Counted from the first letter of the stretch, positions 1 through 64,000 are shown. The stretch: DNA of 64,000 bases from an uncultured Ruficoccus sp. (GCA_965140785.1 OZ223475.1:64001-128000), one strand, 5' to 3'. A program made the numbers and translations. Notes: generated from the letters alone by a model not told the origin.

Positions 1-226
1 TATCACTTTGGGTAAAACTTTGGCGAATCAGGTAATAGAGGGGTCTGGCTGGCGTTCCGGGCTCTCGGCACTGTACGCAAACCTGTTCAGGTCACATCCT
101 TGTGTCTGTTTGGGTCTGAATTTCGTGTCCTCACCTCGACAAATCTTAGTTTGCCTCGGCGCGAAGCCTGAATTTTGGCTTCAAAAATCGGCTTTTCCTG
201 TTCGTTCCGTAATTTGAGGACAAAGC

Positions 227-640
227 CTAGGGAGAGCGGGGTGGAGGGCCGCCGGACACAGACAGGAGCCACTCCAGGGCGTTGGGAGGGGGTGGGGAAC
301 CCCCTCGACGCCAGACGAGCTGTCCCTTGCCATCGCCGGTATAGGTGCCGTCTTTGAGGGCGGGCGTGGAGGCCGAGGTTGCCTGGGTCTTTTTATTGAT
401 CCAATAACCCACCCACCAGGTCGTGCGCCCGTCGGGGTTTCCCCAGGCGGCTTGGGGGCTCTTGGGCACGGGCAGGATATAGTACCAGCCGTCGGCGCGG
501 ATTTGCAGGGCCAGCCGGACGGTGGCGGCGTCGGTTTTGATTCCGTCGCGCAACTCCGGCGGAATGACGATTTCCTCTGCCCTGCCATGTGTCTGAAAGA
601 GCAGCAGGGCCAGGAGAGTTAAAAGGAATGTCCGGTTCAT
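227..640 (-). CDS. Hypothetical exported protein (137 aa)
   Basis: ATG at 640 gives a signal-peptide-like N-terminus MNRTFLLTLLALLLFQTHGRA; lies just downstream of the helicase on the same strand. Confidence 0.7.
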   Translation of the reverse strand: MNRTFLLTLLALLLFQTHGRAEEIVIPPELRDGIKTDAATVRLALQIRADGWYYILPVPKSPQAAWGNPDGRTTWWVGYWINKKTQATSASTPALKDGTYTGDGKGQLVWRRGGSPPPPNALEWLLSVSGGPPPRSP

Positions 641-680
641 GGCCGGGGAGGGCGGAAAGGGCTGTCTCATGCCCTGGCAG

Positions 681-3161
681 TTACCAGTGCAGGCGGCAGT
701 TGAAGCGCTGCCGCTGGGCGGGAGTAAGTTCGGGCAGGTCGGCGACCTGGGTGACGGAGAAATAGCTGGCGAGGAAGACACGGGCCAGCTCCTTGAGCTC
801 GCGCCAGCGGTCCCAGTTATAGTCGGGGGCGAAGCTGAGGTGGTTCAAAATACTGCGCCACTCCAGCAGGGCGCGTTCGATGTCGCCGTGGCGGAGATTA
901 TCCGAGACCAGTTCGGCGCGGGCGCCGGGGGTGGTGCGGATTTTGGTCAAGACTTCGGCGGCGCCGTTGCCGTATTCGGGTGGCACTCCCTGCTCCAGGT
1001 AGCCAGGGCAGGTGAGGCCGTGGTAGCGCAGACGGCAGATGTTGCCCAGGCGCGAGCTGGCGTCCTCGTACTCCTCGAAGCGGTGCCCGGCGCGGAGGTT
1101 GGCGAGGTCGTAGAGGAGATCCTCCAGGGCGTAGCTCTCGTCTTCGAGCGCGGCGGCGATGGCCAGGCCCTCGCCGTGGTTGAAAAAGCTGAAAATAACG
1201 CCCCGGCGGGTGGGGTGCTTGTTCTCGTCAATGAGGCCGAGCTGATGCCACCACTCGGCGGGGGTGGAGCGAGGCTGGTTTTCGCCGGTGGGCGGTCCGG
1301 CCAGTTCGGCAAATGTGGGGAAAGGCGGGGGCTCGACGATGCGGAAGGGCGGATTGATGAGGGCGCGTCCGTGCGAGTCGATCCGGGCGAAGACCTGCGC
1401 ACCGGAGTAGTCCAGCCGGGCGCTGATGAGGCCGTTGTGCTCAATGAGATCCCGGACTTTGCCGCCTTGGGTGAAGTAGGGCAACAGCGGCACCAGATCG
1501 CGCTCGAAGTGCTCCAGCTTCCATTGGCGGCCAGGGAGTCGTGCCTGCGGGTCGCTCTGCTGATAGTAGGATCGCACGTGCTGGTACATCCATTTGACCA
1601 GGGTGACCGAGCCGGAGCCGGACTTTTGCGGCATCATGGCCAGGGCGACCTGACGCCCATAGGTGTTGCCGTCCCCGCCGCCAAGTTTACAGAGGTTGCC
1701 GACCTGGATGCGGGCCAGGGACTCGGGCAGGCGAAGGGCTTTGCGCCAGCGGCCCTTGCCGTAGATAAGGGTCTCGCCCAGCCGGGCCTTGGTGCGGGGG
1801 CGCTGGCGCTCCCATTCCCCGGCGGAGTTGAGCATCTCCTTGATCTTGGGGCGGGTGGCGCTCTCCTCGCGTTGGGCTTCGACCTGCTTTTGCAGGCTGT
1901 GGCGGGAGCGGGAAATATTCAGCTGCCGCAGACCGAGCGAAATCGGGCGCTCGCTGAAGAGGCGTTCGGCCAGCTTTTCGGCGGCGGCCACGGGGGAGTC
2001 GCCCTGCTGGCGGGCGGTGTGCATGACCGAGAGGAAGCTGCCCCAATCCACGTGCGGCGAGCGGCGCAGTTGCAGGGGGCGGGCCTCGTTGAGCCGGGGC
2101 TTGCCGGGGGCGACGAGGACGTAGCCCTTTTCGTCGAGGCCCCGCCGTCCGGCGCGTCCGAACATTTGCAAAAGCTCGTCCGCGCGCACGAGTTGGCTGC
2201 GGTTACCGGCCTGGTACTCGCGGTCGGTCACGAGAACGGACTTCATGCAGAAGTTGATCCCGGCGGCCAAGCCGGTGGTGGCTACGATGACGCGAAGCTG
2301 GCCCTTTTTGGCCAAGGGCTCGATCAGTCCGGCGCGCTGCTGGTAGCTCAAGCCGCTGTGGTGGAAGGCGATGCGATTTCTTAAAAGCTTGGCCAGGGGG
2401 TCACCGGCGAGCTGCCGCTGCTCGGGGGTGAGCTCCAACCACTCGGGCAGGGGGAGGGCGGCGCTGAGCTGGCGGGCGAGGTCCTCGGCGGCGTGGCGGC
2501 GGGGGGCGAAGACCAGGATCGGCCCGAAGTCGGCCACCAGCGCGCGGGCGATAAACTGCGGCCAGAAGCCCCGGATGTTACCCGGCAGGCGGCTCGGAAG
2601 GGCCTCCAGCATGATTTCGTCCTGGGGGACGGGGCGCTCGTGCCGGTACACCATCTCGGCGTCGCGCCCGATGCGTTTGAGCCAGCCGAGGACGCGCTGG
2701 GGGTTGCCGACGCTGCCGCTGAGGAGCAAAAGCTGGGTGCCGGGCGGAGCCGAGGCGACGGCGAGCTCGTAGTTCACGCCGCGGGTGGCGTCGCCGAGCA
2801 TCTGGTACTCGTCGATGACGAGGAGGCCAGGCCCCTCACCCTTGAGGAAGCGGCCTTTCTGCGTCTCCAGGGTGGCGACCACGACGGGGGCGTCGGTCTT
2901 TTCGGAGACGTCGCCGGTGGCGATGCCGACGTTCCAACCCTGCCGCCGCCACTCGTAGAGCTTGTCATTGGCCAGGGCGCGAGTGGGCACGGTGTAGATG
3001 GCCTGGTGCTTGAAGCCGCTCTTCATCAGCAGCTCGAAGATGTAGGTCTTACCAGCGCCGGTGGGGGCGTGGACAACGACGTCTTTGCCGTCCTTGAGAA
3101 AATTAACCGCCTCCTGCTGCCACAGGTCGGGGATTTTCAGATTGGTAGCAAGCCCTTCCAC
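681..3161 (-). CDS. Ski2/HelY-like superfamily 2 helicase
   Basis: Motif I APTGAGKT, Ia PTRALAN, II LLVIDEYQ, III LSGS, FHHSGL, V ATTGLAAGIN, VI QMFGRAGRRG. Confidence 0.9.
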   Translation of the reverse strand: MEGLATNLKIPDLWQQEAVNFLKDGKDVVVHAPTGAGKTYIFELLMKSGFKHQAIYTVPTRALANDKLYEWRRQGWNVGIATGDVSEKTDAPVVVATLETQKGRFLKGEGPGLLVIDEYQMLGDATRGVNYELAVASAPPGTQLLLLSGSVGNPQRVLGWLKRIGRDAEMVYRHERPVPQDEIMLEALPSRLPGNIRGFWPQFIARALVADFGPILVFAPRRHAAEDLARQLSAALPLPEWLELTPEQRQLAGDPLAKLLRNRIAFHHSGLSYQQRAGLIEPLAKKGQLRVIVATTGLAAGINFCMKSVLVTDREYQAGNRSQLVRADELLQMFGRAGRRGLDEKGYVLVAPGKPRLNEARPLQLRRSPHVDWGSFLSVMHTARQQGDSPVAAAEKLAERLFSERPISLGLRQLNISRSRHSLQKQVEAQREESATRPKIKEMLNSAGEWERQRPRTKARLGETLIYGKGRWRKALRLPESLARIQVGNLCKLGGGDGNTYGRQVALAMMPQKSGSGSVTLVKWMYQHVRSYYQQSDPQARLPGRQWKLEHFERDLVPLLPYFTQGGKVRDLIEHNGLISARLDYSGAQVFARIDSHGRALINPPFRIVEPPPFPTFAELAGPPTGENQPRSTPAEWWHQLGLIDENKHPTRRGVIFSFFNHGEGLAIAAALEDESYALEDLLYDLANLRAGHRFEEYEDASSRLGNICRLRYHGLTCPGYLEQGVPPEYGNGAAEVLTKIRTTPGARAELVSDNLRHGDIERALLEWRSILNHLSFAPDYNWDRWRELKELARVFLASYFSVTQVADLPELTPAQRQRFNCRLHW

Positions 3162-3413
3162 TTACGGGACCACATATTAAGCACATACCGGGCCGGTTGG
3201 CAATGTTTCTTCGTGGGCAATCGTGTGACATTTCGGCTGCGGTATGTGCCTACTGGCCGGTTTCTGGCTACGGGGTTAACGCTTGATAGGGACCGGTCGC
3301 CGGGAGCGTAGGCGATTCCCCCAATAACCAAGCACCAATGACTATTAACAAGTAACTAATGACCCCTAACAAATCCTTGTCGTCGCTCAGAGGGGCTCTA
3401 GTCTGGAGTACAG

Positions 3414-4130
3414 ATGAAAGCCAGCGACCTGTTTGATTTTCCCGAAAGCATGCCCTTCGCCCGCTATTTCAGCCCGGACGAGCCGCCCTGGGTCTGGGTG
3501 ATGAAGGTTGGGATGGCGGCGCAGGAGTTCGACTTCCTGAGGGCCGAGGGTATGCACGGCAACATCCCTGCGGGGGTCAAGCTCTCCGGCAAGGTCTACA
3601 TCCACCACTCGGTCAAGCTGCCGCCCTACGCGGTCATCGAGGGGCCGGCCTGGATCGGGGAAGGAGCGGAAATCCGTCCCGGCGCCTACATCCGGGGAAA
3701 GGTCATCGTCGGCCCCGGTTCGGTCGTGGGTAACTCCACCGAGTTGAAAAACTGCCTCTTGATGGAAAACGTGCAGGCCCCGCACTTCAACTACGTGGGC
3801 GACTCGATCCTGGGGAACAAGGCCCACCTCGGTGCGGGCGTCATCTGTGCCAACCTGCGGCTCGATCAGTCGCCGGTCATCGTGCAGACCCCGGACGGGC
3901 GCGTCGATACCGGCATGCGCAAACTCGGCGCGTTGATGGGGGACTGCTCCGAAGCCGGTTGCAACGCCGTACTCCAGCCCGGCACGATCCTGGGGAAGGC
4001 GGCGGCGGTCATGCCCACGCTGGCCTTCGGCGGCTACCTGGAGGGTGGGACCCTGGCCTTTAACCGGCCCGTCATCGGGCGGGTGCCCCGCCGGGATTAT
4101 CCCAAAAGCACGCCCAACGCGGCCCGGTGA
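3414..4130 (+). CDS. Left-handed beta-helix acyltransferase, GlmU C-terminal-like
   Basis: Hexapeptide repeats, IRPGAYIRG, GNSTELKN, PHFNYVGDSILG, GAGVICAN, GCNAVLQPGT; no nucleotidyltransferase domain. Confidence 0.85.
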   Translation: MKASDLFDFPESMPFARYFSPDEPPWVWVMKVGMAAQEFDFLRAEGMHGNIPAGVKLSGKVYIHHSVKLPPYAVIEGPAWIGEGAEIRPGAYIRGKVIVGPGSVVGNSTELKNCLLMENVQAPHFNYVGDSILGNKAHLGAGVICANLRLDQSPVIVQTPDGRVDTGMRKLGALMGDCSEAGCNAVLQPGTILGKAAAVMPTLAFGGYLEGGTLAFNRPVIGRVPRRDYPKSTPNAAR

Positions 4131-4873
4131 ACATCCGGGCTTCCGGCCAAGGCGGAGCGGCCCTGGGCGGCGTCCCCGCCTTGCCAGTCCGTGATGAGCC
4201 CTCCGGCCCCCCGGATGACGGGGATCAGCGCCATCAGATCCCAAGTCTCCAGCACGGGGTCGAGCATCAGGTCGGCCCGGCCCGTGGCGACAAGGAAGTA
4301 CCCATAGCAGTCGCCCCAGGCACGCGTCAGCCAGGCCGCTTCGGCCAGCTTGTCGAGGCCGGGGACATGGTGCTTCCCCTGGGCTAAGAGGGCCGGGTCG
4401 GTGGTTGAAATAACGGCCTGGTCGAGACTCGGACAGGGGCGGACGCTGACGGGGCGGCCGTTGAGGGTGGTGGTGGCGTTGTCGCCGATTAACAATTCGC
4501 CGAGGACGGGCTGGTGGATGCAGCCCAGGACGGGCTCGCCCCGGTGCAGGAGCGCAATCAGCGTGCCGAAGAGCGGGACGTGGCTGATGAAGGACTTGGT
4601 GCCGTCGATCGGATCGAGCACCCAGACAAATTCCGCGTCTTCGCGCTCATTGCCGAACTCCTCCGCAATGATGCCGTGGGTCGGGTAGTTTTTGGCGATC
4701 ATTGCGCGCATGAGCTGCTCGGCCCCGCGGTCGGCGTCGGTCACCGGGGTCGAGTCGGCCTTGCGCTCGACATGCAGGTCGTCCTCACGCCAGTAGCGCA
4801 GGATGAGTTCGCCGCTGGCCTGGGCCAGCTCGGTCATGAAGGCTTTGAGTTCGTCGCGTAGGGAGGCGTCCAT
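4097..4873 (-). CDS. hisN: Histidinol-phosphatase (inositol monophosphatase family)
   Basis: KADSTPVTDAD, EEFG, WVLDPIDGTKSF, GDCYGY, WDLMALIPVIRGAGG. Confidence 0.85.
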   Translation of the reverse strand: MDASLRDELKAFMTELAQASGELILRYWREDDLHVERKADSTPVTDADRGAEQLMRAMIAKNYPTHGIIAEEFGNEREDAEFVWVLDPIDGTKSFISHVPLFGTLIALLHRGEPVLGCIHQPVLGELLIGDNATTTLNGRPVSVRPCPSLDQAVISTTDPALLAQGKHHVPGLDKLAEAAWLTRAWGDCYGYFLVATGRADLMLDPVLETWDLMALIPVIRGAGGLITDWQGGDAAQGRSALAGSPDVHRAALGVLLG

Positions 4874-5011
4874 GGAAAGGAGTTTTTAACCTAATGCCGT
4901 CCCACGCAAGCTCCGGCTGTTGGTCAGAGAATCATCCCCGGCCAGGTTAGAGGGTTTACAAAGCAAGCCTTGTTTTTTTTCCGCAATCGCGTGTAAGCTG
5001 AGGCCAGAGAC

Positions 5012-5680
5012 ATGCATTGGAAAGATTGCCCCATCCATGTGGTGGATTTTGAAGGGAGCCGCGGCAGTGGCGTGGTCGAGTTCGGCCTGGTTACTCTCTG
5101 GGACGGTGACATCGCCAGTTGCGCGACGCGCCTGTGCCGCCCTTCCGGCCTGATTTCCGCGCAAGAGCGCGCCCAGCACGGCATTTCCCAGGACGAGGCC
5201 CGACTGAGCGAACCCTTTTCGGCGGAGTGGGAACGCTTCACCGGCCTGCGCAAGAGTGGGCCCATGGCGGCGCACCACGCCATGGTCGAGAACGGCTTTC
5301 TCAAAGCCCAGTGGGCCTATCCGCCGTCCTCGCCGGATTTTCTGCATGAGGGGCAGATGATCGCCGATTGGGGGCCGTGGATCGATACCCGGCAGCTCTA
5401 CGCGAGCGTTTACCCCGACCTGAGCGGCTATGGGCTCTCGGAGTTGATCGGGACGCTCGGGCTTCAGGACGAGTTAAACAGCCGGGCCGAGCGGCACTGC
5501 CCCGAGCGGCGCGGCAAGTACCATTGCGCGCTCTACGACGCGCTCGCCTCCGCGCTGCTTCTGCTCAAGATGGGCGAGCAGGAGGGCTTCGAAAACATGA
5601 GCGTTCCCTGGCTGATCACGCAGAGCCAGTCCTCCGCCGACAAGCGCGAAGCGGCCCGCCAGGGCGGGCTGTTCGAGTAG
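5012..5680 (+). CDS. DEDDh 3'-5' exonuclease (DnaQ-like)
   Basis: ExoI VVDFEG, AHHAMVE, WIDT, ExoIII HCALYDA. Confidence 0.85.
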   Translation: MHWKDCPIHVVDFEGSRGSGVVEFGLVTLWDGDIASCATRLCRPSGLISAQERAQHGISQDEARLSEPFSAEWERFTGLRKSGPMAAHHAMVENGFLKAQWAYPPSSPDFLHEGQMIADWGPWIDTRQLYASVYPDLSGYGLSELIGTLGLQDELNSRAERHCPERRGKYHCALYDALASALLLLKMGEQEGFENMSVPWLITQSQSSADKREAARQGGLFE

Positions 5681-5842
5681 AAGGGCTTCGCCGCGCAGGG
5701 CGCAGGCAGGGAGCGGAGGAAAGTTTCTCCGGTTTGCTTTGAACGGTGGAGCCTTTTCGCCGTCTATCCCTGTTAACCAAGCTTCTTACCCTCTTTTTCT
5801 CAGCTTATTCGCGGCATGCAGAGGGAGGCGGCCATTCATTCA

Positions 5843-6454
5843 ATGAGAATCGCATTCTTCGCCCAGCACCGCATCACCTTGACGCGGACCGCCCTTGTTT
5901 TACTCGTTTTGCCGCTGTTTTTTTGCTCCAGCGCCTGGGAGCCGTTTTCGCATTTGCTGTCGGAATCGCTCTTTGCGGTAGGGATTGCGTTGGCCGGGGT
6001 CGGCGTCATCGGGCGGATATGGTGCTTCAGCTACATATCCGGGCGCAAGCAGACCGAGTTGGTGACGCAGGGCCCTTATTCTCTGACGCGGAATCCGCTT
6101 TACCTCTTTTCCATGGTGGCAGTGGTGGGGGTCGCCTTTACCAGTGAAACGCTGCTGCTGCCGTTGTTGGTGTTCATCGTATTTCTCCTGAGCTACCCGG
6201 CCGTGATCCGGCGCGAGGAAGGCGACCTGCTGAGGGTGCACGGAGCGGCATTCACCCGCTATTGCGAGACGACCCGGCGTTTCTGGCCGCGTTTTTCGCA
6301 CTACCGGGAGCCTGTCGAACTCCTGCTCAACCCCCGGGCCTTCCGCCGCGGCCTGCAGGATGTTATCTGGTTCATCGTGGCCTGCGGGATTTTTGAGATC
6401 ATTGAGGGCTTACAGGAGTCCGGGCTGATACCCGTCTATGTCCACCTGGTCTGA
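5843..6454 (+). CDS. Isoprenylcysteine carboxyl methyltransferase / PEMT family membrane protein
   Basis: Hydrophobic helices, LVTQGPYSLTRNPLY, EE..L..HG..F..Y; start could be 5816. Confidence 0.8.
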   Translation: MRIAFFAQHRITLTRTALVLLVLPLFFCSSAWEPFSHLLSESLFAVGIALAGVGVIGRIWCFSYISGRKQTELVTQGPYSLTRNPLYLFSMVAVVGVAFTSETLLLPLLVFIVFLLSYPAVIRREEGDLLRVHGAAFTRYCETTRRFWPRFSHYREPVELLLNPRAFRRGLQDVIWFIVACGIFEIIEGLQESGLIPVYVHLV

Positions 6455-6488
6455 GTGCCAGCGTGACTCCCTGTTGCCCTCCGGATAC

Positions 6489-6518
6489 AAAAAAGCCCGC
6501 TTGATTGCGGGCTAAAAA
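6489..6518 (-). terminator. Intrinsic terminator, probably the original tRNA-Leu terminator displaced by the integrated element
   Basis: AGCCCGC-TTGATT-GCGGGCT stem with an A6 run on + (U6 on -), immediately beyond the duplicated tRNA 3' end. Confidence 0.8.
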
Positions 6519-6519
6519 G

Positions 6520-6536
6520 TGGTGCTCAGGGAGGGA
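6520..6536. repeat. att site: 17-bp copy of the tRNA-Leu 3' end
   Basis: TGGTGCTCAGGGAGGGA is identical to 12464-12480. Confidence 0.95.
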
Positions 6537-6650
6537 AGGAGACTAGGCGCTCAATCCCGCTTCAAGCCTGTGTTTATGCGGGTTCCGGGTTTTGGCTAGT
6601 TTGGGCTTGCGTGCTTTAATTAGGGTATGTTTGTATGAATCTGTATTGAA

Positions 6651-7901
6651 ATGCCAAGCCCGAAATCCACAAAACGCCCGAGCTACCCCAAGTCCATCAA
6701 GCGCGGGAATGTCTGTGTGAAGGTTTACCGGGTGAAGCACCCCCGCGTAAAGGCGGGCGTGGTCTATTCCGTCGCCTGGTACGATGAGACCGGGAGCCGA
6801 AGGCAAAAGCAGTACACGGACCCGGCAGAGGCCGACAAAGAAGCCGTCATCAAAGCCGATAAACTTGCCGCCGGAGAGTTACGGGCGGCAGATGCCACGA
6901 TGGCCGACCTACGGGAGCTTGAGCGGGCGCGGCAACTGGCACACCCCGAACCCGTCCTTGCTGCCTTGGATGAATGGCGGCAGGCACGGGAAGCCTGTCA
7001 GGGGCCGATCCTGCCCGCCGCTAAGGCATGGGCAGAGCGAAACCGCCCCTCCTTTAAGGTCAAGACCGTCAAAGAGGTCTCAGAGCTATTTATGGCCGCT
7101 AAGAAGGCGGCTGGCATCAAGACCAGCGAGAGCTACGAGCGGACTCTCCCTGCCTTTCTGGAGGCCGTAGGAGGGCAGCAGATGCACACGGTAGGGGCAA
7201 GACGCCTTCAAAAGTATCTGGAACGCTACGGAAACCCCGTTTCACGCAACACGCACCGTAAACGGATTGTTACCCTGTGGAGGTGGGCACGCCGGGCGGG
7301 CTACCTGCCTAGAGACGTGCAGACCGAAGCGGAGTTGACCGACCGGGCGCAAGAGACGGCAACCGACATCGGAATCATAGAACCGGATACCTTCTTTGCG
7401 CTCTTGCGACTTATCGAGGCCAAGCACAAGCACTATATAGCCCCGCTTGCTCTTGCTGGGTTCTGTGGATTGCGACGCATTGAGATTCACGGGCAGCGAT
7501 GGGAAGACATTCACCTTGAGCGCGGCTTTGTGCGAGTCACCACCGCCAAAGCCCGCACCCCGGCCAAGCGGCTTGTCCCCCTGGTGGGAGAGGCGGGCGC
7601 GTGGCTCTCAAAGGTTGCGCAGCCTGCCGGGGAGGTTTCGCCGGGCAATACCTGGGTACTGGACAGAATTCGCGACATCGGGCGCACAGCGGGCTTTACG
7701 CTGCCGGAGAATTGCTTTCGGCATTCCTTTATCTCTGCCCGCGTGGCAGCAACCGGGAACCTTGAGCGGACCAGCCTGGAGGCCGGGAACAGCCCGAGAA
7801 TCATTCACCAGCATTACCGCGAGCTTATGACCGCAGATGAGGGCCGGGCATGGTTTGGAATCAAAGAGACCGAAGAGAGCAGCAAGGAGGGGGCGCTATG
7901 A
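6651..7901 (+). CDS. Tyrosine recombinase / phage integrase
   Basis: CGLRRIEI (R), KARTPAKR (K), NCFRHSF (HxxR variant), AGNS, QHY (Tyr); adjacent to att. Confidence 0.92.
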   Translation: MPSPKSTKRPSYPKSIKRGNVCVKVYRVKHPRVKAGVVYSVAWYDETGSRRQKQYTDPAEADKEAVIKADKLAAGELRAADATMADLRELERARQLAHPEPVLAALDEWRQAREACQGPILPAAKAWAERNRPSFKVKTVKEVSELFMAAKKAAGIKTSESYERTLPAFLEAVGGQQMHTVGARRLQKYLERYGNPVSRNTHRKRIVTLWRWARRAGYLPRDVQTEAELTDRAQETATDIGIIEPDTFFALLRLIEAKHKHYIAPLALAGFCGLRRIEIHGQRWEDIHLERGFVRVTTAKARTPAKRLVPLVGEAGAWLSKVAQPAGEVSPGNTWVLDRIRDIGRTAGFTLPENCFRHSFISARVAATGNLERTSLEAGNSPRIIHQHYRELMTADEGRAWFGIKETEESSKEGAL

Positions 7902-8728
7902 GTAGCGAATGGGGCAGCATGTCGGGTGAATGTCCGATTTTGGATGTTGATGGGATGAAAGTCCTTGGCCTTCCTGGGGCCAGTAATGAAAACACTGAGG
8001 CGATAACCTATGTTTATAAACATGCTCCTGACTCATTTAATGATTGGCGAGATGTTGGCGATTTCACCGGACAAGGAGCCATCGGTTGTTTATTAAGCTG
8101 TACTCACTGCTATGCGGATTTCTCAGTTCGATTTGACATTTATACACCCCCATCAGCAGAGAAAAAAGGGCGTATTGAAAGCATAATGCTGCCGTTTAAT
8201 TACGGATGTGGTATGGGGAATGGCACCTTTCAAGATGTTCGTCCTGAGACCAAAAGAGCCCGTGAGGACTGGCTTCAAAAAAACTTGTTTCTTAGCATGC
8301 GCAACAAATCATGCATGGAAGCTATTGAAGCTTTCAAAGTCGAATACAGTGCCCTTATTGGGACAACGATTTGGGCCGGCCTAAGCACTAAGGCAATTTA
8401 CAACGCGTGGAGAGCATTTGATAAAAGAAAAGAGAATTGGAATGATTCTATGGTTTTTCGCCCCTTATTGGCGGCTGGATGGGATGGTTTCTTTTCTCAT
8501 ATAAAGCCGCATCGTGAAATTCTAAATTATTTCCCGAAAAAGTATTTCCCACACCTTACCGAAGGTACTCTTTCAACCGCCATTTCTGGAATGAAACTTC
8601 CAAACGAGCCGGGGCCTATAAAAATTGATATCGACCCTGAATCATATTTCAAATTCGTGCTTATCAATCAGAGCTTACTTCAGCATGAAAACCCACGCAT
8701 ATTAAAATCCGTGTACACGGATACTTAG
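7898..8728 (+). CDS. Hypothetical protein (276 aa), visibly lower GC
   Basis: ATG overlaps the integrase stop (ATGA) and follows AAGGAGG; no recognisable domain. Confidence 0.7.
   Translation: MSSEWGSMSGECPILDVDGMKVLGLPGASNENTEAITYVYKHAPDSFNDWRDVGDFTGQGAIGCLLSCTHCYADFSVRFDIYTPPSAEKKGRIESIMLPFNYGCGMGNGTFQDVRPETKRAREDWLQKNLFLSMRNKSCMEAIEAFKVEYSALIGTTIWAGLSTKAIYNAWRAFDKRKENWNDSMVFRPLLAAGWDGFFSHIKPHREILNYFPKKYFPHLTEGTLSTAISGMKLPNEPGPIKIDIDPESYFKFVLINQSLLQHENPRILKSVYTDT
8707..8722. promoter_or_regulatory. Perfect 16-bp palindrome, putative operator
   Basis: ATCCGTGTACACGGAT, 43 bp upstream of the Xis-like gene. Confidence 0.5.
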
Positions 8729-8765
8729 CAAGATATTTCCCCATGCTTCCCCTATTGTTAGGGGC

Positions 8766-8984
8766 ATGGAAAACAGCATATCCGAACTAAAGCCGTCATC
8801 CTGGGCCATGCAGCGCCTGGGGTTCAGTGACCGGGTTTCCTTCCTTCAATTCGTGAAGAGGGAAGGTGTCCCGTTTTACCGCGTATCCGCACGCAACTTT
8901 AAGTTTTCCCCGCAAGAGGTGGAGGCTTGGCTTGAGGCCCGCCGCGTGGGAGGCCCAAGGGGAAAGGCGAGCTATGCGGGGTAA
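8766..8984 (+). CDS. Small HTH DNA-binding protein (excisionase/AlpA-like)
   Basis: 72 aa, basic, REGVPFYRVSARNFKFSPQEVEAWL resembles the HTH_17/Xis C-terminal pattern. Confidence 0.75.
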   Translation: MENSISELKPSSWAMQRLGFSDRVSFLQFVKREGVPFYRVSARNFKFSPQEVEAWLEARRVGGPRGKASYAG

Positions 8985-9102
8985 GAAGCGCAAGAAGCTT
9001 ATCCGATGGGTGGACCGTTGCCTTGCCAATGGATATGTCCCGTATGGCTGGCCAAAGCGCCGTTGCCTATCCGCAAGGGGGGCGGGGCGTCATGAGGGCT
9101 GA
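8974..9102 (+). CDS. Possible small basic protein (42 aa)
   Basis: MRGKKRKKLIRWVD... bridges its neighbours with short overlaps, as in compact phage operons. Confidence 0.35.
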   Translation: MRGKKRKKLIRWVDRCLANGYVPYGWPKRRCLSARGAGRHEG

Positions 9103-9277
9103 CCGTTTCAAACAAACCGCCCGCCGCCTGGGCTGTGTTTCCGGGCGTGATCTGCTGGCTAGGTTGCCCATAGACGCCAGCGACACCGTAAAGGGCTTCA
9201 CCATAGTTGACACAGTTACGACTGAGCAGCAGGCCCGTGAGCTTGCGAAGGCGGTATCGGATAGGAGCGCCCGATAA
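9092..9277 (+). CDS. Hypothetical small protein (61 aa)
   Basis: MRADRFKQ...; its stop TAA overlaps the Rep ATG (TAATG). Confidence 0.5.
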   Translation: MRADRFKQTARRLGCVSGRDLLARLPIDASDTVKGFTIVDTVTTEQQARELAKAVSDRSAR

Positions 9278-10212
9278 TGAGCAGTGGGGCAGACTGGCAA
9301 TACACGATTCACAGCTCGTTAGACGACGCTGGGCTAGCCGCTAAGCCGTTTCGGGTGCTCTGCCATGTCTTGAGGCGCGGCAACTGCACTGAGAGCGTTG
9401 AAAACATGGCGAAGCATGTTGGGTTCAGTGCGAAATGCGTTCGAGAGGCGTTGCGTGAATTGATAGCCGAGCGCGGCATGATCGAGCGCCAGACGCGGAA
9501 AGGGCGTACATCCATTTATCGAGGGTTGCCCCCTGAGAGGTGGAAAACGAACCCCTCCCCAAAATCGCAAGGGGTACCCAAAACCGTAAGGGGTGGGGTA
9601 TCCAAAATCGACAGGGGGGACTCTCCGAAAACGACAGGGGACCCCTCCCCAAAACCGACAGACGAAGGAAATCCTATTAAGGAAATAAAGAAGGAAGGAG
9701 GGGAGGAAGGAAGCCCACCCCCCGCCATGCTTTCTTTTGATGGATATGAGGCAGCAGATGTTTTCCCGTCGAAATGGCCCGAGATCCTGCAAGCTCTCTC
9801 ATCCATCGAAAATCCCGACGAGCATACCCGCAGACGTATTGCTGTGGCTCGTCTTTGTCACAGTCGTCGAGATAGCTACAACCCGACCCCGGAAGAGATC
9901 GACGGGGAGTTGGCACGCATGATAACCGGCGCTGGAAACTTCGGTACAGTGGGCAGCAAAAGCAGCGGGCGAAACACTGGAACAGCAAACGAAGGAACGC
10001 GCTACGGACGAACTGACCGTGGAGCCGAAATTTTAGACAGACTCACCGAAGCCGAACTGAGGGCTCTTGAGTCACTTCCCGAGCCTGAACAATGGGAAGA
10101 ATTTATGAGCGAGGTATACAAACAGCAAAGGAAGTGGGAAACCGTATCGGAATACCTCAGGCCGCAACTGACAGCCGAGTGTAACGCTTGGGTGCAGGAC
10201 CGTACTTTCTGA
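9277..10212 (+). CDS. Phage-type replication initiator (N-terminal HTH, lambda O / replisome-organiser architecture)
   Basis: N-terminal wHTH-like segment ESVENMAKHVGFSAKCVREALREL, followed by a low-complexity linker encoded by iteron-like DNA repeats. Confidence 0.7.
   Translation: MSSGADWQYTIHSSLDDAGLAAKPFRVLCHVLRRGNCTESVENMAKHVGFSAKCVREALRELIAERGMIERQTRKGRTSIYRGLPPERWKTNPSPKSQGVPKTVRGGVSKIDRGDSPKTTGDPSPKPTDEGNPIKEIKKEGGEEGSPPPAMLSFDGYEAADVFPSKWPEILQALSSIENPDEHTRRRIAVARLCHSRRDSYNPTPEEIDGELARMITGAGNFGTVGSKSSGRNTGTANEGTRYGRTDRGAEILDRLTEAELRALESLPEPEQWEEFMSEVYKQQRKWETVSEYLRPQLTAECNAWVQDRTF
9551..9694 (+). repeat. Iteron-like repeats plus A-rich tract (putative origin)
   Basis: Five imperfect copies approximating CC(C/G)AAAAYCGACAGGGG, then AAATCCTATTAAGGAAATAAAG. 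Confidence 0.65.
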
Positions 10213-10264
10213 TGCCCCATTTACACCCTTGACAAATATACGCATTATGAGGATATTTAAAGAC

Positions 10265-10564
10265 GTGATTTTCATTGAGACCCCGATCTTTACCGATGAC
10301 TGGAATGATGAGGGCTTGGAAGATGAACAGCTACGAGCTTTGCAGAACGAAATCCTGCAAGGCAAAGGCGACATTATGCCGGGCACGGGTGGTTTCAGGA
10401 AAATCCGTATGGCCCGGAAGGGAGGCGGCAAGAGCGGCGGCTATCGAGTGATTTACTATCTCCAGACAGCCGACTTTTGCTTCTTGGTGTATTTCTACGC
10501 GAAAAACAAACAGGTCAACCTTACTCCCAAGCAGGCCAAGGAACTAAAGAAACTGATCGAATGA
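10265..10564 (+). CDS. RelE-superfamily toxin, HigB2-like
   Basis: (V)IFIETPIFT, GDIMPGTGGFRKIR, GKSGGYRVIYY, YAKNKQVNLT; GTG start chosen, ATG 10247 possible. Confidence 0.9.
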   Translation: MIFIETPIFTDDWNDEGLEDEQLRALQNEILQGKGDIMPGTGGFRKIRMARKGGGKSGGYRVIYYLQTADFCFLVYFYAKNKQVNLTPKQAKELKKLIE

Positions 10565-10857
10565 AAGGGACGGTTATGGATAACAAAGACTTTAAGCGCC
10601 TGAAAGATTCCGTACGCCAGATGAAGGCCATCCAAAACGGCGAAATGCCCGCCGGGCGCGTTACCATGCGCCGGGGCCGCGCTCCCGCCGTGGAAACGGA
10701 AATCGCCCGTATCCGGCTGGAGACAGGCTTATCCCAAGCCGCCTTTGCCAAGAAGCTGAAAACGCCCCTCAAGACCTATCAGGGGTGGGAGCAGGGACGC
10801 GCAACGCCCCCCGTTGCCCTGGTAGCTGCCAGGCTCTTGAAAGAGACCGTCTCCTAA
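10561..10857 (+). CDS. XRE-HTH antitoxin, HigA2-like
   Basis: ATGA overlap with the toxin; IRLETGLSQAAFAKKL...TYQGWEQGR. Confidence 0.88.
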   Translation: MKGTVMDNKDFKRLKDSVRQMKAIQNGEMPAGRVTMRRGRAPAVETEIARIRLETGLSQAAFAKKLKTPLKTYQGWEQGRATPPVALVAARLLKETVS

Positions 10858-10861
10858 CCCG

Positions 10862-10888
10862 AAGCCCTGCCATGCGCGGGGCTTTTTT
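10862..10888 (+). terminator. Intrinsic terminator after the TA operon
   Basis: AAGCCCTGC-CATGC-GCGGGGCTT followed by a T run. Confidence 0.75.
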
Positions 10889-10928
10889 GTGGCTGGACCT
10901 AATAGGTGACTGTGATAGTTCTAAACTC

Positions 10929-11819
10929 ATGGCTAAGAAGCTGTCCCCGATCCAAGCAGCCTTACTCCGCTTCAACGGCATTGATCCAGACGGGTTAGAT
11001 ACCCTCGACTATGAAATTGAACTGGATAATCTCAGTAAGCACGGTGACCGTCGCCTGATAGACATCTGGCAAGACTACCGAGGCGAGCATGAAGAAGAGA
11101 TTTTGAAAGAAGGGCCGGAAGTCGTGCCATTTGGGATTGGAGAGCGTTTACTTAAAGAGAAGTTGAGTAAGCCCAAAGTACCTACACCAAAGAAAGCGCC
11201 AACTAAGATTGTTCTGTCAAAAACACAGGCAGAAAGCCGAGAAGGCAAAGAATTGGTTCAACTGATTTGTCGTACATGCAGTTCTACCGAGCTATCAAAA
11301 GACGACCTTAAGAAATTGCGATCTGAAGTCACGAAATACGAAAAGACATGGGATGGCCACGGGGGTGTCATATTCTTGATCGGGCAAATAAACATGCACA
11401 TTGCCGACATGCAGGGCAATGCCCTCTCCTTGGAGCAAAGGATTGCGCTAGAGAACGCCATGCTTCGGCTTCTACCAAAATCCATGAGGGACAATACATC
11501 TATTGCCATCTCTAAACGCCTGGAGAGTGAGCCGATTTCAAAAGGGCAAATTAGTATGCTTCAGTTTTATGGGGTGACGGATAGTCTTGAGGGCATGTTT
11601 TTTGCTGAGGCTAAACGCAGAATTGATGAACTCGGAGTAGCTGACCTAAAGCAGCATATGGCCCGACAAAAAGCAGGCCGGAAAAAAAGAATGAAAGAGG
11701 TGAAGCGGGAAATAGGGCTTCGGGACGCACAAAAGTCTGGATGTGCCCTCATTATCGGCTTGGCTGTGCTCTTGCTCGTTTTGGGAACTGGAGTTGTTGT
11801 TGCATCACAACTGCCATAG
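10929..11819 (+). CDS. Hypothetical protein with C-terminal membrane anchor (296 aa)
   Basis: MAKKLSPIQ... start downstream of the terminator; ends ALIIGLAVLLLVLGTGVVVA; lower GC. Confidence 0.7.
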   Translation: MAKKLSPIQAALLRFNGIDPDGLDTLDYEIELDNLSKHGDRRLIDIWQDYRGEHEEEILKEGPEVVPFGIGERLLKEKLSKPKVPTPKKAPTKIVLSKTQAESREGKELVQLICRTCSSTELSKDDLKKLRSEVTKYEKTWDGHGGVIFLIGQINMHIADMQGNALSLEQRIALENAMLRLLPKSMRDNTSIAISKRLESEPISKGQISMLQFYGVTDSLEGMFFAEAKRRIDELGVADLKQHMARQKAGRKKRMKEVKREIGLRDAQKSGCALIIGLAVLLLVLGTGVVVASQLP

Positions 11820-11994
11820 GGGGGGCAAATCTCTGGAGGGAACGGCCCTGACACCGACCGTGAAGCTTAGAAAAAAATTCGCCCAAATTTTAAGAGGGGG
11901 GGGGTAAGGGGGGTACCCCTAAAAACTTCATGTGTTTTTTTTCGCACTTACAGCACGGTGTCAGAGCTATAGGGTCTAGGTATTTTCACACCCC
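11819..11994. other. Two oppositely oriented cos-like (terminase packaging) sequences
   Basis: G-run/AAA...CTGACACCG...A7-8...GGGG layout on + (core 11848-11856) and on - (core 11964-11956), meeting at GGGGTACCCC. Confidence 0.5.
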
Positions 11995-12053
11995 ATGCCT
12001 ATAGGCACACGCTATTGAATGCCTTGAAGGCAGACACATTTCTTTTCAGGCGT

Positions 12054-12368
12054 TCATGCCTCAGCTTCTACGCTCTCAAGAAGCTGCTGTGCTAGGCGAC
12101 GTGCCACCGCAGGAGGGAGGTATGCGCATGCCGACTCTTGACCCCAGCCCATAATCAAGCAAGGGCATCCGGTACCATCGGCATTAGGTTCTACATTGAT
12201 TGTGCATTCCTGACCGCCGTTTCCCCCGTAAACGGTTGGCGTGGAGAGCTGTCCGAATTCTTCGGTAATGAGGCCCTTTATTCGTTCGATAACTGAAACG
12301 CTACGTTGGGCAGGCAGTATCCCGATGGCGTTGCCGATCGAATACATCTCGTCATCTATCTTTTTCAC
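12054..12368 (-). CDS. Hypothetical protein (104 aa)
   Basis: GTG start preceded by AAAGGAAAG; ends AVARRLAQQLLESVE, a pattern typical of small phage proteins. Confidence 0.6.
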   Translation of the reverse strand: MKKIDDEMYSIGNAIGILPAQRSVSVIERIKGLITEEFGQLSTPTVYGGNGGQECTINVEPNADGTGCPCLIMGWGQESACAYLPPAVARRLAQQLLESVEAEA

Positions 12369-12463
12369 AGTGCTTTCCTTTGATTTAGGTTTGTATGGGA
12401 TTTGTATGTAACAAAACAGGCAAATCCATAACTAGCCTATAACAAGGAACTTACAAAAAACAT

Positions 12464-12548
12464 TGGTGCTCAGGGAGGGATTCGAACCCTCACACCTTGC
12501 GGCACTGCCGCCTGAAGACAGCGTGTCTGCCAATTCCACCACCTGAGC
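12464..12548 (-). tRNA. tRNA-Leu(CAG)
   Basis: GCTCAGG...CCTGAGC-A-CCA acceptor, anticodon loop TT-CAG-GC, long variable arm, GGTTCGAATCC. Confidence 0.97.
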
Positions 12549-12631
12549 AGCTGTGAAAAGGTGGACAAAATCGTGCGCGGGGGAAACTGTCAAGCGACTT
12601 TCCGCACTTCGTCAGGAAAAAACGTGAGGGG

Positions 12632-13366
12632 TCAGGATTTGGGCAGGTAGTCACGGATGGCGGGCAGGGCGATTTCGCGGTGACCGGAGGGCAGGCGGGC
12701 CAGGTAGACGTCGGCCTTTGGGGTGAGGTCGATGACCTCATCGGGCAGTTCGTCCTCGTCCAGCTCCAGCTCGTCGATGGGGTCGAGATTGTCAAAAACA
12801 TGGCTGAGCCGCCGCGGTTCGGGGTGGAGCAGGCGCGGTGGATTGGCGACCTTGCCCTTTTTTACCAGCTCGAAGAGGCAGGGAAAGTGGCGCTTTTTAA
12901 AGCTCAGCTCAAAGTCCCGCATCCATTTATTGCTGGCGTCCTCGCGGCGGTTGAGCAGCACGCAGTCGCAGAAGTGGATCAGCGCCTCGAACCAGGGGCC
13001 GAGCGCCGGTTCCTTTTCTGCCAGGGCGCAGTCGATGACAGCGATCACACGCTGGAGTTCGGCCCCGGTTGCGCCGAGCCAGCGTTTGAAGACCTCGATC
13101 TCATCACGAAAGTCTCCGCTGCCGTTGGCGAGGTAGAAAACGGTCGCTCCGGCGTCCGGAGCGGGGGCGAGCCCGTCGTCCTCGCGCTCGATGATCTCGA
13201 CCTGGGGCAGGGCCGCCAGTTGCTCGTCAAAGGACGAATCGGCCTCCGTGGCCGAGAGGATAATATTGACGGGCTGGTTGGGCTCCAGACCGCCCTCGAT
13301 GAGGTCGAGGACGACTTCGCGTCGACCGGCGCCGGGCGTGCCGAGGATGAGATAGGCTTCGGTCAT
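12632..13366 (-). CDS. Hypothetical protein, degenerate CobW/G3E GTPase-like fold
   Basis: YLILGTPGAGRRE (Walker A-like with K replaced by R), VIAVIDC, CDCVLLNRRE. Confidence 0.65.
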   Translation of the reverse strand: MTEAYLILGTPGAGRREVVLDLIEGGLEPNQPVNIILSATEADSSFDEQLAALPQVEIIEREDDGLAPAPDAGATVFYLANGSGDFRDEIEVFKRWLGATGAELQRVIAVIDCALAEKEPALGPWFEALIHFCDCVLLNRREDASNKWMRDFELSFKKRHFPCLFELVKKGKVANPPRLLHPEPRRLSHVFDNLDPIDELELDEDELPDEVIDLTPKADVYLARLPSGHREIALPAIRDYLPKS

Positions 13367-13436
13367 GAAAAGGGAAATATAATGCGGTTATCGGTCGGGC
13401 TCAATCAAGCGCCCCAAATAAGTGGCACGCGAAGGG

Positions 13437-14543
13437 TCACGGCTGACGGCCCTGATGGGCCATCCACAGGTCGGTCAGGACCAGCCAGGTCATGGCTTCG
13501 ACGATGGGGACGGCACGGGGCACCACGCAGGGGTCGTGCCGTCCGCGTCCGATCAACTCGGTCTCGGCCCCGGAGGTGTCCACTGTGGACTGTGGTTTCA
13601 TGATCGTCGCGGTGGGCTTGAAGCCGACCCGGAAGTACAGCTCCTCGCCGTTGCTGATCCCGCCCTGGACGCCGCCGGAGCGGTTCGAGCGGGTGCGTAT
13701 TTGGCCGCCCTTGTTTTCGAAAAGGTCGTTGTGGTCGGAGCCCTTCATTTGGGTGCCGGTAAAACCGCTGCCGATCTCGAAGGCCTTGGTCGCCGGGAGC
13801 GAGAGCATGGCCTTGCCCAGTTCGGCTTCCAGCCGGTCGAAGACCGGTTCACCCAGGCCGACGGGCAGCCCGCGCACGCGGCAGACAATGACCCCGCCGA
13901 CCGAATCACCCGCCGAGCGGGCCTCCTTGATGCGGGCGATCATCTTTTCGGCCATGGCCGGGTCCGGGCAGCGCACGGCGGAGGCTTCGACCTGCTCCAG
14001 GGTGGGGAAGGAAAGCTGGGGCGCTTCGCCACTGCCGAAGTCGTCCAGCCCGAGCGTGTGGATACGCTCGACATAGGCACGCACCTCGACGGCTCCCGCC
14101 TGCGCCAGGAGTGCCTTTTGAGCGACGGCCCCGGCGGCGACCCGGCCAATGGTCTCGCGGGCCGAGGAGCGCCCGCCGCCCTCGTGGTTGCGGATGCCGT
14201 ACTTGCTCTGGTAGGTATAGTCGGCATGCGAGGGGCGGAATTTGTCCTTCATCTCCGAGTAGGCCTCGGGCCGGTGGTCGGAGTTGGGCACGGTGATGGC
14301 GATGGGGGTGCCCAGGGTGCGGCCTTCGTACACACCGGAAACGATGGTGGCAGTGTCGGTTTCCTTGCGGGGGGTGGTGATGTCGCTCTGGCCGGGGCGG
14401 CGGCGGTCCAGCGCGGGCTGGATATCGTCCTGCGCGCTCAGGGGCAGATTGGGCGGGCAGCCGTCGATGACGACGCCGATGCCGCCCCCGTGGCTTTCGC
14501 CCCAGGTGCTGATACGGAAGAACTTGCCGAAGCTATTACCCAT
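13437..14543 (-). CDS. aroC: Chorismate synthase
   Basis: [45 protein letters not shown]. Confidence 0.98.
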
Positions 14544-14580
14544 GCCGCCACAATGACGGTGCCCCGGCTTCGGTAAAAGT

Positions 14581-14922
14581 CTAAAATTGCCGGGCGATGA
14601 GCCGGGTCAGTTCTCCCTGCAGTTTCTCCAACTCCGGGCGGGAGCGGTGGCGCAGGATCCCGGCCACGCGCTGGAGAAAGTCCTCGGGCGCATAGTTGGC
14701 GGTTTCCATCAAGAAAAGTAACAGCCCGTCGCGGTGAATCTGGTAGGTACGGCGGCGAATCTGGGACGAACGGGCGTTGGAAGCGTGGCCCAGGATGCGC
14801 TGGTTGTCGAAGGCGTCCCGCACGTACTGGTCGGACTTACCGATGATGGCGGCGACTTCCTTGGGTGAAAACCACTCCTGGTCTTCGGGTAGCAAAAAGG
14901 CGAAATGGTCGTTGGCTCTCAT
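14581..14922 (-). CDS. Excisionase-like HTH DNA-binding protein
   Basis: [25 protein letters not shown] and RRTYQIHR wing. Confidence 0.7.
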
Positions 14923-14938
14923 GGCGGAAGCGGGTCAC

Positions 14939-15190
14939 TCAATGCAGGCCGGCCGGGCGGCGAGGGGCGGAAAAGCGCATAGCCAGCTTGATCGCATGCG
15001 AGCGTTTCTCCACGTCCCGGAGGGTTTGGGCCTGCTCCCGCAGTTGACCGGCGATGGCTTCACTCGGGAGAAACTCGGCAAGATCTTCGTAGAGGTCGGC
15101 CCGGCTGGCGACGGGTTCGGTTTCGAGTTTACTGAGGATGTAGTCGACGAGGCGATTCGCAGCAGTGCGGTTCGTTGCAGGCGTATTCAT
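14939..15190 (-). CDS. Hypothetical small protein (83 aa)
   Basis: ATG 15190 MNTPATNRT..., helical, GC-rich like core genes, 16 bp upstream of the HTH gene. Confidence 0.6.
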   Translation of the reverse strand: MNTPATNRTAANRLVDYILSKLETEPVASRADLYEDLAEFLPSEAIAGQLREQAQTLRDVEKRSHAIKLAMRFSAPRRPAGLH

Positions 15191-15364
15191 GACGGGCTCA
15201 GGGCAACCAGACCCTGGGAGGGCGGTGACATGATTAATTAATGTTAAATGATATAAATGCGTTTTTGGTTGTCTTGGAGTGATAAAAGACAATACTGGAA
15301 TAATTAGTGTTGTAAATGAAAAAAGTGGAAAAATTCTACTTTGTGATAGAAAAAATCCATAGTT

Positions 15365-15889
15365 ATGCGACGGACATCCTCCACTCCCAAGATTGACGCG
15401 CAACAGTTCAGCCTGCGCTTTCGGCTCCTGATGAGCTACCATGACCTTACCCTGAGGGATATTGCAAATAGTACTAATAATGCTATTTCTACGGTTGGAA
15501 CCTGGAAAAACGGCCGCGTGCCCGCTTCCCCCGACACACACGAGAGACTGGCCTCCCTTTTTGGGGTCAGTGTGGAATTTCTCCTGTATGGCAATGATGA
15601 GAGTGGAAATATTCCACGGTCGGATCCTGTCAGTCATGTCCTGCGAGATATCGAGGGTGTGCTGGGCGAAATTGACGAGGCATCGGGGGCCTATGAGCCA
15701 GCCGGGAGCTTCCAGGGGCTCTCTCGTTCGGGCCTCGACGAGGAGGGAGTGCCGTATCGGCGTTCCCGCATTGAGGGCTACCTTCGCCAGTTTCTGGACC
15801 GGGCTGAGGCGCAGCCGGGAGGGTTGGCCCACACCTGGTACCACCTTAAGCGGGAGTTCCCGCTGGACCTTTTTTCACGATTGGGATGA
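15365..15889 (+). CDS. XRE/cI-like HTH transcriptional regulator
   Basis: LTLRDIA...ISTVGTWKNGRVP...ERLASLFGVSVEFLLYG. Confidence 0.85.
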   Translation: MRRTSSTPKIDAQQFSLRFRLLMSYHDLTLRDIANSTNNAISTVGTWKNGRVPASPDTHERLASLFGVSVEFLLYGNDESGNIPRSDPVSHVLRDIEGVLGEIDEASGAYEPAGSFQGLSRSGLDEEGVPYRRSRIEGYLRQFLDRAEAQPGGLAHTWYHLKREFPLDLFSRLG

Positions 15890-15970
15890 TCTCCATGTTC
15901 TGGGAGCCGCCTATTCTCGGCGGTGACTTCCCGCTTGTTTTTTTGGGTACGGGTGCAGTAGGGTAAGTTG

Positions 15971-17815
15971 ATGCCACGAGAAGGAATAGAAACGCCCCTG
16001 AGCATGATCCGCCAGAGTATGTCCGGCGGGGCCAAAGGGGCGCTCTATAAAGTGGCAGGACCGGCCTTTGAGCATTTTTTCAAGCTTCACGGGCTGGACG
16101 ATGCCTACCTGCGGGTGGTCGATGACCCCACCACCCCGAATTTCTTCCAGCGCGCAATGCGTTCCATGGAGATTTCCTATGAAATTTCTGACCAGGATTT
16201 AGAGCGTATCCCCCGAGAGGGCCCTCTGCTGGTCGTTAGTAACCACCCCTACGGGGGGATGGACGGTGTGGTTCTGGGCGCCCTGCTGACCTCGGTGCGC
16301 GAAGACAGCAAGCTGCTTGCGAACTACCTACTGGAGGTGATGAAGGAGATTAGGCCCTGGCTGATCCCCGTAGACCCCTTCGAGCGGGCCGATTCCGCCC
16401 GTTTCAACTTCAGGGCGATCAAGGAGACGATCCGATACCTGTGCGACGGCGGTTGTGTGGGGACGTTTCCCTCCGGCACGGTTTCCCATTTTCGCTGGAA
16501 AGAACGGCAGATCACCGACCCGGCCTGGTCGCCCAATACCGCGCGCTTGATCCGCAAATCCCGGGCCACCGTTGTTCCGTGCTATTTCGAGGGGGGCAAC
16601 GGCATGCTCTTTCACCTGAGCGGCATGGTCCATGAGCGGTTGCGAACCCTGATGCTGCCGCGCGAGATGTTAAAGCTGATGGGCAGCACCCTGCGCGTGC
16701 GCATCGGCCATCCAATTCCTTACCGGAAGTTGGCCGAGTTTTCCAGCAACGAGGAACTCGTGCAATACCTGCGTCTGAACACTTATATCCTGGCCAAGCG
16801 GGCGCAGGACGAGACCCCGCGCCGCAAGTTCCACTTCCCGCGTGTTCCTCGCAAACCGGGGGTGGAGAAGCCCCTGGCGTCCGCCGTGCCCTCCGAGGTT
16901 TTACAGGCGGAAATTTCCCGTATGCCGGAGGAGCAACTGCTGCTCGAACACGGGGCTTTTCAGGTTTACTACGGCTTTGCTTCCCAGATCCCGAACATCC
17001 TCGACGAACTGGGCCGGCTGCGGGAGAAGACCTTTCGCGAGGTCGGGGAGGGGACCGGCGAGCCTTCTGATACGGACCGTTTCGACCTGTACTACCGGCA
17101 TCTCTTCATGTGGGACGTCAAGGAGCAGAAAATCGTCGGCGCGTACCGTGTCGGTCTGACCGATGAAATCCTGCTCACCCACGGCAAGGCCGGGCTGTAC
17201 TCCTCCACGCTCTTCAAGTTTAAGCCGGGCTTTCTGGAAAAGCTCGATCCGGCGCTTGAGCTGGGGCGCTCGTTCATCGTCTCGGAGTACCAGAAAAAAC
17301 ACGCCTCACTTTCGCTTATCTGGCGGGGGATCGGACGCTTCGTCTGCCGCCACCCCCAGTACAAGACTCTTTTCGGCCCGGTCAGCATCAGCCAGGAGTA
17401 CAATTCCATCTCCAAGGACCTGATGGTGAAGTTCCTGCGTAAGAACAAGCTCGACACCTCCCTGGCCCAGTTCGTCAAGGCGAAGAATCCGCCGCGTGGC
17501 GGGCCGAGAATTCGCGGCACCGAAAAGCAGGCCCTCTTGGAGGCGGTCAAGGATATCGAAGACGTCTCGGCCCTCATCTCGGAGATCGAAACCGATCACA
17601 AGGGCGTGCCCGTGCTCTTGCGCCACTACCTGAAGATGAACGGAAACCTGCTTTCGTTCAACGTGGACACCGACTTCGGCCACTGCGTGGACGGGCTTAT
17701 TGTGGTCGATCTGACCCAGGCGGAGCCGCGCCTCCTGCGCTCCTACATGGGCGAAGAGCCTTACCAGCAGTTCATGGACTTCCACCAGGCCAAGGTTGAG
17801 GCGGGCGGTAGCTGA
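15971..17815 (+). CDS. Bifunctional lysophospholipid acyltransferase plus GNAT N-acyltransferase (OlsF-like)
   Basis: N-terminal VVSNHPYGGMDG and FPSG; C-terminal GRLREKTFREVGEG, VGAYR, LELGRSF, LFGPVSIS, PVLLRHY. Confidence 0.85.
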   Translation: MPREGIETPLSMIRQSMSGGAKGALYKVAGPAFEHFFKLHGLDDAYLRVVDDPTTPNFFQRAMRSMEISYEISDQDLERIPREGPLLVVSNHPYGGMDGVVLGALLTSVREDSKLLANYLLEVMKEIRPWLIPVDPFERADSARFNFRAIKETIRYLCDGGCVGTFPSGTVSHFRWKERQITDPAWSPNTARLIRKSRATVVPCYFEGGNGMLFHLSGMVHERLRTLMLPREMLKLMGSTLRVRIGHPIPYRKLAEFSSNEELVQYLRLNTYILAKRAQDETPRRKFHFPRVPRKPGVEKPLASAVPSEVLQAEISRMPEEQLLLEHGAFQVYYGFASQIPNILDELGRLREKTFREVGEGTGEPSDTDRFDLYYRHLFMWDVKEQKIVGAYRVGLTDEILLTHGKAGLYSSTLFKFKPGFLEKLDPALELGRSFIVSEYQKKHASLSLIWRGIGRFVCRHPQYKTLFGPVSISQEYNSISKDLMVKFLRKNKLDTSLAQFVKAKNPPRGGPRIRGTEKQALLEAVKDIEDVSALISEIETDHKGVPVLLRHYLKMNGNLLSFNVDTDFGHCVDGLIVVDLTQAEPRLLRSYMGEEPYQQFMDFHQAKVEAGGS

Positions 17816-17861
17816 GCACAGGCTCAGATTCATAGATTCAAGGATTCTGAAATGGGTAAAT

Positions 17862-20800
17862 TTAAGAATCTTTCTCTGCTTCCTCCTCGTCGCGGACGAT
17901 GTGCAGCGTACGCTGCGGGAAGGGAATTTCGATCCCTTCCTTTCCGAATCGCTTGACGATGGCGTGGTTGAGCGCGCTCTGGGTCTCAAGCCGATGGTCC
18001 ATGCTCTCCAAGTAGGCGAAGCAGAGAAAGTTCAGGGACGAGTCGGCCATTTCGATGAAGAACACGCGTGGCTCCGGGTCCTTGAGTACATGCGGGTTTG
18101 CGTCGAGGATTTCCAGGAGGATACGGGTGACCCTCTCGGTGTCGGTCCCATAGGCCACGCCGACGGGCAATTTCAGGCGCGTCATGTTGTCGGTCAGCGT
18201 CCAGTTGATGAGCTTGCCGGTGATGATGGTCTTGTTCGGGACGATGACCTCGCGCCGGTCAAACTCCCGGATCGTGGTGCCGCGGATGCGGATGCGGGCG
18301 ATGCTGCCCGTTGTGTCGTCAATGGTGACGATATCGCCCACGCGGATGGGCCGCTCAAACAGTAGGATGATGCCTGCCACGAGGTTACCGAATATCTCCT
18401 GCAAGCCGAAGCCCAGACCGACCGAGATAGCGGCGATCAGCCACTGGATTTTCGACCACTCGACTTGGGCGATCAGGCTGGCCCAGATGACGCCGCAGAT
18501 GACGATAAAGTACGCCACAAGCGTGGAGAAGGCATGCCGGTTGCCCGAGGTGATACTCTTGATCCGCCGGAAAATGACGATCTCGATCACACTGGGCAGG
18601 TTGCCCGCGAGTACGATGGTCGAGATCAGGCAGATAATGAGCATGACGACCTGACCCAGTGTCAGGATGGGCGAGTCACTCGGGCCAAACAGGGGATAAT
18701 CCGAGACCGTGCGGAACGCCGGGAGCGCATCGTGCCAGACGAAGGCTGTGCCGATGATAAACAGGACCACGCGCAGGAGGTTGAGGATGTGGCGGACCTG
18801 CGGGTCGATTTCGCGCCAGTTCGGGTTTTCTTTTTCCTCTTCCAGGGGAGAGTCGCCATCCTGGGCTTTTTCCGCTTTTTCCGCCGCCTCCTGCGCGCGC
18901 TGCTGGATGATAGCCTGATAGCGGTGGATGCGCAGATAGCGGGAAAACAGCCCGTCGAGAACGGCGATGCCCGCCAGCAGCCACAGGGTCTGCACGGTCG
19001 TGCGAACCATGGCCATGACACCGGCCATGTAGCCGAGGCTGATCATGACCGCCAGCATGGTGACCCAGCCCACGAGCAGGATATAGACACTCCAGCGCAG
19101 GGACCCATGTCGGAACAGCCCGAAGCGCATCCCGCTGTCGGCGAAGATACCCGTCTCCGGGTGAAAGACGCGTCGGAAGGCCACAATGAGCAGCACCAGC
19201 GCGATCAGATAGAGTACGCGGGAGCCGCTGTTCTGGTCGCTGAGCACACCGTAAAAGAGCAGGGAACTGGCGACGAACGAGACTGCGTAGGCCGGCAGCA
19301 TGATGGCCTGGACCGTGCTGTTGATCACGCGGCACGACTGTTCGCTCCAGCGGAAGTGGAGGGCTCCCAGACCCGCGGGCAGTGAAAGTCGGTACAGCAG
19401 CGTCAGGGAAACCGTGGCCGGGATCATCCCCATGCAGGTCATGGCGATGGCGTCGGAAAAATCATTGTCGATGCTGGGAGTGTCCACCGTCCAGGCGATG
19501 CCGAGCAAGACCAGTACCGGGAGGAAAGCGATAGCTATCTCAAAGCCGAGCAGGATAAGCGTGTCGGCGAATTGCGCCTCGCTCAGCGGACGTTGGCGCA
19601 GCGGGTTAAGCTGCCGACCGATACGTCGGGCCACCAGCACGAAAAAGAGCGTTCCCAGAATGGTAACAATCAGGCGCTGCAGACCCCGGCTGAATATGTC
19701 GCTGATTGTCGTTCCGGTCCGTTGAGTGATGTCGCTTAAAATGCCCGGCAACAGGAGGAAGTCCTCGCCCGAGAGGCGGTCCCGGTCCGGGATCCATAGA
19801 GCGTTTTCCGCGGTAAATTCCTCAAAGGATTGCACCGAGGCGATGGCGGTATCCACGGCGGAGGCGGTGGACACCAGCGACTCGAAATAGTCGTCGGTGT
19901 CGGAAATGAGGCCGTGGAGAATATCCACCCGCTGGGCCAGTAATTCCTGCAAGAGGCGCTCACGGATCGCTTTTTCCTCTGGCGAGTCCAATGGGGGCAG
20001 CTGCTTGCGGTAGGACTCCAGGGTCTCCTTCGTGTTGGCCGCCTTGTCCAGGTCCTGCTCCAGGTCGATGAGTTCAAGCTGGGTGTCCCGCACACGCTCG
20101 TTGATCTCTTCCTGGTCGTTCTCGAGCTTTTCCACGCTGGGCAGGGCGCGTTGCTCGCGGTGGAGCAGGGCGCCGACAGACTGGGAGTGCCCGGCAATGG
20201 CGAGGCGTTGCTCGATCTTTTGCAGTCGGGCCAGGGTTTCTTCGGTTATGAGTGTGTAGTGGTCAGCCTGCGCGTTTTGCTCTTCGATTTGTTGGGTTAA
20301 CTGCTTGCGGGTGGCGATCCAGCTTTGATTCTGCTGGGCTAATTCCCTGACTACCGGGTCCTGCATGGCAGCTTGGCGCATGGCTTGGCGCGCTTCGGCT
20401 TCCTGCTTGCTGAGCGCGTCCTTGCGCTGCTGTTCGACGTATTGGCTGAGCGCCTCGATCTGGGTGGCCTGGGCGGCGGCCTGGGCCTCGGCCAGTTCAC
20501 GCTGGGCGTTGCGGTAGCTGCGGCGCAGGTCCGAGGTCGCGGTCTGCCGCTCCAGCAGGGCGAGCTGCCCCTGGAGCTGCTGGATGCGCGCCTGTCGGGT
20601 GGCTTGTTCGGTCGCGCTGCCTCCCTGCGTCTTTTTCAGGTCGTTGAGCCGGGCCTGGAGCTCGGTAATCTGTGTGGTGGCGGCGAGCTTTTCTTCGGGG
20701 AACTTACCGATGCGGTTTTTCAGGTCCTGTATCTGGCTGTTCAGGCTGTCCTGCTTGCTCCTGAGTTGTTCGAGCAGAACCTCGGCGTCAGAAAGGTTTT

Positions 20801-21236
20801 GGGGGATATCGGGCGTTTGCTGACCGTCCTTGATCAGGGCGGTTTGCTCCTTGATTGTTTGGGTGTCGGCTTGGGCGGCGGCGATGACCGTTTCGAGCGC
20901 GTCCAACTCGGTATTGAACTGCTGGGCCTGATTCAGCAGGCCTTTGGCCTCCTGAATGAGCCGGTAGTCGCTGCTGGCCGGCTGGTCATCCTTGGGGGCC
21001 GGGAATTTCTTTTCCAGCTCGTCGAGGTCGGCGGGAGTAAGGCTGGTCGGTGTACCGTTTGTCTGGGGGCTCTCAGCGGTGGTCGGCGCTGGATTGGCCG
21101 TTGGGGCCTCCTGCGCCTGAGCAGCGGGGGCAGCGCAGGCCAGTATCCACCCGAGCAAAAACAGGGTCCGCAGAAAGAGTGGGCCAAGGCAGCCCTTGCG
21201 GGGCGTCGTGAGAGGGGCCGGATCGGCTAAACGCAT
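17862..21236 (-). CDS. MscK-like mechanosensitive channel
   Basis: Signal peptide, long coiled coil, multiple TM helices, GLGFGLQEIFGNLVAGIILLFERPIRVGD, VPNK, VGVAYG, FPQR; start uncertain. Confidence 0.92.
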   Translation of the reverse strand: MRLADPAPLTTPRKGCLGPLFLRTLFLLGWILACAAPAAQAQEAPTANPAPTTAESPQTNGTPTSLTPADLDELEKKFPAPKDDQPASSDYRLIQEAKGLLNQAQQFNTELDALETVIAAAQADTQTIKEQTALIKDGQQTPDIPQNLSDAEVLLEQLRSKQDSLNSQIQDLKNRIGKFPEEKLAATTQITELQARLNDLKKTQGGSATEQATRQARIQQLQGQLALLERQTATSDLRRSYRNAQRELAEAQAAAQATQIEALSQYVEQQRKDALSKQEAEARQAMRQAAMQDPVVRELAQQNQSWIATRKQLTQQIEEQNAQADHYTLITEETLARLQKIEQRLAIAGHSQSVGALLHREQRALPSVEKLENDQEEINERVRDTQLELIDLEQDLDKAANTKETLESYRKQLPPLDSPEEKAIRERLLQELLAQRVDILHGLISDTDDYFESLVSTASAVDTAIASVQSFEEFTAENALWIPDRDRLSGEDFLLLPGILSDITQRTGTTISDIFSRGLQRLIVTILGTLFFVLVARRIGRQLNPLRQRPLSEAQFADTLILLGFEIAIAFLPVLVLLGIAWTVDTPSIDNDFSDAIAMTCMGMIPATVSLTLLYRLSLPAGLGALHFRWSEQSCRVINSTVQAIMLPAYAVSFVASSLLFYGVLSDQNSGSRVLYLIALVLLIVAFRRVFHPETGIFADSGMRFGLFRHGSLRWSVYILLVGWVTMLAVMISLGYMAGVMAMVRTTVQTLWLLAGIAVLDGLFSRYLRIHRYQAIIQQRAQEAAEKAEKAQDGDSPLEEEKENPNWREIDPQVRHILNLLRVVLFIIGTAFVWHDALPAFRTVSDYPLFGPSDSPILTLGQVVMLIICLISTIVLAGNLPSVIEIVIFRRIKSITSGNRHAFSTLVAYFIVICGVIWASLIAQVEWSKIQWLIAAISVGLGFGLQEIFGNLVAGIILLFERPIRVGDIVTIDDTTGSIARIRIRGTTIREFDRREVIVPNKTIITGKLINWTLTDNMTRLKLPVGVAYGTDTERVTRILLEILDANPHVLKDPEPRVFFIEMADSSLNFLCFAYLESMDHRLETQSALNHAIVKRFGKEGIEIPFPQRTLHIVRDEEEAEKDS

Positions 21237-21336
21237 GACAGGCAGTCTCTGGTAGCGGCGGGATTTCGTCAAGCCCACGCTCGCTTTGTGCGGCTGACAT
21301 TAGCCTTTGCCGATCAACGACATGAAGCGGGCAAAG

Positions 21337-21410
21337 TGGCAGGCCCGCAGGGATTCGAACCCCGACAAACAGAACCAGAATCTGTCGTGCTACCGTTACA
21401 CCACGGGCCT
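21337..21410 (-). tRNA. tRNA-Gln(CTG)
   Basis: AGGCCCG/CGGGCCT-G-CCA acceptor, ACAGA-TTCTGGT-TCTGT anticodon arm, GGTTCGAATCC. Confidence 0.96.
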
Positions 21411-21524
21411 AACTCGAAGCAAAGACAGCCCATGCGTGCTCGTCAAGGCGTATAATCCCAAAAATTTTCAGAAATTTAAACCAAGGGGCTTTGGTTGTGT
21501 ATTCAGGTTGCACTACCGCCGTTC

Positions 21525-22367
21525 TCAGGGGTATTGGGGGATACCGTACTTGAGGCGGTACTTGCGGGGCGTGGTCTGGGTGGCAGCGCGAAACTGCTTA
21601 TAAAAGTGGCCGAGGTTTTCGAAACCGCATTCGCTGGCGATTTCGATGATCTGCTTGGGGGTGGTTTCCAACTGCATGGTCGCCCATTTCAGCCGGGCCT
21701 GGTTGACCAGGTCGCGCGGTGTTGTTCCCAGGTAGCGCCGGCAGTCCCGGCAGACGTGCTCGTGACTGCGCCCGGCGATACGAACGAACCCCGGCACCCC
21801 CTCGACGAAGTTCGGCCAGGACTCGATCGCGCGGGCTGCTTGGGTCAGCCAGTCAGGCGCCGGGGAGGGCGTGGCTTGCGCACGCTGGCGGTTGCTCAGC
21901 AGGGCCAGGACACCCAGCAGAAAGGCCGAAGCGTTGGTCGAGTTCCAGTGTCCGGCGGCCAGATCGAACCCCATCTGCCGGAAGCGTTCCCGGTCATCGA
22001 CACCGAGGTGAAACTCCCGGTCCTCGATCTGCTTACGGTCGAAGAAACGCGCTGCGCCCGGGAAGAAATTGTCGCGGATCTGATGCCACAACCGGGTGGG
22101 GAAGGCGAAGTTGATCAAACTCATGCGCCCGCCTTCTTCCCAGGCGGAAAATCCGTGCTGGTCATCTTCTCGGATCAAGGCCAGATAACCAGTTTCCATA
22201 AACCGACGCTCTCCGTTCAGGTGATGGCAGCCCTGCCCGCTCTCGATCCAGAACAGCTCACAATAATCTTGAGCATGGGCATTAGCGGGTGGGTCATAGG
22301 CGTAGTTCCAGACCTCATAGGTACAGGCATAGGTCTTGGGCCAGTCCCGAGTGGAGAGGAATCGCAT
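21525..22367 (-). CDS. AraC family regulator with cupin sensor domain
   Basis: HAQDYCELFWIESGQGCH; C-terminal IIEIASECGFENLGHFYKQF...TPRKYR; divergent from GH38. Confidence 0.93.
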   Translation of the reverse strand: MRFLSTRDWPKTYACTYEVWNYAYDPPANAHAQDYCELFWIESGQGCHHLNGERRFMETGYLALIREDDQHGFSAWEEGGRMSLINFAFPTRLWHQIRDNFFPGAARFFDRKQIEDREFHLGVDDRERFRQMGFDLAAGHWNSTNASAFLLGVLALLSNRQRAQATPSPAPDWLTQAARAIESWPNFVEGVPGFVRIAGRSHEHVCRDCRRYLGTTPRDLVNQARLKWATMQLETTPKQIIEIASECGFENLGHFYKQFRAATQTTPRKYRLKYGIPQYP

Positions 22368-22443
22368 CAATTAAGCGTAAAAAATAGTCAGGCTAACGCA
22401 AGACTCGTTTTCTCCGAATCTGCTATAGTTCAGCCTTACACTT

Positions 22444-25400
22444 ATGCTTCCCAAAGACCACCTTCCCCAACTCATTCCCAACCGTCTGGATGCCTGCCTG
22501 CGCCGCCTGCGTGACAGCCTCTGGGCCGACGAGCGCCCGGTGACGGTCGAGGCTTCTACGCCCTCGCCGAAGCAGGTTTCACTGGCCGAGGGCAAGCGCC
22601 TCAAACTCAAGCCGGTCAAGCCCGACACTTACTGGGGGAAAATGTTCGACCAGCGCTGGTGCAAAGTCACGCTGCCCGCCCCCTCTGACGCCAATACGTG
22701 GCTGCACTGGATCGATCAGGGGGAGGCCACGCTCTACGTGGAAGACCAGCCGTACTTTGGCTTCAACGTGGCCCACCGCCACTGCCGCCTGCCCGAGGGC
22801 GTGCGGGAGCTTTGGGTTCAGTCGAGTTGCATCCAGAGCGCCATCTGGCATCCCGAGGCTCGGGGCATGCAGCCCGGCGGCAGTTTCTTTCAAAAGGCCT
22901 TCGTCGCCAGCCGTGACGATGCCGCCTGGAAGGCTTACCACGACCTCAAGTGCCTCTTCGACTTGGCTATCGACCAGCGCCACCGCGAGAACCCGCAGGT
23001 GCCGACCGAACTCAATGGGGCAGGCTTGCAGGCCCCGCTGGACAAGTTCAGCCCCTCGCTGCGGATCATGCTTGATGGCATGAACGAGGCGGTGGACGCC
23101 TTCGACCGGTCCGGTCCCGCCGCTCTGAGCAAGGCATTGGCCGGGCTTTATAAACAGCTCCGCCTCGACAAGACCTTCTCGCGCTGCGTCCTGACGGGGC
23201 ACGCCCACCTCGACCTGGTCTGGATCTGGCCCGAACGCATGGGCGAGCTCAAGGCGGTCAACATCTTCGCCACCGTCAACCGCCTGATGGAGGAGTACCC
23301 CGAGTACCGCTTCGCCTACAGCCAGCCCGCCAGCTACGAGGCTGTCGAGCGGCGCGAACCGGAGTTTTACCAGCAGGTGAGTAAGCGCATTGGCTCGGGG
23401 CGTTGGGAAGCCACCGGCGCCATGTACGTCGAGTCCGACACTACCATCGCCTGCGGCGAAGCCCTGGCCCGCAGCTTCATGCTGGGCCAGCAGGGCTTTT
23501 GCGCCATCAACGGCCAGCCCTCCCGCCTGACCTGGTTGCCCGATGTCTTCGGCTACGCCGCCTGCCTGCCTCAGATCATGGCCCAGACCGGGGTAGACTA
23601 CTTCTTTACCACCAAGATGACGTGGAACGCCATCAACCGCTTCCCTTACAGCAGCTTTATCTGGCGCGGCAACGACGGCTCGGAAATTCTCGCCCACGTC
23701 ACCCAGGAGTCCGGCTACGTCACCCACATGACGATCGACAACCTCAAGGCCCCCATGCACGCCAACCAGCAAGCCGCCGTCCACGAGGAGTACCTCCTGC
23801 CCACCGGCTACGGCGACGGTGGCGGCGGCCCCACCGACGAGATGATCGAGCGCGCCCGCCGCCTCGACAGCCTGCCCGGCATGCCCGCCATCGGCTGGGA
23901 CCAGCCCGAGGCTTTCTTCGAGCGCCTGGAGTCGGTCAAAGAAAATTTACCCGTCCACCAGGGCGAATGCTACTTGGAGTACCACCGCGGCACCTACACC
24001 ACCCACGGCAATCTCAAGGCCATCTTCCGCAAGCTCGAGCGCGCCCTCCAGCTCGCCGAAGCCGTCTCCGCCGCCACCGGTAAAACCTGGGACATGGAGC
24101 ACGCCTGGAAGCGCCTCGTCTTCGCCCAGTTCCATGACTACATCCCGGGCAGCTCCGTCTGGGACGTGTACATGGAGGGCCTGCCTGAGCTCGACAGCCT
24201 GGCTGAGGACCAGTGCGAACAGGCGCAAAAGGCGCTCGAAGCCAAGAACGGCGAACCCTGCCTGTTCAACCCGCACGCCGTCGCCGTGAATACTTGGGTC
24301 AAGCCCGCCGGGGCCAAGCAGCCCGTCTATGTCAGCCTGCCGCCGTTGAGTGGAACGTGTATTGAAAAATCCACGACAACCTCGCCCGAAGCCGTCGCTG
24401 TCAAAGGCAAGACGGTCTCCAACGGCCTGGCCAGCTTCCGCGTCAACGCCTCCGGCTGGATCGACCGGCTGGAGTGGGAGGGCGTTTCCGTGCCTCTTAA
24501 TGGTCCGCTCGGGCAGCTCCTGCTCTACCCGGATCACGCCGCCAACTTCGAGGCCTGGGACATCGACCGCCATGTGCTCGCCCTCGGTGAGGTCTGCAAA
24601 GCCAAGGCCGAGATCGCGACCTTCGAGGATGGGCCGTACCGTGCCGGTGTCCGCGTCACCCGGCAGGTCGGCGAAAAATCCACCGCCACGGTGACTTTCG
24701 CACTGGAAGCCGGCAGCCCGCTCGTCCACCTCACGGTCGAACTGGACTGGCAGGAGCCCGAGCACCTGCTCAAGCTATTCTTTCCCACGCAGTACGCCGC
24801 CACCCAGGCCCGCTTCGGCATCCCCTACGGCAGCGTCCTGCGCACACAGGTTCCCAACTCCATGGGCGCAGAAGCTATGTGGGAGGTGCCCTTCAGCCGC
24901 TACCTGGCTGTCTTCGACGAGGGCGAGCGCGAGGGCTTGTTCGTCGTCAGTGAGTCTAAGTACGGTGCCGCCGTCCGCGAGGGTAAGGTGGGCGTCAGCC
25001 TCGTACGCAGCCCTCGCGTGACCGGCTACGAGGCCCACAACTTTGCCTGGCCACCCCACCTGACGCGCCTGGAAACGCCCGGACCCTTCAGCGACATCGG
25101 CAGCCATACCATCCGCCTCGCGATCGGCCGCTACGACTGCGCCCTTCGGCGTGAACGCCACCCCGCCAGTCTGGCCGACACGCTTTTCACCGCGCCGCTG
25201 CCCTATACCGGTCAGCCCGTGGCCCCGGTGATCGAAGAACTCCACGGCGGCGAATCGCTCATCCCGTGTTGGGTCAAACCCACCGACGCGGGAGGATGGA
25301 TCCTGCGGCTGCATGAGGTAGCAGGCCGCCGCGGTACCCTCACCATCCGCGCCGCCGAGGGCTGGCGGATCGAGCAGACCACGCTCAGTGAGTCTGGATT

Positions 25401-25470
25401 CAACTCGGTCAAGGATACACTCGCCTTTAAGCCCTACGAAGTTCTCAGTCTGCGCTTCACGCGGGCATAG
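22444..25470 (+). CDS. Alpha-mannosidase, glycoside hydrolase family 38
   Basis: GHAHLDLVWIW, WLPDVFGY, GYGDGGGGP, YLEYHRGTYT, QFHDYIPGSS. Confidence 0.95.
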   Translation: MLPKDHLPQLIPNRLDACLRRLRDSLWADERPVTVEASTPSPKQVSLAEGKRLKLKPVKPDTYWGKMFDQRWCKVTLPAPSDANTWLHWIDQGEATLYVEDQPYFGFNVAHRHCRLPEGVRELWVQSSCIQSAIWHPEARGMQPGGSFFQKAFVASRDDAAWKAYHDLKCLFDLAIDQRHRENPQVPTELNGAGLQAPLDKFSPSLRIMLDGMNEAVDAFDRSGPAALSKALAGLYKQLRLDKTFSRCVLTGHAHLDLVWIWPERMGELKAVNIFATVNRLMEEYPEYRFAYSQPASYEAVERREPEFYQQVSKRIGSGRWEATGAMYVESDTTIACGEALARSFMLGQQGFCAINGQPSRLTWLPDVFGYAACLPQIMAQTGVDYFFTTKMTWNAINRFPYSSFIWRGNDGSEILAHVTQESGYVTHMTIDNLKAPMHANQQAAVHEEYLLPTGYGDGGGGPTDEMIERARRLDSLPGMPAIGWDQPEAFFERLESVKENLPVHQGECYLEYHRGTYTTHGNLKAIFRKLERALQLAEAVSAATGKTWDMEHAWKRLVFAQFHDYIPGSSVWDVYMEGLPELDSLAEDQCEQAQKALEAKNGEPCLFNPHAVAVNTWVKPAGAKQPVYVSLPPLSGTCIEKSTTTSPEAVAVKGKTVSNGLASFRVNASGWIDRLEWEGVSVPLNGPLGQLLLYPDHAANFEAWDIDRHVLALGEVCKAKAEIATFEDGPYRAGVRVTRQVGEKSTATVTFALEAGSPLVHLTVELDWQEPEHLLKLFFPTQYAATQARFGIPYGSVLRTQVPNSMGAEAMWEVPFSRYLAVFDEGEREGLFVVSESKYGAAVREGKVGVSLVRSPRVTGYEAHNFAWPPHLTRLETPGPFSDIGSHTIRLAIGRYDCALRRERHPASLADTLFTAPLPYTGQPVAPVIEELHGGESLIPCWVKPTDAGGWILRLHEVAGRRGTLTIRAAEGWRIEQTTLSESGFNSVKDTLAFKPYEVLSLRFTRA

Positions 25471-25544
25471 GTGTGTTTGTCATCGCTGGTTTTTGTGAAC
25501 GCCCCGCTCGCAGTTGCGTTTGATTTGCCCACAGCAAACTTATC

Positions 25545-25588
25545 GACCGTCGGTCCCGTCTCCACAGCAGGGGAGGGGGCCGTCGGTC
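25545..25588. repeat. REP-like imperfect palindrome
   Basis: GACCGTCGGTCCC...GGGGCCGTCGGTC downstream of GH38. Confidence 0.4.
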
Positions 25589-25784
25589 ATTTTTACACCC
25601 TTTGCCCCTCTCCCAGAGTTTGAAGCCGCCCGTTAGCTGCCCACCGCCGAGATCGTATGCTTTTGGCACTTGAGTTTTCCGCCAACCCATACGAGAATAA
25701 CTCCTTGTTCTTTGAGACTGCCCTGGGAAAGTCCCGCTTACGCCGGACCATTTCCCGCCCGCATTTCTCATTGATTTAGAATGT

Positions 25785-26137
25785 GGGGGTGTTCCGGATT
25801 CGACCCGGAGCCGTAGGGCCTGGCTGCATGCCGGAGATGATGGTTGGCTCCGTTATCAAATCCATCACACCTATAAATGGCGAAAATGAATACGCCATGG
25901 CTGCCTAATTAACGCAGTCACGCAGAAGGGCTGATACCTGTTAAGCCTGGACGCGATCACCTAGCAGGCATAGTCCGCTTCGGGTATCCGGAAGCGGGCC
26001 GTACTCAAACAGGATTCTCGCGGTACGACAGCGCGCTTCATCGCGGTCGCACCGTTAAACCAAAGATGATGCTAAGTATGTAGACGCCTTGCTTGAAACC
26101 TCCGGACACGCGGGTTCGACTCCCGCCACCTCCACCA
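25785..26137 (+). ncRNA. ssrA: tmRNA
   Basis: 5' GGGGGTG...GGATTCGAC, 3' GGTTCGACTCCCGC-CACCTCC-ACCA with G3.U70; tag ORF 25879-25908 encodes GENEYAMAA*. Confidence 0.96.
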
Positions 26138-26148
26138 AATTTTTGTCT

Positions 26149-26173
26149 AGCCCTTCTTCGGAAGGGCTTTTTT
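26149..26173 (+). terminator. Intrinsic terminator of ssrA
   Basis: AGCCCTTC-TTCG-GAAGGGCT followed by a T run. Confidence 0.85.
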
Positions 26174-26286
26174 ATGAGCAACTTGCGGAATTGGAACGCC
26201 TTGCTACGCGACAGAATCTCGAAACAAACTTCAATTGCATTCTACTCAAATCGACTCAAATCAAGGTGGATTACCTTAATTGTGCC

Positions 26287-27494
26287 TTAGTTGGATTCTT
26301 CGAATCGAGACTCTGCCAATTGTCGATAAACGCCTCCCGATTGTTTGATTGCGTTTCCTACGAGCTTGTGGAGTGAGTGTAAAAAAGCCCGGGCGTCATG
26401 GCTCATTGCTGACGAAAACATCGGAGCTGCGTTGGTGTAGATACCTTCAATCTCGTTTGCTCGTTCGATACTCGATCCACGTCCTACATAGTCGTAGGCC
26501 TTGCTCCAATCGGTTCGATGTAAGTCTGCAAGTCGTTCCTCGGCTAAATCGTGGACGGCGGTAAATACTGTCTGCCGAATCAAGCTCAGAGCCTTTCCTC
26601 GTTCCTCATCATCCTTTGGTGGTCGATTCCACTCAGTCGGATTTTCGAGCCATTGGGAAATATTCTCTTGAAGCCTTGCGACAAGGTCCGCCACTGGACG
26701 CATGTCATCATATTCGTTTGACCAAGCCATCGCAAATCTACGTGTAAGAGCCTTCACTCGCGTCCAGTGCTCCTTGGCAATACCGTCATGATAAGAGATC
26801 CCGAGACGGGCACGCCATGGCTGCTGAAATCCAGTAATTGCGTCTCGTAATGCGATTTCTAGCCCTTCGCCACTATATGCTGGTATGAGGTCAACTGGTT
26901 CAATGGGAGCTCCAGAATCTTGCATTAATCGCATTAACTGTTGTAGCTGGTCACGAAACCCTTTGGGTATTTGATATATTTCTCGATCCAGACCTCCGAG
27001 GAAAAACGCAGACAGTTCAATGCGGTTTTCAAGCATGGTGGTTACGGTAGCACCTATCACTTGTTTCAGGCTCCCTAAGCCGTTTCGAACAGAGCTGAGA
27101 ACATGGTCACATTTTAGGGCATGGCTCCCCAAATTCGATCCTCTGACTAAATCAAAGTGAGTAAATGCTACGGCTAATTTGCTTGAATTTCCACTGCTCC
27201 CAATTGATCGGATAAGTTCAAGGGGGGCCGCCTGCATGGGTTGCTCGGCGTTATCAACAAGAAGTATAAGGTCTACGTTCGCGAAACGTCTGGTAACTCG
27301 GGTTGACACACTGGTTGCAGACTTGGCTGCGTGTCCAATGCCTTCGCCGTCGAGCAAAACAAGACGTGGGGCAATTTTGAGTTCTTCTAGGGCAGGAAAA
27401 AATGCCCCTTTCACTCGCACCCCATCGACTAAGGGAGTTAATAGGCGTCCAAATTGTTGATGATGATTGCTTGAGAACCAACGGATTTGCCTAA
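26287..27494 (-). pseudogene. 3' part of a dynamin-like/P-loop GTPase gene, 5' end lost at the IS boundary
   Basis: G3-like LVLLDGEG, DLILLVD, G4-like VAFTHFD, helical C-terminus; no G1 motif and the ORF runs into the IS end at 27495; low GC. Confidence 0.7.
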
Positions 27495-27502
27495 TGACCT
27501 GC

Positions 27503-28482
27503 CTACGCAAACTGTACCGCATTGAGAGTTAGTCTGAGCGGGTTAATGATGTGATTTAGGGTTAGGTTGTAGAGGGTGTCAAGGCTTGGGCGGAAGGAGG
27601 GCGTAGCCCGAGTGTAGCCCATGCCTTGGAAGTTGATGTCGAAGGGGGTTGGTGCGGTTTCTTTGGCTGCAAACTCCAGTGGTGTGAGCAGTCCGAGTGA
27701 ACGGTGGGGTCGGATGTTGTTGTACTTCCATCGCCAGTCCTCGATGACGACGCGTGCCTCGGTGAGCGTATAAAACCACTCGCGGTGAGGCACTCATCGC
27801 GGAGTCTGCCGTTGAAGGATTCTATGTAGCCGTTCTGCCAGGGACTGCCCGGCTCAATGTAGAGCGTCTTGATCTCCTCGTCCGCGTACCATTTACGCAG
27901 GCTCTTCTCGATAAACTCGCTGCCGTTGTCGCTACGGATGTGCTCGGGGCTGCCGTAGGCACTGATCAACTCGCTCATGACGGCTCGCACCTTGGCGGCG
28001 TTGAGGTGGCGATCGACGTGGATGCACAGGCACTCACGGGTGTACTCATCGAGTACCGTGAGCATGCGGATTGATCCGCCCTTAGCCGTACGGTCGGCCA
28101 CGAAGTCGCAGGTCCACACGTGGTTGCGATGAGTAGCCTTTGTCGGTAAGCCCGTCGAGGGGCCGCGCCGACGCTGACGAGGCTTCTTAGTCGGACACTT
28201 CAGCCCCATCTCCTGGCGCAGGCGCTGCACCAGCCGCTTACCTACGTCCCAACCATCGCGCTTGAGTAGATGAGTGATTTTCGGGTAACCCAGCTCGGGA
28301 TGCGCTTCGCTCTTGCGACGCAAAGCCCCACGTAACTTTGCCAACCAGGGCGTAGTCTCCTTCGCCTGATAGCCGAAGGTACTGCGATGCAACCCAAAGT
28401 GACGGCAGGCCGCCCGCGCTGAACATCTGCCCTGCGACACCAGAGTTTGCGCCATCTCGCGCTTGTGTGCAGGGCTTACCAT
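27503..28482 (-). pseudogene. IS3 transposase OrfB (DDE integrase core), frameshifted near the C-terminus
   Basis: WTCDF, DEYTRECL, IRSDNGSEF, PGSPWQNGYIESFNGRLRDECL; continuation REWF...YNNIRPHRSLG is in another frame (apparent 1-bp loss near 27786). Confidence 0.85.
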
Positions 28483-28742
28483 TTTTTTTCGAGCGCCTCC
28501 TTCAGCAGCTCCTTACCAAGTATCTCGTCCGCCAGCATACGCTTCAGCCGAGCGTTCTCCTTTTGCAGTTCCTTCAGTTGCTTGGCCTGATCGACTTCCA
28601 GCATCCCAAGCTCCCGCTTCCAGCGGTGGAACGTCTGCTCGCTGATCCCTGCCTCGCGGCAGACATCCACGATCGCTCTGCCAGCATCAGCGGCGCGTAA
28701 AATGCGGATTTTTTGCTCTGTACTGTATCGCTTGCCTTTCAT
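28476..28742 (-). CDS. IS3 transposase OrfA
   Basis: MKGKRYSTEQK...VCREAGISEQTFHRWK...LKELQKENARLKRMLAD; A8 slippery run at the orfA/orfB junction. Confidence 0.93.
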   Translation of the reverse strand: MKGKRYSTEQKIRILRAADAGRAIVDVCREAGISEQTFHRWKRELGMLEVDQAKQLKELQKENARLKRMLADEILGKELLKEALEKKW

Positions 28743-28808
28743 CGTCTGAGTCCTTTCTAAGCACTCAGACTAACTTTGCAAGCGGCTCAGTTTAAGTGGA
28801 CACGGTCA

Positions 28809-29036
28809 GGTTTGAGTGGCCTGACAAAGCTGCGCCACTTGCGGGCGCACAATAACCAGCTCACTGCCGAGGCCATCGACGCCGTGCTCATCCAACTGGC
28901 CGGTTCGACCACCGCCACCAATGGCCAGCTCAATTACTCCGGCAATCCCGGCTCGGCCAACAACCTGCGCTCCACCGAAGCCGCCGCCGCGAAAACGACC
29001 CTCACCAGCACCAAGAAGTGGACCATCACCGTTTAA
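28809..29036 (+). pseudogene. 3' fragment of a prophage gene with a leucine-rich-repeat-like unit
   Basis: GLTKLRHLRAHNNQLT (LxxLxxLxxxxNxL); frame begins at the IS end. Confidence 0.6.
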
Positions 29037-29040
29037 CAGT

Positions 29041-29307
29041 ATGAGCACTCCCGACGAATCGCAACCGGTCCATGTGGCCGAAGCTCCCGCCGCCGATCAG
29101 CCCATCTGGCGCTGCGTCCACGACGGCACTGACCTGATCGCGGCCTTCGAGACTACCGGCCAGACCGAATCGGTTTACGAGATCGTGGACTTTGACACGC
29201 AGGAGGAGATGGAGGCGGCCATCGACGCACTCGGCCTTACGGTCGATCCCGACATCTACATCCGTCCCGACACCAACAACCAAACGCCCCATCGCCATGC
29301 CCGATAA
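29041..29307 (+). CDS. Hypothetical phage protein (88 aa, acidic)
   Basis: ATG 4 bp after the previous stop; fits the compact operon. Confidence 0.65.
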   Translation: MSTPDESQPVHVAEAPAADQPIWRCVHDGTDLIAAFETTGQTESVYEIVDFDTQEEMEAAIDALGLTVDPDIYIRPDTNNQTPHRHAR

Positions 29308-29674
29308 CACCATCACCGCCGAGCAAGCCGTCCTGAGCGGCGGCATCCAAGTCAACGTCAACCACATGGACGGCGCTTGCGAGGTCGTCACCGTTCGGCT
29401 GTTGAAGATCCGGGAGTTCCCCGATTACCTGCGCCTGGTCGATCAGGAGGAACGCTTGGCCGAGTTCCTCTGCAATCAGCCCGAGGGCTGGGCCGACACG
29501 CTCACGGTGGATTCGCTCTTGGATATCTGCGAACAGGGCCACGGGATAAATTTCAGGAATGCCTGCCGCTGGGGCGAGCGGCGGGCGCAGGTCAACGAGG
29601 CGCTGCTTCCCATCGCCGCCAGCGGCAAAGCGGTGGCGCAACAGTTCCCGCAAGTGTCGGGGCAGCGAACGTAG
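29297..29674 (+). CDS. Putative tail assembly chaperone
   Basis: 125 aa, two genes upstream of tape measure; VTVRLLKIREFP...WADTL...GINF..RWGERR. Confidence 0.6.
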   Translation: MPDNTITAEQAVLSGGIQVNVNHMDGACEVVTVRLLKIREFPDYLRLVDQEERLAEFLCNQPEGWADTLTVDSLLDICEQGHGINFRNACRWGERRAQVNEALLPIAASGKAVAQQFPQVSGQRT

Positions 29675-30036
29675 TGAGCGATGGGGCAGCGCCCCATTAC
29701 GGTGCGTCAGCACCGAGAGTGCAGAGCCTCGCTCTGCTTTGTGCTGAGTGCGCCTGCATGCTCGGAAAAGGCGTAGCCGAAATCGCCGCCACGCTGTCCC
29801 TGCCGGAGGTGCTCTTATTAATCCGCAAGGATCAAGAACGACGAATGGAATCCCTGCGTTGGCATACCCAGTCCCGTACCTTGGCCGCATCCGCCATCTG
29901 GAGCAAACCCGCCGCGCAGGCCCTCGGGCGCTTCGAGCGATCGCTGCGTATTGACAAATCAACGACGGAAACCAAACCCGCCAACCTGCACCGTCTCTAT
30001 GGCGGCGCGGGTGTGCCCGTTCAACCTTTGCCGTAA
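29674..30036 (+). CDS. Putative second tail chaperone ORF (GT-like)
   Basis: GTG overlaps the upstream TAG; lies in the -1 frame of the upstream gene; directly precedes tape measure; ATG 29758 is an alternative start. Confidence 0.5.
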   Translation: MSDGAAPHYGASAPRVQSLALLCAECACMLGKGVAEIAATLSLPEVLLLIRKDQERRMESLRWHTQSRTLAASAIWSKPAAQALGRFERSLRIDKSTTETKPANLHRLYGGAGVPVQPLP

Positions 30037-30042
30037 ATTTTT

Positions 30043-32307
30043 ATGGATTCCCGCGTCAGTGTCCTGATTGATATCCGCTCCAAGCTTGCTGGCTTGGAAC
30101 AGGCCACGGCAGGCTTTGGGCGGCTGATCAAAGGAGTGGCCGGTTTTGCCGCCGCCTACCTCTCGGCCCGCACGGTTATCAACGGTGCCCGCGACATCAT
30201 CAAGCTGGGCGCAGACATGGACCACCTCCACAGCCAGACGGGAGTGGCGGTCAAAGACCTGATCATTCTGCGCCAGGCCTTCGAAGACAACGGCATCAGC
30301 GCCGACAACTCCCGGCTCGCGATCAACAAGATGCAGAAGTCCCTCGTGGAGGCGTCCGAGGGCTTGCAGGAACCGGTCAAGGCGTTCGATGCGCTCGGGC
30401 TCTCCTACGAGGAACTTTTAGAGAAGAGCCCGACCGAACAGTTCAGCGAGATCGGTAATGCCATCCGGGCCATCGAAGACCCGGCGGAACGCTCGGCAGC
30501 GGCGATGCGGATTTTCGGACGGGCCGGGGCTGAACTGCAAAGTCTGTTTGTCTCCGGCGACATCGACGACGTGGCCCGTTCGCTCGGATCCATGCCGGAG
30601 GTGATGGAGCGTAACGCCCGGCAGTTTGAGCGGATCGACACGCTGATGGGCCGCATCCCCAACAAGTCGCGGCAACTCTTCGCCGGGATCGGGGATATGT
30701 TGGCGGACGAATTGCTGGGGCCGCTGGAAACGCTCAACTCGATTGACCTGACAGCGGCGGGCCAGCGCATCGGGGCCTTTCTCGACCTGACCCTGGAATC
30801 CTTCCGCGGCGGCACCTTTGCGCAGTTCATCGGACTTTCCATCGAAGCGGGCTTCGAGATGGGGACGGAAGCAGCCCAACGCATGATTGACGATGCGCTC
30901 TCGTGGCTGGGCGAAGATGGCGACGGTTGGAAAGTCGTCCTGAACGGCGTCATGACCTTCGGCACCAAAGCGGCCACCAGTTTGGTCGACTTGCTGGAAA
31001 CGCCGGTGGTCTGGCTCTCGGCTGGGTTTCGGAAGATCGGCTCCGAGGCTCGGGTGATCTTTGAAGAGGCCGTCAATCTCTTGGGCCGAGCCTTTTCCGC
31101 TGTCCTCAATGCGATCACCGCCGGTTTCGAGAACCTGCTCAACGGCGTGATCGAACGGGTCAACGCCATCACCGCCGCGCTGCCGTTTACGGACGGTACG
31201 CAGATTGGAACGGTCAGTTTTGGCCGTGTAGATTGGGGCAACAGCGTTGTCGAACCGGCGCGGGAGTTTAACGACCTCTTGGCCGAACAGCGCGAGGGGG
31301 TGGCGGAACTCTCCGACCTCATCCGCGACCAGTTGAATGCCAACCTCGACGCCAGCCGGGAAATACTCGGGCTGTCCGCCGATGAGTCCGAGCGCGACCT
31401 GAGCGCCGCCGAGCGCCTGAACGCGCTCATTGAGGAGCGCATCGCCTTGCGCGAGCAACGTGCCGTTGCATCCGATGAGGGGCAGAGCCCCTACGCGACT
31501 GCGTCGCTACCCCAGGATGATTTACCCTTCACCAGCCAGATGGAGGCGCTCGAATCCACCGCGACCAGTACCTTCAGCAATATCAACAGCGCCCTGCAAT
31601 CGGGTCTGTCCAGCAGCATGGAAGGGCTGATCACGCGCACCCAGACCTGGCAGGGCGCGCTCACCAATGTCACCACCACCATTCGCGGATCATTGATTCA
31701 GTCTTTTACTCAGATGGCGACAAGCTGGATTGCCGAGCGTCTGCGCATGTTCGTCATGGGCGAATCCTTGAAGCAGGCCGACACGACGAGCACAGTAGCC
31801 CAAGAGGCGGTCAAGCAGACCGCGATGGGGCCGACTGCCATGCTCGCCTCCATCGGCTCATGGGGGTCCGCCGCCATCATCGGAGCTGCTGTGCTGACCG
31901 CTGTGATGGCCTCGGTCGGCGGCTTTGCTGAAGGGGGCTACACGGGCTTGGGCGGTGAATATGAACCGGCGGGCATCGTCCACCGTGGCGAGTTCGTGGT
32001 GCCAGCCGACGTGGTTGCCCGGCAAGGACCGGCCTACTTTGACAACCTCGTAGGACAGTTGCGGGTGAACCGGCCCACATTCCCGAGCCTGCCTCCTGAA
32101 AGCTGGTCCAGCCAGACCTTTGCCGAGGGCGGCTTCGCAGACAGCATGACCTCGACACCTACGCAGTCGCAGGCGAGTGGCCAAGTGAACATCGCCGTGA
32201 CCGGCACCCGCAATGATCTGCGCCGTTTCCTCGAAACTGCCGAGGGCGAAACCGCCGTCCTCGACATCATGACCCGCAACAAACTCAGGCTGGGGATACC
32301 GGGGTAA
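30043..32307 (+). CDS. Phage tail tape measure protein
   Basis: 754 aa, Ala/Gly-rich helical; AAAMRIFGRAGAEL; C-terminal GFAEGGYTG...PAGIVHRGEFVVP. Confidence 0.9.
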   Translation: MDSRVSVLIDIRSKLAGLEQATAGFGRLIKGVAGFAAAYLSARTVINGARDIIKLGADMDHLHSQTGVAVKDLIILRQAFEDNGISADNSRLAINKMQKSLVEASEGLQEPVKAFDALGLSYEELLEKSPTEQFSEIGNAIRAIEDPAERSAAAMRIFGRAGAELQSLFVSGDIDDVARSLGSMPEVMERNARQFERIDTLMGRIPNKSRQLFAGIGDMLADELLGPLETLNSIDLTAAGQRIGAFLDLTLESFRGGTFAQFIGLSIEAGFEMGTEAAQRMIDDALSWLGEDGDGWKVVLNGVMTFGTKAATSLVDLLETPVVWLSAGFRKIGSEARVIFEEAVNLLGRAFSAVLNAITAGFENLLNGVIERVNAITAALPFTDGTQIGTVSFGRVDWGNSVVEPAREFNDLLAEQREGVAELSDLIRDQLNANLDASREILGLSADESERDLSAAERLNALIEERIALREQRAVASDEGQSPYATASLPQDDLPFTSQMEALESTATSTFSNINSALQSGLSSSMEGLITRTQTWQGALTNVTTTIRGSLIQSFTQMATSWIAERLRMFVMGESLKQADTTSTVAQEAVKQTAMGPTAMLASIGSWGSAAIIGAAVLTAVMASVGGFAEGGYTGLGGEYEPAGIVHRGEFVVPADVVARQGPAYFDNLVGQLRVNRPTFPSLPPESWSSQTFAEGGFADSMTSTPTQSQASGQVNIAVTGTRNDLRRFLETAEGETAVLDIMTRNKLRLGIPG

Positions 32308-32316
32308 GGGATGCTC

Positions 32317-32353
32317 TTGACATTCTGCATGTTCTTACTAATGTAATAACATG
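32317..32353 (+). promoter_or_regulatory. Sigma70-like promoter with overlapping inverted-repeat operator (probably leaderless mRNA)
   Basis: TTGACA-16 nt-TAATGT, ATG 6 nt later; CATGTTCTTAC-TAAT-GTAATAACATG inverted repeat. Confidence 0.6.
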
Positions 32354-32581
32354 CTTATTGAATCCAAAACCCGCAAAGTGGGCAATTCCGTCGGTCTGAT
32401 TCTGCCCAAAGAAGCGCTTTCCCGCATGAATTTGCGCGAGGGGGAATCGGTGTATCTGACCGAAACCTCCGATGGCGGTTTTCGGATCACTCCCTACGAC
32501 CCGGAATTCAACAAGCAGATGGAAGCCGCCGAGTCGGTGATTCACCGCTACCGGAACACCCTGCGGGAACTGGCGAAATGA
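32351..32581 (+). CDS. AbrB/MazE/SpoVT family antitoxin
   Basis: RKVGNSVGLILPKE...LREGESVYL...YRNTLRELAK. Confidence 0.92.
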   Translation: MLIESKTRKVGNSVGLILPKEALSRMNLREGESVYLTETSDGGFRITPYDPEFNKQMEAAESVIHRYRNTLRELAK

Positions 32582-32964
32582 CGGCCCCCGTCTGGCTGCA
32601 AAAGGTTGTCATTTTTGCCCTGCATGATCGCCTTTTAGCCGAATTCGGTGGCGGTGCAGGGATACGCGACGTGGAACGGCTTGAGGCTGCCTTGGGGCGT
32701 CCGATGCAGTGCTTTCACTATGGCGTGACGGACATGCACGCCTTAGCCGCCTCTTACGCCACCGCGATTGTTCAGGGGCATCCGTTTATTGATGGCAACA
32801 AACGCACGGGCTTTGTCTGCGCGGTTGTTTTTCTGGAACTGAATGGGTGGACCTTTACGGCCACTGAACAGGATGCGGTTGTTCAGACTTTGGCGCTGGC
32901 AAGTAGCGAAGTGGGAGAGGAGCAATTCGCGGACTGGTTGAGGCAAAACTCATCCCGCATCTGA
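32578..32964 (+). CDS. doc: Death-on-curing (Doc) family Fic toxin
   Basis: HPFIDGNKRTG Doc motif, GIRD..LEAAL.RP; ATGA overlap with the antitoxin. Confidence 0.93.
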   Translation: MTAPVWLQKVVIFALHDRLLAEFGGGAGIRDVERLEAALGRPMQCFHYGVTDMHALAASYATAIVQGHPFIDGNKRTGFVCAVVFLELNGWTFTATEQDAVVQTLALASSEVGEEQFADWLRQNSSRI

Positions 32965-32987
32965 TCGGTTGACAGCTCCGGTTATGC

Positions 32988-34187
32988 ATGCCGGAAACGA
33001 TCGATAGCCACACGCTGATTCCCTTTTCGCCGGACTGGTCGTTTGCGGTCAAGCATAGGCAAGCGCACCGCTCGTCGGTGGCGGAGGGGGTGACCGGACT
33101 GGAGGAACGGGCGGCGTGGTTCACGCAGCCGCGCCGAAGCGGCAACTACACCATCGCCACCGACACCGCCGCCCGGACCTTCGCGGTGGAGGAAACGCTC
33201 CGGGTTGCGCAGGAGTCGGCCAAGGGCGCCGTGCCCCGGTGGGGGAGGGAGCAGATTGTCGCGCAGGTTTCCGGGCAAATTGTCACCCTTGAACGTGCTG
33301 CCGCCAACATGGCTGCGGGGCAATGGGTGGGGACGGCGAAACCCTTCGGGGATATCACCGCCGCCGCCAAGATCGCTTCAGTGTCCGGTCCGGTGCTCAC
33401 GTTGGAGGAAGCGCTCCCGTGTGTGGCGGGTGACATACTTGTGCCTGTCGATCTGAGCCGGATTGAGTCGGTGGATACCGAACTGCTTGGCGGCAGTGGC
33501 CGGGCCTTTGAAATCAACTTCAAAGGGGCGACACCGATGGAGGTGATCAATGCGGCATTTGTCTTTACCGAAACCGACACGGAAAGCAACTGGCTTTCGA
33601 TCCTCGCCAACCTTTACTTTCTGTTCTTCATCGACACCTCGGGCAGCATGAACGCGGACGTGCCCAACGTCACCGCTGCCGCCAACGACCTGAAAGTGCT
33701 CCTGCGCGATGTGATTTACGGGGGCGATCAGGAGAAGGCCGATCATTTTGTGCGTGTCCAGAACTGGTCGAGCGAGCGCTGGCTGGACCGACTGGCAACC
33801 CACGTCTCCGGCGAGGAAGCCGCCCGCTATGTTTCGCTCGCCTTCATCAACGAGGCCCGCAGTGGCTACCACCGAGTGCCCCGTGTCCCGGAAAACGAAC
33901 CGACCAGTTCCTTCACGACCGATTACAATAACTTTCAGGCCGAGTTTGCCCGACGTGAGTTCTCGCGCTGCAAAGTCTATTCGGTCGATCCGACTGCCAG
34001 CAGTTGGGAAGACGACAATGAAGCCTTCAATGCTCACCTGGCCGCCGCTATCACGGGCGCGGAAAACTATGCCGCCCTCGGCCCGGCCCTGTCCACGCAG
34101 TATGTCCTCTACGAAGTTGCCATCCCTTCGGGGCGCACGGCGCAGACCTACCTCAACGATATCTTCACCCTGCTCGGCCTGCGATGA
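32988..34187 (+). CDS. Phage tail protein with C-terminal vWA-like domain
   Basis: N-terminus PDWS...GLEER..W..PRR resembles distal-tail proteins; FFIDTSGSM MIDAS motif in the second half. Confidence 0.65.
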   Translation: MPETIDSHTLIPFSPDWSFAVKHRQAHRSSVAEGVTGLEERAAWFTQPRRSGNYTIATDTAARTFAVEETLRVAQESAKGAVPRWGREQIVAQVSGQIVTLERAAANMAAGQWVGTAKPFGDITAAAKIASVSGPVLTLEEALPCVAGDILVPVDLSRIESVDTELLGGSGRAFEINFKGATPMEVINAAFVFTETDTESNWLSILANLYFLFFIDTSGSMNADVPNVTAAANDLKVLLRDVIYGGDQEKADHFVRVQNWSSERWLDRLATHVSGEEAARYVSLAFINEARSGYHRVPRVPENEPTSSFTTDYNNFQAEFARREFSRCKVYSVDPTASSWEDDNEAFNAHLAAAITGAENYAALGPALSTQYVLYEVAIPSGRTAQTYLNDIFTLLGLR

Positions 34188-35662
34188 CCTACCTCGACAT
34201 CCCTGTCTTTCCGCTGGTGGCCGACTTGGGCGAGTCGGTGCGCCGGGTCCTGAACTACGAGCCGGAAGTCACCGACATCGGCTTTGGGGCACAGCCGGCT
34301 ATGCCGGTGCAGGCCAGCACGCAGGAGCGCCTGCAAATCGCCACCGTCGCCCCGGACGCCGATACCCTCGATGCGGTGGAGGCGTTCTTTGCGGCCCGCA
34401 GCGGACGCTTCAAAGCCTTCTGGCTGGCGACCGGCGCAGAGGATGTGACCGTGCTATGTGCGTCGGAATCGGCCACCGTGTTCATTGAAGCGTCCACCTT
34501 TTCCGACTGGTCGCACCTGAAAGGAAAACACCTCGCGTTCTGTTCGTTGGATGGTCAATGCCTGTTTCGGAAAATCCTGCTCGTCGAAGGGACCGCGTTT
34601 GCCACGCGCTCACAGGTCACTCTCGACGGAGCCTTGCCCGCGAACGCGGATTGCTGGCAGGTCTCACGCCTGCTTCTCGTGCGGCTCTCCAGCGACGAAA
34701 TCGAATACGACTTCGAGGCCGACAATCACGCCCGTATCCGCTTCACCGGTATCGAACTGCCCGAGGAGTATGCCGCTCCCAACGCGCTGGCCACCCGCCG
34801 CCCGGTCTATCTCTACCGCATCACCCGCCGTTACGGGGTGCGCGATATTTACTCGCTCCACCTCACCAGCCACGACACGCCCGTCAACAGCGGCGTTATC
34901 TGGCAGCCGGTCCCTATCGACCACAACGGCCTGTCTGTTTCCACCGAGGGCGACGCGGACAAGCTCAACCTCGAACTCTTCGCTTGGGAGGGCAATCCGT
35001 TTGAGGACTGGCTCCCCATCCACATCGGCCAGCCCACCGGCATCGTCTTGAGTCTCGCTCATGTCAATGAAGCGACCGGCCTCGTGCTGGAAGCCCCGAC
35101 CATCCTGTTCCGGGGCATCATCGAATCTGTCACCAGGCAGGGCTACACACTGAAAGCCAAGGCGGTCAGCCCGCTCGCTTACGGCGAAAAGCGTGTCCCG
35201 CGCTTCTACCTCCAAACCCGCTGCAACTACCAGCTCTTCGACGGCTCCACCTGCCGAGTGCCCTCGGCCACGTATCGTCTGATCGGCACCATTGAGGCCA
35301 TCGACACGGACGGGGGGAGTATCGACTTCGAGTCCGTTTCCCTCGCGGACAAGACCGCCGATTGGCTGGCAGGCGGCTATATCGAAATCGGCACCGCCCC
35401 GCAGGTCGAAGTCCGCACCATCCGATACGCCGAAGCGTTGTCCGAAACCCGCCATCGGCTTTACCTCAACGCCTCTCTGCGCACGTCGCAAGTGGCTGAC
35501 GCCTGCTCGGCCTGGCCTGGCTGTGACCGCACCCCCGATTGCTGCCGTCAGCGATTTGACAACTTCGTCAATTACGGTGGCCACCCGTTCATCCCCTACG
35601 AAAACCCGACCCTCAAAGCCATGTCCCTCGCAAACACTGCCTCCTCTGGAGGCAAGAAATGA
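34184..35662 (+). CDS. DUF2163 / phage BR0599 family tail-tip (hub) protein with N-terminal extension
   Basis: CNYQLFDGSTC and WPGCDRTPDCCRQRFDNFVNYGGHPFIP; N-terminal FFAARSGRFKAFW. Confidence 0.85.
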   Translation: MTYLDIPVFPLVADLGESVRRVLNYEPEVTDIGFGAQPAMPVQASTQERLQIATVAPDADTLDAVEAFFAARSGRFKAFWLATGAEDVTVLCASESATVFIEASTFSDWSHLKGKHLAFCSLDGQCLFRKILLVEGTAFATRSQVTLDGALPANADCWQVSRLLLVRLSSDEIEYDFEADNHARIRFTGIELPEEYAAPNALATRRPVYLYRITRRYGVRDIYSLHLTSHDTPVNSGVIWQPVPIDHNGLSVSTEGDADKLNLELFAWEGNPFEDWLPIHIGQPTGIVLSLAHVNEATGLVLEAPTILFRGIIESVTRQGYTLKAKAVSPLAYGEKRVPRFYLQTRCNYQLFDGSTCRVPSATYRLIGTIEAIDTDGGSIDFESVSLADKTADWLAGGYIEIGTAPQVEVRTIRYAEALSETRHRLYLNASLRTSQVADACSAWPGCDRTPDCCRQRFDNFVNYGGHPFIPYENPTLKAMSLANTASSGGKK

Positions 35663-36192
35663 AGCTGAGCCAGCTTCACCGCATTCATGGGGGCGATGCC
35701 CCCATCGACGCTTCGCGCCTGCCCCCCTTTATAACGATGAGACCTTTCTTCAAAAATCCTGAAAGAGTAAAAGCGCTGGAAGCGGAAGCGCGGCGCTGGA
35801 TCGGCACGCCCTTCGTGCCCTTCCAGGGTGTGTGCCAGGGCGGTTGTGATTGCGTCCACTTGGTGCATCAACTGGCCACCGCCTGCGGCTTCCCGCACGA
35901 GTTGAAGCCGCCCCGCTATACACTCGATGCAACCGCCCATCGGGAGGATTCGCAACTCCGGGAGTATTTGGAGAGCATTCCCGACTGTGTCCGGTTGGAT
36001 GATGGCACGCGCCTTATGCCCGGCGACCTTGTGACATTCATCATGGGTCGTGCCCCGCATCACCTCGGGATGTTGGTCACGCCGCCTGTATTCATCCACT
36101 CGATACGAGGGCTGGGAACCACCTTCGGCCAGTTGAACGATCCGACCTACGCCCGGCGTCAGGATGCCGTTTACCGCCTGATTCAGTCATGA
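35659..36192 (+). CDS. Phage NlpC/P60 cell-wall peptidase
   Basis: ARRWIGTPF, GCDCVHLV, PGDLV, HLG, FIHS. Confidence 0.88.
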   Translation: MKLSQLHRIHGGDAPIDASRLPPFITMRPFFKNPERVKALEAEARRWIGTPFVPFQGVCQGGCDCVHLVHQLATACGFPHELKPPRYTLDATAHREDSQLREYLESIPDCVRLDDGTRLMPGDLVTFIMGRAPHHLGMLVTPPVFIHSIRGLGTTFGQLNDPTYARRQDAVYRLIQS

Positions 36193-38192
36193 GTTTCCTC
36201 TTTCGCAGCACGCAGGCGGTGGCCGCGCCGGTCCAGAGCCTGACCAATGTCCAGGCCGAGCGGGTTGCTACCAACGAAGAAGCCCGCCCGTTGCCGTGGG
36301 CGGCAGGTACGGTGCGCCTGAGCCTGACGTGGATTACGCCTGCCATTAATCCGCAGGCCATTCCCATCACCACCACCTATCAAAGTGGCAAGAATAGCAC
36401 GTCCACCGCCACGGTGGGCTACACCTATCAGGCGGGGCTGGCCGGGGCAATTTGCAGCGGGCCAGTCGATACCCTGCACGCCATCTACATCGACACGGTA
36501 AAGGTCTGGGAAGGCCCCCTTACCGCCGTGGCAGGACAGTTTGCCTTCATCACGCTACCCAACTACGGGCAGGCCCGGTTCTATTGGGGCAGCGACAGCC
36601 AGTTGGCCGACTCGCTGCTGGAACCGCTGAGCCATCCCGCTTACCGGGGGCAATGCTATGTCGTCTTCGATCCACTCATCTTCGGGCGCGACCGAACCAG
36701 TGCCCCGCAGGTCGAGTTCGTGGTCTCGCGCCGCACAGTCATCCCCGGTTACACCAACCCGGACCTTTCCGGAGACGTGTGCCCGATTCATGCCGCCATC
36801 GAGTTGGCCACCCATCCGCGCTACGGCCTGGGTATCTACCTGTCCGACTTCGACGGCAGCGGCGAGGAAACGTCTGCCAAACTCGTGGAAGCCGACATGG
36901 GCATCTCGCCGCTCATCAATAACGCCCAATCCCTCCCACAGTCCCTCGCGGAAATGCTCGGTTACTTCGACGGCTTTCTTTACCAGAAGAATGGTAAGTA
37001 CCGCTTCGGCTCGGCCTCGCTACCGGTGGATTTCTCCGGGGCTCCCATCATCGACACCGCCGACCAGACCGACTTCCCCGAAATAGACAGCGACGCCTTC
37101 AGCCAGGTGAGCAGCGAGACGCGCCTCGTCTATACCGACCGGGACCGTGAGTTTAAGGAATCGGTCGCCATCCACCACGATGCCGCCGCCCACGCACTCA
37201 ACGGGACGCAGGAGCCGGTCACATTCCAGCGGCGGTGGATCACCCGGCAAAGCGTCGCCAACGCCCAGGTGGCCAAGGCGGGACGCCGTGCCGCACTCCC
37301 CGAGGTCGGCGGCAAGGTCATGGTGCATTACTCGAAAGGCATCGGCTTGAACCCGGGCGATCCCATCCGGCTGCGTCCCTTCCCGCAGGCTGACTACCTG
37401 CTCAACTGCCGGGTGACGGGCATTGCCCATCGTCGCAGTGACGATGCCGAGCTGGAGCTTCAGTTCGTGCTCGATGTAGCCAACCAGGTCTCCGGCGTCA
37501 CTCCTGCCCCGTACACGCCGCCCGAGCAGCCGAGCTACGACGCCGACCCCATGCCCTTCGAACGGGTCGTAGTGTTGCCGGAAGGGGTAGCGACCAGCGG
37601 GAGCGTAGGGGCGGAGCCCCTCGATGGGTCCAGCGTCACGCTGGTGGCGCATCTTGGCGTGCGTGCGCACAGCCTCATCACTGGCTACAACGTTTTCCAT
37701 TCCGCCGACGACCTGAACTACGCCTTCCTCTCACAGGCGCGGTTCTTCGCCGTCACTGGCACGCTGACGGCCGAGTTGCTTGAAGACGGGGCCGATGCCG
37801 TGATCGACGCGCACGCCGTTGACCGAGCAACACTGGCCACGCAGACCCCGGAACAGGCCGACGCCGACACCGTGATCCTGTTTCTGGGCGGTGAACTCCT
37901 GTCGGTCGAAGGCTACGTGGTCAATGCGGACGGTACTGTGACCCTGGCCAACCTGCGACGCGGACGTTTCGGCACGCTGCCCGTAGGCCACGAAGTGGGG
38001 GAGCGTGCGTTTCTGGTGAGCCGCGAGCACCTGCATATGCTGCGCAAGGACGCCTTTGTTCAGGGCAGCACGCATTACTTGAAAAGCACCTCCTACACTA
38101 TCGCCAAGGAACAGAACATTGCCACCGCCCCCGTGATGCCGCTGAATATCCCCGAGACCGAGTCGCCGGTTGACACAGATCCCGATGAGTAA
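36189..38192 (+). CDS. Phage tail-tip / central fibre protein (Phage-tail_3-like)
   Basis: HPAYRGQCYVVF, P.H...LATHPRYGLG, YTDRDREF, LRRGRFGT..H..G. Confidence 0.8.
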   Translation: MSFLFRSTQAVAAPVQSLTNVQAERVATNEEARPLPWAAGTVRLSLTWITPAINPQAIPITTTYQSGKNSTSTATVGYTYQAGLAGAICSGPVDTLHAIYIDTVKVWEGPLTAVAGQFAFITLPNYGQARFYWGSDSQLADSLLEPLSHPAYRGQCYVVFDPLIFGRDRTSAPQVEFVVSRRTVIPGYTNPDLSGDVCPIHAAIELATHPRYGLGIYLSDFDGSGEETSAKLVEADMGISPLINNAQSLPQSLAEMLGYFDGFLYQKNGKYRFGSASLPVDFSGAPIIDTADQTDFPEIDSDAFSQVSSETRLVYTDRDREFKESVAIHHDAAAHALNGTQEPVTFQRRWITRQSVANAQVAKAGRRAALPEVGGKVMVHYSKGIGLNPGDPIRLRPFPQADYLLNCRVTGIAHRRSDDAELELQFVLDVANQVSGVTPAPYTPPEQPSYDADPMPFERVVVLPEGVATSGSVGAEPLDGSSVTLVAHLGVRAHSLITGYNVFHSADDLNYAFLSQARFFAVTGTLTAELLEDGADAVIDAHAVDRATLATQTPEQADADTVILFLGGELLSVEGYVVNADGTVTLANLRRGRFGTLPVGHEVGERAFLVSREHLHMLRKDAFVQGSTHYLKSTSYTIAKEQNIATAPVMPLNIPETESPVDTDPDE

Positions 38193-38211
38193 GCTCAACT
38201 CAAGGATCATT

Positions 38212-38676
38212 ATGGACCCGGTCATCACGGAAATGGCGGCGAGCGCCGTCGCAGGCGGACTCTTTCAGGGAGTTTCCGAAGTCTTCAAGCTCGGTCAGGG
38301 CTTCATCACCACGTTGCGTGACGTGGCGATTTCCAACAACGAACAGGCCCGCAAGAATGCGGAACTGAACAACGTGAACGCCAACGCTGCCGCCAAACGC
38401 ACCCAGCCCTGGCTCACTGCCACACTAGCCATCATTGTGATTGCGGCGGCGTTCTTGCTGCCGTTTATCGCTGGTTGGATGGACATGCCCACCCAGATCG
38501 TCAGCGACGAGGAACCGTTCTCCATGCTCTGGGGGCTGATCACCTTCGGGGGCGGCAAGATTGTCACGCAGGCGCAGGGCTTCGTCCAGGGGCCGGAGTT
38601 CTGGAGTACCGTCCGCATGGTCGCAGGCTTCGTTTTCGGTGTGAAAGCCGTCTCCACCGGCAGTCGGTTGTTCTGA
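38212..38676 (+). CDS. Putative holin (3TM-holin-like)
   Basis: Last gene of the tail operon; amphipathic N-terminus, TM helix after KRTQPW, C-terminal GFVFG..A; start could be 38185. Confidence 0.55.
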   Translation: MDPVITEMAASAVAGGLFQGVSEVFKLGQGFITTLRDVAISNNEQARKNAELNNVNANAAAKRTQPWLTATLAIIVIAAAFLLPFIAGWMDMPTQIVSDEEPFSMLWGLITFGGGKIVTQAQGFVQGPEFWSTVRMVAGFVFGVKAVSTGSRLF

Positions 38677-38813
38677 TTTAAACACATCTTGATCCGTATT
38701 GATTGTTCGCATGCGAAATATCTGCCTGCGCGTATATTTGATAACTAGACTAGTAGGAATATAAAGCCTTTACGGGTGCTTATAACGGAGAACTGAAGCA
38801 GGCTTGAGATACT

Positions 38814-41800
38814 ATGTTTAGTCGCACGAATACCTTCGATGTTTTAACGAACAAGACAAACGTTAATAAAACCTCGACTGTCGACGTCACGCGCAAGCCG
38901 ACGGTCATCCCGACTTACACGCCGTTTCCGCCAGACAAAAATCCGATGTTCCTGGAAAAGCGTGTCTATCAGGGCAGCAGCGGGCGCGTCTATCCGCTCC
39001 CCTGCGTTGAGCGCTTCGAGGAGAAGAAGACCGACCGCCTCTATGACACGGTTGTGATCGAGAACGAGTTCATCGAGGTCACCATCCTGCCAGAGCTGGG
39101 CGGTCGCATCCACGGCGCGCGCGATAAGACCAACGGCTACGACTTTGTTTACCGCAACGGCGTGATCAAGCCTGCCCTGATCGCCCTGTCCGGCTCGTGG
39201 ATTTCGGGCGGCATCGAGTTTAACTGGCCGCAGCACCACCGCCCCTCGACCTTCATGCCCTGCGACGTGGAGATCGAGGAGCACACCGACGGCTCCAAGA
39301 CGATCTGGATGAGCGAACACGAGCCGCTCAACCGTATGAAGGGCATGCATGGAATTTGCCTGCACCCGGACAAGGCCGTCATCGAGCTAAAAGTCCGCGC
39401 CTACAACCGCACGCCCTTTGTGCAGACCTTCCTGTGGTGGGCGAACGTCGCCGTCACCGCTAACGAAGGCTACCAGTCGTTCCTGCCGCCCGATGTCACC
39501 CACGTGGCCGACCACGCCAAGGGCAGTACGTCGAGCTTCCCGCTGTGTACGGGCACGTACTACGGGATCAACTACGCTGATCGCGCCAAGAGTGGCGTGC
39601 CCGTCGAGGACCGACCGCCGAACTTCGTCCCGCCCAGTTGCATCGACGACCCGGCAAATATCCCTCCGCAGCTGGCCGACATTGCCGCCGCAGGTCAATA
39701 CCAGCCCAACGACATCTCCTGGTACTCAAACATCCCGGTGCCAACCTCGTACATGTGCCTCGGAACCAAGGAGGACTTCTTCGGCGGCTATGACCACCTG
39801 CGTGGCGCGGGCATCGTCCACATCGCCAACCATCACATCTCGCCTGGTAAGAAGCAATGGGTCTGGGGCAATCACCGATTCGGATATGCCTGGGACAGCA
39901 ATCTGACTGACGAGGACGGCCCATACGTCGAGCTGATGTCCGGTGTCTACACCGACAACCAGCCCGACTTCAGCTTCCTTCAGCCCGGAGAGACCAAGAC
40001 TTGGAGCCAGTACTGGTACCCGGTTCAGGGCATCGGGACCGCGCAAAAGGCGAGCCTCGACGCGGCCTTGAGCCTAATCGAACGCAACGGGAAGGTGCGT
40101 ATCGGCGCTACCACTACAAGCCCAGAAGCTGGAGCAATTGTGCGACTCGTTAACGTGAAAAGCGGCGAGACACTGCACGAGGCGACAGTGAAGCTTGGCC
40201 CGGACAGCCCTTACGTGACCACGCTTGAGTTGCCGGGTAAAACGAAGCTGACAGAACTTCGCCTGACTTTGAGCACCGATGACGGACGCGAACTGCTTGC
40301 CTACCAACCGGAGGTACCGGAGGCCAACGAGCCGGAAGTCGCCACCGAGCCACCGCACCCCTCCAAGATTGAGAGCATCGAGGAGCTGTTCATCACTGGG
40401 CTTCACCTCTACCAGTATCGCCACCCCACACGCATGCCTGAGCCTTACTGGGAAGAAGCCCTGCGCCGCGATCCCTCCGACGCCCGCACAAACAACGCCG
40501 TCGGTGCTCTCGCGCTCATCAACGGCGAGTTCGCCAAGGCCGAGAAGGACTTCCGCACCGCCATCGCGCGCTTGACCCGCCGCAACCCGAACCCCTACGA
40601 CGGCGAGCCCTACTATAACCTAGGTCTCGCTCTGCGTTATCAGGCCGATGCCGCCGCACCGACCGACGCCGAGCGCGCGAGCCAACTTCTCGACGAGGCC
40701 TACGCTGCCCTCTACAAGTCCACCTGGAATCTGGCGTGGCAGTCTGCCGCCTACCACGCCTTGGCGGAGATCGACTGCCGCCGGGGCGAATGGAAGACGG
40801 CACTCGACCACCTCGACCGTTCGCTGCGTGTGAACACGGATAACCTCCGCGCCCGCAACCTGCGTGCGATCGTCCTGCGTCAGCTCGGGCGGAGCAACGA
40901 GGCCGAGGCCCTGCTCAGAGATACCCTCGCGCTCGACCCGCTTGACTTGTGGGCACGCCTGCTGCTTGACCAGCCGATCAGTTGCGACACAAAGACCCGG
41001 CTCGACCTCGCACACGATTTCATTCGCGCCGGATTTTTGGAGGATGCGCTCGCCGTGATCGCGCCCAAGGCCATCACCGCCACGCTGGAGGATCGCCCCG
41101 AGCCGACCAGCGGCACCGGTCCAATGCTCTCGTATACTCGCGCTTTGCTCTATCAGCAACTGGGCGACAGCAAGGCGGCGCAATCAGAACTCACTGCGGC
41201 TGCCGCGTTCCCGCGCGACTACTGCTTCCCGTCGCGTGTGGAGGATGTGAACATCCTGGAATGGGCCATCTCCGCGAACCCGCAGGACGCCCGCGCACCG
41301 TACTATCTGGGGAATCTCTTCTACGACCGCAAGCGCCACTACGACGCCATTGCCCAATGGGAGGCCTCCGCCAAGCTAGAACCTGAGGCCAACCCGACCG
41401 TGTGGCGCAATCTCGGCATCGGCTACTACAATGTCATGGAAAGTCATGACAAGGCCCGCGATGCCTACGAGCGTGCCTACTCCTTGACTCAAGCGGCAGG
41501 GATTAAGGACCCTCGACTGATCTTCGAGCGCGACCTGCTTTGGAAGCGCCTCGGAGTCTCCAGCGCAGATCGGCTTGCCGCGCTGGAAAAGCACCTCGAT
41601 GCGGTGCGCTCCCGTGACGACCTCTCAGTTGAATACCTCGATCTGCTCAATCAGGAGGGACGCCACGAAGACGCCAAGGTGTATCTGGCCTCGCGTCGCT
41701 TCCAGCCGTGGGAAGGGGGCGAAGGACTCGCCCGCAGCCAGCACATGCGCACGCGTCTTGCCCTCGGTCGTCAGGCTCTCGAATCGGGTGACGCACAGAC

Positions 41801-42335
41801 CGCGCTGGAGCATTTTGAAGCTGCCCTAGATACCCCGGAAAACCTGGGCGAGTCCAAGCACCTGCTCGCCAATCAGAGCAACACCTACTACTGGCTCGGT
41901 TGCGCGTTGGAAGCGCTTGGCGGAGAGGATAACGTGGCCCGTGCCCGCAAACTCTGGGAAGCGGCTGCGAACTTTCAGGGAGACTTCCTCGAACGCGCCG
42001 TGCAGACCTACTCGGAGATGACTTACTTCTCCGCGCTGTCACTGCAAAAGCTCGGTCGTACCGACGAGGCGCAAGAGCTCTTCACCAACCTGAAGGCCTA
42101 CGCCCAGCAGCTATTCCACGAGGAGGCCAAGGTGTACTACTTCGCAACCTCGCTGCCCGCGCGCCTGCTCTTCATGAACCTGCAACGCCATCAGGAAACC
42201 ACCGCGCTGCTTATCGAAGCCCAGGCCGAGATCGGCCTCGGCGATACCGTTCGCGCCAAGGAACTCCTCATGACCGTCCTCAAACGCGATCCCTCCCGCG
42301 CCCTCGCCAAGGACTTGCTGGCCGGGCTCCAGTAA
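38814..42335 (+). CDS. DUF5107 domain protein with TPR repeats
   Basis: KRVYQGSSGRVYP, ENEFIEVTILPELGGRI, GGIEFNWPQHHRP, PGKKQWVWG, ELMSGVYTDNQPDF, FQPWEGGEG. Confidence 0.9.
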   Translation: MFSRTNTFDVLTNKTNVNKTSTVDVTRKPTVIPTYTPFPPDKNPMFLEKRVYQGSSGRVYPLPCVERFEEKKTDRLYDTVVIENEFIEVTILPELGGRIHGARDKTNGYDFVYRNGVIKPALIALSGSWISGGIEFNWPQHHRPSTFMPCDVEIEEHTDGSKTIWMSEHEPLNRMKGMHGICLHPDKAVIELKVRAYNRTPFVQTFLWWANVAVTANEGYQSFLPPDVTHVADHAKGSTSSFPLCTGTYYGINYADRAKSGVPVEDRPPNFVPPSCIDDPANIPPQLADIAAAGQYQPNDISWYSNIPVPTSYMCLGTKEDFFGGYDHLRGAGIVHIANHHISPGKKQWVWGNHRFGYAWDSNLTDEDGPYVELMSGVYTDNQPDFSFLQPGETKTWSQYWYPVQGIGTAQKASLDAALSLIERNGKVRIGATTTSPEAGAIVRLVNVKSGETLHEATVKLGPDSPYVTTLELPGKTKLTELRLTLSTDDGRELLAYQPEVPEANEPEVATEPPHPSKIESIEELFITGLHLYQYRHPTRMPEPYWEEALRRDPSDARTNNAVGALALINGEFAKAEKDFRTAIARLTRRNPNPYDGEPYYNLGLALRYQADAAAPTDAERASQLLDEAYAALYKSTWNLAWQSAAYHALAEIDCRRGEWKTALDHLDRSLRVNTDNLRARNLRAIVLRQLGRSNEAEALLRDTLALDPLDLWARLLLDQPISCDTKTRLDLAHDFIRAGFLEDALAVIAPKAITATLEDRPEPTSGTGPMLSYTRALLYQQLGDSKAAQSELTAAAAFPRDYCFPSRVEDVNILEWAISANPQDARAPYYLGNLFYDRKRHYDAIAQWEASAKLEPEANPTVWRNLGIGYYNVMESHDKARDAYERAYSLTQAAGIKDPRLIFERDLLWKRLGVSSADRLAALEKHLDAVRSRDDLSVEYLDLLNQEGRHEDAKVYLASRRFQPWEGGEGLARSQHMRTRLALGRQALESGDAQTALEHFEAALDTPENLGESKHLLANQSNTYYWLGCALEALGGEDNVARARKLWEAAANFQGDFLERAVQTYSEMTYFSALSLQKLGRTDEAQELFTNLKAYAQQLFHEEAKVYYFATSLPARLLFMNLQRHQETTALLIEAQAEIGLGDTVRAKELLMTVLKRDPSRALAKDLLAGLQ

Positions 42336-42371
42336 GCGGGATCACCGGTGGCATTCGCACGACTGAGTCCG

Positions 42372-42408
42372 ACGCCAGCAGATTCATTTCTGCTGGCGTT
42401 CTTGTTTT
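42372..42408 (+). terminator. Intrinsic terminator
   Basis: ACGCCAGCAGA-TTCATT-TCTGCTGGCGT followed by TCTTGTTTT. Confidence 0.75.
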
Positions 42409-42471
42409 ATGGGCCTGTGCGTGTTTCTTTTTACGTTGCTTGTTCATATTATTAAATATACGCATGAGAAC

Positions 42472-43329
42472 ATGGATAATATGCCAAATACGGGAAGAGA
42501 CTGGGCCGGTTTGCATTTATCCCTGCACCGCTTTTGGGAAGGGGATCCGATTGGCGTTTGCGGTAGATTTAAAGGAACTGTACTGACCGTATGGCATATA
42601 AAGGAAGGGGCGGTGACGGTTGAGAAGGGGAATTGTGTAGGGCATGCAAACAAAGGAGAATGGATTGTATGCCATCCGGGAGAGCGTCACCAAAAATTTA
42701 CTGATAATGCGCGTTTGCTTTCGCTTCATTTACACATTGAGTGTCCGACAGGGGCCGCCCGGTGGACGGGGCAGTCGGTGGTGGTGTTTAAGGAGGATGC
42801 CAGACTGAAGCAATGCCTGGCTAAGCTTCGCCGTTGCACGGTTGTTAAGCAGCTCAGTGGGGAAGGGCGTCTCAATCCGGAGGGAGAGGCTTCGACGCTG
42901 GAGTCGATTCTGGAGTTGAAGGAAAAGTTGACTGCCTTTTTTCATCAATTGGTCATGCTGCTCAAGCCACTGGGCATGTGCTATGAGGTGTCTCCCATCC
43001 GTGATGAGCGTGTCAGGGGCACGCGCCATCGACTTGCCACCGGTTCCCTGCGGGAGGGATTTTCGCGAGAAGAACTGGCTCGACGGGTTGCTTTGAGCCC
43101 CAGTCAGCTCGATCGGCTTTGGATGCAGGAACTGGGTGAAACACCACGCCATTACTGGAATTGGAGACGGCTGGAAAATGCCTGTGAACTATTCCTTAGC
43201 GGAGCAACGGGTAAGGAGGTTGCCTACGAGACAGGCTTTGACCATCTGAGCCAGTTCTCTCTGTGGTTTCGGACCAATATGGGCGAATCTCCTCGGCAGT
43301 TCCAGGCCCGCCATCAAGGCAGAGTCTGA
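42472..43329 (+). CDS. AraC family regulator
   Basis: LARRVALSPSQLDRLW...KEVAYETGFDHLSQFSLWF...SPRQF; start uncertain. Confidence 0.9.
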   Translation: MDNMPNTGRDWAGLHLSLHRFWEGDPIGVCGRFKGTVLTVWHIKEGAVTVEKGNCVGHANKGEWIVCHPGERHQKFTDNARLLSLHLHIECPTGAARWTGQSVVVFKEDARLKQCLAKLRRCTVVKQLSGEGRLNPEGEASTLESILELKEKLTAFFHQLVMLLKPLGMCYEVSPIRDERVRGTRHRLATGSLREGFSREELARRVALSPSQLDRLWMQELGETPRHYWNWRRLENACELFLSGATGKEVAYETGFDHLSQFSLWFRTNMGESPRQFQARHQGRV

Positions 43330-43349
43330 ATCTGCTTCGTGTCGTCGGG

Positions 43350-44336
43350 TCACTCGGCATGGAGTGCCTCAAGGGATAGACGGGTTTCCGTCTGCCAGCA
43401 TTTGCCCGCGTCGAGCTGAGTCAGACCGGATAGGGCTGGTTTTATCAGTGAGTTAGGAGCGTTGACTAGCCAGGTCATGGGCTCGATACACAGAGCGTTA
43501 GGATCGTCGGGCGGTGCCCATAGAAACCAGAAGCCGAAGTTACGGTCTGCCTCATATCTCACCCGGAGTTCTTCTTCGGGAAAGTCGAGAAGGGCACCCC
43601 TGAAATTATAGCCATTTATTGAAACGCTGTTCGCTCGGCAGTGGCAACTGATGGGCGGTGCGATGTGGTAGGTTTGGCCGCCGAAGGTGTGGTAGTCGTG
43701 GGGGAGTGGCCAAGGCACCTCTTGACCAGTAGGGGTGCGCGTTTTGGGGTGGAGCGTGTAACAATTATCTTCTGCCGTTATGAACAAACGCATTCTTGAT
43801 CGCTCAACATCCGGAAGGATAAATGATGTGTGGAAGCCTAATCCAAATGGCATTGGAGGGCTATCCGAGGAATCAAGGTTTTCGAGTACGGTAGTTTGTG
43901 TGACAGAGGTTTCTTCGAATCGATAACGGATACTTAACCGAAAATGATGCGGATACCCGGCAAAGGTTTTCCTGCCCTGATGGTGGGTAAACGATAATTC
44001 AATTTCGGGGTTTGCGTTCGCTGTTGCATCCTCGGTGAGGGACATCTCCCATGGCTCATGGAGGACGATACCATGCAAGTGATTGTTGCGGCTAGGTTCA
44101 TTGATGGGCAGGGAGTAGGCCCTGCCAAGCCACATAAAGGTGCCGCCCGCTATACGGTTGGGTGGAAAGAGAACGGGGATGCCGAATCGCTCGGGCTGAG
44201 TTAGGAAATCTTGCTCCGATTCCGGGTAGTTCAGTATGTCCCGATTTAGTGGGAGGTAGCGTAGCCGCACCAACTGGCCTCCATGTGCGGGGGCAAATGT
44301 CGCTTCCCAAGAATTACAGTTGAGGGTCTTGAACAT
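43350..44336 (-). CDS. Aldose 1-epimerase family protein
   Basis: GIPVLFPPNRI, NNHLHG, PFGLGFHTSF, LCIEP. Confidence 0.9.
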   Translation of the reverse strand: MFKTLNCNSWEATFAPAHGGQLVRLRYLPLNRDILNYPESEQDFLTQPERFGIPVLFPPNRIAGGTFMWLGRAYSLPINEPSRNNHLHGIVLHEPWEMSLTEDATANANPEIELSFTHHQGRKTFAGYPHHFRLSIRYRFEETSVTQTTVLENLDSSDSPPMPFGLGFHTSFILPDVERSRMRLFITAEDNCYTLHPKTRTPTGQEVPWPLPHDYHTFGGQTYHIAPPISCHCRANSVSINGYNFRGALLDFPEEELRVRYEADRNFGFWFLWAPPDDPNALCIEPMTWLVNAPNSLIKPALSGLTQLDAGKCWQTETRLSLEALHAE

Positions 44337-44397
44337 AAGTTAAAAGGGCCAAGGATCAGGCACCGCCCTTGGCTGATATAGAGCGGTGCTCGTTGCG

Positions 44398-47300
44398 TCA
44401 GAGGGTTGCTGCTTCGAGGGATTGCGCTTCGATCCAGCAATACAGGTCGGAGGGATCGGCCTGAAGAGACGCTTGGAAGTCGCTCAATGCACCCTGCATA
44501 TCGCCGAGAGCTCGGCGGGCGAGCCCGGTCAGGTAGCGGAAATAGGCTGCCTGTGCCTGCACGGGATCGTCGATGTACGAGATGAAAAACGGCGTTGTTT
44601 TGAAGTTCCCGGCGACCTCCTGTTGCATTGCCTCTGTCCATTTTGTCAGAGCGGCGCGCAGTTGCTGACGGGCGCGGGTGGCGCGCCCGGTTTTATCCAG
44701 CGCGATCGCCTGATAGACGGGCAGGGCGGGCAGGTGCATGTTGGAGAAATAATCGACAGTCAGCACGAGGAAGTGCTGGTAGATTTTGCGCGCCTCATCG
44801 TCCTGCCCAAGCTGCTCCAGGCAGAGCGCCTCGTAGTACTGATGGGGGACGAGCATGACCTCGTTCCAGAGGCCGGCGCCGAGGTTCTGAGGCAAGACCT
44901 GTGCCTGCCGGAAATGCTCAAGAGCCGTCTGGGCATCGCCAGCGCGAAGGGCTTGTCGGCCCAGATTATGATGGGCAAACATGTGCTGCGTCGCCACGAC
45001 GTGCTCGCCGCCCTCACAGGGCACAAAGGTATGTCCAGCGAGGACCTGAAGCGCGTCCTCGCTGCGGTCTGCGTGGTTCAGCGCGCGAACAAACTCCAGC
45101 ACGAGGTCATCGCGCAGCGGCCGGGGAGTCGTCAGGTATTGTTTGATTTCTTCCAGTTTGCTCTGGAGGAAATCTACGCGCTCAGCGGGATTGACACCGA
45201 GCTTGGACATGACGTGCGCCGTCTCGTAAACGAGCTGCTCATCGGTGGGGGCAAGTTCGAGCGCCTGCTTCAGCAGGGGCAGGACCTCCTCCCAGCGCTT
45301 GAGGTGGCTGTAACTCGCTATGGCGAGATTGCGCAGGATGGTGGGGTTTTTCGGCTGAAGCTTTAGGCTTCGATCCCAACACTGCGCGGCCTCTTCGAAG
45401 TGGCGTTTGTCGTAGAGTAGGTTGCCAAGACGCGACCAGGCCTGCGGCAGCTTGTCATTGAATGCCAATGCGATCCGCAGCACGGCCAGCTCCTCGTGTC
45501 GCCACGGGAACGTCGCGCAGGCGGCGGTTGCTTCGGCCTGTGTAATGAACGCTTTAGCAGCGGTTTCATCGCCCTGATCCAGTGCGAAGGCTGCCTGCGT
45601 ATAGGGCACCATCGGTGCATCGGTGGTGGCAGAGGCCGGGAGGTTCTTTAACAACTCAATTGCTTCATCGAGTAAGCCGGATTTAGCTAAATCGTAGGCG
45701 AGGTCGAGGCAGGTCTGGGCGGGCGAACTGTAAAGCTCGCCGTAAAATTCGCTTATCGGTGTATCCGAAAAACGGATACGAAGGTAGCGGGCGAAGTGGT
45801 TGAGCGGGTCGCTGCACAGGATCGAGTCGAGTCGGGAGACCGCGGCTTTCGTGTCGCCCATCTTCTGCTCGGCAGCGGCAGCGAGTGCTCCGGCTAGCGG
45901 ATTGTTTGCCTCATGAGCCAGAGCGCGTTCGGCGTGTTCCAGCATCTGCTCCCAGTTACCGCGCTGTCCGTTGATCATGGCAATCAGTGTCATGCTGCGC
46001 GAGATGTGCGCCTCGTTCCAGGAGGCTTTATAAAAGGCGTCGTAGGCTGCGTCTGTCACTCCCTGCGCGAGATAAACCAAGCCCAGCGCATAAAAGACCT
46101 CGCCGCTGCGCGGGTTGCTGTTGTGGCGGGTCAGAACCTTCCGGGCATGCTCGAACAGCGTACGCGCCTGCGCATAATCCGCTCGCTTGTAGTGGAAGTG
46201 GCCGAGGTCAATTAAGGCCGGTGCGTAGTGCGGATCGAGGCGCAGTGCCGTTTCCCAGTAGGCGTCAGGGAGAGACTTCGGGTCGCGATACTGCTCGATG
46301 TGGACGCCAGCCAGATGGCATTCCTGTGCGGTCTTGAAGTGGCTGGGCGGCGGCAGGTCAACCCAGGGCTCGGGCATGGTGTCGGCGCAGGATTCGGCGG
46401 CGACCACAGGCTCCGCATAGCGCAGGAGGGGGCGGCCAGCGTTGTCGAAAATGGTGACCAATAGGGAACCCTCGTGGGCCGGGATTTCGAGCGTCTTCAG
46501 ATCGGTCGCCGCCAGATCCGCGGTAGTTTCAAGTAGCGATTTTCCTTCGGCACTCACGCGGATGCTTGCACCGCGGTAGGTTCGGACGGATTGAAGCGTG
46601 AGCGTCGTTGCGGTTTCTGCGTGTTCGAGGTTGATCGCCAGGTTGGTATTTGCGCAGACGGGGGCTCCGATCTTACTGATCGGGTACCAGAACTGCGAAA
46701 ACTTCTTCGTCTCGAAGGGCTCCAGCCAGGCGAAGTCCGGCTGGTTGTCCGAGTAGGAGCCCGCCATCAGTTCCGCGTAGGCGCCGTCCTCATCGGTGAG
46801 GGCGTTTTCCCAGGATTCGGAGAGCTGATTGTAGGCCCAGGTGAAAAGCTTCTTCCCGGTGGAGACGTGGTGGTTGCCGATGTGGACGACTCCGCAGGCT
46901 TTCCCGTGGTCGTAACCGCCAAAAAAGTCGTACTGCGAGGCGGCGGAGAAGTACGAGGTAGGGCTCTTGGTGTTTTCGTGACGTCGGATGTCTACCTTTT
47001 CGCCGAGGCGGATACCGTTGAAGACGCCGGAGGCCTTGGGCCAGGTGGTGACTGAGCGGTGGTAGTGGAAATTCACATACGTGACATCGGTCGGGAAAAA
47101 TATCTGGTAGTCCTTGTTGACCGGGACAGCGGCATTTTCCCACCACAGGAAGGAGCGCGCGATGGGCGTGCGGTTGGACAGCACCATGCGCGTCTCAAAG
47201 ATCGCCTCGTCGGGGCGCAGCCGGATGCCGACCATCCCCTTCATGCGCTCGATCGGGTCGTGCTCGGAGAGCCAGACGGTGACCGCGCCGTCGTCCTCGT

Positions 47301-47709
47301 GTTCAATCGCGTAGTCCGTGGGCATGAAGGTTGAGGGGCGATGGTGAAAGGGCCAGTTAAACTCGACGCCGCCGGAGACCCAGGAGCCGAGCACGCCGAT
47401 GAGTGCGGGCTTGATGACGTGCTGGCGGTAAAAGAAGTCATAGCCGGTGGTTTTGTCGGTGGCCGAGTAGATGCGCCCGCCCAGCTCCGGCAGGATGATG
47501 ATGCTCAGGAATTTATTCTCTAAGCGCACGGCCTGATAGGCCCGGTCGCTTTTGTGCTGGCGGTCGGTGTTGAGGACGACCCGGTTGGGGTAGGGGCGTC
47601 CGCTCGTGCGCTGGTGCACGCGGTTCTCCGCATACATCGGCATAGCCTCTGGCTCCGGCTCGCGGTAGGTGGGCAGAGTGAGTTGTTCTTCGGTGATCTG
47701 GACTGACAT
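44398..47709 (-). CDS. DUF5107 domain protein with TPR repeats (second paralogue)
   Basis: RVHQRTSGRPYP, LENKFL..ILPELGGRI, GGVEFNWPFHHRP, GKKLFTW, ELMAGSYSDNQPDF, FVPCEGGE. Confidence 0.9.
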   Translation of the reverse strand: MSVQITEEQLTLPTYREPEPEAMPMYAENRVHQRTSGRPYPNRVVLNTDRQHKSDRAYQAVRLENKFLSIIILPELGGRIYSATDKTTGYDFFYRQHVIKPALIGVLGSWVSGGVEFNWPFHHRPSTFMPTDYAIEHEDDGAVTVWLSEHDPIERMKGMVGIRLRPDEAIFETRMVLSNRTPIARSFLWWENAAVPVNKDYQIFFPTDVTYVNFHYHRSVTTWPKASGVFNGIRLGEKVDIRRHENTKSPTSYFSAASQYDFFGGYDHGKACGVVHIGNHHVSTGKKLFTWAYNQLSESWENALTDEDGAYAELMAGSYSDNQPDFAWLEPFETKKFSQFWYPISKIGAPVCANTNLAINLEHAETATTLTLQSVRTYRGASIRVSAEGKSLLETTADLAATDLKTLEIPAHEGSLLVTIFDNAGRPLLRYAEPVVAAESCADTMPEPWVDLPPPSHFKTAQECHLAGVHIEQYRDPKSLPDAYWETALRLDPHYAPALIDLGHFHYKRADYAQARTLFEHARKVLTRHNSNPRSGEVFYALGLVYLAQGVTDAAYDAFYKASWNEAHISRSMTLIAMINGQRGNWEQMLEHAERALAHEANNPLAGALAAAAEQKMGDTKAAVSRLDSILCSDPLNHFARYLRIRFSDTPISEFYGELYSSPAQTCLDLAYDLAKSGLLDEAIELLKNLPASATTDAPMVPYTQAAFALDQGDETAAKAFITQAEATAACATFPWRHEELAVLRIALAFNDKLPQAWSRLGNLLYDKRHFEEAAQCWDRSLKLQPKNPTILRNLAIASYSHLKRWEEVLPLLKQALELAPTDEQLVYETAHVMSKLGVNPAERVDFLQSKLEEIKQYLTTPRPLRDDLVLEFVRALNHADRSEDALQVLAGHTFVPCEGGEHVVATQHMFAHHNLGRQALRAGDAQTALEHFRQAQVLPQNLGAGLWNEVMLVPHQYYEALCLEQLGQDDEARKIYQHFLVLTVDYFSNMHLPALPVYQAIALDKTGRATRARQQLRAALTKWTEAMQQEVAGNFKTTPFFISYIDDPVQAQAAYFRYLTGLARRALGDMQGALSDFQASLQADPSDLYCWIEAQSLEAATL

Positions 47710-47815
47710 GGTAAAGAAATGTTGTGTTTGAGTTTTGTCTCATTGTGCAAATTTTCGTTGAGGATGCATGCCTCAAGGCTTCTCAAGCCTGATCAAAAAG
47801 TTTATAGATCTAACC

Positions 47816-48709
47816 ATGCCGAACAAACAGGTCTCCAGACAGCATGCTGACGTTGCAGGAACGACCTCCCTGTGGGACGGAATCAGCGTGAGCCTGGTGA
47901 GGTTTTTCGAGGGTCCGCCGATTGGGAAATACGGGACCTTTGACGGCATTGTGTTTACCGCTTACAAGTTGCTTGCCGGGACAGCGTTAATAGAAAAAGG
48001 CGGCGTCTCGGTGTCTCCCGGACGTGGCGACTGGATCATGTGCCTGCCGGGTAAGCGTTTTCAGGATTTCTCGGGCTCTGCTCGCATTATCTCCGTCCAT
48101 TTACAGGTGGAGAGCCCGACCAATGCCGCCTGCTGGTCTGGTGTCCCGGTGCTGACGGTGAAGAGCCGGACGAAAGGCTGTGCGGCACTCGACGAGAGTG
48201 TAAAGACGCTGCGTAGGTCCACGCTGCTTAAGCAGATTGAGGACTCTGGAAGAATCAGTCCGCAGGGGGTGTCTGCGGACTTGCCGGAGGCTCTTGAGCT
48301 GCAAATTAATCTGATGTCATTCTTTCAAAAACTGACCACGCTGTTGGAGCCGATGGGGATGCACTACTCCGCGCCCTTGATTCGTGACCGGCGCGTGCGG
48401 GAGAGCCGTCAGCGCCTGACCTCGGCGAGTTTTCGCGAAGGCTTTGATCGCACGTTGCTGGCGAAGGCCTATAATCTCAGCCCGACGCAGCTCGACCGCC
48501 TCTGGCGTGACGAGCTGGAGCAGACGCCTTTTCAGTTCTGGAATCACCGGCGGCTGGAGGCTGCATGTGTGCACCTTCAGGGCGACGCCTTAAGCATCAA
48601 GGAGATCGCTTTCGAGTTGGGTTTTGTCCAACTCAGTCAGTTCTCCTCGTGGTTCCGTCTGGCGATGAAAGAATCCCCCAGAGGCTTCCGCCAGCGTCAT
48701 AATATGTAG
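47816..48709 (+). CDS. AraC family regulator (paralogue of 42472-43329)
   Basis: LSPTQLDRLW...SIKEIAFELGFVQLSQFSSWF...SPRGFR; divergent from the DUF5107 gene. Confidence 0.9.
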   Translation: MPNKQVSRQHADVAGTTSLWDGISVSLVRFFEGPPIGKYGTFDGIVFTAYKLLAGTALIEKGGVSVSPGRGDWIMCLPGKRFQDFSGSARIISVHLQVESPTNAACWSGVPVLTVKSRTKGCAALDESVKTLRRSTLLKQIEDSGRISPQGVSADLPEALELQINLMSFFQKLTTLLEPMGMHYSAPLIRDRRVRESRQRLTSASFREGFDRTLLAKAYNLSPTQLDRLWRDELEQTPFQFWNHRRLEAACVHLQGDALSIKEIAFELGFVQLSQFSSWFRLAMKESPRGFRQRHNM

Positions 48710-48849
48710 GTGGTTTAGCTTGTTACAATCAAGAGTGCCCTTATTTCGGTTTGTGCCAGAAGCTGTCTCAGTCAAGCTTGTAGGGTTCGGGTAGTGCAGT
48801 TATTGGCATCCAGTGTGGTGGTTGATTCGCAAGAGGGCTGATGGGTGTT

Positions 48850-48925
48850 GGGCACTTCAATTAACCTCCCATGGGGCGCAACCCCTTCGGGGCGAGGCGC
48901 TTTGGGGAGGTTCATCGAAGTGCCC
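48850..48925 (+). other. Long (76 nt) intergenic hairpin with cUUCGg loop
   Basis: GGGCACTTC/GAAGTGCCC, AACCTCCC/GGGAGGTT, GGGGCGC/GCGCTTT, CCC-TTCG-GGG. Confidence 0.6.
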
Positions 48926-49031
48926 TGTTATGATGGTGGCTTGCTACTAGAATGATTGGATGTGAATATCTCTTGAGAGGAAAATATTTCTGAAAAACAC
49001 ATATAAATAAAAGAATATATTGGAATAGATC

Positions 49032-49069
49032 GCTTGACATCTTTAAAAAGACCATATCTTCTGAAAGAA
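49032..49069 (+). promoter_or_regulatory. Conserved promoter/operator motif, copy 1
   Basis: GCTTGACA-N14-ATATCTTCTGAAAGAA, repeated at 57069-57106. Confidence 0.7.
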
Positions 49070-49222
49070 AACAAGCGGCAGATTTCTCCAGCTTGCTTCC
49101 GATCATCCGTGGTCGCCTACTGAGTGTAATCTCGGTGTCGGTTGTTCATGCTTATCGGTGAGTACGCCGCGTCCGGCTGATCTATGCTTGTCTCATATTA
49201 ATCCATTCCCCCCACACACCTC

Positions 49223-52200
49223 ATGTTTTGGCGTCTTATACTCACACTATTTATTTCTGCTTCAGTTAGCTCGTCTATCTATGGTGAAAAAAACTCAGAT
49301 TTGTTTCCGTTGACGGTAACAGGTGGAGGAGTGGTTATCTCGGACGCCTGGAAGGAGGAGCACGAAATATCAGCGCCGACTGGTGGAATCAAAGTTGATT
49401 TGGTTAAGATTCAGGATCGGGGGTTGACAGCAACTATTGCCCCAGGAAAGTTGGAGCTAAGTGAGTCCGAAACATCTGGATTGGGTGAGACCCTTATCTC
49501 TGGAACAGTAGATTTTGAGAACGACGAATCTATCAATTTCAAGGGGAGGCTTGCAGCAGGCGAGGATGGAAATATTGAGCTTGAATATTCCGTTCGTGGC
49601 ATGCCGATTGATAATCTTCGACTCCGGTTCCGGTTTGATTCTAATTTTCCGGGAAGAAGCTTTTCCTACGATGGGCATGATGTTGTTATCCCTACTGCAG
49701 ATTCTGTAGGAAATAAGGTTTGGTTCCGTGGCGCCAATGGAGTCCAAACGGTTCGGATCCCATTGCTTGACGGGGTCTTGGTTATCGAAGACGAGGGGAC
49801 GCCTTTGTCGCTATCGCTGGATGTTCAGAAAGACGGTACGGCATCGTTACTCTTCAAAATGGTCAAGTCGGCTACAGATAGTCTCGACGGAGATCTTGCG
49901 CTTAATCTGCGCATCGAACCCTATGAGCAGTCGCCACTGGACATCCGTCGCGAAAGTAACATGGGTTTCTCTGATGCCGTTGCTGACGATGGTATCGGGG
50001 GATGGACCGATCAAGGGCCGAGCGGGGACTTGTCTATGTTACCGGTTGGACAGCGGTTTTTCGGGAACGTGATATTTGATGTTATCGACCCCCGGACTAA
50101 TGATGGGAAATCCTGCATGATGTTTGCGAACTCTCAGCGTAGTTATTTTCTCGATACGGTTGATGTTAAAGTCAATGATGGCGAGCACTACCGGTGGCTA
50201 TATTTACTAAATGCATCGGCGTGGACCCCTAGTGAGGATGGTGTGTCCGTTGGTTCGGTAACTGTGCACTATGCCGACGACACCTCAGAGAAGGTAGATA
50301 TTCGCTCCGGGCAAGATGTCGGAAACTGGTGGATTCCGAAGGATCAGAGTAACGCGGCGGTCGTGTGGCAGGAGGTGAATTCGGTGAAGGTTCCAGTTGG
50401 TCTTTATCTGAGCCGTATTGCGCTCAAGCCTGTACCTGTTGAGAGCATAACATTGGAGACGGCGGATAGTGCTGTTTGGGGCGTAGTGGGGATGACTGCA
50501 GTGAAGGAGGCGAATATCCCACTTCTGCCGGTAGAACCTGTGAATTCTGAAAAGTTCACGACGCAGGAGGATGCTGACTGGGTGAAATTTACTTACGCGA
50601 AGGATGTCGTGCCCGGAAGTGCACTGGATTTCTCATCATTACAGGACGCCCCGGCTGGTAAACACGGACGGGTCGTCGTACATGGCGGCCATTTTGTTTT
50701 TGCGGATCGGCCAGAGCAGCGTGTGCGCTTTAATGGAACAAATATCCACTCCAGAATCATAACTCAAATCTCGCATGCTCAGGCCGAACAGTTAGCGCAG
50801 CGTATCGCAGCACTTGGATATAACGCTGTTCGTCTTCATCTATATGATAAATATTTGGTTTCGGAGGGAGACTCTCCGTCCGTACTTGATCCTGTGGCGG
50901 CCGATAATATGGACTACTTAATTTACTGTTTGAAGCAGCAGGGCATTTATATTGTTACCGATATTTTTGGAAACCTTACTCATGGATTTTCGGGCAGGAA
51001 ATTTAATCATCATCTTGAGGTGAAGTTTTCTGCTCCTTTCCTCTCGGATGTGCGACAGGCGCTGAAAGATTACGCTCGTGCTCTGCTTACACACGTGAAT
51101 CCTTATACAGGGATGTCACTGAAGGATGACCCTGTTCTTGTTTCTATATCGCTTATCAATGAGGATGCGCTTCACACCCACTACACGGTGCGCGAGCTGA
51201 CAAAGTCGGCTGACCTGCAGAAGGCTTTTGAAGACTCCTTCAAACAGTGGTGCAAGAATGAGGGAAAAGAGTATCCAGATAAGCCTTTTAGCGATCAAAA
51301 GCTTCTGACCACTTTCCTTGTTGATAAGCAGCGGGAGATCTATGAGGACTTGGCTACCTACGTACGCTCGCTCGGGCTTGAAGCACCCTTATCGGATCTG
51401 AACCATCGACAATTATATGTGCAGACTCTGGTGCGTGACGATTTTGACTTCGTTGATATGCATAGTTATCATGATCACCCTGTGCACACTGGCGCGATGT
51501 TTGCCAGTAATCCCACCTATAGTTTGCAGGATGCCTTGACCGTTCTTCCAGATGTATTCCTGTTTGCGACAACACGTATCTTCGGGAAACCGTTCATGCT
51601 GACGGAGTGGAATTTCTGCTATCCCAATCCTTATCGCAGTGAATCGGGCGCAGTGATGGGGGCATACGCAGCTCTGCAAAACTGGGACGGGATTTTCCGC
51701 TTTAATTATGCTAGTCTGCCTCTTACTGCGTTTCATAATACTCATACATGGAGCTTCAACACCGCGAATGATCCGATGCAGTTGCTGTCTGATCGCATAG
51801 CCGCATTGCTTTATATGCGTGGCGACGTGGAAACGGCTGAGAGCAAAATATCTTTTGCAGTAACTCCCTCGATTCTTGAGGAGGACTTTGCATCTAATTA
51901 TATGACTTTCTCTCTGCGCGAAGATGCTATGTACCCAAAAGATTTCTCCGCGCTGGCAACCTATTGCCAGATCGGGACAAACGTTGTTACCGACGATGTT
52001 CACTCCTTGCCGGTAAATGCGACCTTAAGCTTCACGGACTTAAAAGCCAGAGAGGAGGGCTGGAACGGCACTTACATTTCCGCCCATGGTGATTTTCTAC
52101 TAGGGTTGGAGGATGACGGTGTCATTAGTGCCGCAGATGTGAATCCTGATATCTCGATGTTTACAAGTGAGACGGGACAGATATTTGTCGATGGTGAGCA

Positions 52201-52654
52201 GCACTCATTCATGGTACTGACGCCGCGCAGTGAAGTTCTCATCCAAGAAGGAAAGGAACAGTCAGGAGACGCTTTGACGGTTACAGATAATAGTGGGTTT
52301 TGTACTATTTTTGCCGGGAGCCTGGATGGACAAAATCTGCCCGACAGTGACCGAATTCTGGTGCTGCACTTGACTGATATTCGTAATAGTGGCGCCATTT
52401 TTACTAAAGAAGGAGACAGGACAATCATCGATAGCGAGAATCAGGGGAGATACCCTCTGCTTCTGCGCCGGGGGACAGCTCAGGTGTCATTAAAACTAAA
52501 TGAGCGGGAGGGGGAACCCACCGTTTGGGCTTTGCGCACAACAGGCGAGCGCATCGCAGAAGTTCCTTTTACCTATGAGGACGGATGGCTGAAATTTAAG
52601 GTTGCGACCGATCAGGGTGATTACCAGACGATGGCCTATGAAATTGAGTGGTAG
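49223..52654 (+). CDS. Exported multidomain glycoside hydrolase, clan GH-A (GH5/GH148-like)
   Basis: Signal peptide; PAGKHG, GYNAVRLH, LLTHVNPYTG, SLINED (acid/base), HSYHDHP, KPFMLTEWN (nucleophile), AYAALQNWDG. Confidence 0.8.
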   Translation: MFWRLILTLFISASVSSSIYGEKNSDLFPLTVTGGGVVISDAWKEEHEISAPTGGIKVDLVKIQDRGLTATIAPGKLELSESETSGLGETLISGTVDFENDESINFKGRLAAGEDGNIELEYSVRGMPIDNLRLRFRFDSNFPGRSFSYDGHDVVIPTADSVGNKVWFRGANGVQTVRIPLLDGVLVIEDEGTPLSLSLDVQKDGTASLLFKMVKSATDSLDGDLALNLRIEPYEQSPLDIRRESNMGFSDAVADDGIGGWTDQGPSGDLSMLPVGQRFFGNVIFDVIDPRTNDGKSCMMFANSQRSYFLDTVDVKVNDGEHYRWLYLLNASAWTPSEDGVSVGSVTVHYADDTSEKVDIRSGQDVGNWWIPKDQSNAAVVWQEVNSVKVPVGLYLSRIALKPVPVESITLETADSAVWGVVGMTAVKEANIPLLPVEPVNSEKFTTQEDADWVKFTYAKDVVPGSALDFSSLQDAPAGKHGRVVVHGGHFVFADRPEQRVRFNGTNIHSRIITQISHAQAEQLAQRIAALGYNAVRLHLYDKYLVSEGDSPSVLDPVAADNMDYLIYCLKQQGIYIVTDIFGNLTHGFSGRKFNHHLEVKFSAPFLSDVRQALKDYARALLTHVNPYTGMSLKDDPVLVSISLINEDALHTHYTVRELTKSADLQKAFEDSFKQWCKNEGKEYPDKPFSDQKLLTTFLVDKQREIYEDLATYVRSLGLEAPLSDLNHRQLYVQTLVRDDFDFVDMHSYHDHPVHTGAMFASNPTYSLQDALTVLPDVFLFATTRIFGKPFMLTEWNFCYPNPYRSESGAVMGAYAALQNWDGIFRFNYASLPLTAFHNTHTWSFNTANDPMQLLSDRIAALLYMRGDVETAESKISFAVTPSILEEDFASNYMTFSLREDAMYPKDFSALATYCQIGTNVVTDDVHSLPVNATLSFTDLKAREEGWNGTYISAHGDFLLGLEDDGVISAADVNPDISMFTSETGQIFVDGEQHSFMVLTPRSEVLIQEGKEQSGDALTVTDNSGFCTIFAGSLDGQNLPDSDRILVLHLTDIRNSGAIFTKEGDRTIIDSENQGRYPLLLRRGTAQVSLKLNEREGEPTVWALRTTGERIAEVPFTYEDGWLKFKVATDQGDYQTMAYEIEW

Positions 52655-52685
52655 GCATTTTTTAAACCGATTATAGTGCGTACAA

Positions 52686-55600
52686 ATGAGACCTGAAGAC
52701 CCCATCAGGAAGAACACTAGACAATCGCCAGACAGAGGCGGGTTTGCCTTGATTGTCGCCCTCTCGTTGATGGCGTTTATCTTGCTGCTACTTTTGTCTC
52801 TGAGCACATTGGTTAATCTGGAAACACGTACTGCGACTGTACACAAGCAAACACTGGAGGCGCGTAATAATGCCCTTATGGGGCTGCGCGTGGCTCTGGG
52901 CGAGCTCCAAAAAACGGCGGGACCAGACCAGCGGGTGACGGCTCGTGCCGATATTCTTGGGCCGCCAGCAACTGATTGGATCGGGAATCGTCCGAATATT
53001 GAAAATCCGCAATGGACCGGTGTGTGGCGTCAGAATACGGCAAATGAGCCATCAGATGCTAATCCTAATCCAACTCCTGAGCCACAGTTGTTGACGTGGC
53101 TTGTCAGCGGAATGGATGGTAAGAGTGAGAACGAGCTGATGGACGAAGTTGAGAGCGATCTCAATCGAAACAGCACTACATTTGATTTCCACGCTTCCGG
53201 TTGTGCTCAGGTGTTAGTTCCCCACGATGGAGAAGGCGGAGTCGTGGTTCCGGTTGTTCGTGTGGGCGATGGTGGTTATGCCTATTGGATTGCCGATGAG
53301 GGAGTTAAGGCCAATGCTGCCCGCATTGACGATCTGCATGGCGAGACGAACACATCTTCTCATGGCTATGCTGTACGAGCCACAGTCGGCCAACGTTTCG
53401 GTATCGAAAATGTTGGTATGGCTCCAGGTGGATCGCGCTATGGAGACCTGTATCCAATCAATAATACGATGGCCGGGAATGTGTGTGTATTCAGCGAATT
53501 GAGTCTGCTTTCCGATGCCCCTAACGCTGCATCGGAGGCACTGAAAAACCATCGCCACGATTTGACCGTCTATTCGAAGGGGCTACTAACAGATGCTTGG
53601 AACGGCGGGTTTAAAGTGGATCTCAGCCGTGGGCTTGATGATGATCCTCTGACGGGCGACCTCTATACGGCTGCATCCCGGCCTGCATGGGACGATAAAC
53701 CGGTGCCACAGTGGGAACTGTTCCGTGATTTCTATTCTATGCCGTCGCAGGTGAGCGGGGGATCGATTTCTGTACGTACGCCCACGGACACGAGTGTGGG
53801 CACCTATCCGATTATCGTTCGTGCAAATCTATACTCGGGCATTTATCTGGAAGCTACGAAGTACGATGCTGCTGGTGACCCCGAGGAGTATCAGCTCTAC
53901 TTGTCGTTTTGGGTGGGGTTTTCGATGTGGAACCCCTATAATGTCTCGCTGAATGCGCAAAACTATGTGTTCTCTATCAATCCATTTGCTTACACGACGA
54001 ATTTGACATTGCCTAACGGGGATAACGTCAACATTACGATTCCCTACTCGGTGTCTGATGGAACGGGGACTTGGTCTACTCAGATTCGATTCGCCACCGC
54101 TGAGCCAGTTGGCTTCGCGCCGGGAGAGGTTAAGGTTTTTTCCACTCAGCCAGGTTCCGCTGCTTCATCTGCCCCTGGCTCTCCCTACATCGTGGATGCG
54201 AACGGAGACCAGTGGTACGCAGGGCTCTCAGACGAAGCCAAGTGTGTGCGTAGTGGCTATGATGAGGAGGAGATGATTCTCCTGAAAATCACCCGTGATG
54301 GAAACCCGGCAAGCTTTGATGGGATTTTGACCAAAGCGCAGATGACGTCTTCTGGTGGGGCTCCAAGGTTTACCATCCGGCAGCGGGGGGCTCCGAGTCT
54401 GATGGTGTATGATGCCAGTGGTCATTACATAAACTCTTTGGTTATGGGGTATGACGTTACGACGACAACGACGGCATATTTGGGTAATAATGGGGCGATT
54501 TCCTGTTCTGGAGGACCGATGGAAAGCCGTCGTGAGGGTACTTATCGCTTGCTGGCGGACTTAAATATCCGTGCAATCCCTGACTCCACTTTTAGTGAAT
54601 ATCAAGTGGGGCAGTCGCCAGCCATCATTGCCGCTGGTAGATCATGGGCAGGGTCAAGCGTAACGGCTAATTATCCTATAGCGACAAACGGGGCAGGAAA
54701 TGGCTACTGGGGACGCTCGGATGCTGCGAATGGCGGGCAGACGAGTGTCGTGATGTTTGATTTGCCGAAGGAGCCACTTTTATCTCTCGGACAGTTACAG
54801 CATCTGGATTTACGTCCTGGATGGTATCAGAACAATACCGCAGCGCGCGGGACAGTCTATAATCGTGAGGATAGCAATGTACCCAGTTTCCAGGTAGGAA
54901 ATTCGCGGGCCAATATGTGGACGGAAGTTGACCAACGGGATTTTGTCTATCGGATTAATGAGGCGCTATGGGACAGTTACTTCTTCTCCGGGATTCCTTC
55001 GGCGTACACTGATTGGGAGGACCCTCTGCCGAATCCGAGAATACAGGTGTGGGACTTTGATTCAGGTGTGGCTGACGATCTTGCCGATATCAATAGCCGT
55101 GATGCCGCTGCCTCAAAGCTTGTCATAGACGCGCCATTCAATGTCAACTCGACCTCGGTCGAAGCGTGGAAAGCACTCTTATCTTCAATGGGCGGTTTTA
55201 TCGATAGTCCCGACGATGCCGCAGAAACGCTTGACGCTCCTTTTGTCGGCATCTCATGGGAGCCGGGCATGGAAGGGTTGGAAAGCACGGAAATGGGGAC
55301 AGGTAATGTGGATCGCCTCTATAATGGATACCGCAGCCTAACGGAAGATGAGCTCCAGTCTCTGGCTGAACGTGTTGTCGAGGAGGTTAAGGTACGTGGT
55401 CCCTTTTTATCGCTTGCTCAGTTTGTGAACCGAACATTGGAGAATAAGGATACCCGATTGCCGGGCAATGGAGACATGAGTCTTAATTATGGCGAATGGG
55501 TTGGGGACCGGCATGATAGCCGTCTGAAAGGAACCCTCCAGGCTGCCAACGATGCAACAGACACTGACGATGATGGTGCCCCGGACATTAATGAGATTGT

Positions 55601-56150
55601 GCGTGTAGCCGATGCGGATACCCCGTATGGGGATGCGCCCGCACCCAGGAACTTCGGCAGTAGCGGGCTTCCCGCTGCACAAGGGGTAGTGGCGCCCGGT
55701 TCTTTTGGGCACGATCCGGCAGCCAACTCTTCGAGTGCAGACAGTCCTTTTCGTGCTAGCTCTAACCGCCCGACCGATGGTTTCAGCGGCCTGAACACGA
55801 ACTCAGATAATGTTGAGGATAATCCTTGGGTTGCAGGGTATGGATTGGCTTCAACAGACGCCCCTGGTTTTCTTTCGCAGATGGATATCCTGACTGCAAT
55901 TGCTCCCGTCATTACTGTGCGCTCTGATACCTTCGCAATACGCGCGTATGGAGAAATCAATAATCCTCTTACCGGGGAGATTGTCGCTCAGGCTTGTCTG
56001 GAGGCTGTTGTCCAGCGCTTGCCTGAGTATGTGGTTAGCTACGAGAACAGTCCGGACGAGTCGGGGAGCGATCTTAGTGATACGAACGCGCGGTTTGGTC
56101 GTCGCTTTGTGGTTGTTTCTTTTCGATGGCTGAATGATTCCTTACTCTAA
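52686..56150 (+). CDS. Giant PilX/GspK-like prepilin-type protein (Verrucomicrobia-type)
   Basis: RGG/FALIVALSLMAFILLLLLSL class III signal lacking Glu5; ALGELQKTAGPDQRVTA, YAYWIADEG, FNVNSTSVEAW, RGPFLSLAQFVNR, VRSDTFAIRAYG, FGRRFVVVSFRWL. Confidence 0.8.
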   Translation: MRPEDPIRKNTRQSPDRGGFALIVALSLMAFILLLLLSLSTLVNLETRTATVHKQTLEARNNALMGLRVALGELQKTAGPDQRVTARADILGPPATDWIGNRPNIENPQWTGVWRQNTANEPSDANPNPTPEPQLLTWLVSGMDGKSENELMDEVESDLNRNSTTFDFHASGCAQVLVPHDGEGGVVVPVVRVGDGGYAYWIADEGVKANAARIDDLHGETNTSSHGYAVRATVGQRFGIENVGMAPGGSRYGDLYPINNTMAGNVCVFSELSLLSDAPNAASEALKNHRHDLTVYSKGLLTDAWNGGFKVDLSRGLDDDPLTGDLYTAASRPAWDDKPVPQWELFRDFYSMPSQVSGGSISVRTPTDTSVGTYPIIVRANLYSGIYLEATKYDAAGDPEEYQLYLSFWVGFSMWNPYNVSLNAQNYVFSINPFAYTTNLTLPNGDNVNITIPYSVSDGTGTWSTQIRFATAEPVGFAPGEVKVFSTQPGSAASSAPGSPYIVDANGDQWYAGLSDEAKCVRSGYDEEEMILLKITRDGNPASFDGILTKAQMTSSGGAPRFTIRQRGAPSLMVYDASGHYINSLVMGYDVTTTTTAYLGNNGAISCSGGPMESRREGTYRLLADLNIRAIPDSTFSEYQVGQSPAIIAAGRSWAGSSVTANYPIATNGAGNGYWGRSDAANGGQTSVVMFDLPKEPLLSLGQLQHLDLRPGWYQNNTAARGTVYNREDSNVPSFQVGNSRANMWTEVDQRDFVYRINEALWDSYFFSGIPSAYTDWEDPLPNPRIQVWDFDSGVADDLADINSRDAAASKLVIDAPFNVNSTSVEAWKALLSSMGGFIDSPDDAAETLDAPFVGISWEPGMEGLESTEMGTGNVDRLYNGYRSLTEDELQSLAERVVEEVKVRGPFLSLAQFVNRTLENKDTRLPGNGDMSLNYGEWVGDRHDSRLKGTLQAANDATDTDDDGAPDINEIVRVADADTPYGDAPAPRNFGSSGLPAAQGVVAPGSFGHDPAANSSSADSPFRASSNRPTDGFSGLNTNSDNVEDNPWVAGYGLASTDAPGFLSQMDILTAIAPVITVRSDTFAIRAYGEINNPLTGEIVAQACLEAVVQRLPEYVVSYENSPDESGSDLSDTNARFGRRFVVVSFRWLNDSLL

Positions 56151-56911
56151 TGCGAACTATTCATATACATTTATTGTTCTTCCTTTCCCTGTGTCTTATG
56201 GGAACATATACGCAAGACGTTTCTGCACAAGTGCGACAGGAACGCTCTCTGGCTTTTCGTACTTTAGGCTGGGGTGGGCCAGTATCTGATATCTTTTACA
56301 GACATGATGGAAATTATGTTCCTGTTGCTGTAATCGATAGTCAGTTCTCTGGTTATTATTCTGCGGAGAATTTCCCGATGCTTGATTTATATTTACGTAG
56401 GGTAGAAGAGGACGGAGAAACTGCTTATGTCCCATTTCAGAAGGTTCCTGTCCCCGCTGATGCAACTGAGATATTACTTGTTTTCACTCGTAATGATGAG
56501 GGTGAGGTCCGAGTTTTAGGTTACGATGAATCCTTTTCTAAATTCAGTGACAAAGGACTCCTGCTGTTGAATTTATCCCTTCAGCCTGTAGCAATACAAG
56601 TTGATGAAGATCAGCGTTTCGGGCTCAAGCCAGGAGCGTACCATCTCACTAATGAAAAAGACCGGCATGCAACGGTTCAGATGGCGGTTTTTAGAGATGA
56701 TGGTTGGAAGCTTGATTTCAAGACCAGGCTGCGCACACGACAGGGCAAGCGGTATCTGATTATCCTCCGGGAGTCGCCGGTGCCAGGCGTGGAAAAAATC
56801 GAACCAATCGTTGTTGCAGAAGACATTAATTTTTTGTCAATTATGCTTAAGAGCGCAGACAACTCAATAGGGACGGGCGCCCTTCCTGATGATGCGGTGA
56901 GCTATAGGTAA
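56150..56911 (+). CDS. Hypothetical exported protein, coupled to the PilX-like gene
   Basis: TAATG overlap; signal peptide; beta-rich. Confidence 0.8.
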   Translation: MRTIHIHLLFFLSLCLMGTYTQDVSAQVRQERSLAFRTLGWGGPVSDIFYRHDGNYVPVAVIDSQFSGYYSAENFPMLDLYLRRVEEDGETAYVPFQKVPVPADATEILLVFTRNDEGEVRVLGYDESFSKFSDKGLLLLNLSLQPVAIQVDEDQRFGLKPGAYHLTNEKDRHATVQMAVFRDDGWKLDFKTRLRTRQGKRYLIILRESPVPGVEKIEPIVVAEDINFLSIMLKSADNSIGTGALPDDAVSYR

Positions 56912-57068
56912 TGAGAGTGCTTAAGAAAGTGCGTTAAGGGGTGATTGTGGGATTTTTTAGCTCAAAAACCATTAAAAGGGCTATTTGGATTGGCGCAGTA
57001 GCATCTCTTTGTGGATAAGGCAATTATCGTAATATAGCTTACTTGGTGAGGTTATTGTTGATTTAGTA

Positions 57069-57106
57069 GCTTGACAATTCCATTTAAATAATATCTTCTG
57101 AAAGAA
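57069..57106 (+). promoter_or_regulatory. Conserved promoter/operator motif, copy 2
   Basis: GCTTGACA-N14-ATATCTTCTGAAAGAA upstream of the PEP-CTERM gene. Confidence 0.7.
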
Positions 57107-57153
57107 TAGAAAATATCTAAATCAACGCACGAAAAAAGTTAAAAAGCAAAACC

Positions 57154-57984
57154 ATGAAAAACCCTATATTCAAATACTCACTTGCTGCTGGTCTTTTGCT
57201 CAGTGCATGTACTCTATCGGCGCAAATTATAGCTAACGGCGATTTTGAAAGCTGGGGTGCCACGACTGGTACTCCTCCAGAAGGTCTGCCCACGTCCTGG
57301 GCAGGAAACAATGTTATCCAGAGCGAAGGTCTCGCCAGTGGATCGACTTATTCTGCGACTTTCCATAATTCAACACAGTTGTATCAGAATATTTCTGAGG
57401 CATCGGCGGGTGATGATTTTAAATTGGGATTCACATTTGCGATGATAGAGCCTCAGGTTGCGGCAACATCCTTCCGGACATTGGCAACAGTTTCTCTGCG
57501 CCAAAGAAATGCAAATGGTACGTTTGCGCAGCTGGACTGGATCAGCTTCCGGGTCGCTGACTATGGTAGTGGTAACTTGACGCTAAGCGTGCGGGATGGA
57601 GCAAACACACAGTGGGTAACTGTGACCAGTGACATTGATTACTCTACTTATGACAACGTGACGGGGGAATTCACAAGCCTTTCCTCGTATACTGTAGAAG
57701 CAGTGTATGATGCCAGCGAAAACACGTATGACATCTATTTTGGACTGGCAGGCAGCGAGCTCTCTCTTGTTTTCGACAATATCTCCTATTTTTATAATTC
57801 AACTACAGGTGGTGGTCTATCTCAGATGTACATGTATGCTAGCGGAAACGCAACGGATGCGCCATACCCATTTGCGATTGATGACGTTCAGGTCGAGTTG
57901 ATTCCTGAGCCGAGCCAATCGATCATCTACATCGGGTTACTTAGCATTCTCGCTCTGATCGGTTTTAAAAAGCATAAGAAGTAA
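57154..57984 (+). CDS. PEP-CTERM sorting domain surface protein
   Basis: Signal peptide, IANGDFE (CBM4/9-like start), C-terminal IPEPS, TM helix and KKHKK. Confidence 0.9.
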   Translation: MKNPIFKYSLAAGLLLSACTLSAQIIANGDFESWGATTGTPPEGLPTSWAGNNVIQSEGLASGSTYSATFHNSTQLYQNISEASAGDDFKLGFTFAMIEPQVAATSFRTLATVSLRQRNANGTFAQLDWISFRVADYGSGNLTLSVRDGANTQWVTVTSDIDYSTYDNVTGEFTSLSSYTVEAVYDASENTYDIYFGLAGSELSLVFDNISYFYNSTTGGGLSQMYMYASGNATDAPYPFAIDDVQVELIPEPSQSIIYIGLLSILALIGFKKHKK

Positions 57985-58078
57985 CCGTAAGGCCGTACTT
58001 CTTGCGCTTGCTTGATAGCTGAGTGGTTCTCCACGCAGACCTGCACCCTGTTTTGAGTCGAGGTCTGTTCTTCTTAAT

Positions 58079-58150
58079 AATACGCATATACCGAGCAGGT
58101 TTAGTGCTAGTATTCTGAATATGAGTACAGCCTGCTCGGTCGTGTGTATT
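58079..58150 (+). other. Long (about 72 nt) intergenic hairpin
   Basis: AATACGCAT/GTGTGTATT, ACCGAGCAGG/CCTGCTCGGT, GTGCT/AGTAC, TATTC/GAATA. Confidence 0.6.
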
Positions 58151-58197
58151 TATGTTTATATTTCTAGACTATAATTAGCCTAAATTATGGCTTTGTT

Positions 58198-59718
58198 ATG
58201 AATCCAAATCGTACCAATACGATACCCGATGACGAGCGTATCCCTTTCTTTCAAAAACTGGCATTTGCTACCGGTGTCAATATGGATTATTCCGTAACCG
58301 GTATGCTAAAAGGGGTGCTGTGGATGCCCGTCTTCAATATCGGTTTTGGAATTAGTCCGATCACTCTGGGGATTGTCATGATGATATTTCGTGGGTGGGA
58401 TGCCTTTACAGATCCGCTGATGGGGAATATCTCTGATAACACACACACGCGTTGGGGGCGTCGTCGTCCTTACATGTTTATCGGGGCATTCGCTACGGTT
58501 TTACTGTATCCTTTGTTTTGGTTCATGCCTATCGAGTGGTCTTCATCGGCCAAGTCGATCTACCTGACATTCTCGGGCATCCTCTTTTTTACAGCCTTTA
58601 CGTCCTGGTCGATGCCATACTACGGCATGCAGCTAGAGTTGACGCCCAACTATGATGAGCGTTCTCGTTTGACGGCATGGATGGCTTTTTTTACGAAGGC
58701 ATTTTACCTTGGGGCAGGGTGGTTGCTGCCGCTTGTTATGGTTGTCGGAGCCTTGGCTATCGGCCACCCGGAAGATAATGTTGGAAAAGGTGCTTTTTTT
58801 GCTGACTTTCTTGCGCCTCTGCAATCCTGGTTCTCCTCTTTTCCTGGAATCTCTCCTGACCTGCCGCCTATTGTCGCAGGGATTCGCATCGTATGCTGGT
58901 TGATTATGCTCATTTCGTTGTGCTTTGGTTTGCTTCCAGCGCTATTTACAAAGGAGCGCTACTACCAGTCTTTGACCAAGAAGCAGAAACGTGAGCCATT
59001 TTGGCAAAGTATTCGTGAGACGCTTTCGTGTAAGCCGCTGTGGATACTTATCGCGGCGTCATTTTTGTTATCATTCGGCTTACAGTCGATTAGCACTTTA
59101 GGCCAGTATGTGAACTTTTATTACGTCAATCATGGGGACTTGACGACAGGTGCCTTTATCGCGGGTTGGAAAAACACGGTAGCGGTTGCACTTGGTTTCT
59201 TATGCTTGCCCATTTTAGTGAAGCTGGGCGAGAGATTTGATAAGATTAATATCGCCCTGGCAGTACTGATTATAGCTACGCTCATGCATGCGATGGGGTA
59301 CTTCCTCATCACTCCTGATTATCCTTACCTTCAGATTGCGAATGGCGTTGTCGAAACCAGTGCGTTGGGCGCGTTTTATATGTTTCTTCCTTCAATGAAG
59401 GCTGACGTGTCTGATTACGATGAGTATATAACCGGCCGACGCCGAGAGGGTGCTATTAACGCTTTTTATTCTTGGTTCGTTAAAGTAGCAGGAACGATGG
59501 CAGTAGGGGTTGGGGGCGTCGTTTTGGAGCTGTCTGGCTTTGATGCTACGATTGGAGATCAGCCTCAGTCGGTTCTTAACCGTATGTTTATTATGTACTT
59601 GTGCATTCCCATTCTTATTTGGGTTAGCGCAATTGCTGTCCTGTGGCGCTTCCCTTTGAATCGAGAGCGTGCCAGACAGATCCGTTTGGAGCTCGAGCAA
59701 CGGCGAGGGAAAGCCTGA
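58198..59718 (+). CDS. MFS glycoside-pentoside-hexuronide (MelB-like) sugar symporter
   Basis: WDAFTDPLMGNISD.T.TRWGRRRPY, ELTPNYDERSRL, ADVSDYDE..TGRRREG. Confidence 0.93.
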   Translation: MNPNRTNTIPDDERIPFFQKLAFATGVNMDYSVTGMLKGVLWMPVFNIGFGISPITLGIVMMIFRGWDAFTDPLMGNISDNTHTRWGRRRPYMFIGAFATVLLYPLFWFMPIEWSSSAKSIYLTFSGILFFTAFTSWSMPYYGMQLELTPNYDERSRLTAWMAFFTKAFYLGAGWLLPLVMVVGALAIGHPEDNVGKGAFFADFLAPLQSWFSSFPGISPDLPPIVAGIRIVCWLIMLISLCFGLLPALFTKERYYQSLTKKQKREPFWQSIRETLSCKPLWILIAASFLLSFGLQSISTLGQYVNFYYVNHGDLTTGAFIAGWKNTVAVALGFLCLPILVKLGERFDKINIALAVLIIATLMHAMGYFLITPDYPYLQIANGVVETSALGAFYMFLPSMKADVSDYDEYITGRRREGAINAFYSWFVKVAGTMAVGVGGVVLELSGFDATIGDQPQSVLNRMFIMYLCIPILIWVSAIAVLWRFPLNRERARQIRLELEQRRGKA

Positions 59719-59892
59719 GGCAACTTGTTACTCGGGGCATTGGAGGATGATGAATCGTATGGTCAATGGAGCTCAATGCGGGTAGCTTTCGTTCACATCT
59801 TTTGGACATGCCAATTTTTCATCTTGTGGTCGCATTTGTACTTGTGGATTACCTTTAAATCGTTGGATAAAAATTTCATATAACAACTTATC

Positions 59893-62337
59893 GTGAAGCT
59901 TAAAAATGTTACACTAGAGCTCAGCTCGAAGCCTTTTTTTGACGACACACCGGAGATGATGGAGTGTGTCTGTCGTACGATGTTCCAACAGTGGGGGAAT
60001 CTGACGAAGCATGCCGATCAGGTATCGGTTTTGTTATGGATTGCCGATGGCAGTGAGATCCTAGAATACACCGGAGATCTGGAACAAGTCTTTGAGTGGG
60101 CCTACTGGTGCGGATGTGCAAACCCCATTCCGGCTCGCGGCAATGAGACGGATCGTGAAAAAATCAATACGCACTATTTCCCCAAAAAATACCGTGAGAA
60201 CGCCCGTCCAAGAACTTACGCTTGGCTCAGAGAGCTGATTGTCGTGATCAAGCGTGTTGGATTGGGAATGCTCGGTAAGCCAATTCGTGTTGGGGCTATC
60301 TTTGATAATGGACCTGAGTTTGCTATATCGAATTTCAAATATAAAAAGCATCCGGAAATTGCGCAGGCAGACACTATTTTCAAAGGCAGTTTTGTGACTT
60401 GCAACTCGACCTTGCATTACGATCCACAGCCCTATGCCGCATTTTCGGGCGGGGTCCCGAAGGGGACGACGCTGGGAGATTTTCTCGGTGCGCAGTTCAA
60501 GCTCTTTGCTCAGGACATGGGCTATGATTACATCTGGCTTTCCAATGGAATGGGCTTTGGGACTGAAACTTGGGGTATCAAGGGCGCACTTTTTGACAAG
60601 TCTTCTTTTTATCCGGAAAAAGCAGATGAGGCGGCTGGAACGATGCTACAGTTTTGGCGGGATTTTACCCGCCACTGGCCGGCAGATAAGATAGAAACAC
60701 GCGGCAGCAATTTTTCGGCCGGAGTGGAACTGGCTTCCGATGCGGCTCCTTTGAAAGAACTCTACGAAGAGTTCAAGATTGTTCCGCCGGTGAATTCACC
60801 ATGGGCAGCGCTCAATTTTAATAGTGGTCTGGAGTTGGCGGCCTGGATGTCACATGTAGCTGTGCTGCCCGGAGATACGTTCCCATACCGCTTTTATCCT
60901 CATGATCCGTGGTTTATGAATAGTCCATGGCTGGACAGATACGGACGTGAGCCTTGGGATATCTACCTGCCTTTGGGGGTAAGTCGAATAGACGAGAAGG
61001 GCCAAACATGGGCACCGAACAGCGTGGCGTTCCTGACAATTGATGACACGCTCGGGCGTATGCCGGATCAGGTTCCGGAGGAAGTCATTCCGCACATTAA
61101 ACAAGCCTTACGCCATGCACCTGATAGGCCAGGTCCATTTGTATGGCTGTACCCATTTTTCGAATACAGTGAAATGGTGCGAGGCGTGAAACGTCGCCCC
61201 GATATTGTTTTCAACGAGGATATGTTTCTTGGCGAAGCGATTCAGCAGGGTATCCCTCTCAATACAGTTGTAAGTACCGACAACTTTCGTACTTTGATGG
61301 CACAGGGATCGAATCTTTTGGGGGCTGCTGTTATCGTTGCACCAGTTTCATCCTATGCGTCCGTGGAGTCTTTTATTGGCCGAGGAGGGCAGGTTTTGTT
61401 TTATGGTTCGCTTGCTGATGCACCAGAGGAATTGCTTAAGACGCTTGGTCTGAGAAATACATATGCGATCTCGGGTGACTTTGACATAGCATGCTCCGAC
61501 GAAGACGATCAGTGCCTTAATGGCGGTTTTGCCACGTGTATTCATGTGCACGAGCAATTCTCTGGGGGAGGGCTTACAGAGGTAATTGATGCTCAGGATG
61601 GCTCGGTGATAGAACTCGCACGTGCGGATTCGAAACATTTTGGGGAGTCTAGAACCATCGCAATGGTTCGGCATCTTTCGAATAGGCAGAGGGTCGGTTT
61701 CGTTCGTAGTTTACTGCCATCGGATAGCGTGATTAATAGCGATTCCATTCGATTCGATTATGCGGGAAAAGATTTAGTATATCCCGTCGAAAAGCTTATG
61801 CGCAATGCGCTGGCTCAGTTTGGTTGGAATATCCGCTATGAGATCTACAAAGCTAGGGATACTTTTCCTCGCTTGTGTGTTTCACGACACAACAATGCTT
61901 TTTATTTTTCAGTTTTTGCCCCCAACACAGGGGCTAAAATCGAAATATCAACGCCATACGGAGCGCCGATTTTGGATGAATTGGAGACTTTGGTATCTGG
62001 TGATGTGACACATTGGTACCCGGGAAAATCATGGCACAAGGAGTGCCGCTGCTTTATCCGTCAGAATGGGGAAGGCATGGTGAGCTGTAAAATCATGATG
62101 GCGGCCTATCCCGAATACCAGGAGCGCCGGTGCTATTTTGACCTCAAGGATGCTGATGTGGTCTTCTTTCCGCCAGAAGAGTCCATGGAGCGTTTTGAAA
62201 TGGTACAGACGGGTTCGCGTTCGATCGTGGAAGGTGTTCTCTCGGAGATTCCGTTGGACTATGAACTGAAGAAAGATTCTAATGGTGCTCAAGTGGTGGT
62301 TCGTGGGGTCACGGGTAATCTTTGCGTATCCTGGTAA
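59893..62337 (+). CDS. Hypothetical protein (814 aa), possible carbohydrate-active enzyme
   Basis: Long clean ORF in a sugar locus; aromatic/acidic motifs FDNGPEF, GYDYIWLSNG, ETRG, RFYPHDPWF.NSPWLDRY; no signal peptide. Confidence 0.75.
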   Translation: MKLKNVTLELSSKPFFDDTPEMMECVCRTMFQQWGNLTKHADQVSVLLWIADGSEILEYTGDLEQVFEWAYWCGCANPIPARGNETDREKINTHYFPKKYRENARPRTYAWLRELIVVIKRVGLGMLGKPIRVGAIFDNGPEFAISNFKYKKHPEIAQADTIFKGSFVTCNSTLHYDPQPYAAFSGGVPKGTTLGDFLGAQFKLFAQDMGYDYIWLSNGMGFGTETWGIKGALFDKSSFYPEKADEAAGTMLQFWRDFTRHWPADKIETRGSNFSAGVELASDAAPLKELYEEFKIVPPVNSPWAALNFNSGLELAAWMSHVAVLPGDTFPYRFYPHDPWFMNSPWLDRYGREPWDIYLPLGVSRIDEKGQTWAPNSVAFLTIDDTLGRMPDQVPEEVIPHIKQALRHAPDRPGPFVWLYPFFEYSEMVRGVKRRPDIVFNEDMFLGEAIQQGIPLNTVVSTDNFRTLMAQGSNLLGAAVIVAPVSSYASVESFIGRGGQVLFYGSLADAPEELLKTLGLRNTYAISGDFDIACSDEDDQCLNGGFATCIHVHEQFSGGGLTEVIDAQDGSVIELARADSKHFGESRTIAMVRHLSNRQRVGFVRSLLPSDSVINSDSIRFDYAGKDLVYPVEKLMRNALAQFGWNIRYEIYKARDTFPRLCVSRHNNAFYFSVFAPNTGAKIEISTPYGAPILDELETLVSGDVTHWYPGKSWHKECRCFIRQNGEGMVSCKIMMAAYPEYQERRCYFDLKDADVVFFPPEESMERFEMVQTGSRSIVEGVLSEIPLDYELKKDSNGAQVVVRGVTGNLCVSW

Positions 62338-62656
62338 CAATCAGCTTGTAGATTGCAACACATCAACTGCTGGCACCGTTCTCTTTGGTGCAAGCAGTTT
62401 TCAGGGGGGGTGAATCGAGCTTGTTGAGTGAGAGTGGACTTTGGGCAGGGAACCGGCATTTCATTGTCGTAAATTGGAATGCTTGACCTCTGCACCTCTT
62501 TATTTATTACACCAACGCATGACTCTGGTTGGTAAAAAGTTGATGCAACGGATTGGATGACCCGTCCACGAATCCTGCATGCTCAGTAGAAGAACTCTAC
62601 CAGATAAAGTGCATGGGGTGGTATTAGACCTTGGTACCCTCAATTCTTGAAACTGC

Positions 62657-64000
62657 CTAGCCGACGGCACGAAGTTGTACCAGTCTGCAATCGAAATCGC
62701 CAAATAGATCAACGCGTAGACCGAGGGACATCCAAGCGTTTCCCGTGCGAGTCATAGGCATTTGAGGGGTAGCGTCTGCCTGGTCCAGGTCTTCGGGGGT
62801 TGTCAAAATTACCTGAGCTTCATAATGCTTGTCGGCGTTGAGGCCGGAGAGGCGAACAGGTGACAACTTCCTGAAAAACTGAAGACCGTGACTGAAGAAG
62901 AATACAAGTGCTTCAGTCTTGTCGGCAGATACAAATTGGAAGGCGGCGAAGCGTTCCTCATCCAGACTCACGAGACGATGGAAGCTGCCGAATTTTTCCT
63001 GGGTGATCGGGCGAACCTGTTGCCTGAACAAGTCCGTGTAGCCGCGGAGTTCTTGCAGTTCTTCTTCGGTGCACTCTGGTAATTTTTTGCCAATGGAGAG
63101 CGAGCCCATCATGCCGACTAATGCCTGGAAAGTATTCGGCGGTTGACGGTGGTTGAGGAAGGTCATGCCATCGCTAATATTGCATCCTCCTCCAGCCAGA
63201 CGGGGGTGGTGCATGAGTGTGTACCCAGCGTGCATGCACAACGCGTCCAGGGCGTCCTGATTGTCGCTGCGATTCATGCGCCCAAAGTAACGATTCATGC
63301 CATAGTCTGAACGGCCTGCTCCTGATGCACAGTTCTCCATCAGAACATCGGGATGCTTGCTGGATATTTGCTCAAAGACTCGGTAAATGTTTCTCGTGTA
63401 GCGCACCCATATCTCCTGGCGTTTCACGGGAGCGACTTCGGGCCAGCCCGGCTCGCTGAACAGGTAGTTCATGTCGAGTTTTAGATAGCGGATGCCGGTT
63501 TCGTGGATGAGTGTGTCTATTTGCTGGATGAAGTAGTCGGCGACTTCGTCGATCGCGAAGTTCAGTAGGGCGCTATAGCGGTCCACGTCGGGACGATAAT
63601 GGGTGTGGGGCTCGCGACCCGGAAGGCGCATTAGCCATTCTGGGTGTGCCTTGTGGAGGTGACCGTTGATTTCACAAGACTCAATTTCGATCCAAAGGCC
63701 CAGTTCTATTCCGCGTTCACGCGTGAGTTCGATAATCGGTTTTAATCCATTGGGAAATTTAATAGCATCCGGGGTCCAGTCTCCGAGAGATGTCTGCCAA
63801 CCGTCGTCAATGACGAGTAGCTCCGCGCCAATCCGTGAGGCCCTGTCTGACAAGTTTAGCAGGTTGGCTTCATTGACGTCGGTGCCATAGCTGGCCCACG
63901 TATTGACGATAATCGGTGTGGGACGACCTATTTGGTCGGCGGGCAGAACGTGGTGCAGTTGGTATTGGTGAAGGACATTGCCCGCGCCATTGAAGCCTGA
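62657..64000 (-). CDS. Alpha-galactosidase, GH36 (5' part outside the window)
   Basis: PIIVNTW, LLVIDDGW, GDW.PD..KFPNGL, GLWIE, YLKLDMN, ENCASGAGR, SDNQD; frame open to the window edge. Confidence 0.92.
   Translation of the reverse strand, partial: SGFNGAGNVLHQYQLHHVLPADQIGRPTPIIVNTWASYGTDVNEANLLNLSDRASRIGAELLVIDDGWQTSLGDWTPDAIKFPNGLKPIIELTRERGIELGLWIEIESCEINGHLHKAHPEWLMRLPGREPHTHYRPDVDRYSALLNFAIDEVADYFIQQIDTLIHETGIRYLKLDMNYLFSEPGWPEVAPVKRQEIWVRYTRNIYRVFEQISSKHPDVLMENCASGAGRSDYGMNRYFGRMNRSDNQDALDALCMHAGYTLMHHPRLAGGGCNISDGMTFLNHRQPPNTFQALVGMMGSLSIGKKLPECTEEELQELRGYTDLFRQQVRPITQEKFGSFHRLVSLDEERFAAFQFVSADKTEALVFFFSHGLQFFRKLSPVRLSGLNADKHYEAQVILTTPEDLDQADATPQMPMTRTGNAWMSLGLRVDLFGDFDCRLVQLRAVG

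Follow-up and report, generated by a model that had tools for sequence, protein, structure and literature searches.

What kind of mobile element has entered the tRNA-Leu(CAG) gene of this uncultured Ruficoccus sp., and by what means could so small an element spread? The window, that is, the whole 64-kb stretch of DNA that was analysed, holds a 5,944-bp mobile element that lies at the 3′ end of that gene, flanked by exact 17-bp repeats (Table 1). In the genomes of two species of the same genus (G001 and G002), the tRNA terminator that here lies beyond the far end of the element adjoins the tRNA directly, and in G001 synteny holds on both flanks of the element site, so these are empty sites. An extended version of the repeat matches at 21 of 23 nt, and G+C is about 0.60–0.69 in the flanks versus 0.43–0.60 within the element. 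The element is a genuine insertion into the 3′ end of tRNA-Leu(CAG), with the 17-bp repeats restoring the tRNA, and on the exact att repeats and the displaced terminator the preliminary description of this locus was correct.

Table 1. Features of the element and its insertion site (positions counted from the first nucleotide of the window)
Feature	Position	Strand	Remarks
Displaced tRNA-Leu terminator	6494..6513	-	Hairpin and T-run just outside left repeat; homologous stretch abuts tRNA in G001 and G002
attL	6520..6536		17-bp exact copy of tRNA-Leu 3′ end; in G001 the two flank matches overlap by precisely this sequence
Tyrosine integrase, divergent subfamily	6651..7901	+	416 aa; phrog_1 E=1.8e-14; PF00589 E=3e-5, below cut-off
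Orphan gene	7898..8728	+	276 aa; ATGA overlap with int stop (7898-7901); AAGGAGG upstream; position of PICMI iolg
AlpA-family excisionase/regulator-like wHTH protein	8766..8984	+	72 aa; profile and model matches to 8c3t
Small ORF	9023..9277	+	84 aa; stop overlaps rep start (TAATG); no family match
Replication initiator (rep), lambda-O-like	9277..10212	+	311 aa; N-terminal wHTH (HTH_36-like); phrog_391 'replication initiation O-like' E=1.9e-5
Five iterons, candidate origin	9559..9662		14-nt core; copies spaced 19-24 bp apart within rep
Candidate unwinding element	9657..9715		Purine-rich; highest A+T in rep; follows last iteron directly
RelE-family toxin	10229..10564	+	111 aa; PF06296 E=4e-14, 53.3 bits (cut-off 27); phrog_5869 E=1e-22
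HTH (Xre/MqsA-like) antitoxin	10477..10857	+	HTH_3 26.5 bits (cut-off 23); phrog_2104 E=2.7e-12
G+C-rich hairpin and T-run	10858..10888	+	Terminator-like by eye; after antitoxin; 97% identical in G003 element
Orphan cargo gene	10929..11819	+	296 aa from ATG 10929 (ORF opens 10785); hydrophobic C-terminal segment by eye
Conserved non-coding region	11819..12026		208 nt; long imperfect inverted repeat; formerly 'cos-like'
Orphan ORF	12054..12368	-	104 aa; sole gene on opposite strand; no family match
tRNA-Leu(CAG)	12464..12548	-	3′ 17 nt (12464-12480) are attR

The genes follow the order first described for them: integrase, an ATGA-overlapping orphan, the AlpA-family gene, a small ORF, a wHTH initiator with internal iterons, a RelE/HTH pair and an orphan cargo gene, after which comes the 208-nt conserved non-coding region. 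Searches with Pfam, PHROGs, NCBIfam and PADLOC found, within their sensitivity, no packaging, capsid, terminase, lysis, relaxase or transfer gene in the element, which agrees with the earlier claim for capsid, terminase, lysis and relaxase genes; four ORFs (276, 84, 296 and 104 aa) carry no annotation. For the 276-aa orphan there was no family match, a word search over 5.8 billion proteins returned only the protein itself and Atlas scores did not exceed 0.81, while an exhaustive HMMER search with the cargo protein, likewise without a family match, returned itself and three weak matches. The cargo gene is an insertion relative to the element of a third genome of the genus, G003, which has just 41 bp there.

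The catalytic R/K/R/Y positions of the integrase align, and its pattern R..K..NxxRH..AGNS..HY is common to two other loci (L042 and L038). Across the order, 14 genomes have homologues at 36–60% identity, in 19 places altogether. Assignment of the small wHTH protein to the AlpA family is supported at profile level, where a profile of eight homologues matches PDB 8c3t_A ('AlpA family phage regulatory protein', E=2.5e-4), and is weak for the single sequence, for which neither TIGR01764 (E=0.017) nor HTH_17 (E=0.11) is significant. The predicted structure (pLDDT 76) aligns with 8c3t at TM 0.70 and prob 0.99, with a Foldseek E of 0.09 that is not significant. As judged from sequence, the RelE (PF06296) and HTH genes answer to the definition of a type II toxin–antitoxin pair, with both domains above cut-off in adjacent, overlapping genes; from the two translations the antitoxin likely starts at 10561, overlapping the toxin stop, and its MqsA and NadS matches are below cut-off. 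The terminator scan did not list the hairpin that follows.

The initiator is, as first proposed, a lambda-O-like protein; it is probably of wHTH type and has a candidate origin inside its gene. The matches to O-like families are weak (E about 1e-5). Its HTH_36 match (E=0.0048) is below cut-off, and three relatives (L037, L038 and L042) exceed that cut-off; the initiator and its relatives share an architecture of a wHTH followed by peptide repeats and an EGNPIK motif, and its C-terminal half is without recognisable relatives. The degenerate 14-nt iteron core has five matches in the window, all at the candidate origin, where shuffles lead one to expect 0.08, and since the pattern was built from these same copies, weight is given to the clustering rather than to the p-value. 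In the candidate unwinding element that follows, the 40-nt window at 9657 reaches an A+T of 0.65 versus a gene mean of 0.45, and an (AAGG)n run lies at 9679-9713. Iterons lie within rep in all four loci examined, and L037, L038 and L042 also have an A+T-rich stretch after them. Iterons within the initiator gene are the lambdoid arrangement, whereas Rep_3 plasmids usually have theirs upstream. Lambda O and ori-lambda are alike in the N-terminal DNA-binding domain (a probable one here), the iterons in coding sequence, the A+T-rich stretch that follows and the PHROG 'O-like' matches. Unlike the lambda system, the element has no P, DnaC-like or DnaB partner: no helicase or loader gene lies next to the initiator, where the next gene is the RelE toxin, whereas relatives L044, L047 and L052 have DnaC-like or DnaB genes. 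A search of the element for a primase or DUF3987 gave no match, and the wHTH initiator occupies that slot.

Relatives of the initiator are found in phage-like contigs, other small tRNA islands and plasmids. Those in phage-like contigs (L039, L043, L044, L047 and the L052 group) either neighbour a DnaB or DnaC-like gene or precede TerL and portal genes, and two others belong to small att-bounded islands (L038, 8,158 bp; L042, 8,810 bp), of which L042 carries the same RelE and antitoxin families as the element.

Nearest to the int/AlpA arm are two elements in tRNA-Arg, L056 (int 60% and AlpA 58% identity; 9,027 bp, 28-bp direct repeat) and L058 (49% and 57%; 7,933 bp, 14-bp direct repeat). Each carries a replication gene, TerS and a major capsid protein, the latter two with E-values of 2e-44 and 1e-10 in L056 and of 8e-10 and 7e-89 in L058, and no TerL, portal or tail match was found among their ORFs, so these elements are satellite-like. 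The preliminary description had held that relatives with full structural modules would mark the element as a decayed prophage; the two are att-bounded, 7.9–9.0 kb long and equipped with only TerS and capsid genes, and they are not prophages, an outcome that favours the preliminary description on this point. The replication module of the element differs from theirs.

To place the element among known satellites, we compared it with published definitions. PICIs have five core components, namely integrase, a regulation module (an alpA, merR or stl homologue), primase-replicase, small terminase and a capsid morphogenesis gene (PMC10085698). The element has an integrase and an AlpA-family regulator; no primase-replicase, TerS or capsid morphogenesis gene was found in it, its orphan ORFs being without annotation. 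With two of the five components and a replication analogue, it would by SatelliteFinder logic reach no further than the ambiguous 'Type C' class (PMC10085698). What it has in common with PICI/SaPI and cfPICI is the backbone of int, AlpA-type regulator and replication gene with accessory genes, to which L056 and L058 add TerS and capsid; lacking TerS, capsid-morphogenesis gene and primase, it falls outside the PICI class to which it was first likened.

Closer in layout are the phage-inducible chromosomal minimalist islands (PICMI) of Vibrionaceae, which are very small, lack packaging genes, have the order int-iolg-alpA-up1-prim-up2 and have been demonstrated experimentally to be packaged as concatemers by a virulent helper (PMC10803314). 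Like them, the element has few genes: int and the gene that overlaps it by ATGA come first, AlpA and a small gene follow, a replication gene precedes the accessory slot, and there are no genes for capsid remodelling or packaging. Of the PICMI SatelliteFinder model (PMC10803314), the element shows the integrase and AlpA and lacks the DUF3987/DUF5906 primase and the fis site. The int-overlapping iolg-type gene, which is frequent but not mandatory in PICMI, has a counterpart by its ATGA overlap, without sequence similarity to anything. Unlike PICMI, which sit next to fis in Vibrionaceae, replicate with a DUF3987/DUF5906 primase and have had their packaging shown by experiment, the element lies in tRNA-Leu(CAG), has a wHTH initiator with iterons and is known here from sequence alone.

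The VEIMEs of seawater (integrative mobile elements encapsidated in virions), compared here by published description, are integrative, lack major capsid genes, have monomers from below 5 kb to 16.8 kb, some with plasmid-like replication initiators, and were found as concatemers in virions (PMC9618062). Verrucomicrobia are among their hosts, and the Verrucomicrobia-associated module 3 has mostly serine recombinases (PMC9618062). The element resembles them in small size, integration, absence of major capsid genes and Verrucomicrobia hosts, but VEIMEs are defined by virion concatemers, and in place of the serine recombinases of module 3 it has a tyrosine integrase. Very small satellites that lack packaging genes have been described before, as PICMI (PMC10803314) and as VEIMEs below 5 kb (PMC9618062), and the known hosts of small capsid-less satellites include Verrucomicrobia. 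The earlier proposal of a very small satellite of a possibly undescribed family therefore stands in that this is a genuine int/AlpA/initiator element without recognisable structural or transfer genes, and falls in that such satellites have been described.

The region formerly labelled 'cos-like' finds no support as a cos site; what can be confirmed is a conserved, non-coding inverted-repeat region. It is 86% identical to a stretch on contig C52 of G003, inside an otherwise unrelated element, and of 401 genomes searched in the order 2 contain it. Its minus strand folds with z=-3.27, with none of 200 shuffles as good. No Rfam family, no second copy in the source genome, nothing alike near the head-gene cluster or relaxase loci of that genome and no match of two of its motifs in IMG/VR were found. 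In G003 an att-bounded remnant of 2,570 bp, which has a truncated integrase and a DUF3987 fragment, carries this conserved right-end region.

Because the element has only genes of integration, replication and maintenance, and because its closest relatives are satellite-like, it is probably a helper-dependent element of a known kind, and we give about an even chance to its being a minimal phage satellite of the PICMI/VEIME type with an O-like initiator instead of a primase. The tyrosine integrase and the AlpA-family protein, perhaps with the int-coupled ATGA gene, would excise and integrate the circle, and the initiator would bind the five iterons in its own gene beside the A+T-rich stretch and open the origin. 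The element encodes neither helicase nor loader nor primase, so the host or an infecting phage would have to supply them. Stabilisation would fall to the RelE/HTH pair, the orphan and apparently membrane-anchored protein would fill the accessory slot, and spread would be wholly through a helper phage that packages multimers, as in PICMI and VEIMEs, with the 208-nt region as the best candidate for a cis-acting site. On the side of a satellite stand the insertion itself with its two empty sites, the backbone order that mirrors PICMI, the profile-level support for AlpA, the satellite-like int/AlpA relatives, the initiator relatives in phage-like contigs and small att-bounded islands, the iterons inside rep, the hint of recent spread given below and the intact, tightly coupled ORFs without TerS or capsid remnants. 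On the other side, the assembled contigs of four runs, which are blind to rare forms, gave neither an excised circle nor an empty-site joint, the AlpA assignment is weak for the single sequence, and no helper was identified in the source genome (90.85% complete), in which there is one head-gene cluster, on contig C32 (TerL, protease and capsid), and no match to PF03354, PF05065 or PF04860; initiator searches of IMG/VR and of 50,697 cultured-phage records gave no match, TerS is absent, and so is the primase that defines the replication modules of PICI, PICMI and P4.

Some of these points would fit an integrative plasmid-like mini-replicon instead, one that excises, replicates in theta-type, iteron-based fashion, is held by its toxin–antitoxin pair and moves by an unrecognised oriT, vesicles or transformation. 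We consider this reading unlikely, at about half the weight of the helper-dependent satellite. The N-terminal domain of the initiator matches eight plasmid records (Nostoc, Deinococcus and Acaryochloris) and none of the cultured phages, IMG/VR is without matches, a packaging gene is absent, toxin–antitoxin pairs are classic plasmid maintenance modules, and three PF03432 relaxase matches in the source genome could mobilise the element in trans. Yet the int/AlpA arm is closest to elements with TerS and capsid genes, the metagenomic relatives of the initiator lie mostly in phage-like replication or packaging contexts, and the iterons are placed in the lambdoid rather than the upstream Rep_3 style. 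The element also has no relaxase, which together with or in place of an oriT marks an IME, no VirB4 (PF03135) was found in the source genome, and nothing like the conserved region lies near the relaxase loci of that genome. With pSAM2-type integrative plasmids and AICE-like mini-elements it shares an int/xis/rep core in a tRNA gene and small size, but it lacks a transfer (Tra/FtsK-like) gene and its initiator is of a different type.

Less probable still is a reduced, immobile remnant, derived from a satellite (or the end of a prophage) by internal deletion of the TerS/capsid module and kept by the toxin–antitoxin pair: the closest int/AlpA relatives do carry the missing genes, decay does occur in the genus, as in G003, the element is a single copy in its genome, the assembled contigs gave no excised form and the integrase lacks two usual catalytic histidines. 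Against it, every ORF is intact and three junctions show translational coupling, the two att repeats match exactly, a search of the element found no piece of the relatives' TerS, capsid or other genes, the N/D and N substitutions of the integrase are common to three elements at only 22–28% identity and are thus a lineage trait rather than decay, the differing replication modules mean that simple deletion does not derive the element from its TerS-bearing relatives, and algae metagenomes from a second study retain this gene set, with element pieces at about 96–99% identity among the 32 of 115 pieces listed. Flank pieces among those listed are at about 90%, and the higher identity of the element may be a hint of recent spread.

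Returning to a helper-dependent satellite, a more specific and tentative possibility, rather doubtful at present, is that this Verrucomicrobiota order has a satellite lineage not yet described, with a shared int/AlpA arm, interchangeable replication modules, graded packaging equipment and a helper-recognised 208-nt region. If so, the shared arm would consist of the N/D...N-variant integrase, a variable int-adjacent gene and the AlpA-family protein; replication modules would swap among the O-like initiator, a DnaD-like type and a primase; and packaging equipment would range from TerS with an own capsid protein (7.9–9.0 kb) to none (5.9 kb). The helper would recognise the 208-nt region, which a primase-type element in this genus also has, and the minimal form would need its helper on two counts, helicase loading at a partnerless O-like origin and packaging.

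The window element is a real, intact, minimal integrative element, and its best reading is a helper-dependent satellite, to which we give about an even chance. ARAGORN places tRNA-Leu(CAG) at 12464-12548 on the minus strand, and the final 17 nt of this gene recur exactly at 6520-6536 (the extended repeat matches at 21 of 23 nt), the two copies enclosing 5,944 bp. Directly left of the distal copy, at 6494-6513, is a minus-strand hairpin with a T-run, and a homologous terminator adjoins the tRNA in two genomes of the same genus, G001 and G002, where the site is empty. Window 6489-6536 and 12464-14598 map in G001 to adjoining stretches that overlap by exactly 17 bp, with synteny kept on both flanks, and G002 has the same junction. 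Within the element G+C is 0.43-0.60, lower than the 0.60-0.69 of the flanks. From the empty-site junctions and this drop in G+C, we conclude that the element is a true insertion that displaces the tRNA terminator; the repeats and the empty sites thus bear out the preliminary description, which had proposed an insertion in tRNA-Leu with exact 17-bp repeats and a displaced terminator. Elsewhere in the window (14581-14922, minus strand, and 15001-15500), a 113-aa ORF just past chorismate synthase is HTH/excisionase-type by eye and adjoins a G+C dip to 0.48, which may mark another small islet. Further along are a tmRNA gene (25785-26137, tag GENEYAMAA) and tRNA-Gln (21337-21410).

All genes of the element except one are on the plus strand. 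When the integrase is aligned with its relatives, R, K, R, and Y are kept, the first histidine is replaced by N or D, and the second by N. Two other elements described below, L042 and L038, have the same signature in integrases that are only 22-28% identical, and we therefore regard it as a lineage trait. The 276-aa orphan that follows has AAGGAGG eight bases upstream of its start. No family match was found for it, and a word search of 5.8 billion indexed proteins returned only the protein itself, with Atlas scores of at most 0.81. It carries a CxxxCxxC motif (by eye, window 8087-8110), on which a chance-level NCBIfam match to "radical SAM mobile pair protein B" falls (E=0.12); the Atlas leads at 0.80, a radical-SAM-named cluster and a DUF5131 cluster, were not significant. 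For the AlpA-like protein, we built a profile from seven homologues adjoining related integrases, and its only significant PDB match was 8c3t_A, "AlpA family phage regulatory protein" (E=2.5e-4). The alignment-based model (pLDDT 76) fits 8c3t with a TM of 0.70 at a Foldseek E of only 0.09, and the single-sequence model (pLDDT 70) gave no significant Foldseek match; alignment input raised the ranking, not the E-value.

Genes of the window element from integrase to initiator, and the two elements with the closest integrases
Feature	Position	Strand	Remarks
Tyrosine integrase, divergent	6651-7901	+	phrog_1 E=1.8e-14; Pfam PF00589 E=3e-5, below cut-off
Orphan ORF, 276 aa	7898-8728	+	ATG overlaps integrase stop TGA as ATGA
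AlpA-like protein, 72 aa	8766-8984	+	single sequence scores poorly: TIGR01764 E=0.017, HTH_17 E=0.11
Small ORF, 84 aa	upstream of initiator	+	end TAATG includes initiator start
Replication initiator, 311 aa	9277-10212	+	weak N-terminal wHTH: HTH_36 E=0.0048; PHROG "replication initiation O-like" E=1.9e-5
L056, related element	G271:C35:300-17521, element ~6314-15368		9,027 bp, 28-bp repeat; integrase 60%, AlpA 58% identical
L058, related element	G227:C98:170900-188900, element 1872-9818		7,933 bp, 14-bp repeat; integrase 49%, AlpA 57% identical

Within the initiator gene, five copies of a 14-nt core are spaced 19-24 bp apart at 9559-9662. The pattern, defined post hoc, matches nowhere else in the 64-kb window, where 0.08 matches would be expected, and the A+T-richest stretch of the gene follows them directly (0.65 vs. 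a gene mean of 0.45). Tandem repeats were present within the initiator gene in all four loci checked (window, L037, L038, and L042). A word search turned up only six further proteins, each with a wHTH, an EGNPIK-like motif, and short peptide repeats that vary from protein to protein. Among 401 genomes taken from the phylum, the initiator profile matched nine, own genome counted, and the best two of the eight other genomes were examined. The first holds L038, an 8,158-bp element with 25-bp repeats in tRNA-Leu(GAG) that carries an integrase, an HTH_17 protein, the initiator, and eight or nine unannotated ORFs. Between its integrase and HTH_17 genes, at L038 9487-9606, are two tandem 60-nt repeats, 75% identical and each with an internal palindrome, which are probably a regulatory region of that element. 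The second holds L037, a low-G+C island of ~12 kb without defined ends, with genes for an integrase, RNase H, and the initiator as well as for a protein that resembles TerS weakly (phrog_51, E=5e-9). In L039, from a Fibrobacteria MAG, an exonuclease and RecT precede the initiator, and TerL and portal follow it.

A narrower alignment of the initiator gave one locus in genome contigs and 15 in metagenome contigs; those of the latter that were annotated are all outside the five shortest (<3 kb). The metagenome contigs L043 (endonuclease VII and head protease), L044 (DnaC-like loader and queuosine genes), L047, and the L052 group (DnaB-like helicase) look like phages, where L049, L051, and L053-L055 are counted as L052 type by ORF layout alone. 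L042, in tRNA-Gln, is 8,810 bp long and has a 33-nt repeat at 97%; it encodes the initiator, an integrase 27% identical over its full length to that of the window element, and a RelE and an antitoxin of the PHROG families present in the window element. It also contains an internal duplication of ~150 nt at 73-88% identity (L042 3889-4055 and 7706-7869), with one copy upstream of rep and the other either upstream of the toxin gene or overlapping it; judged by eye, the duplication codes for the C terminus of an AlpA-like protein. The N-terminal domain of the initiator matched eight plasmid records and none of 50,697 cultured-phage records by tblastn, which counts against a purely phage origin. 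IMG/VR had no relatives of the window initiator, and PADLOC gave only chance-level wHTH matches for it. Beside these plasmid matches stands a rival reading, that the element is an integrative mini-replicon that is not packaged, which we consider possible if unlikely.

Downstream of the initiator is a RelE-family toxin (PF06296, 53 bits) with an HTH antitoxin next to it (HTH_3, 26.5 bits); the antitoxin start probably overlaps the stop of the toxin. Further right, in order, are a hairpin with a T-run, a cargo gene for an orphan protein of 296 aa whose C-terminal segment looks hydrophobic by eye, a non-coding region of 208 nt, and, on the minus strand, a 104-aa orphan ORF. An exhaustive search with the cargo protein returned itself and three weak matches. 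In Pfam, PHROGs, NCBIfam, and PADLOC, none of the element ORFs matched a family for capsid, terminase, portal, tail, or lysis proteins or for relaxases, and PADLOC found no known defence family among them; at this sensitivity, the absence of capsid, tail, terminase, lysis, and relaxase genes, as it had been described, stands.

Two stretches recur in G003, another genome of the genus: the 208-nt region (window 11819-12026) at 86% identity and the terminator-like hairpin that follows the antitoxin at 97%. Only 41 bp separate them there, and therefore the cargo gene in the window occupies an insertion slot. The G003 copy (G003:C52, L012 8841-11444) is in a 2,570-bp remnant with 34-bp repeats at tRNA-Gly(TCC), where the integrase is truncated and DUF3987 survives as a C-terminal fragment (E=4.5e-7), along with a BrnT/MqsA-like pair. 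The two elements differ in integrase, target, and replication gene and have the 208-nt region in common, and therefore one non-coding module serves both. It occurs in 2 of 401 genomes of the order, once per genome, and with one copy per genome, a MITE/REPIN reading was ruled out. A conserved small protein was rejected as well, as the ORFs of the two copies on either strand agree only within the conserved DNA. The region holds a long imperfect inverted repeat, and its minus strand folds with z=-3.27 (0 of 200 shuffles as good) vs. z=-0.77 for the plus strand; in an alignment of only two copies, one pair of 48 is compensated. Across 6300-12700, an Rfam search that admitted E up to 1 recovered nothing beyond the tRNA and, around the terminator, noise below threshold. 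Two motifs of the region had no matches in IMG/VR, and one motif had none in JGI metagenomes. We put the region forward, purely as a hypothesis, as a candidate helper-recognised site.

The most informative result is the set of relatives of the integrase arm. At E<=1e-12, the integrase matched 69 of 401 genomes sampled from the order, own genome counted, and 19 places in 14 genomes have homologues at 36-60% identity over nearly the full length. We fetched 16 of these 19 places, with PHROG annotation for all except L063-L067 and L069-L071. An AlpA-like homologue is beside the integrase in 7 of the 16 fetched loci, and the O-like initiator was found in none of the 16. The closest two, L056 and L058, are bounded by tRNA-Arg(CCT) 3′-end repeats and have the same topology as the window element, with the integrase at the end away from the intact tRNA. 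Both encode an integrase, an unannotated gene, and AlpA, then a replication gene (DnaD-like in L056, a primase in L058), TerS (E=2e-44 and 8e-10, respectively), and a major head protein (E=1e-10 and 7e-89). Only the integrase and AlpA are common to L056, L058, and the window element, in which there was no trace of the TerS or capsid genes of the other two. Relatives in which full structural modules follow the int-rep block had been named in advance as the finding that would count against a satellite; no match to TerL, portal, or tail was found among the ORFs of L056 or L058, the closest integrase/AlpA relatives. Because elements of 8-9 kb with TerS and a capsid protein cannot be autonomous phages, L056 and L058 look like satellites, and we regard them, from two genera of the order, as candidate satellites with their own capsid protein, which may be more interesting than the window element. 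Among the other integrase relatives, L060 and L061 are beside primase-helicases, and L057, L059, L062, and L068 are in larger islands with helicases and methyltransferases. One further genome has four integrase copies, 38-39% identical to that of the window (G099:C3 at 1256545, 2257113, 2582821, and 2840066), which suggests a multi-copy element.

The assembled contigs of four sequencing runs (X1-X4) were searched for the element. In one run, a 21.5-kb contig contains the integrated form without any difference, and a second run from the same organism and study has the element in pieces. Two algae metagenomes from another study contain pieces of the integrase, the orphan gene, the toxin-antitoxin pair, the cargo gene, the 104-aa ORF, and both junctions. 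Among the matches listed (32 of 115 pieces), element parts differ by 0.6-4.6% and flank parts by 8-11%, in a search with a likeness floor of 88% in which flank pieces may stem from other relatives in the samples; this hints at a recent spread of the element. In X2-X4 the element is only partly covered, and no excision or circle joints were present in the contigs of the four runs, which cannot show rare forms. That the element is instead a reduced, immobile derivative seems to us rather improbable beside the low divergence of the element parts.

For the helper that a satellite reading would call for, the own genome (90.85% complete) had no matches to PF03354, PF05065, PF04860, or PF03135, one to PF03237, and three to PF03432 (relaxase). 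Its one head-gene cluster (G000:C32:38762-47757, L019/L020) encodes TerL (phrog_5909, E=4e-33) and proteins of head-maturation-protease and major-head type, flanked by non-phage genes. No portal or tail was recognised there, and conceivable readings of the cluster are a remnant, an island that forms capsids, or something GTA-like. Nothing in the similarity search ties it or the relaxase loci to the element.

Most known phage satellites come from Proteobacteria and Firmicutes, and the evidence for satellites in other phyla comes mainly from bulk virion sequencing. On paper, the window element resembles PICMIs, PICIs, and VEIMEs. As set out in passages of PMC10803314, PICMIs carry six genes, int, iolg (usually overlapping int by ATGA), alpA, up1, prim, and up2; they are integrated next to fis, lack capsid-remodelling genes, and enter particles as concatemers. 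Detection by the model given there demands int, AlpA, a DUF3987/DUF5906 primase, and fis. In the parts of PMC10085698 that concern SatelliteFinder, a PICI has five components, >99.9% of the PICIs detected are in Proteobacteria and Firmicutes, and elements with only three are kept apart as "Type C", a class that may comprise satellites, other mobile elements, or chance aggregates. Passages of PMC9618062 describe VEIMEs as monomers of under 5 to 16.8 kb without major capsid genes, packaged as concatemers, with hosts that include Verrucomicrobia and, in some, plasmid-like initiators. The window element falls outside the PICI rules and likewise outside those for PICMIs, which leaves the PICI-like label first given to it overstated.

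The locus provides a concrete, delimitable family for this order of Verrucomicrobiota, with forms that range from capsid-gene-bearing to gene-minimal, and it shows that the integrase/AlpA arm can join a lambdoid initiator instead of a primase. If the element is not packaged, it would be an ordinary small genomic islet. If it is packaged, as a helper-dependent satellite would be, it would show how little a satellite must encode and would offer a candidate cis-acting site.
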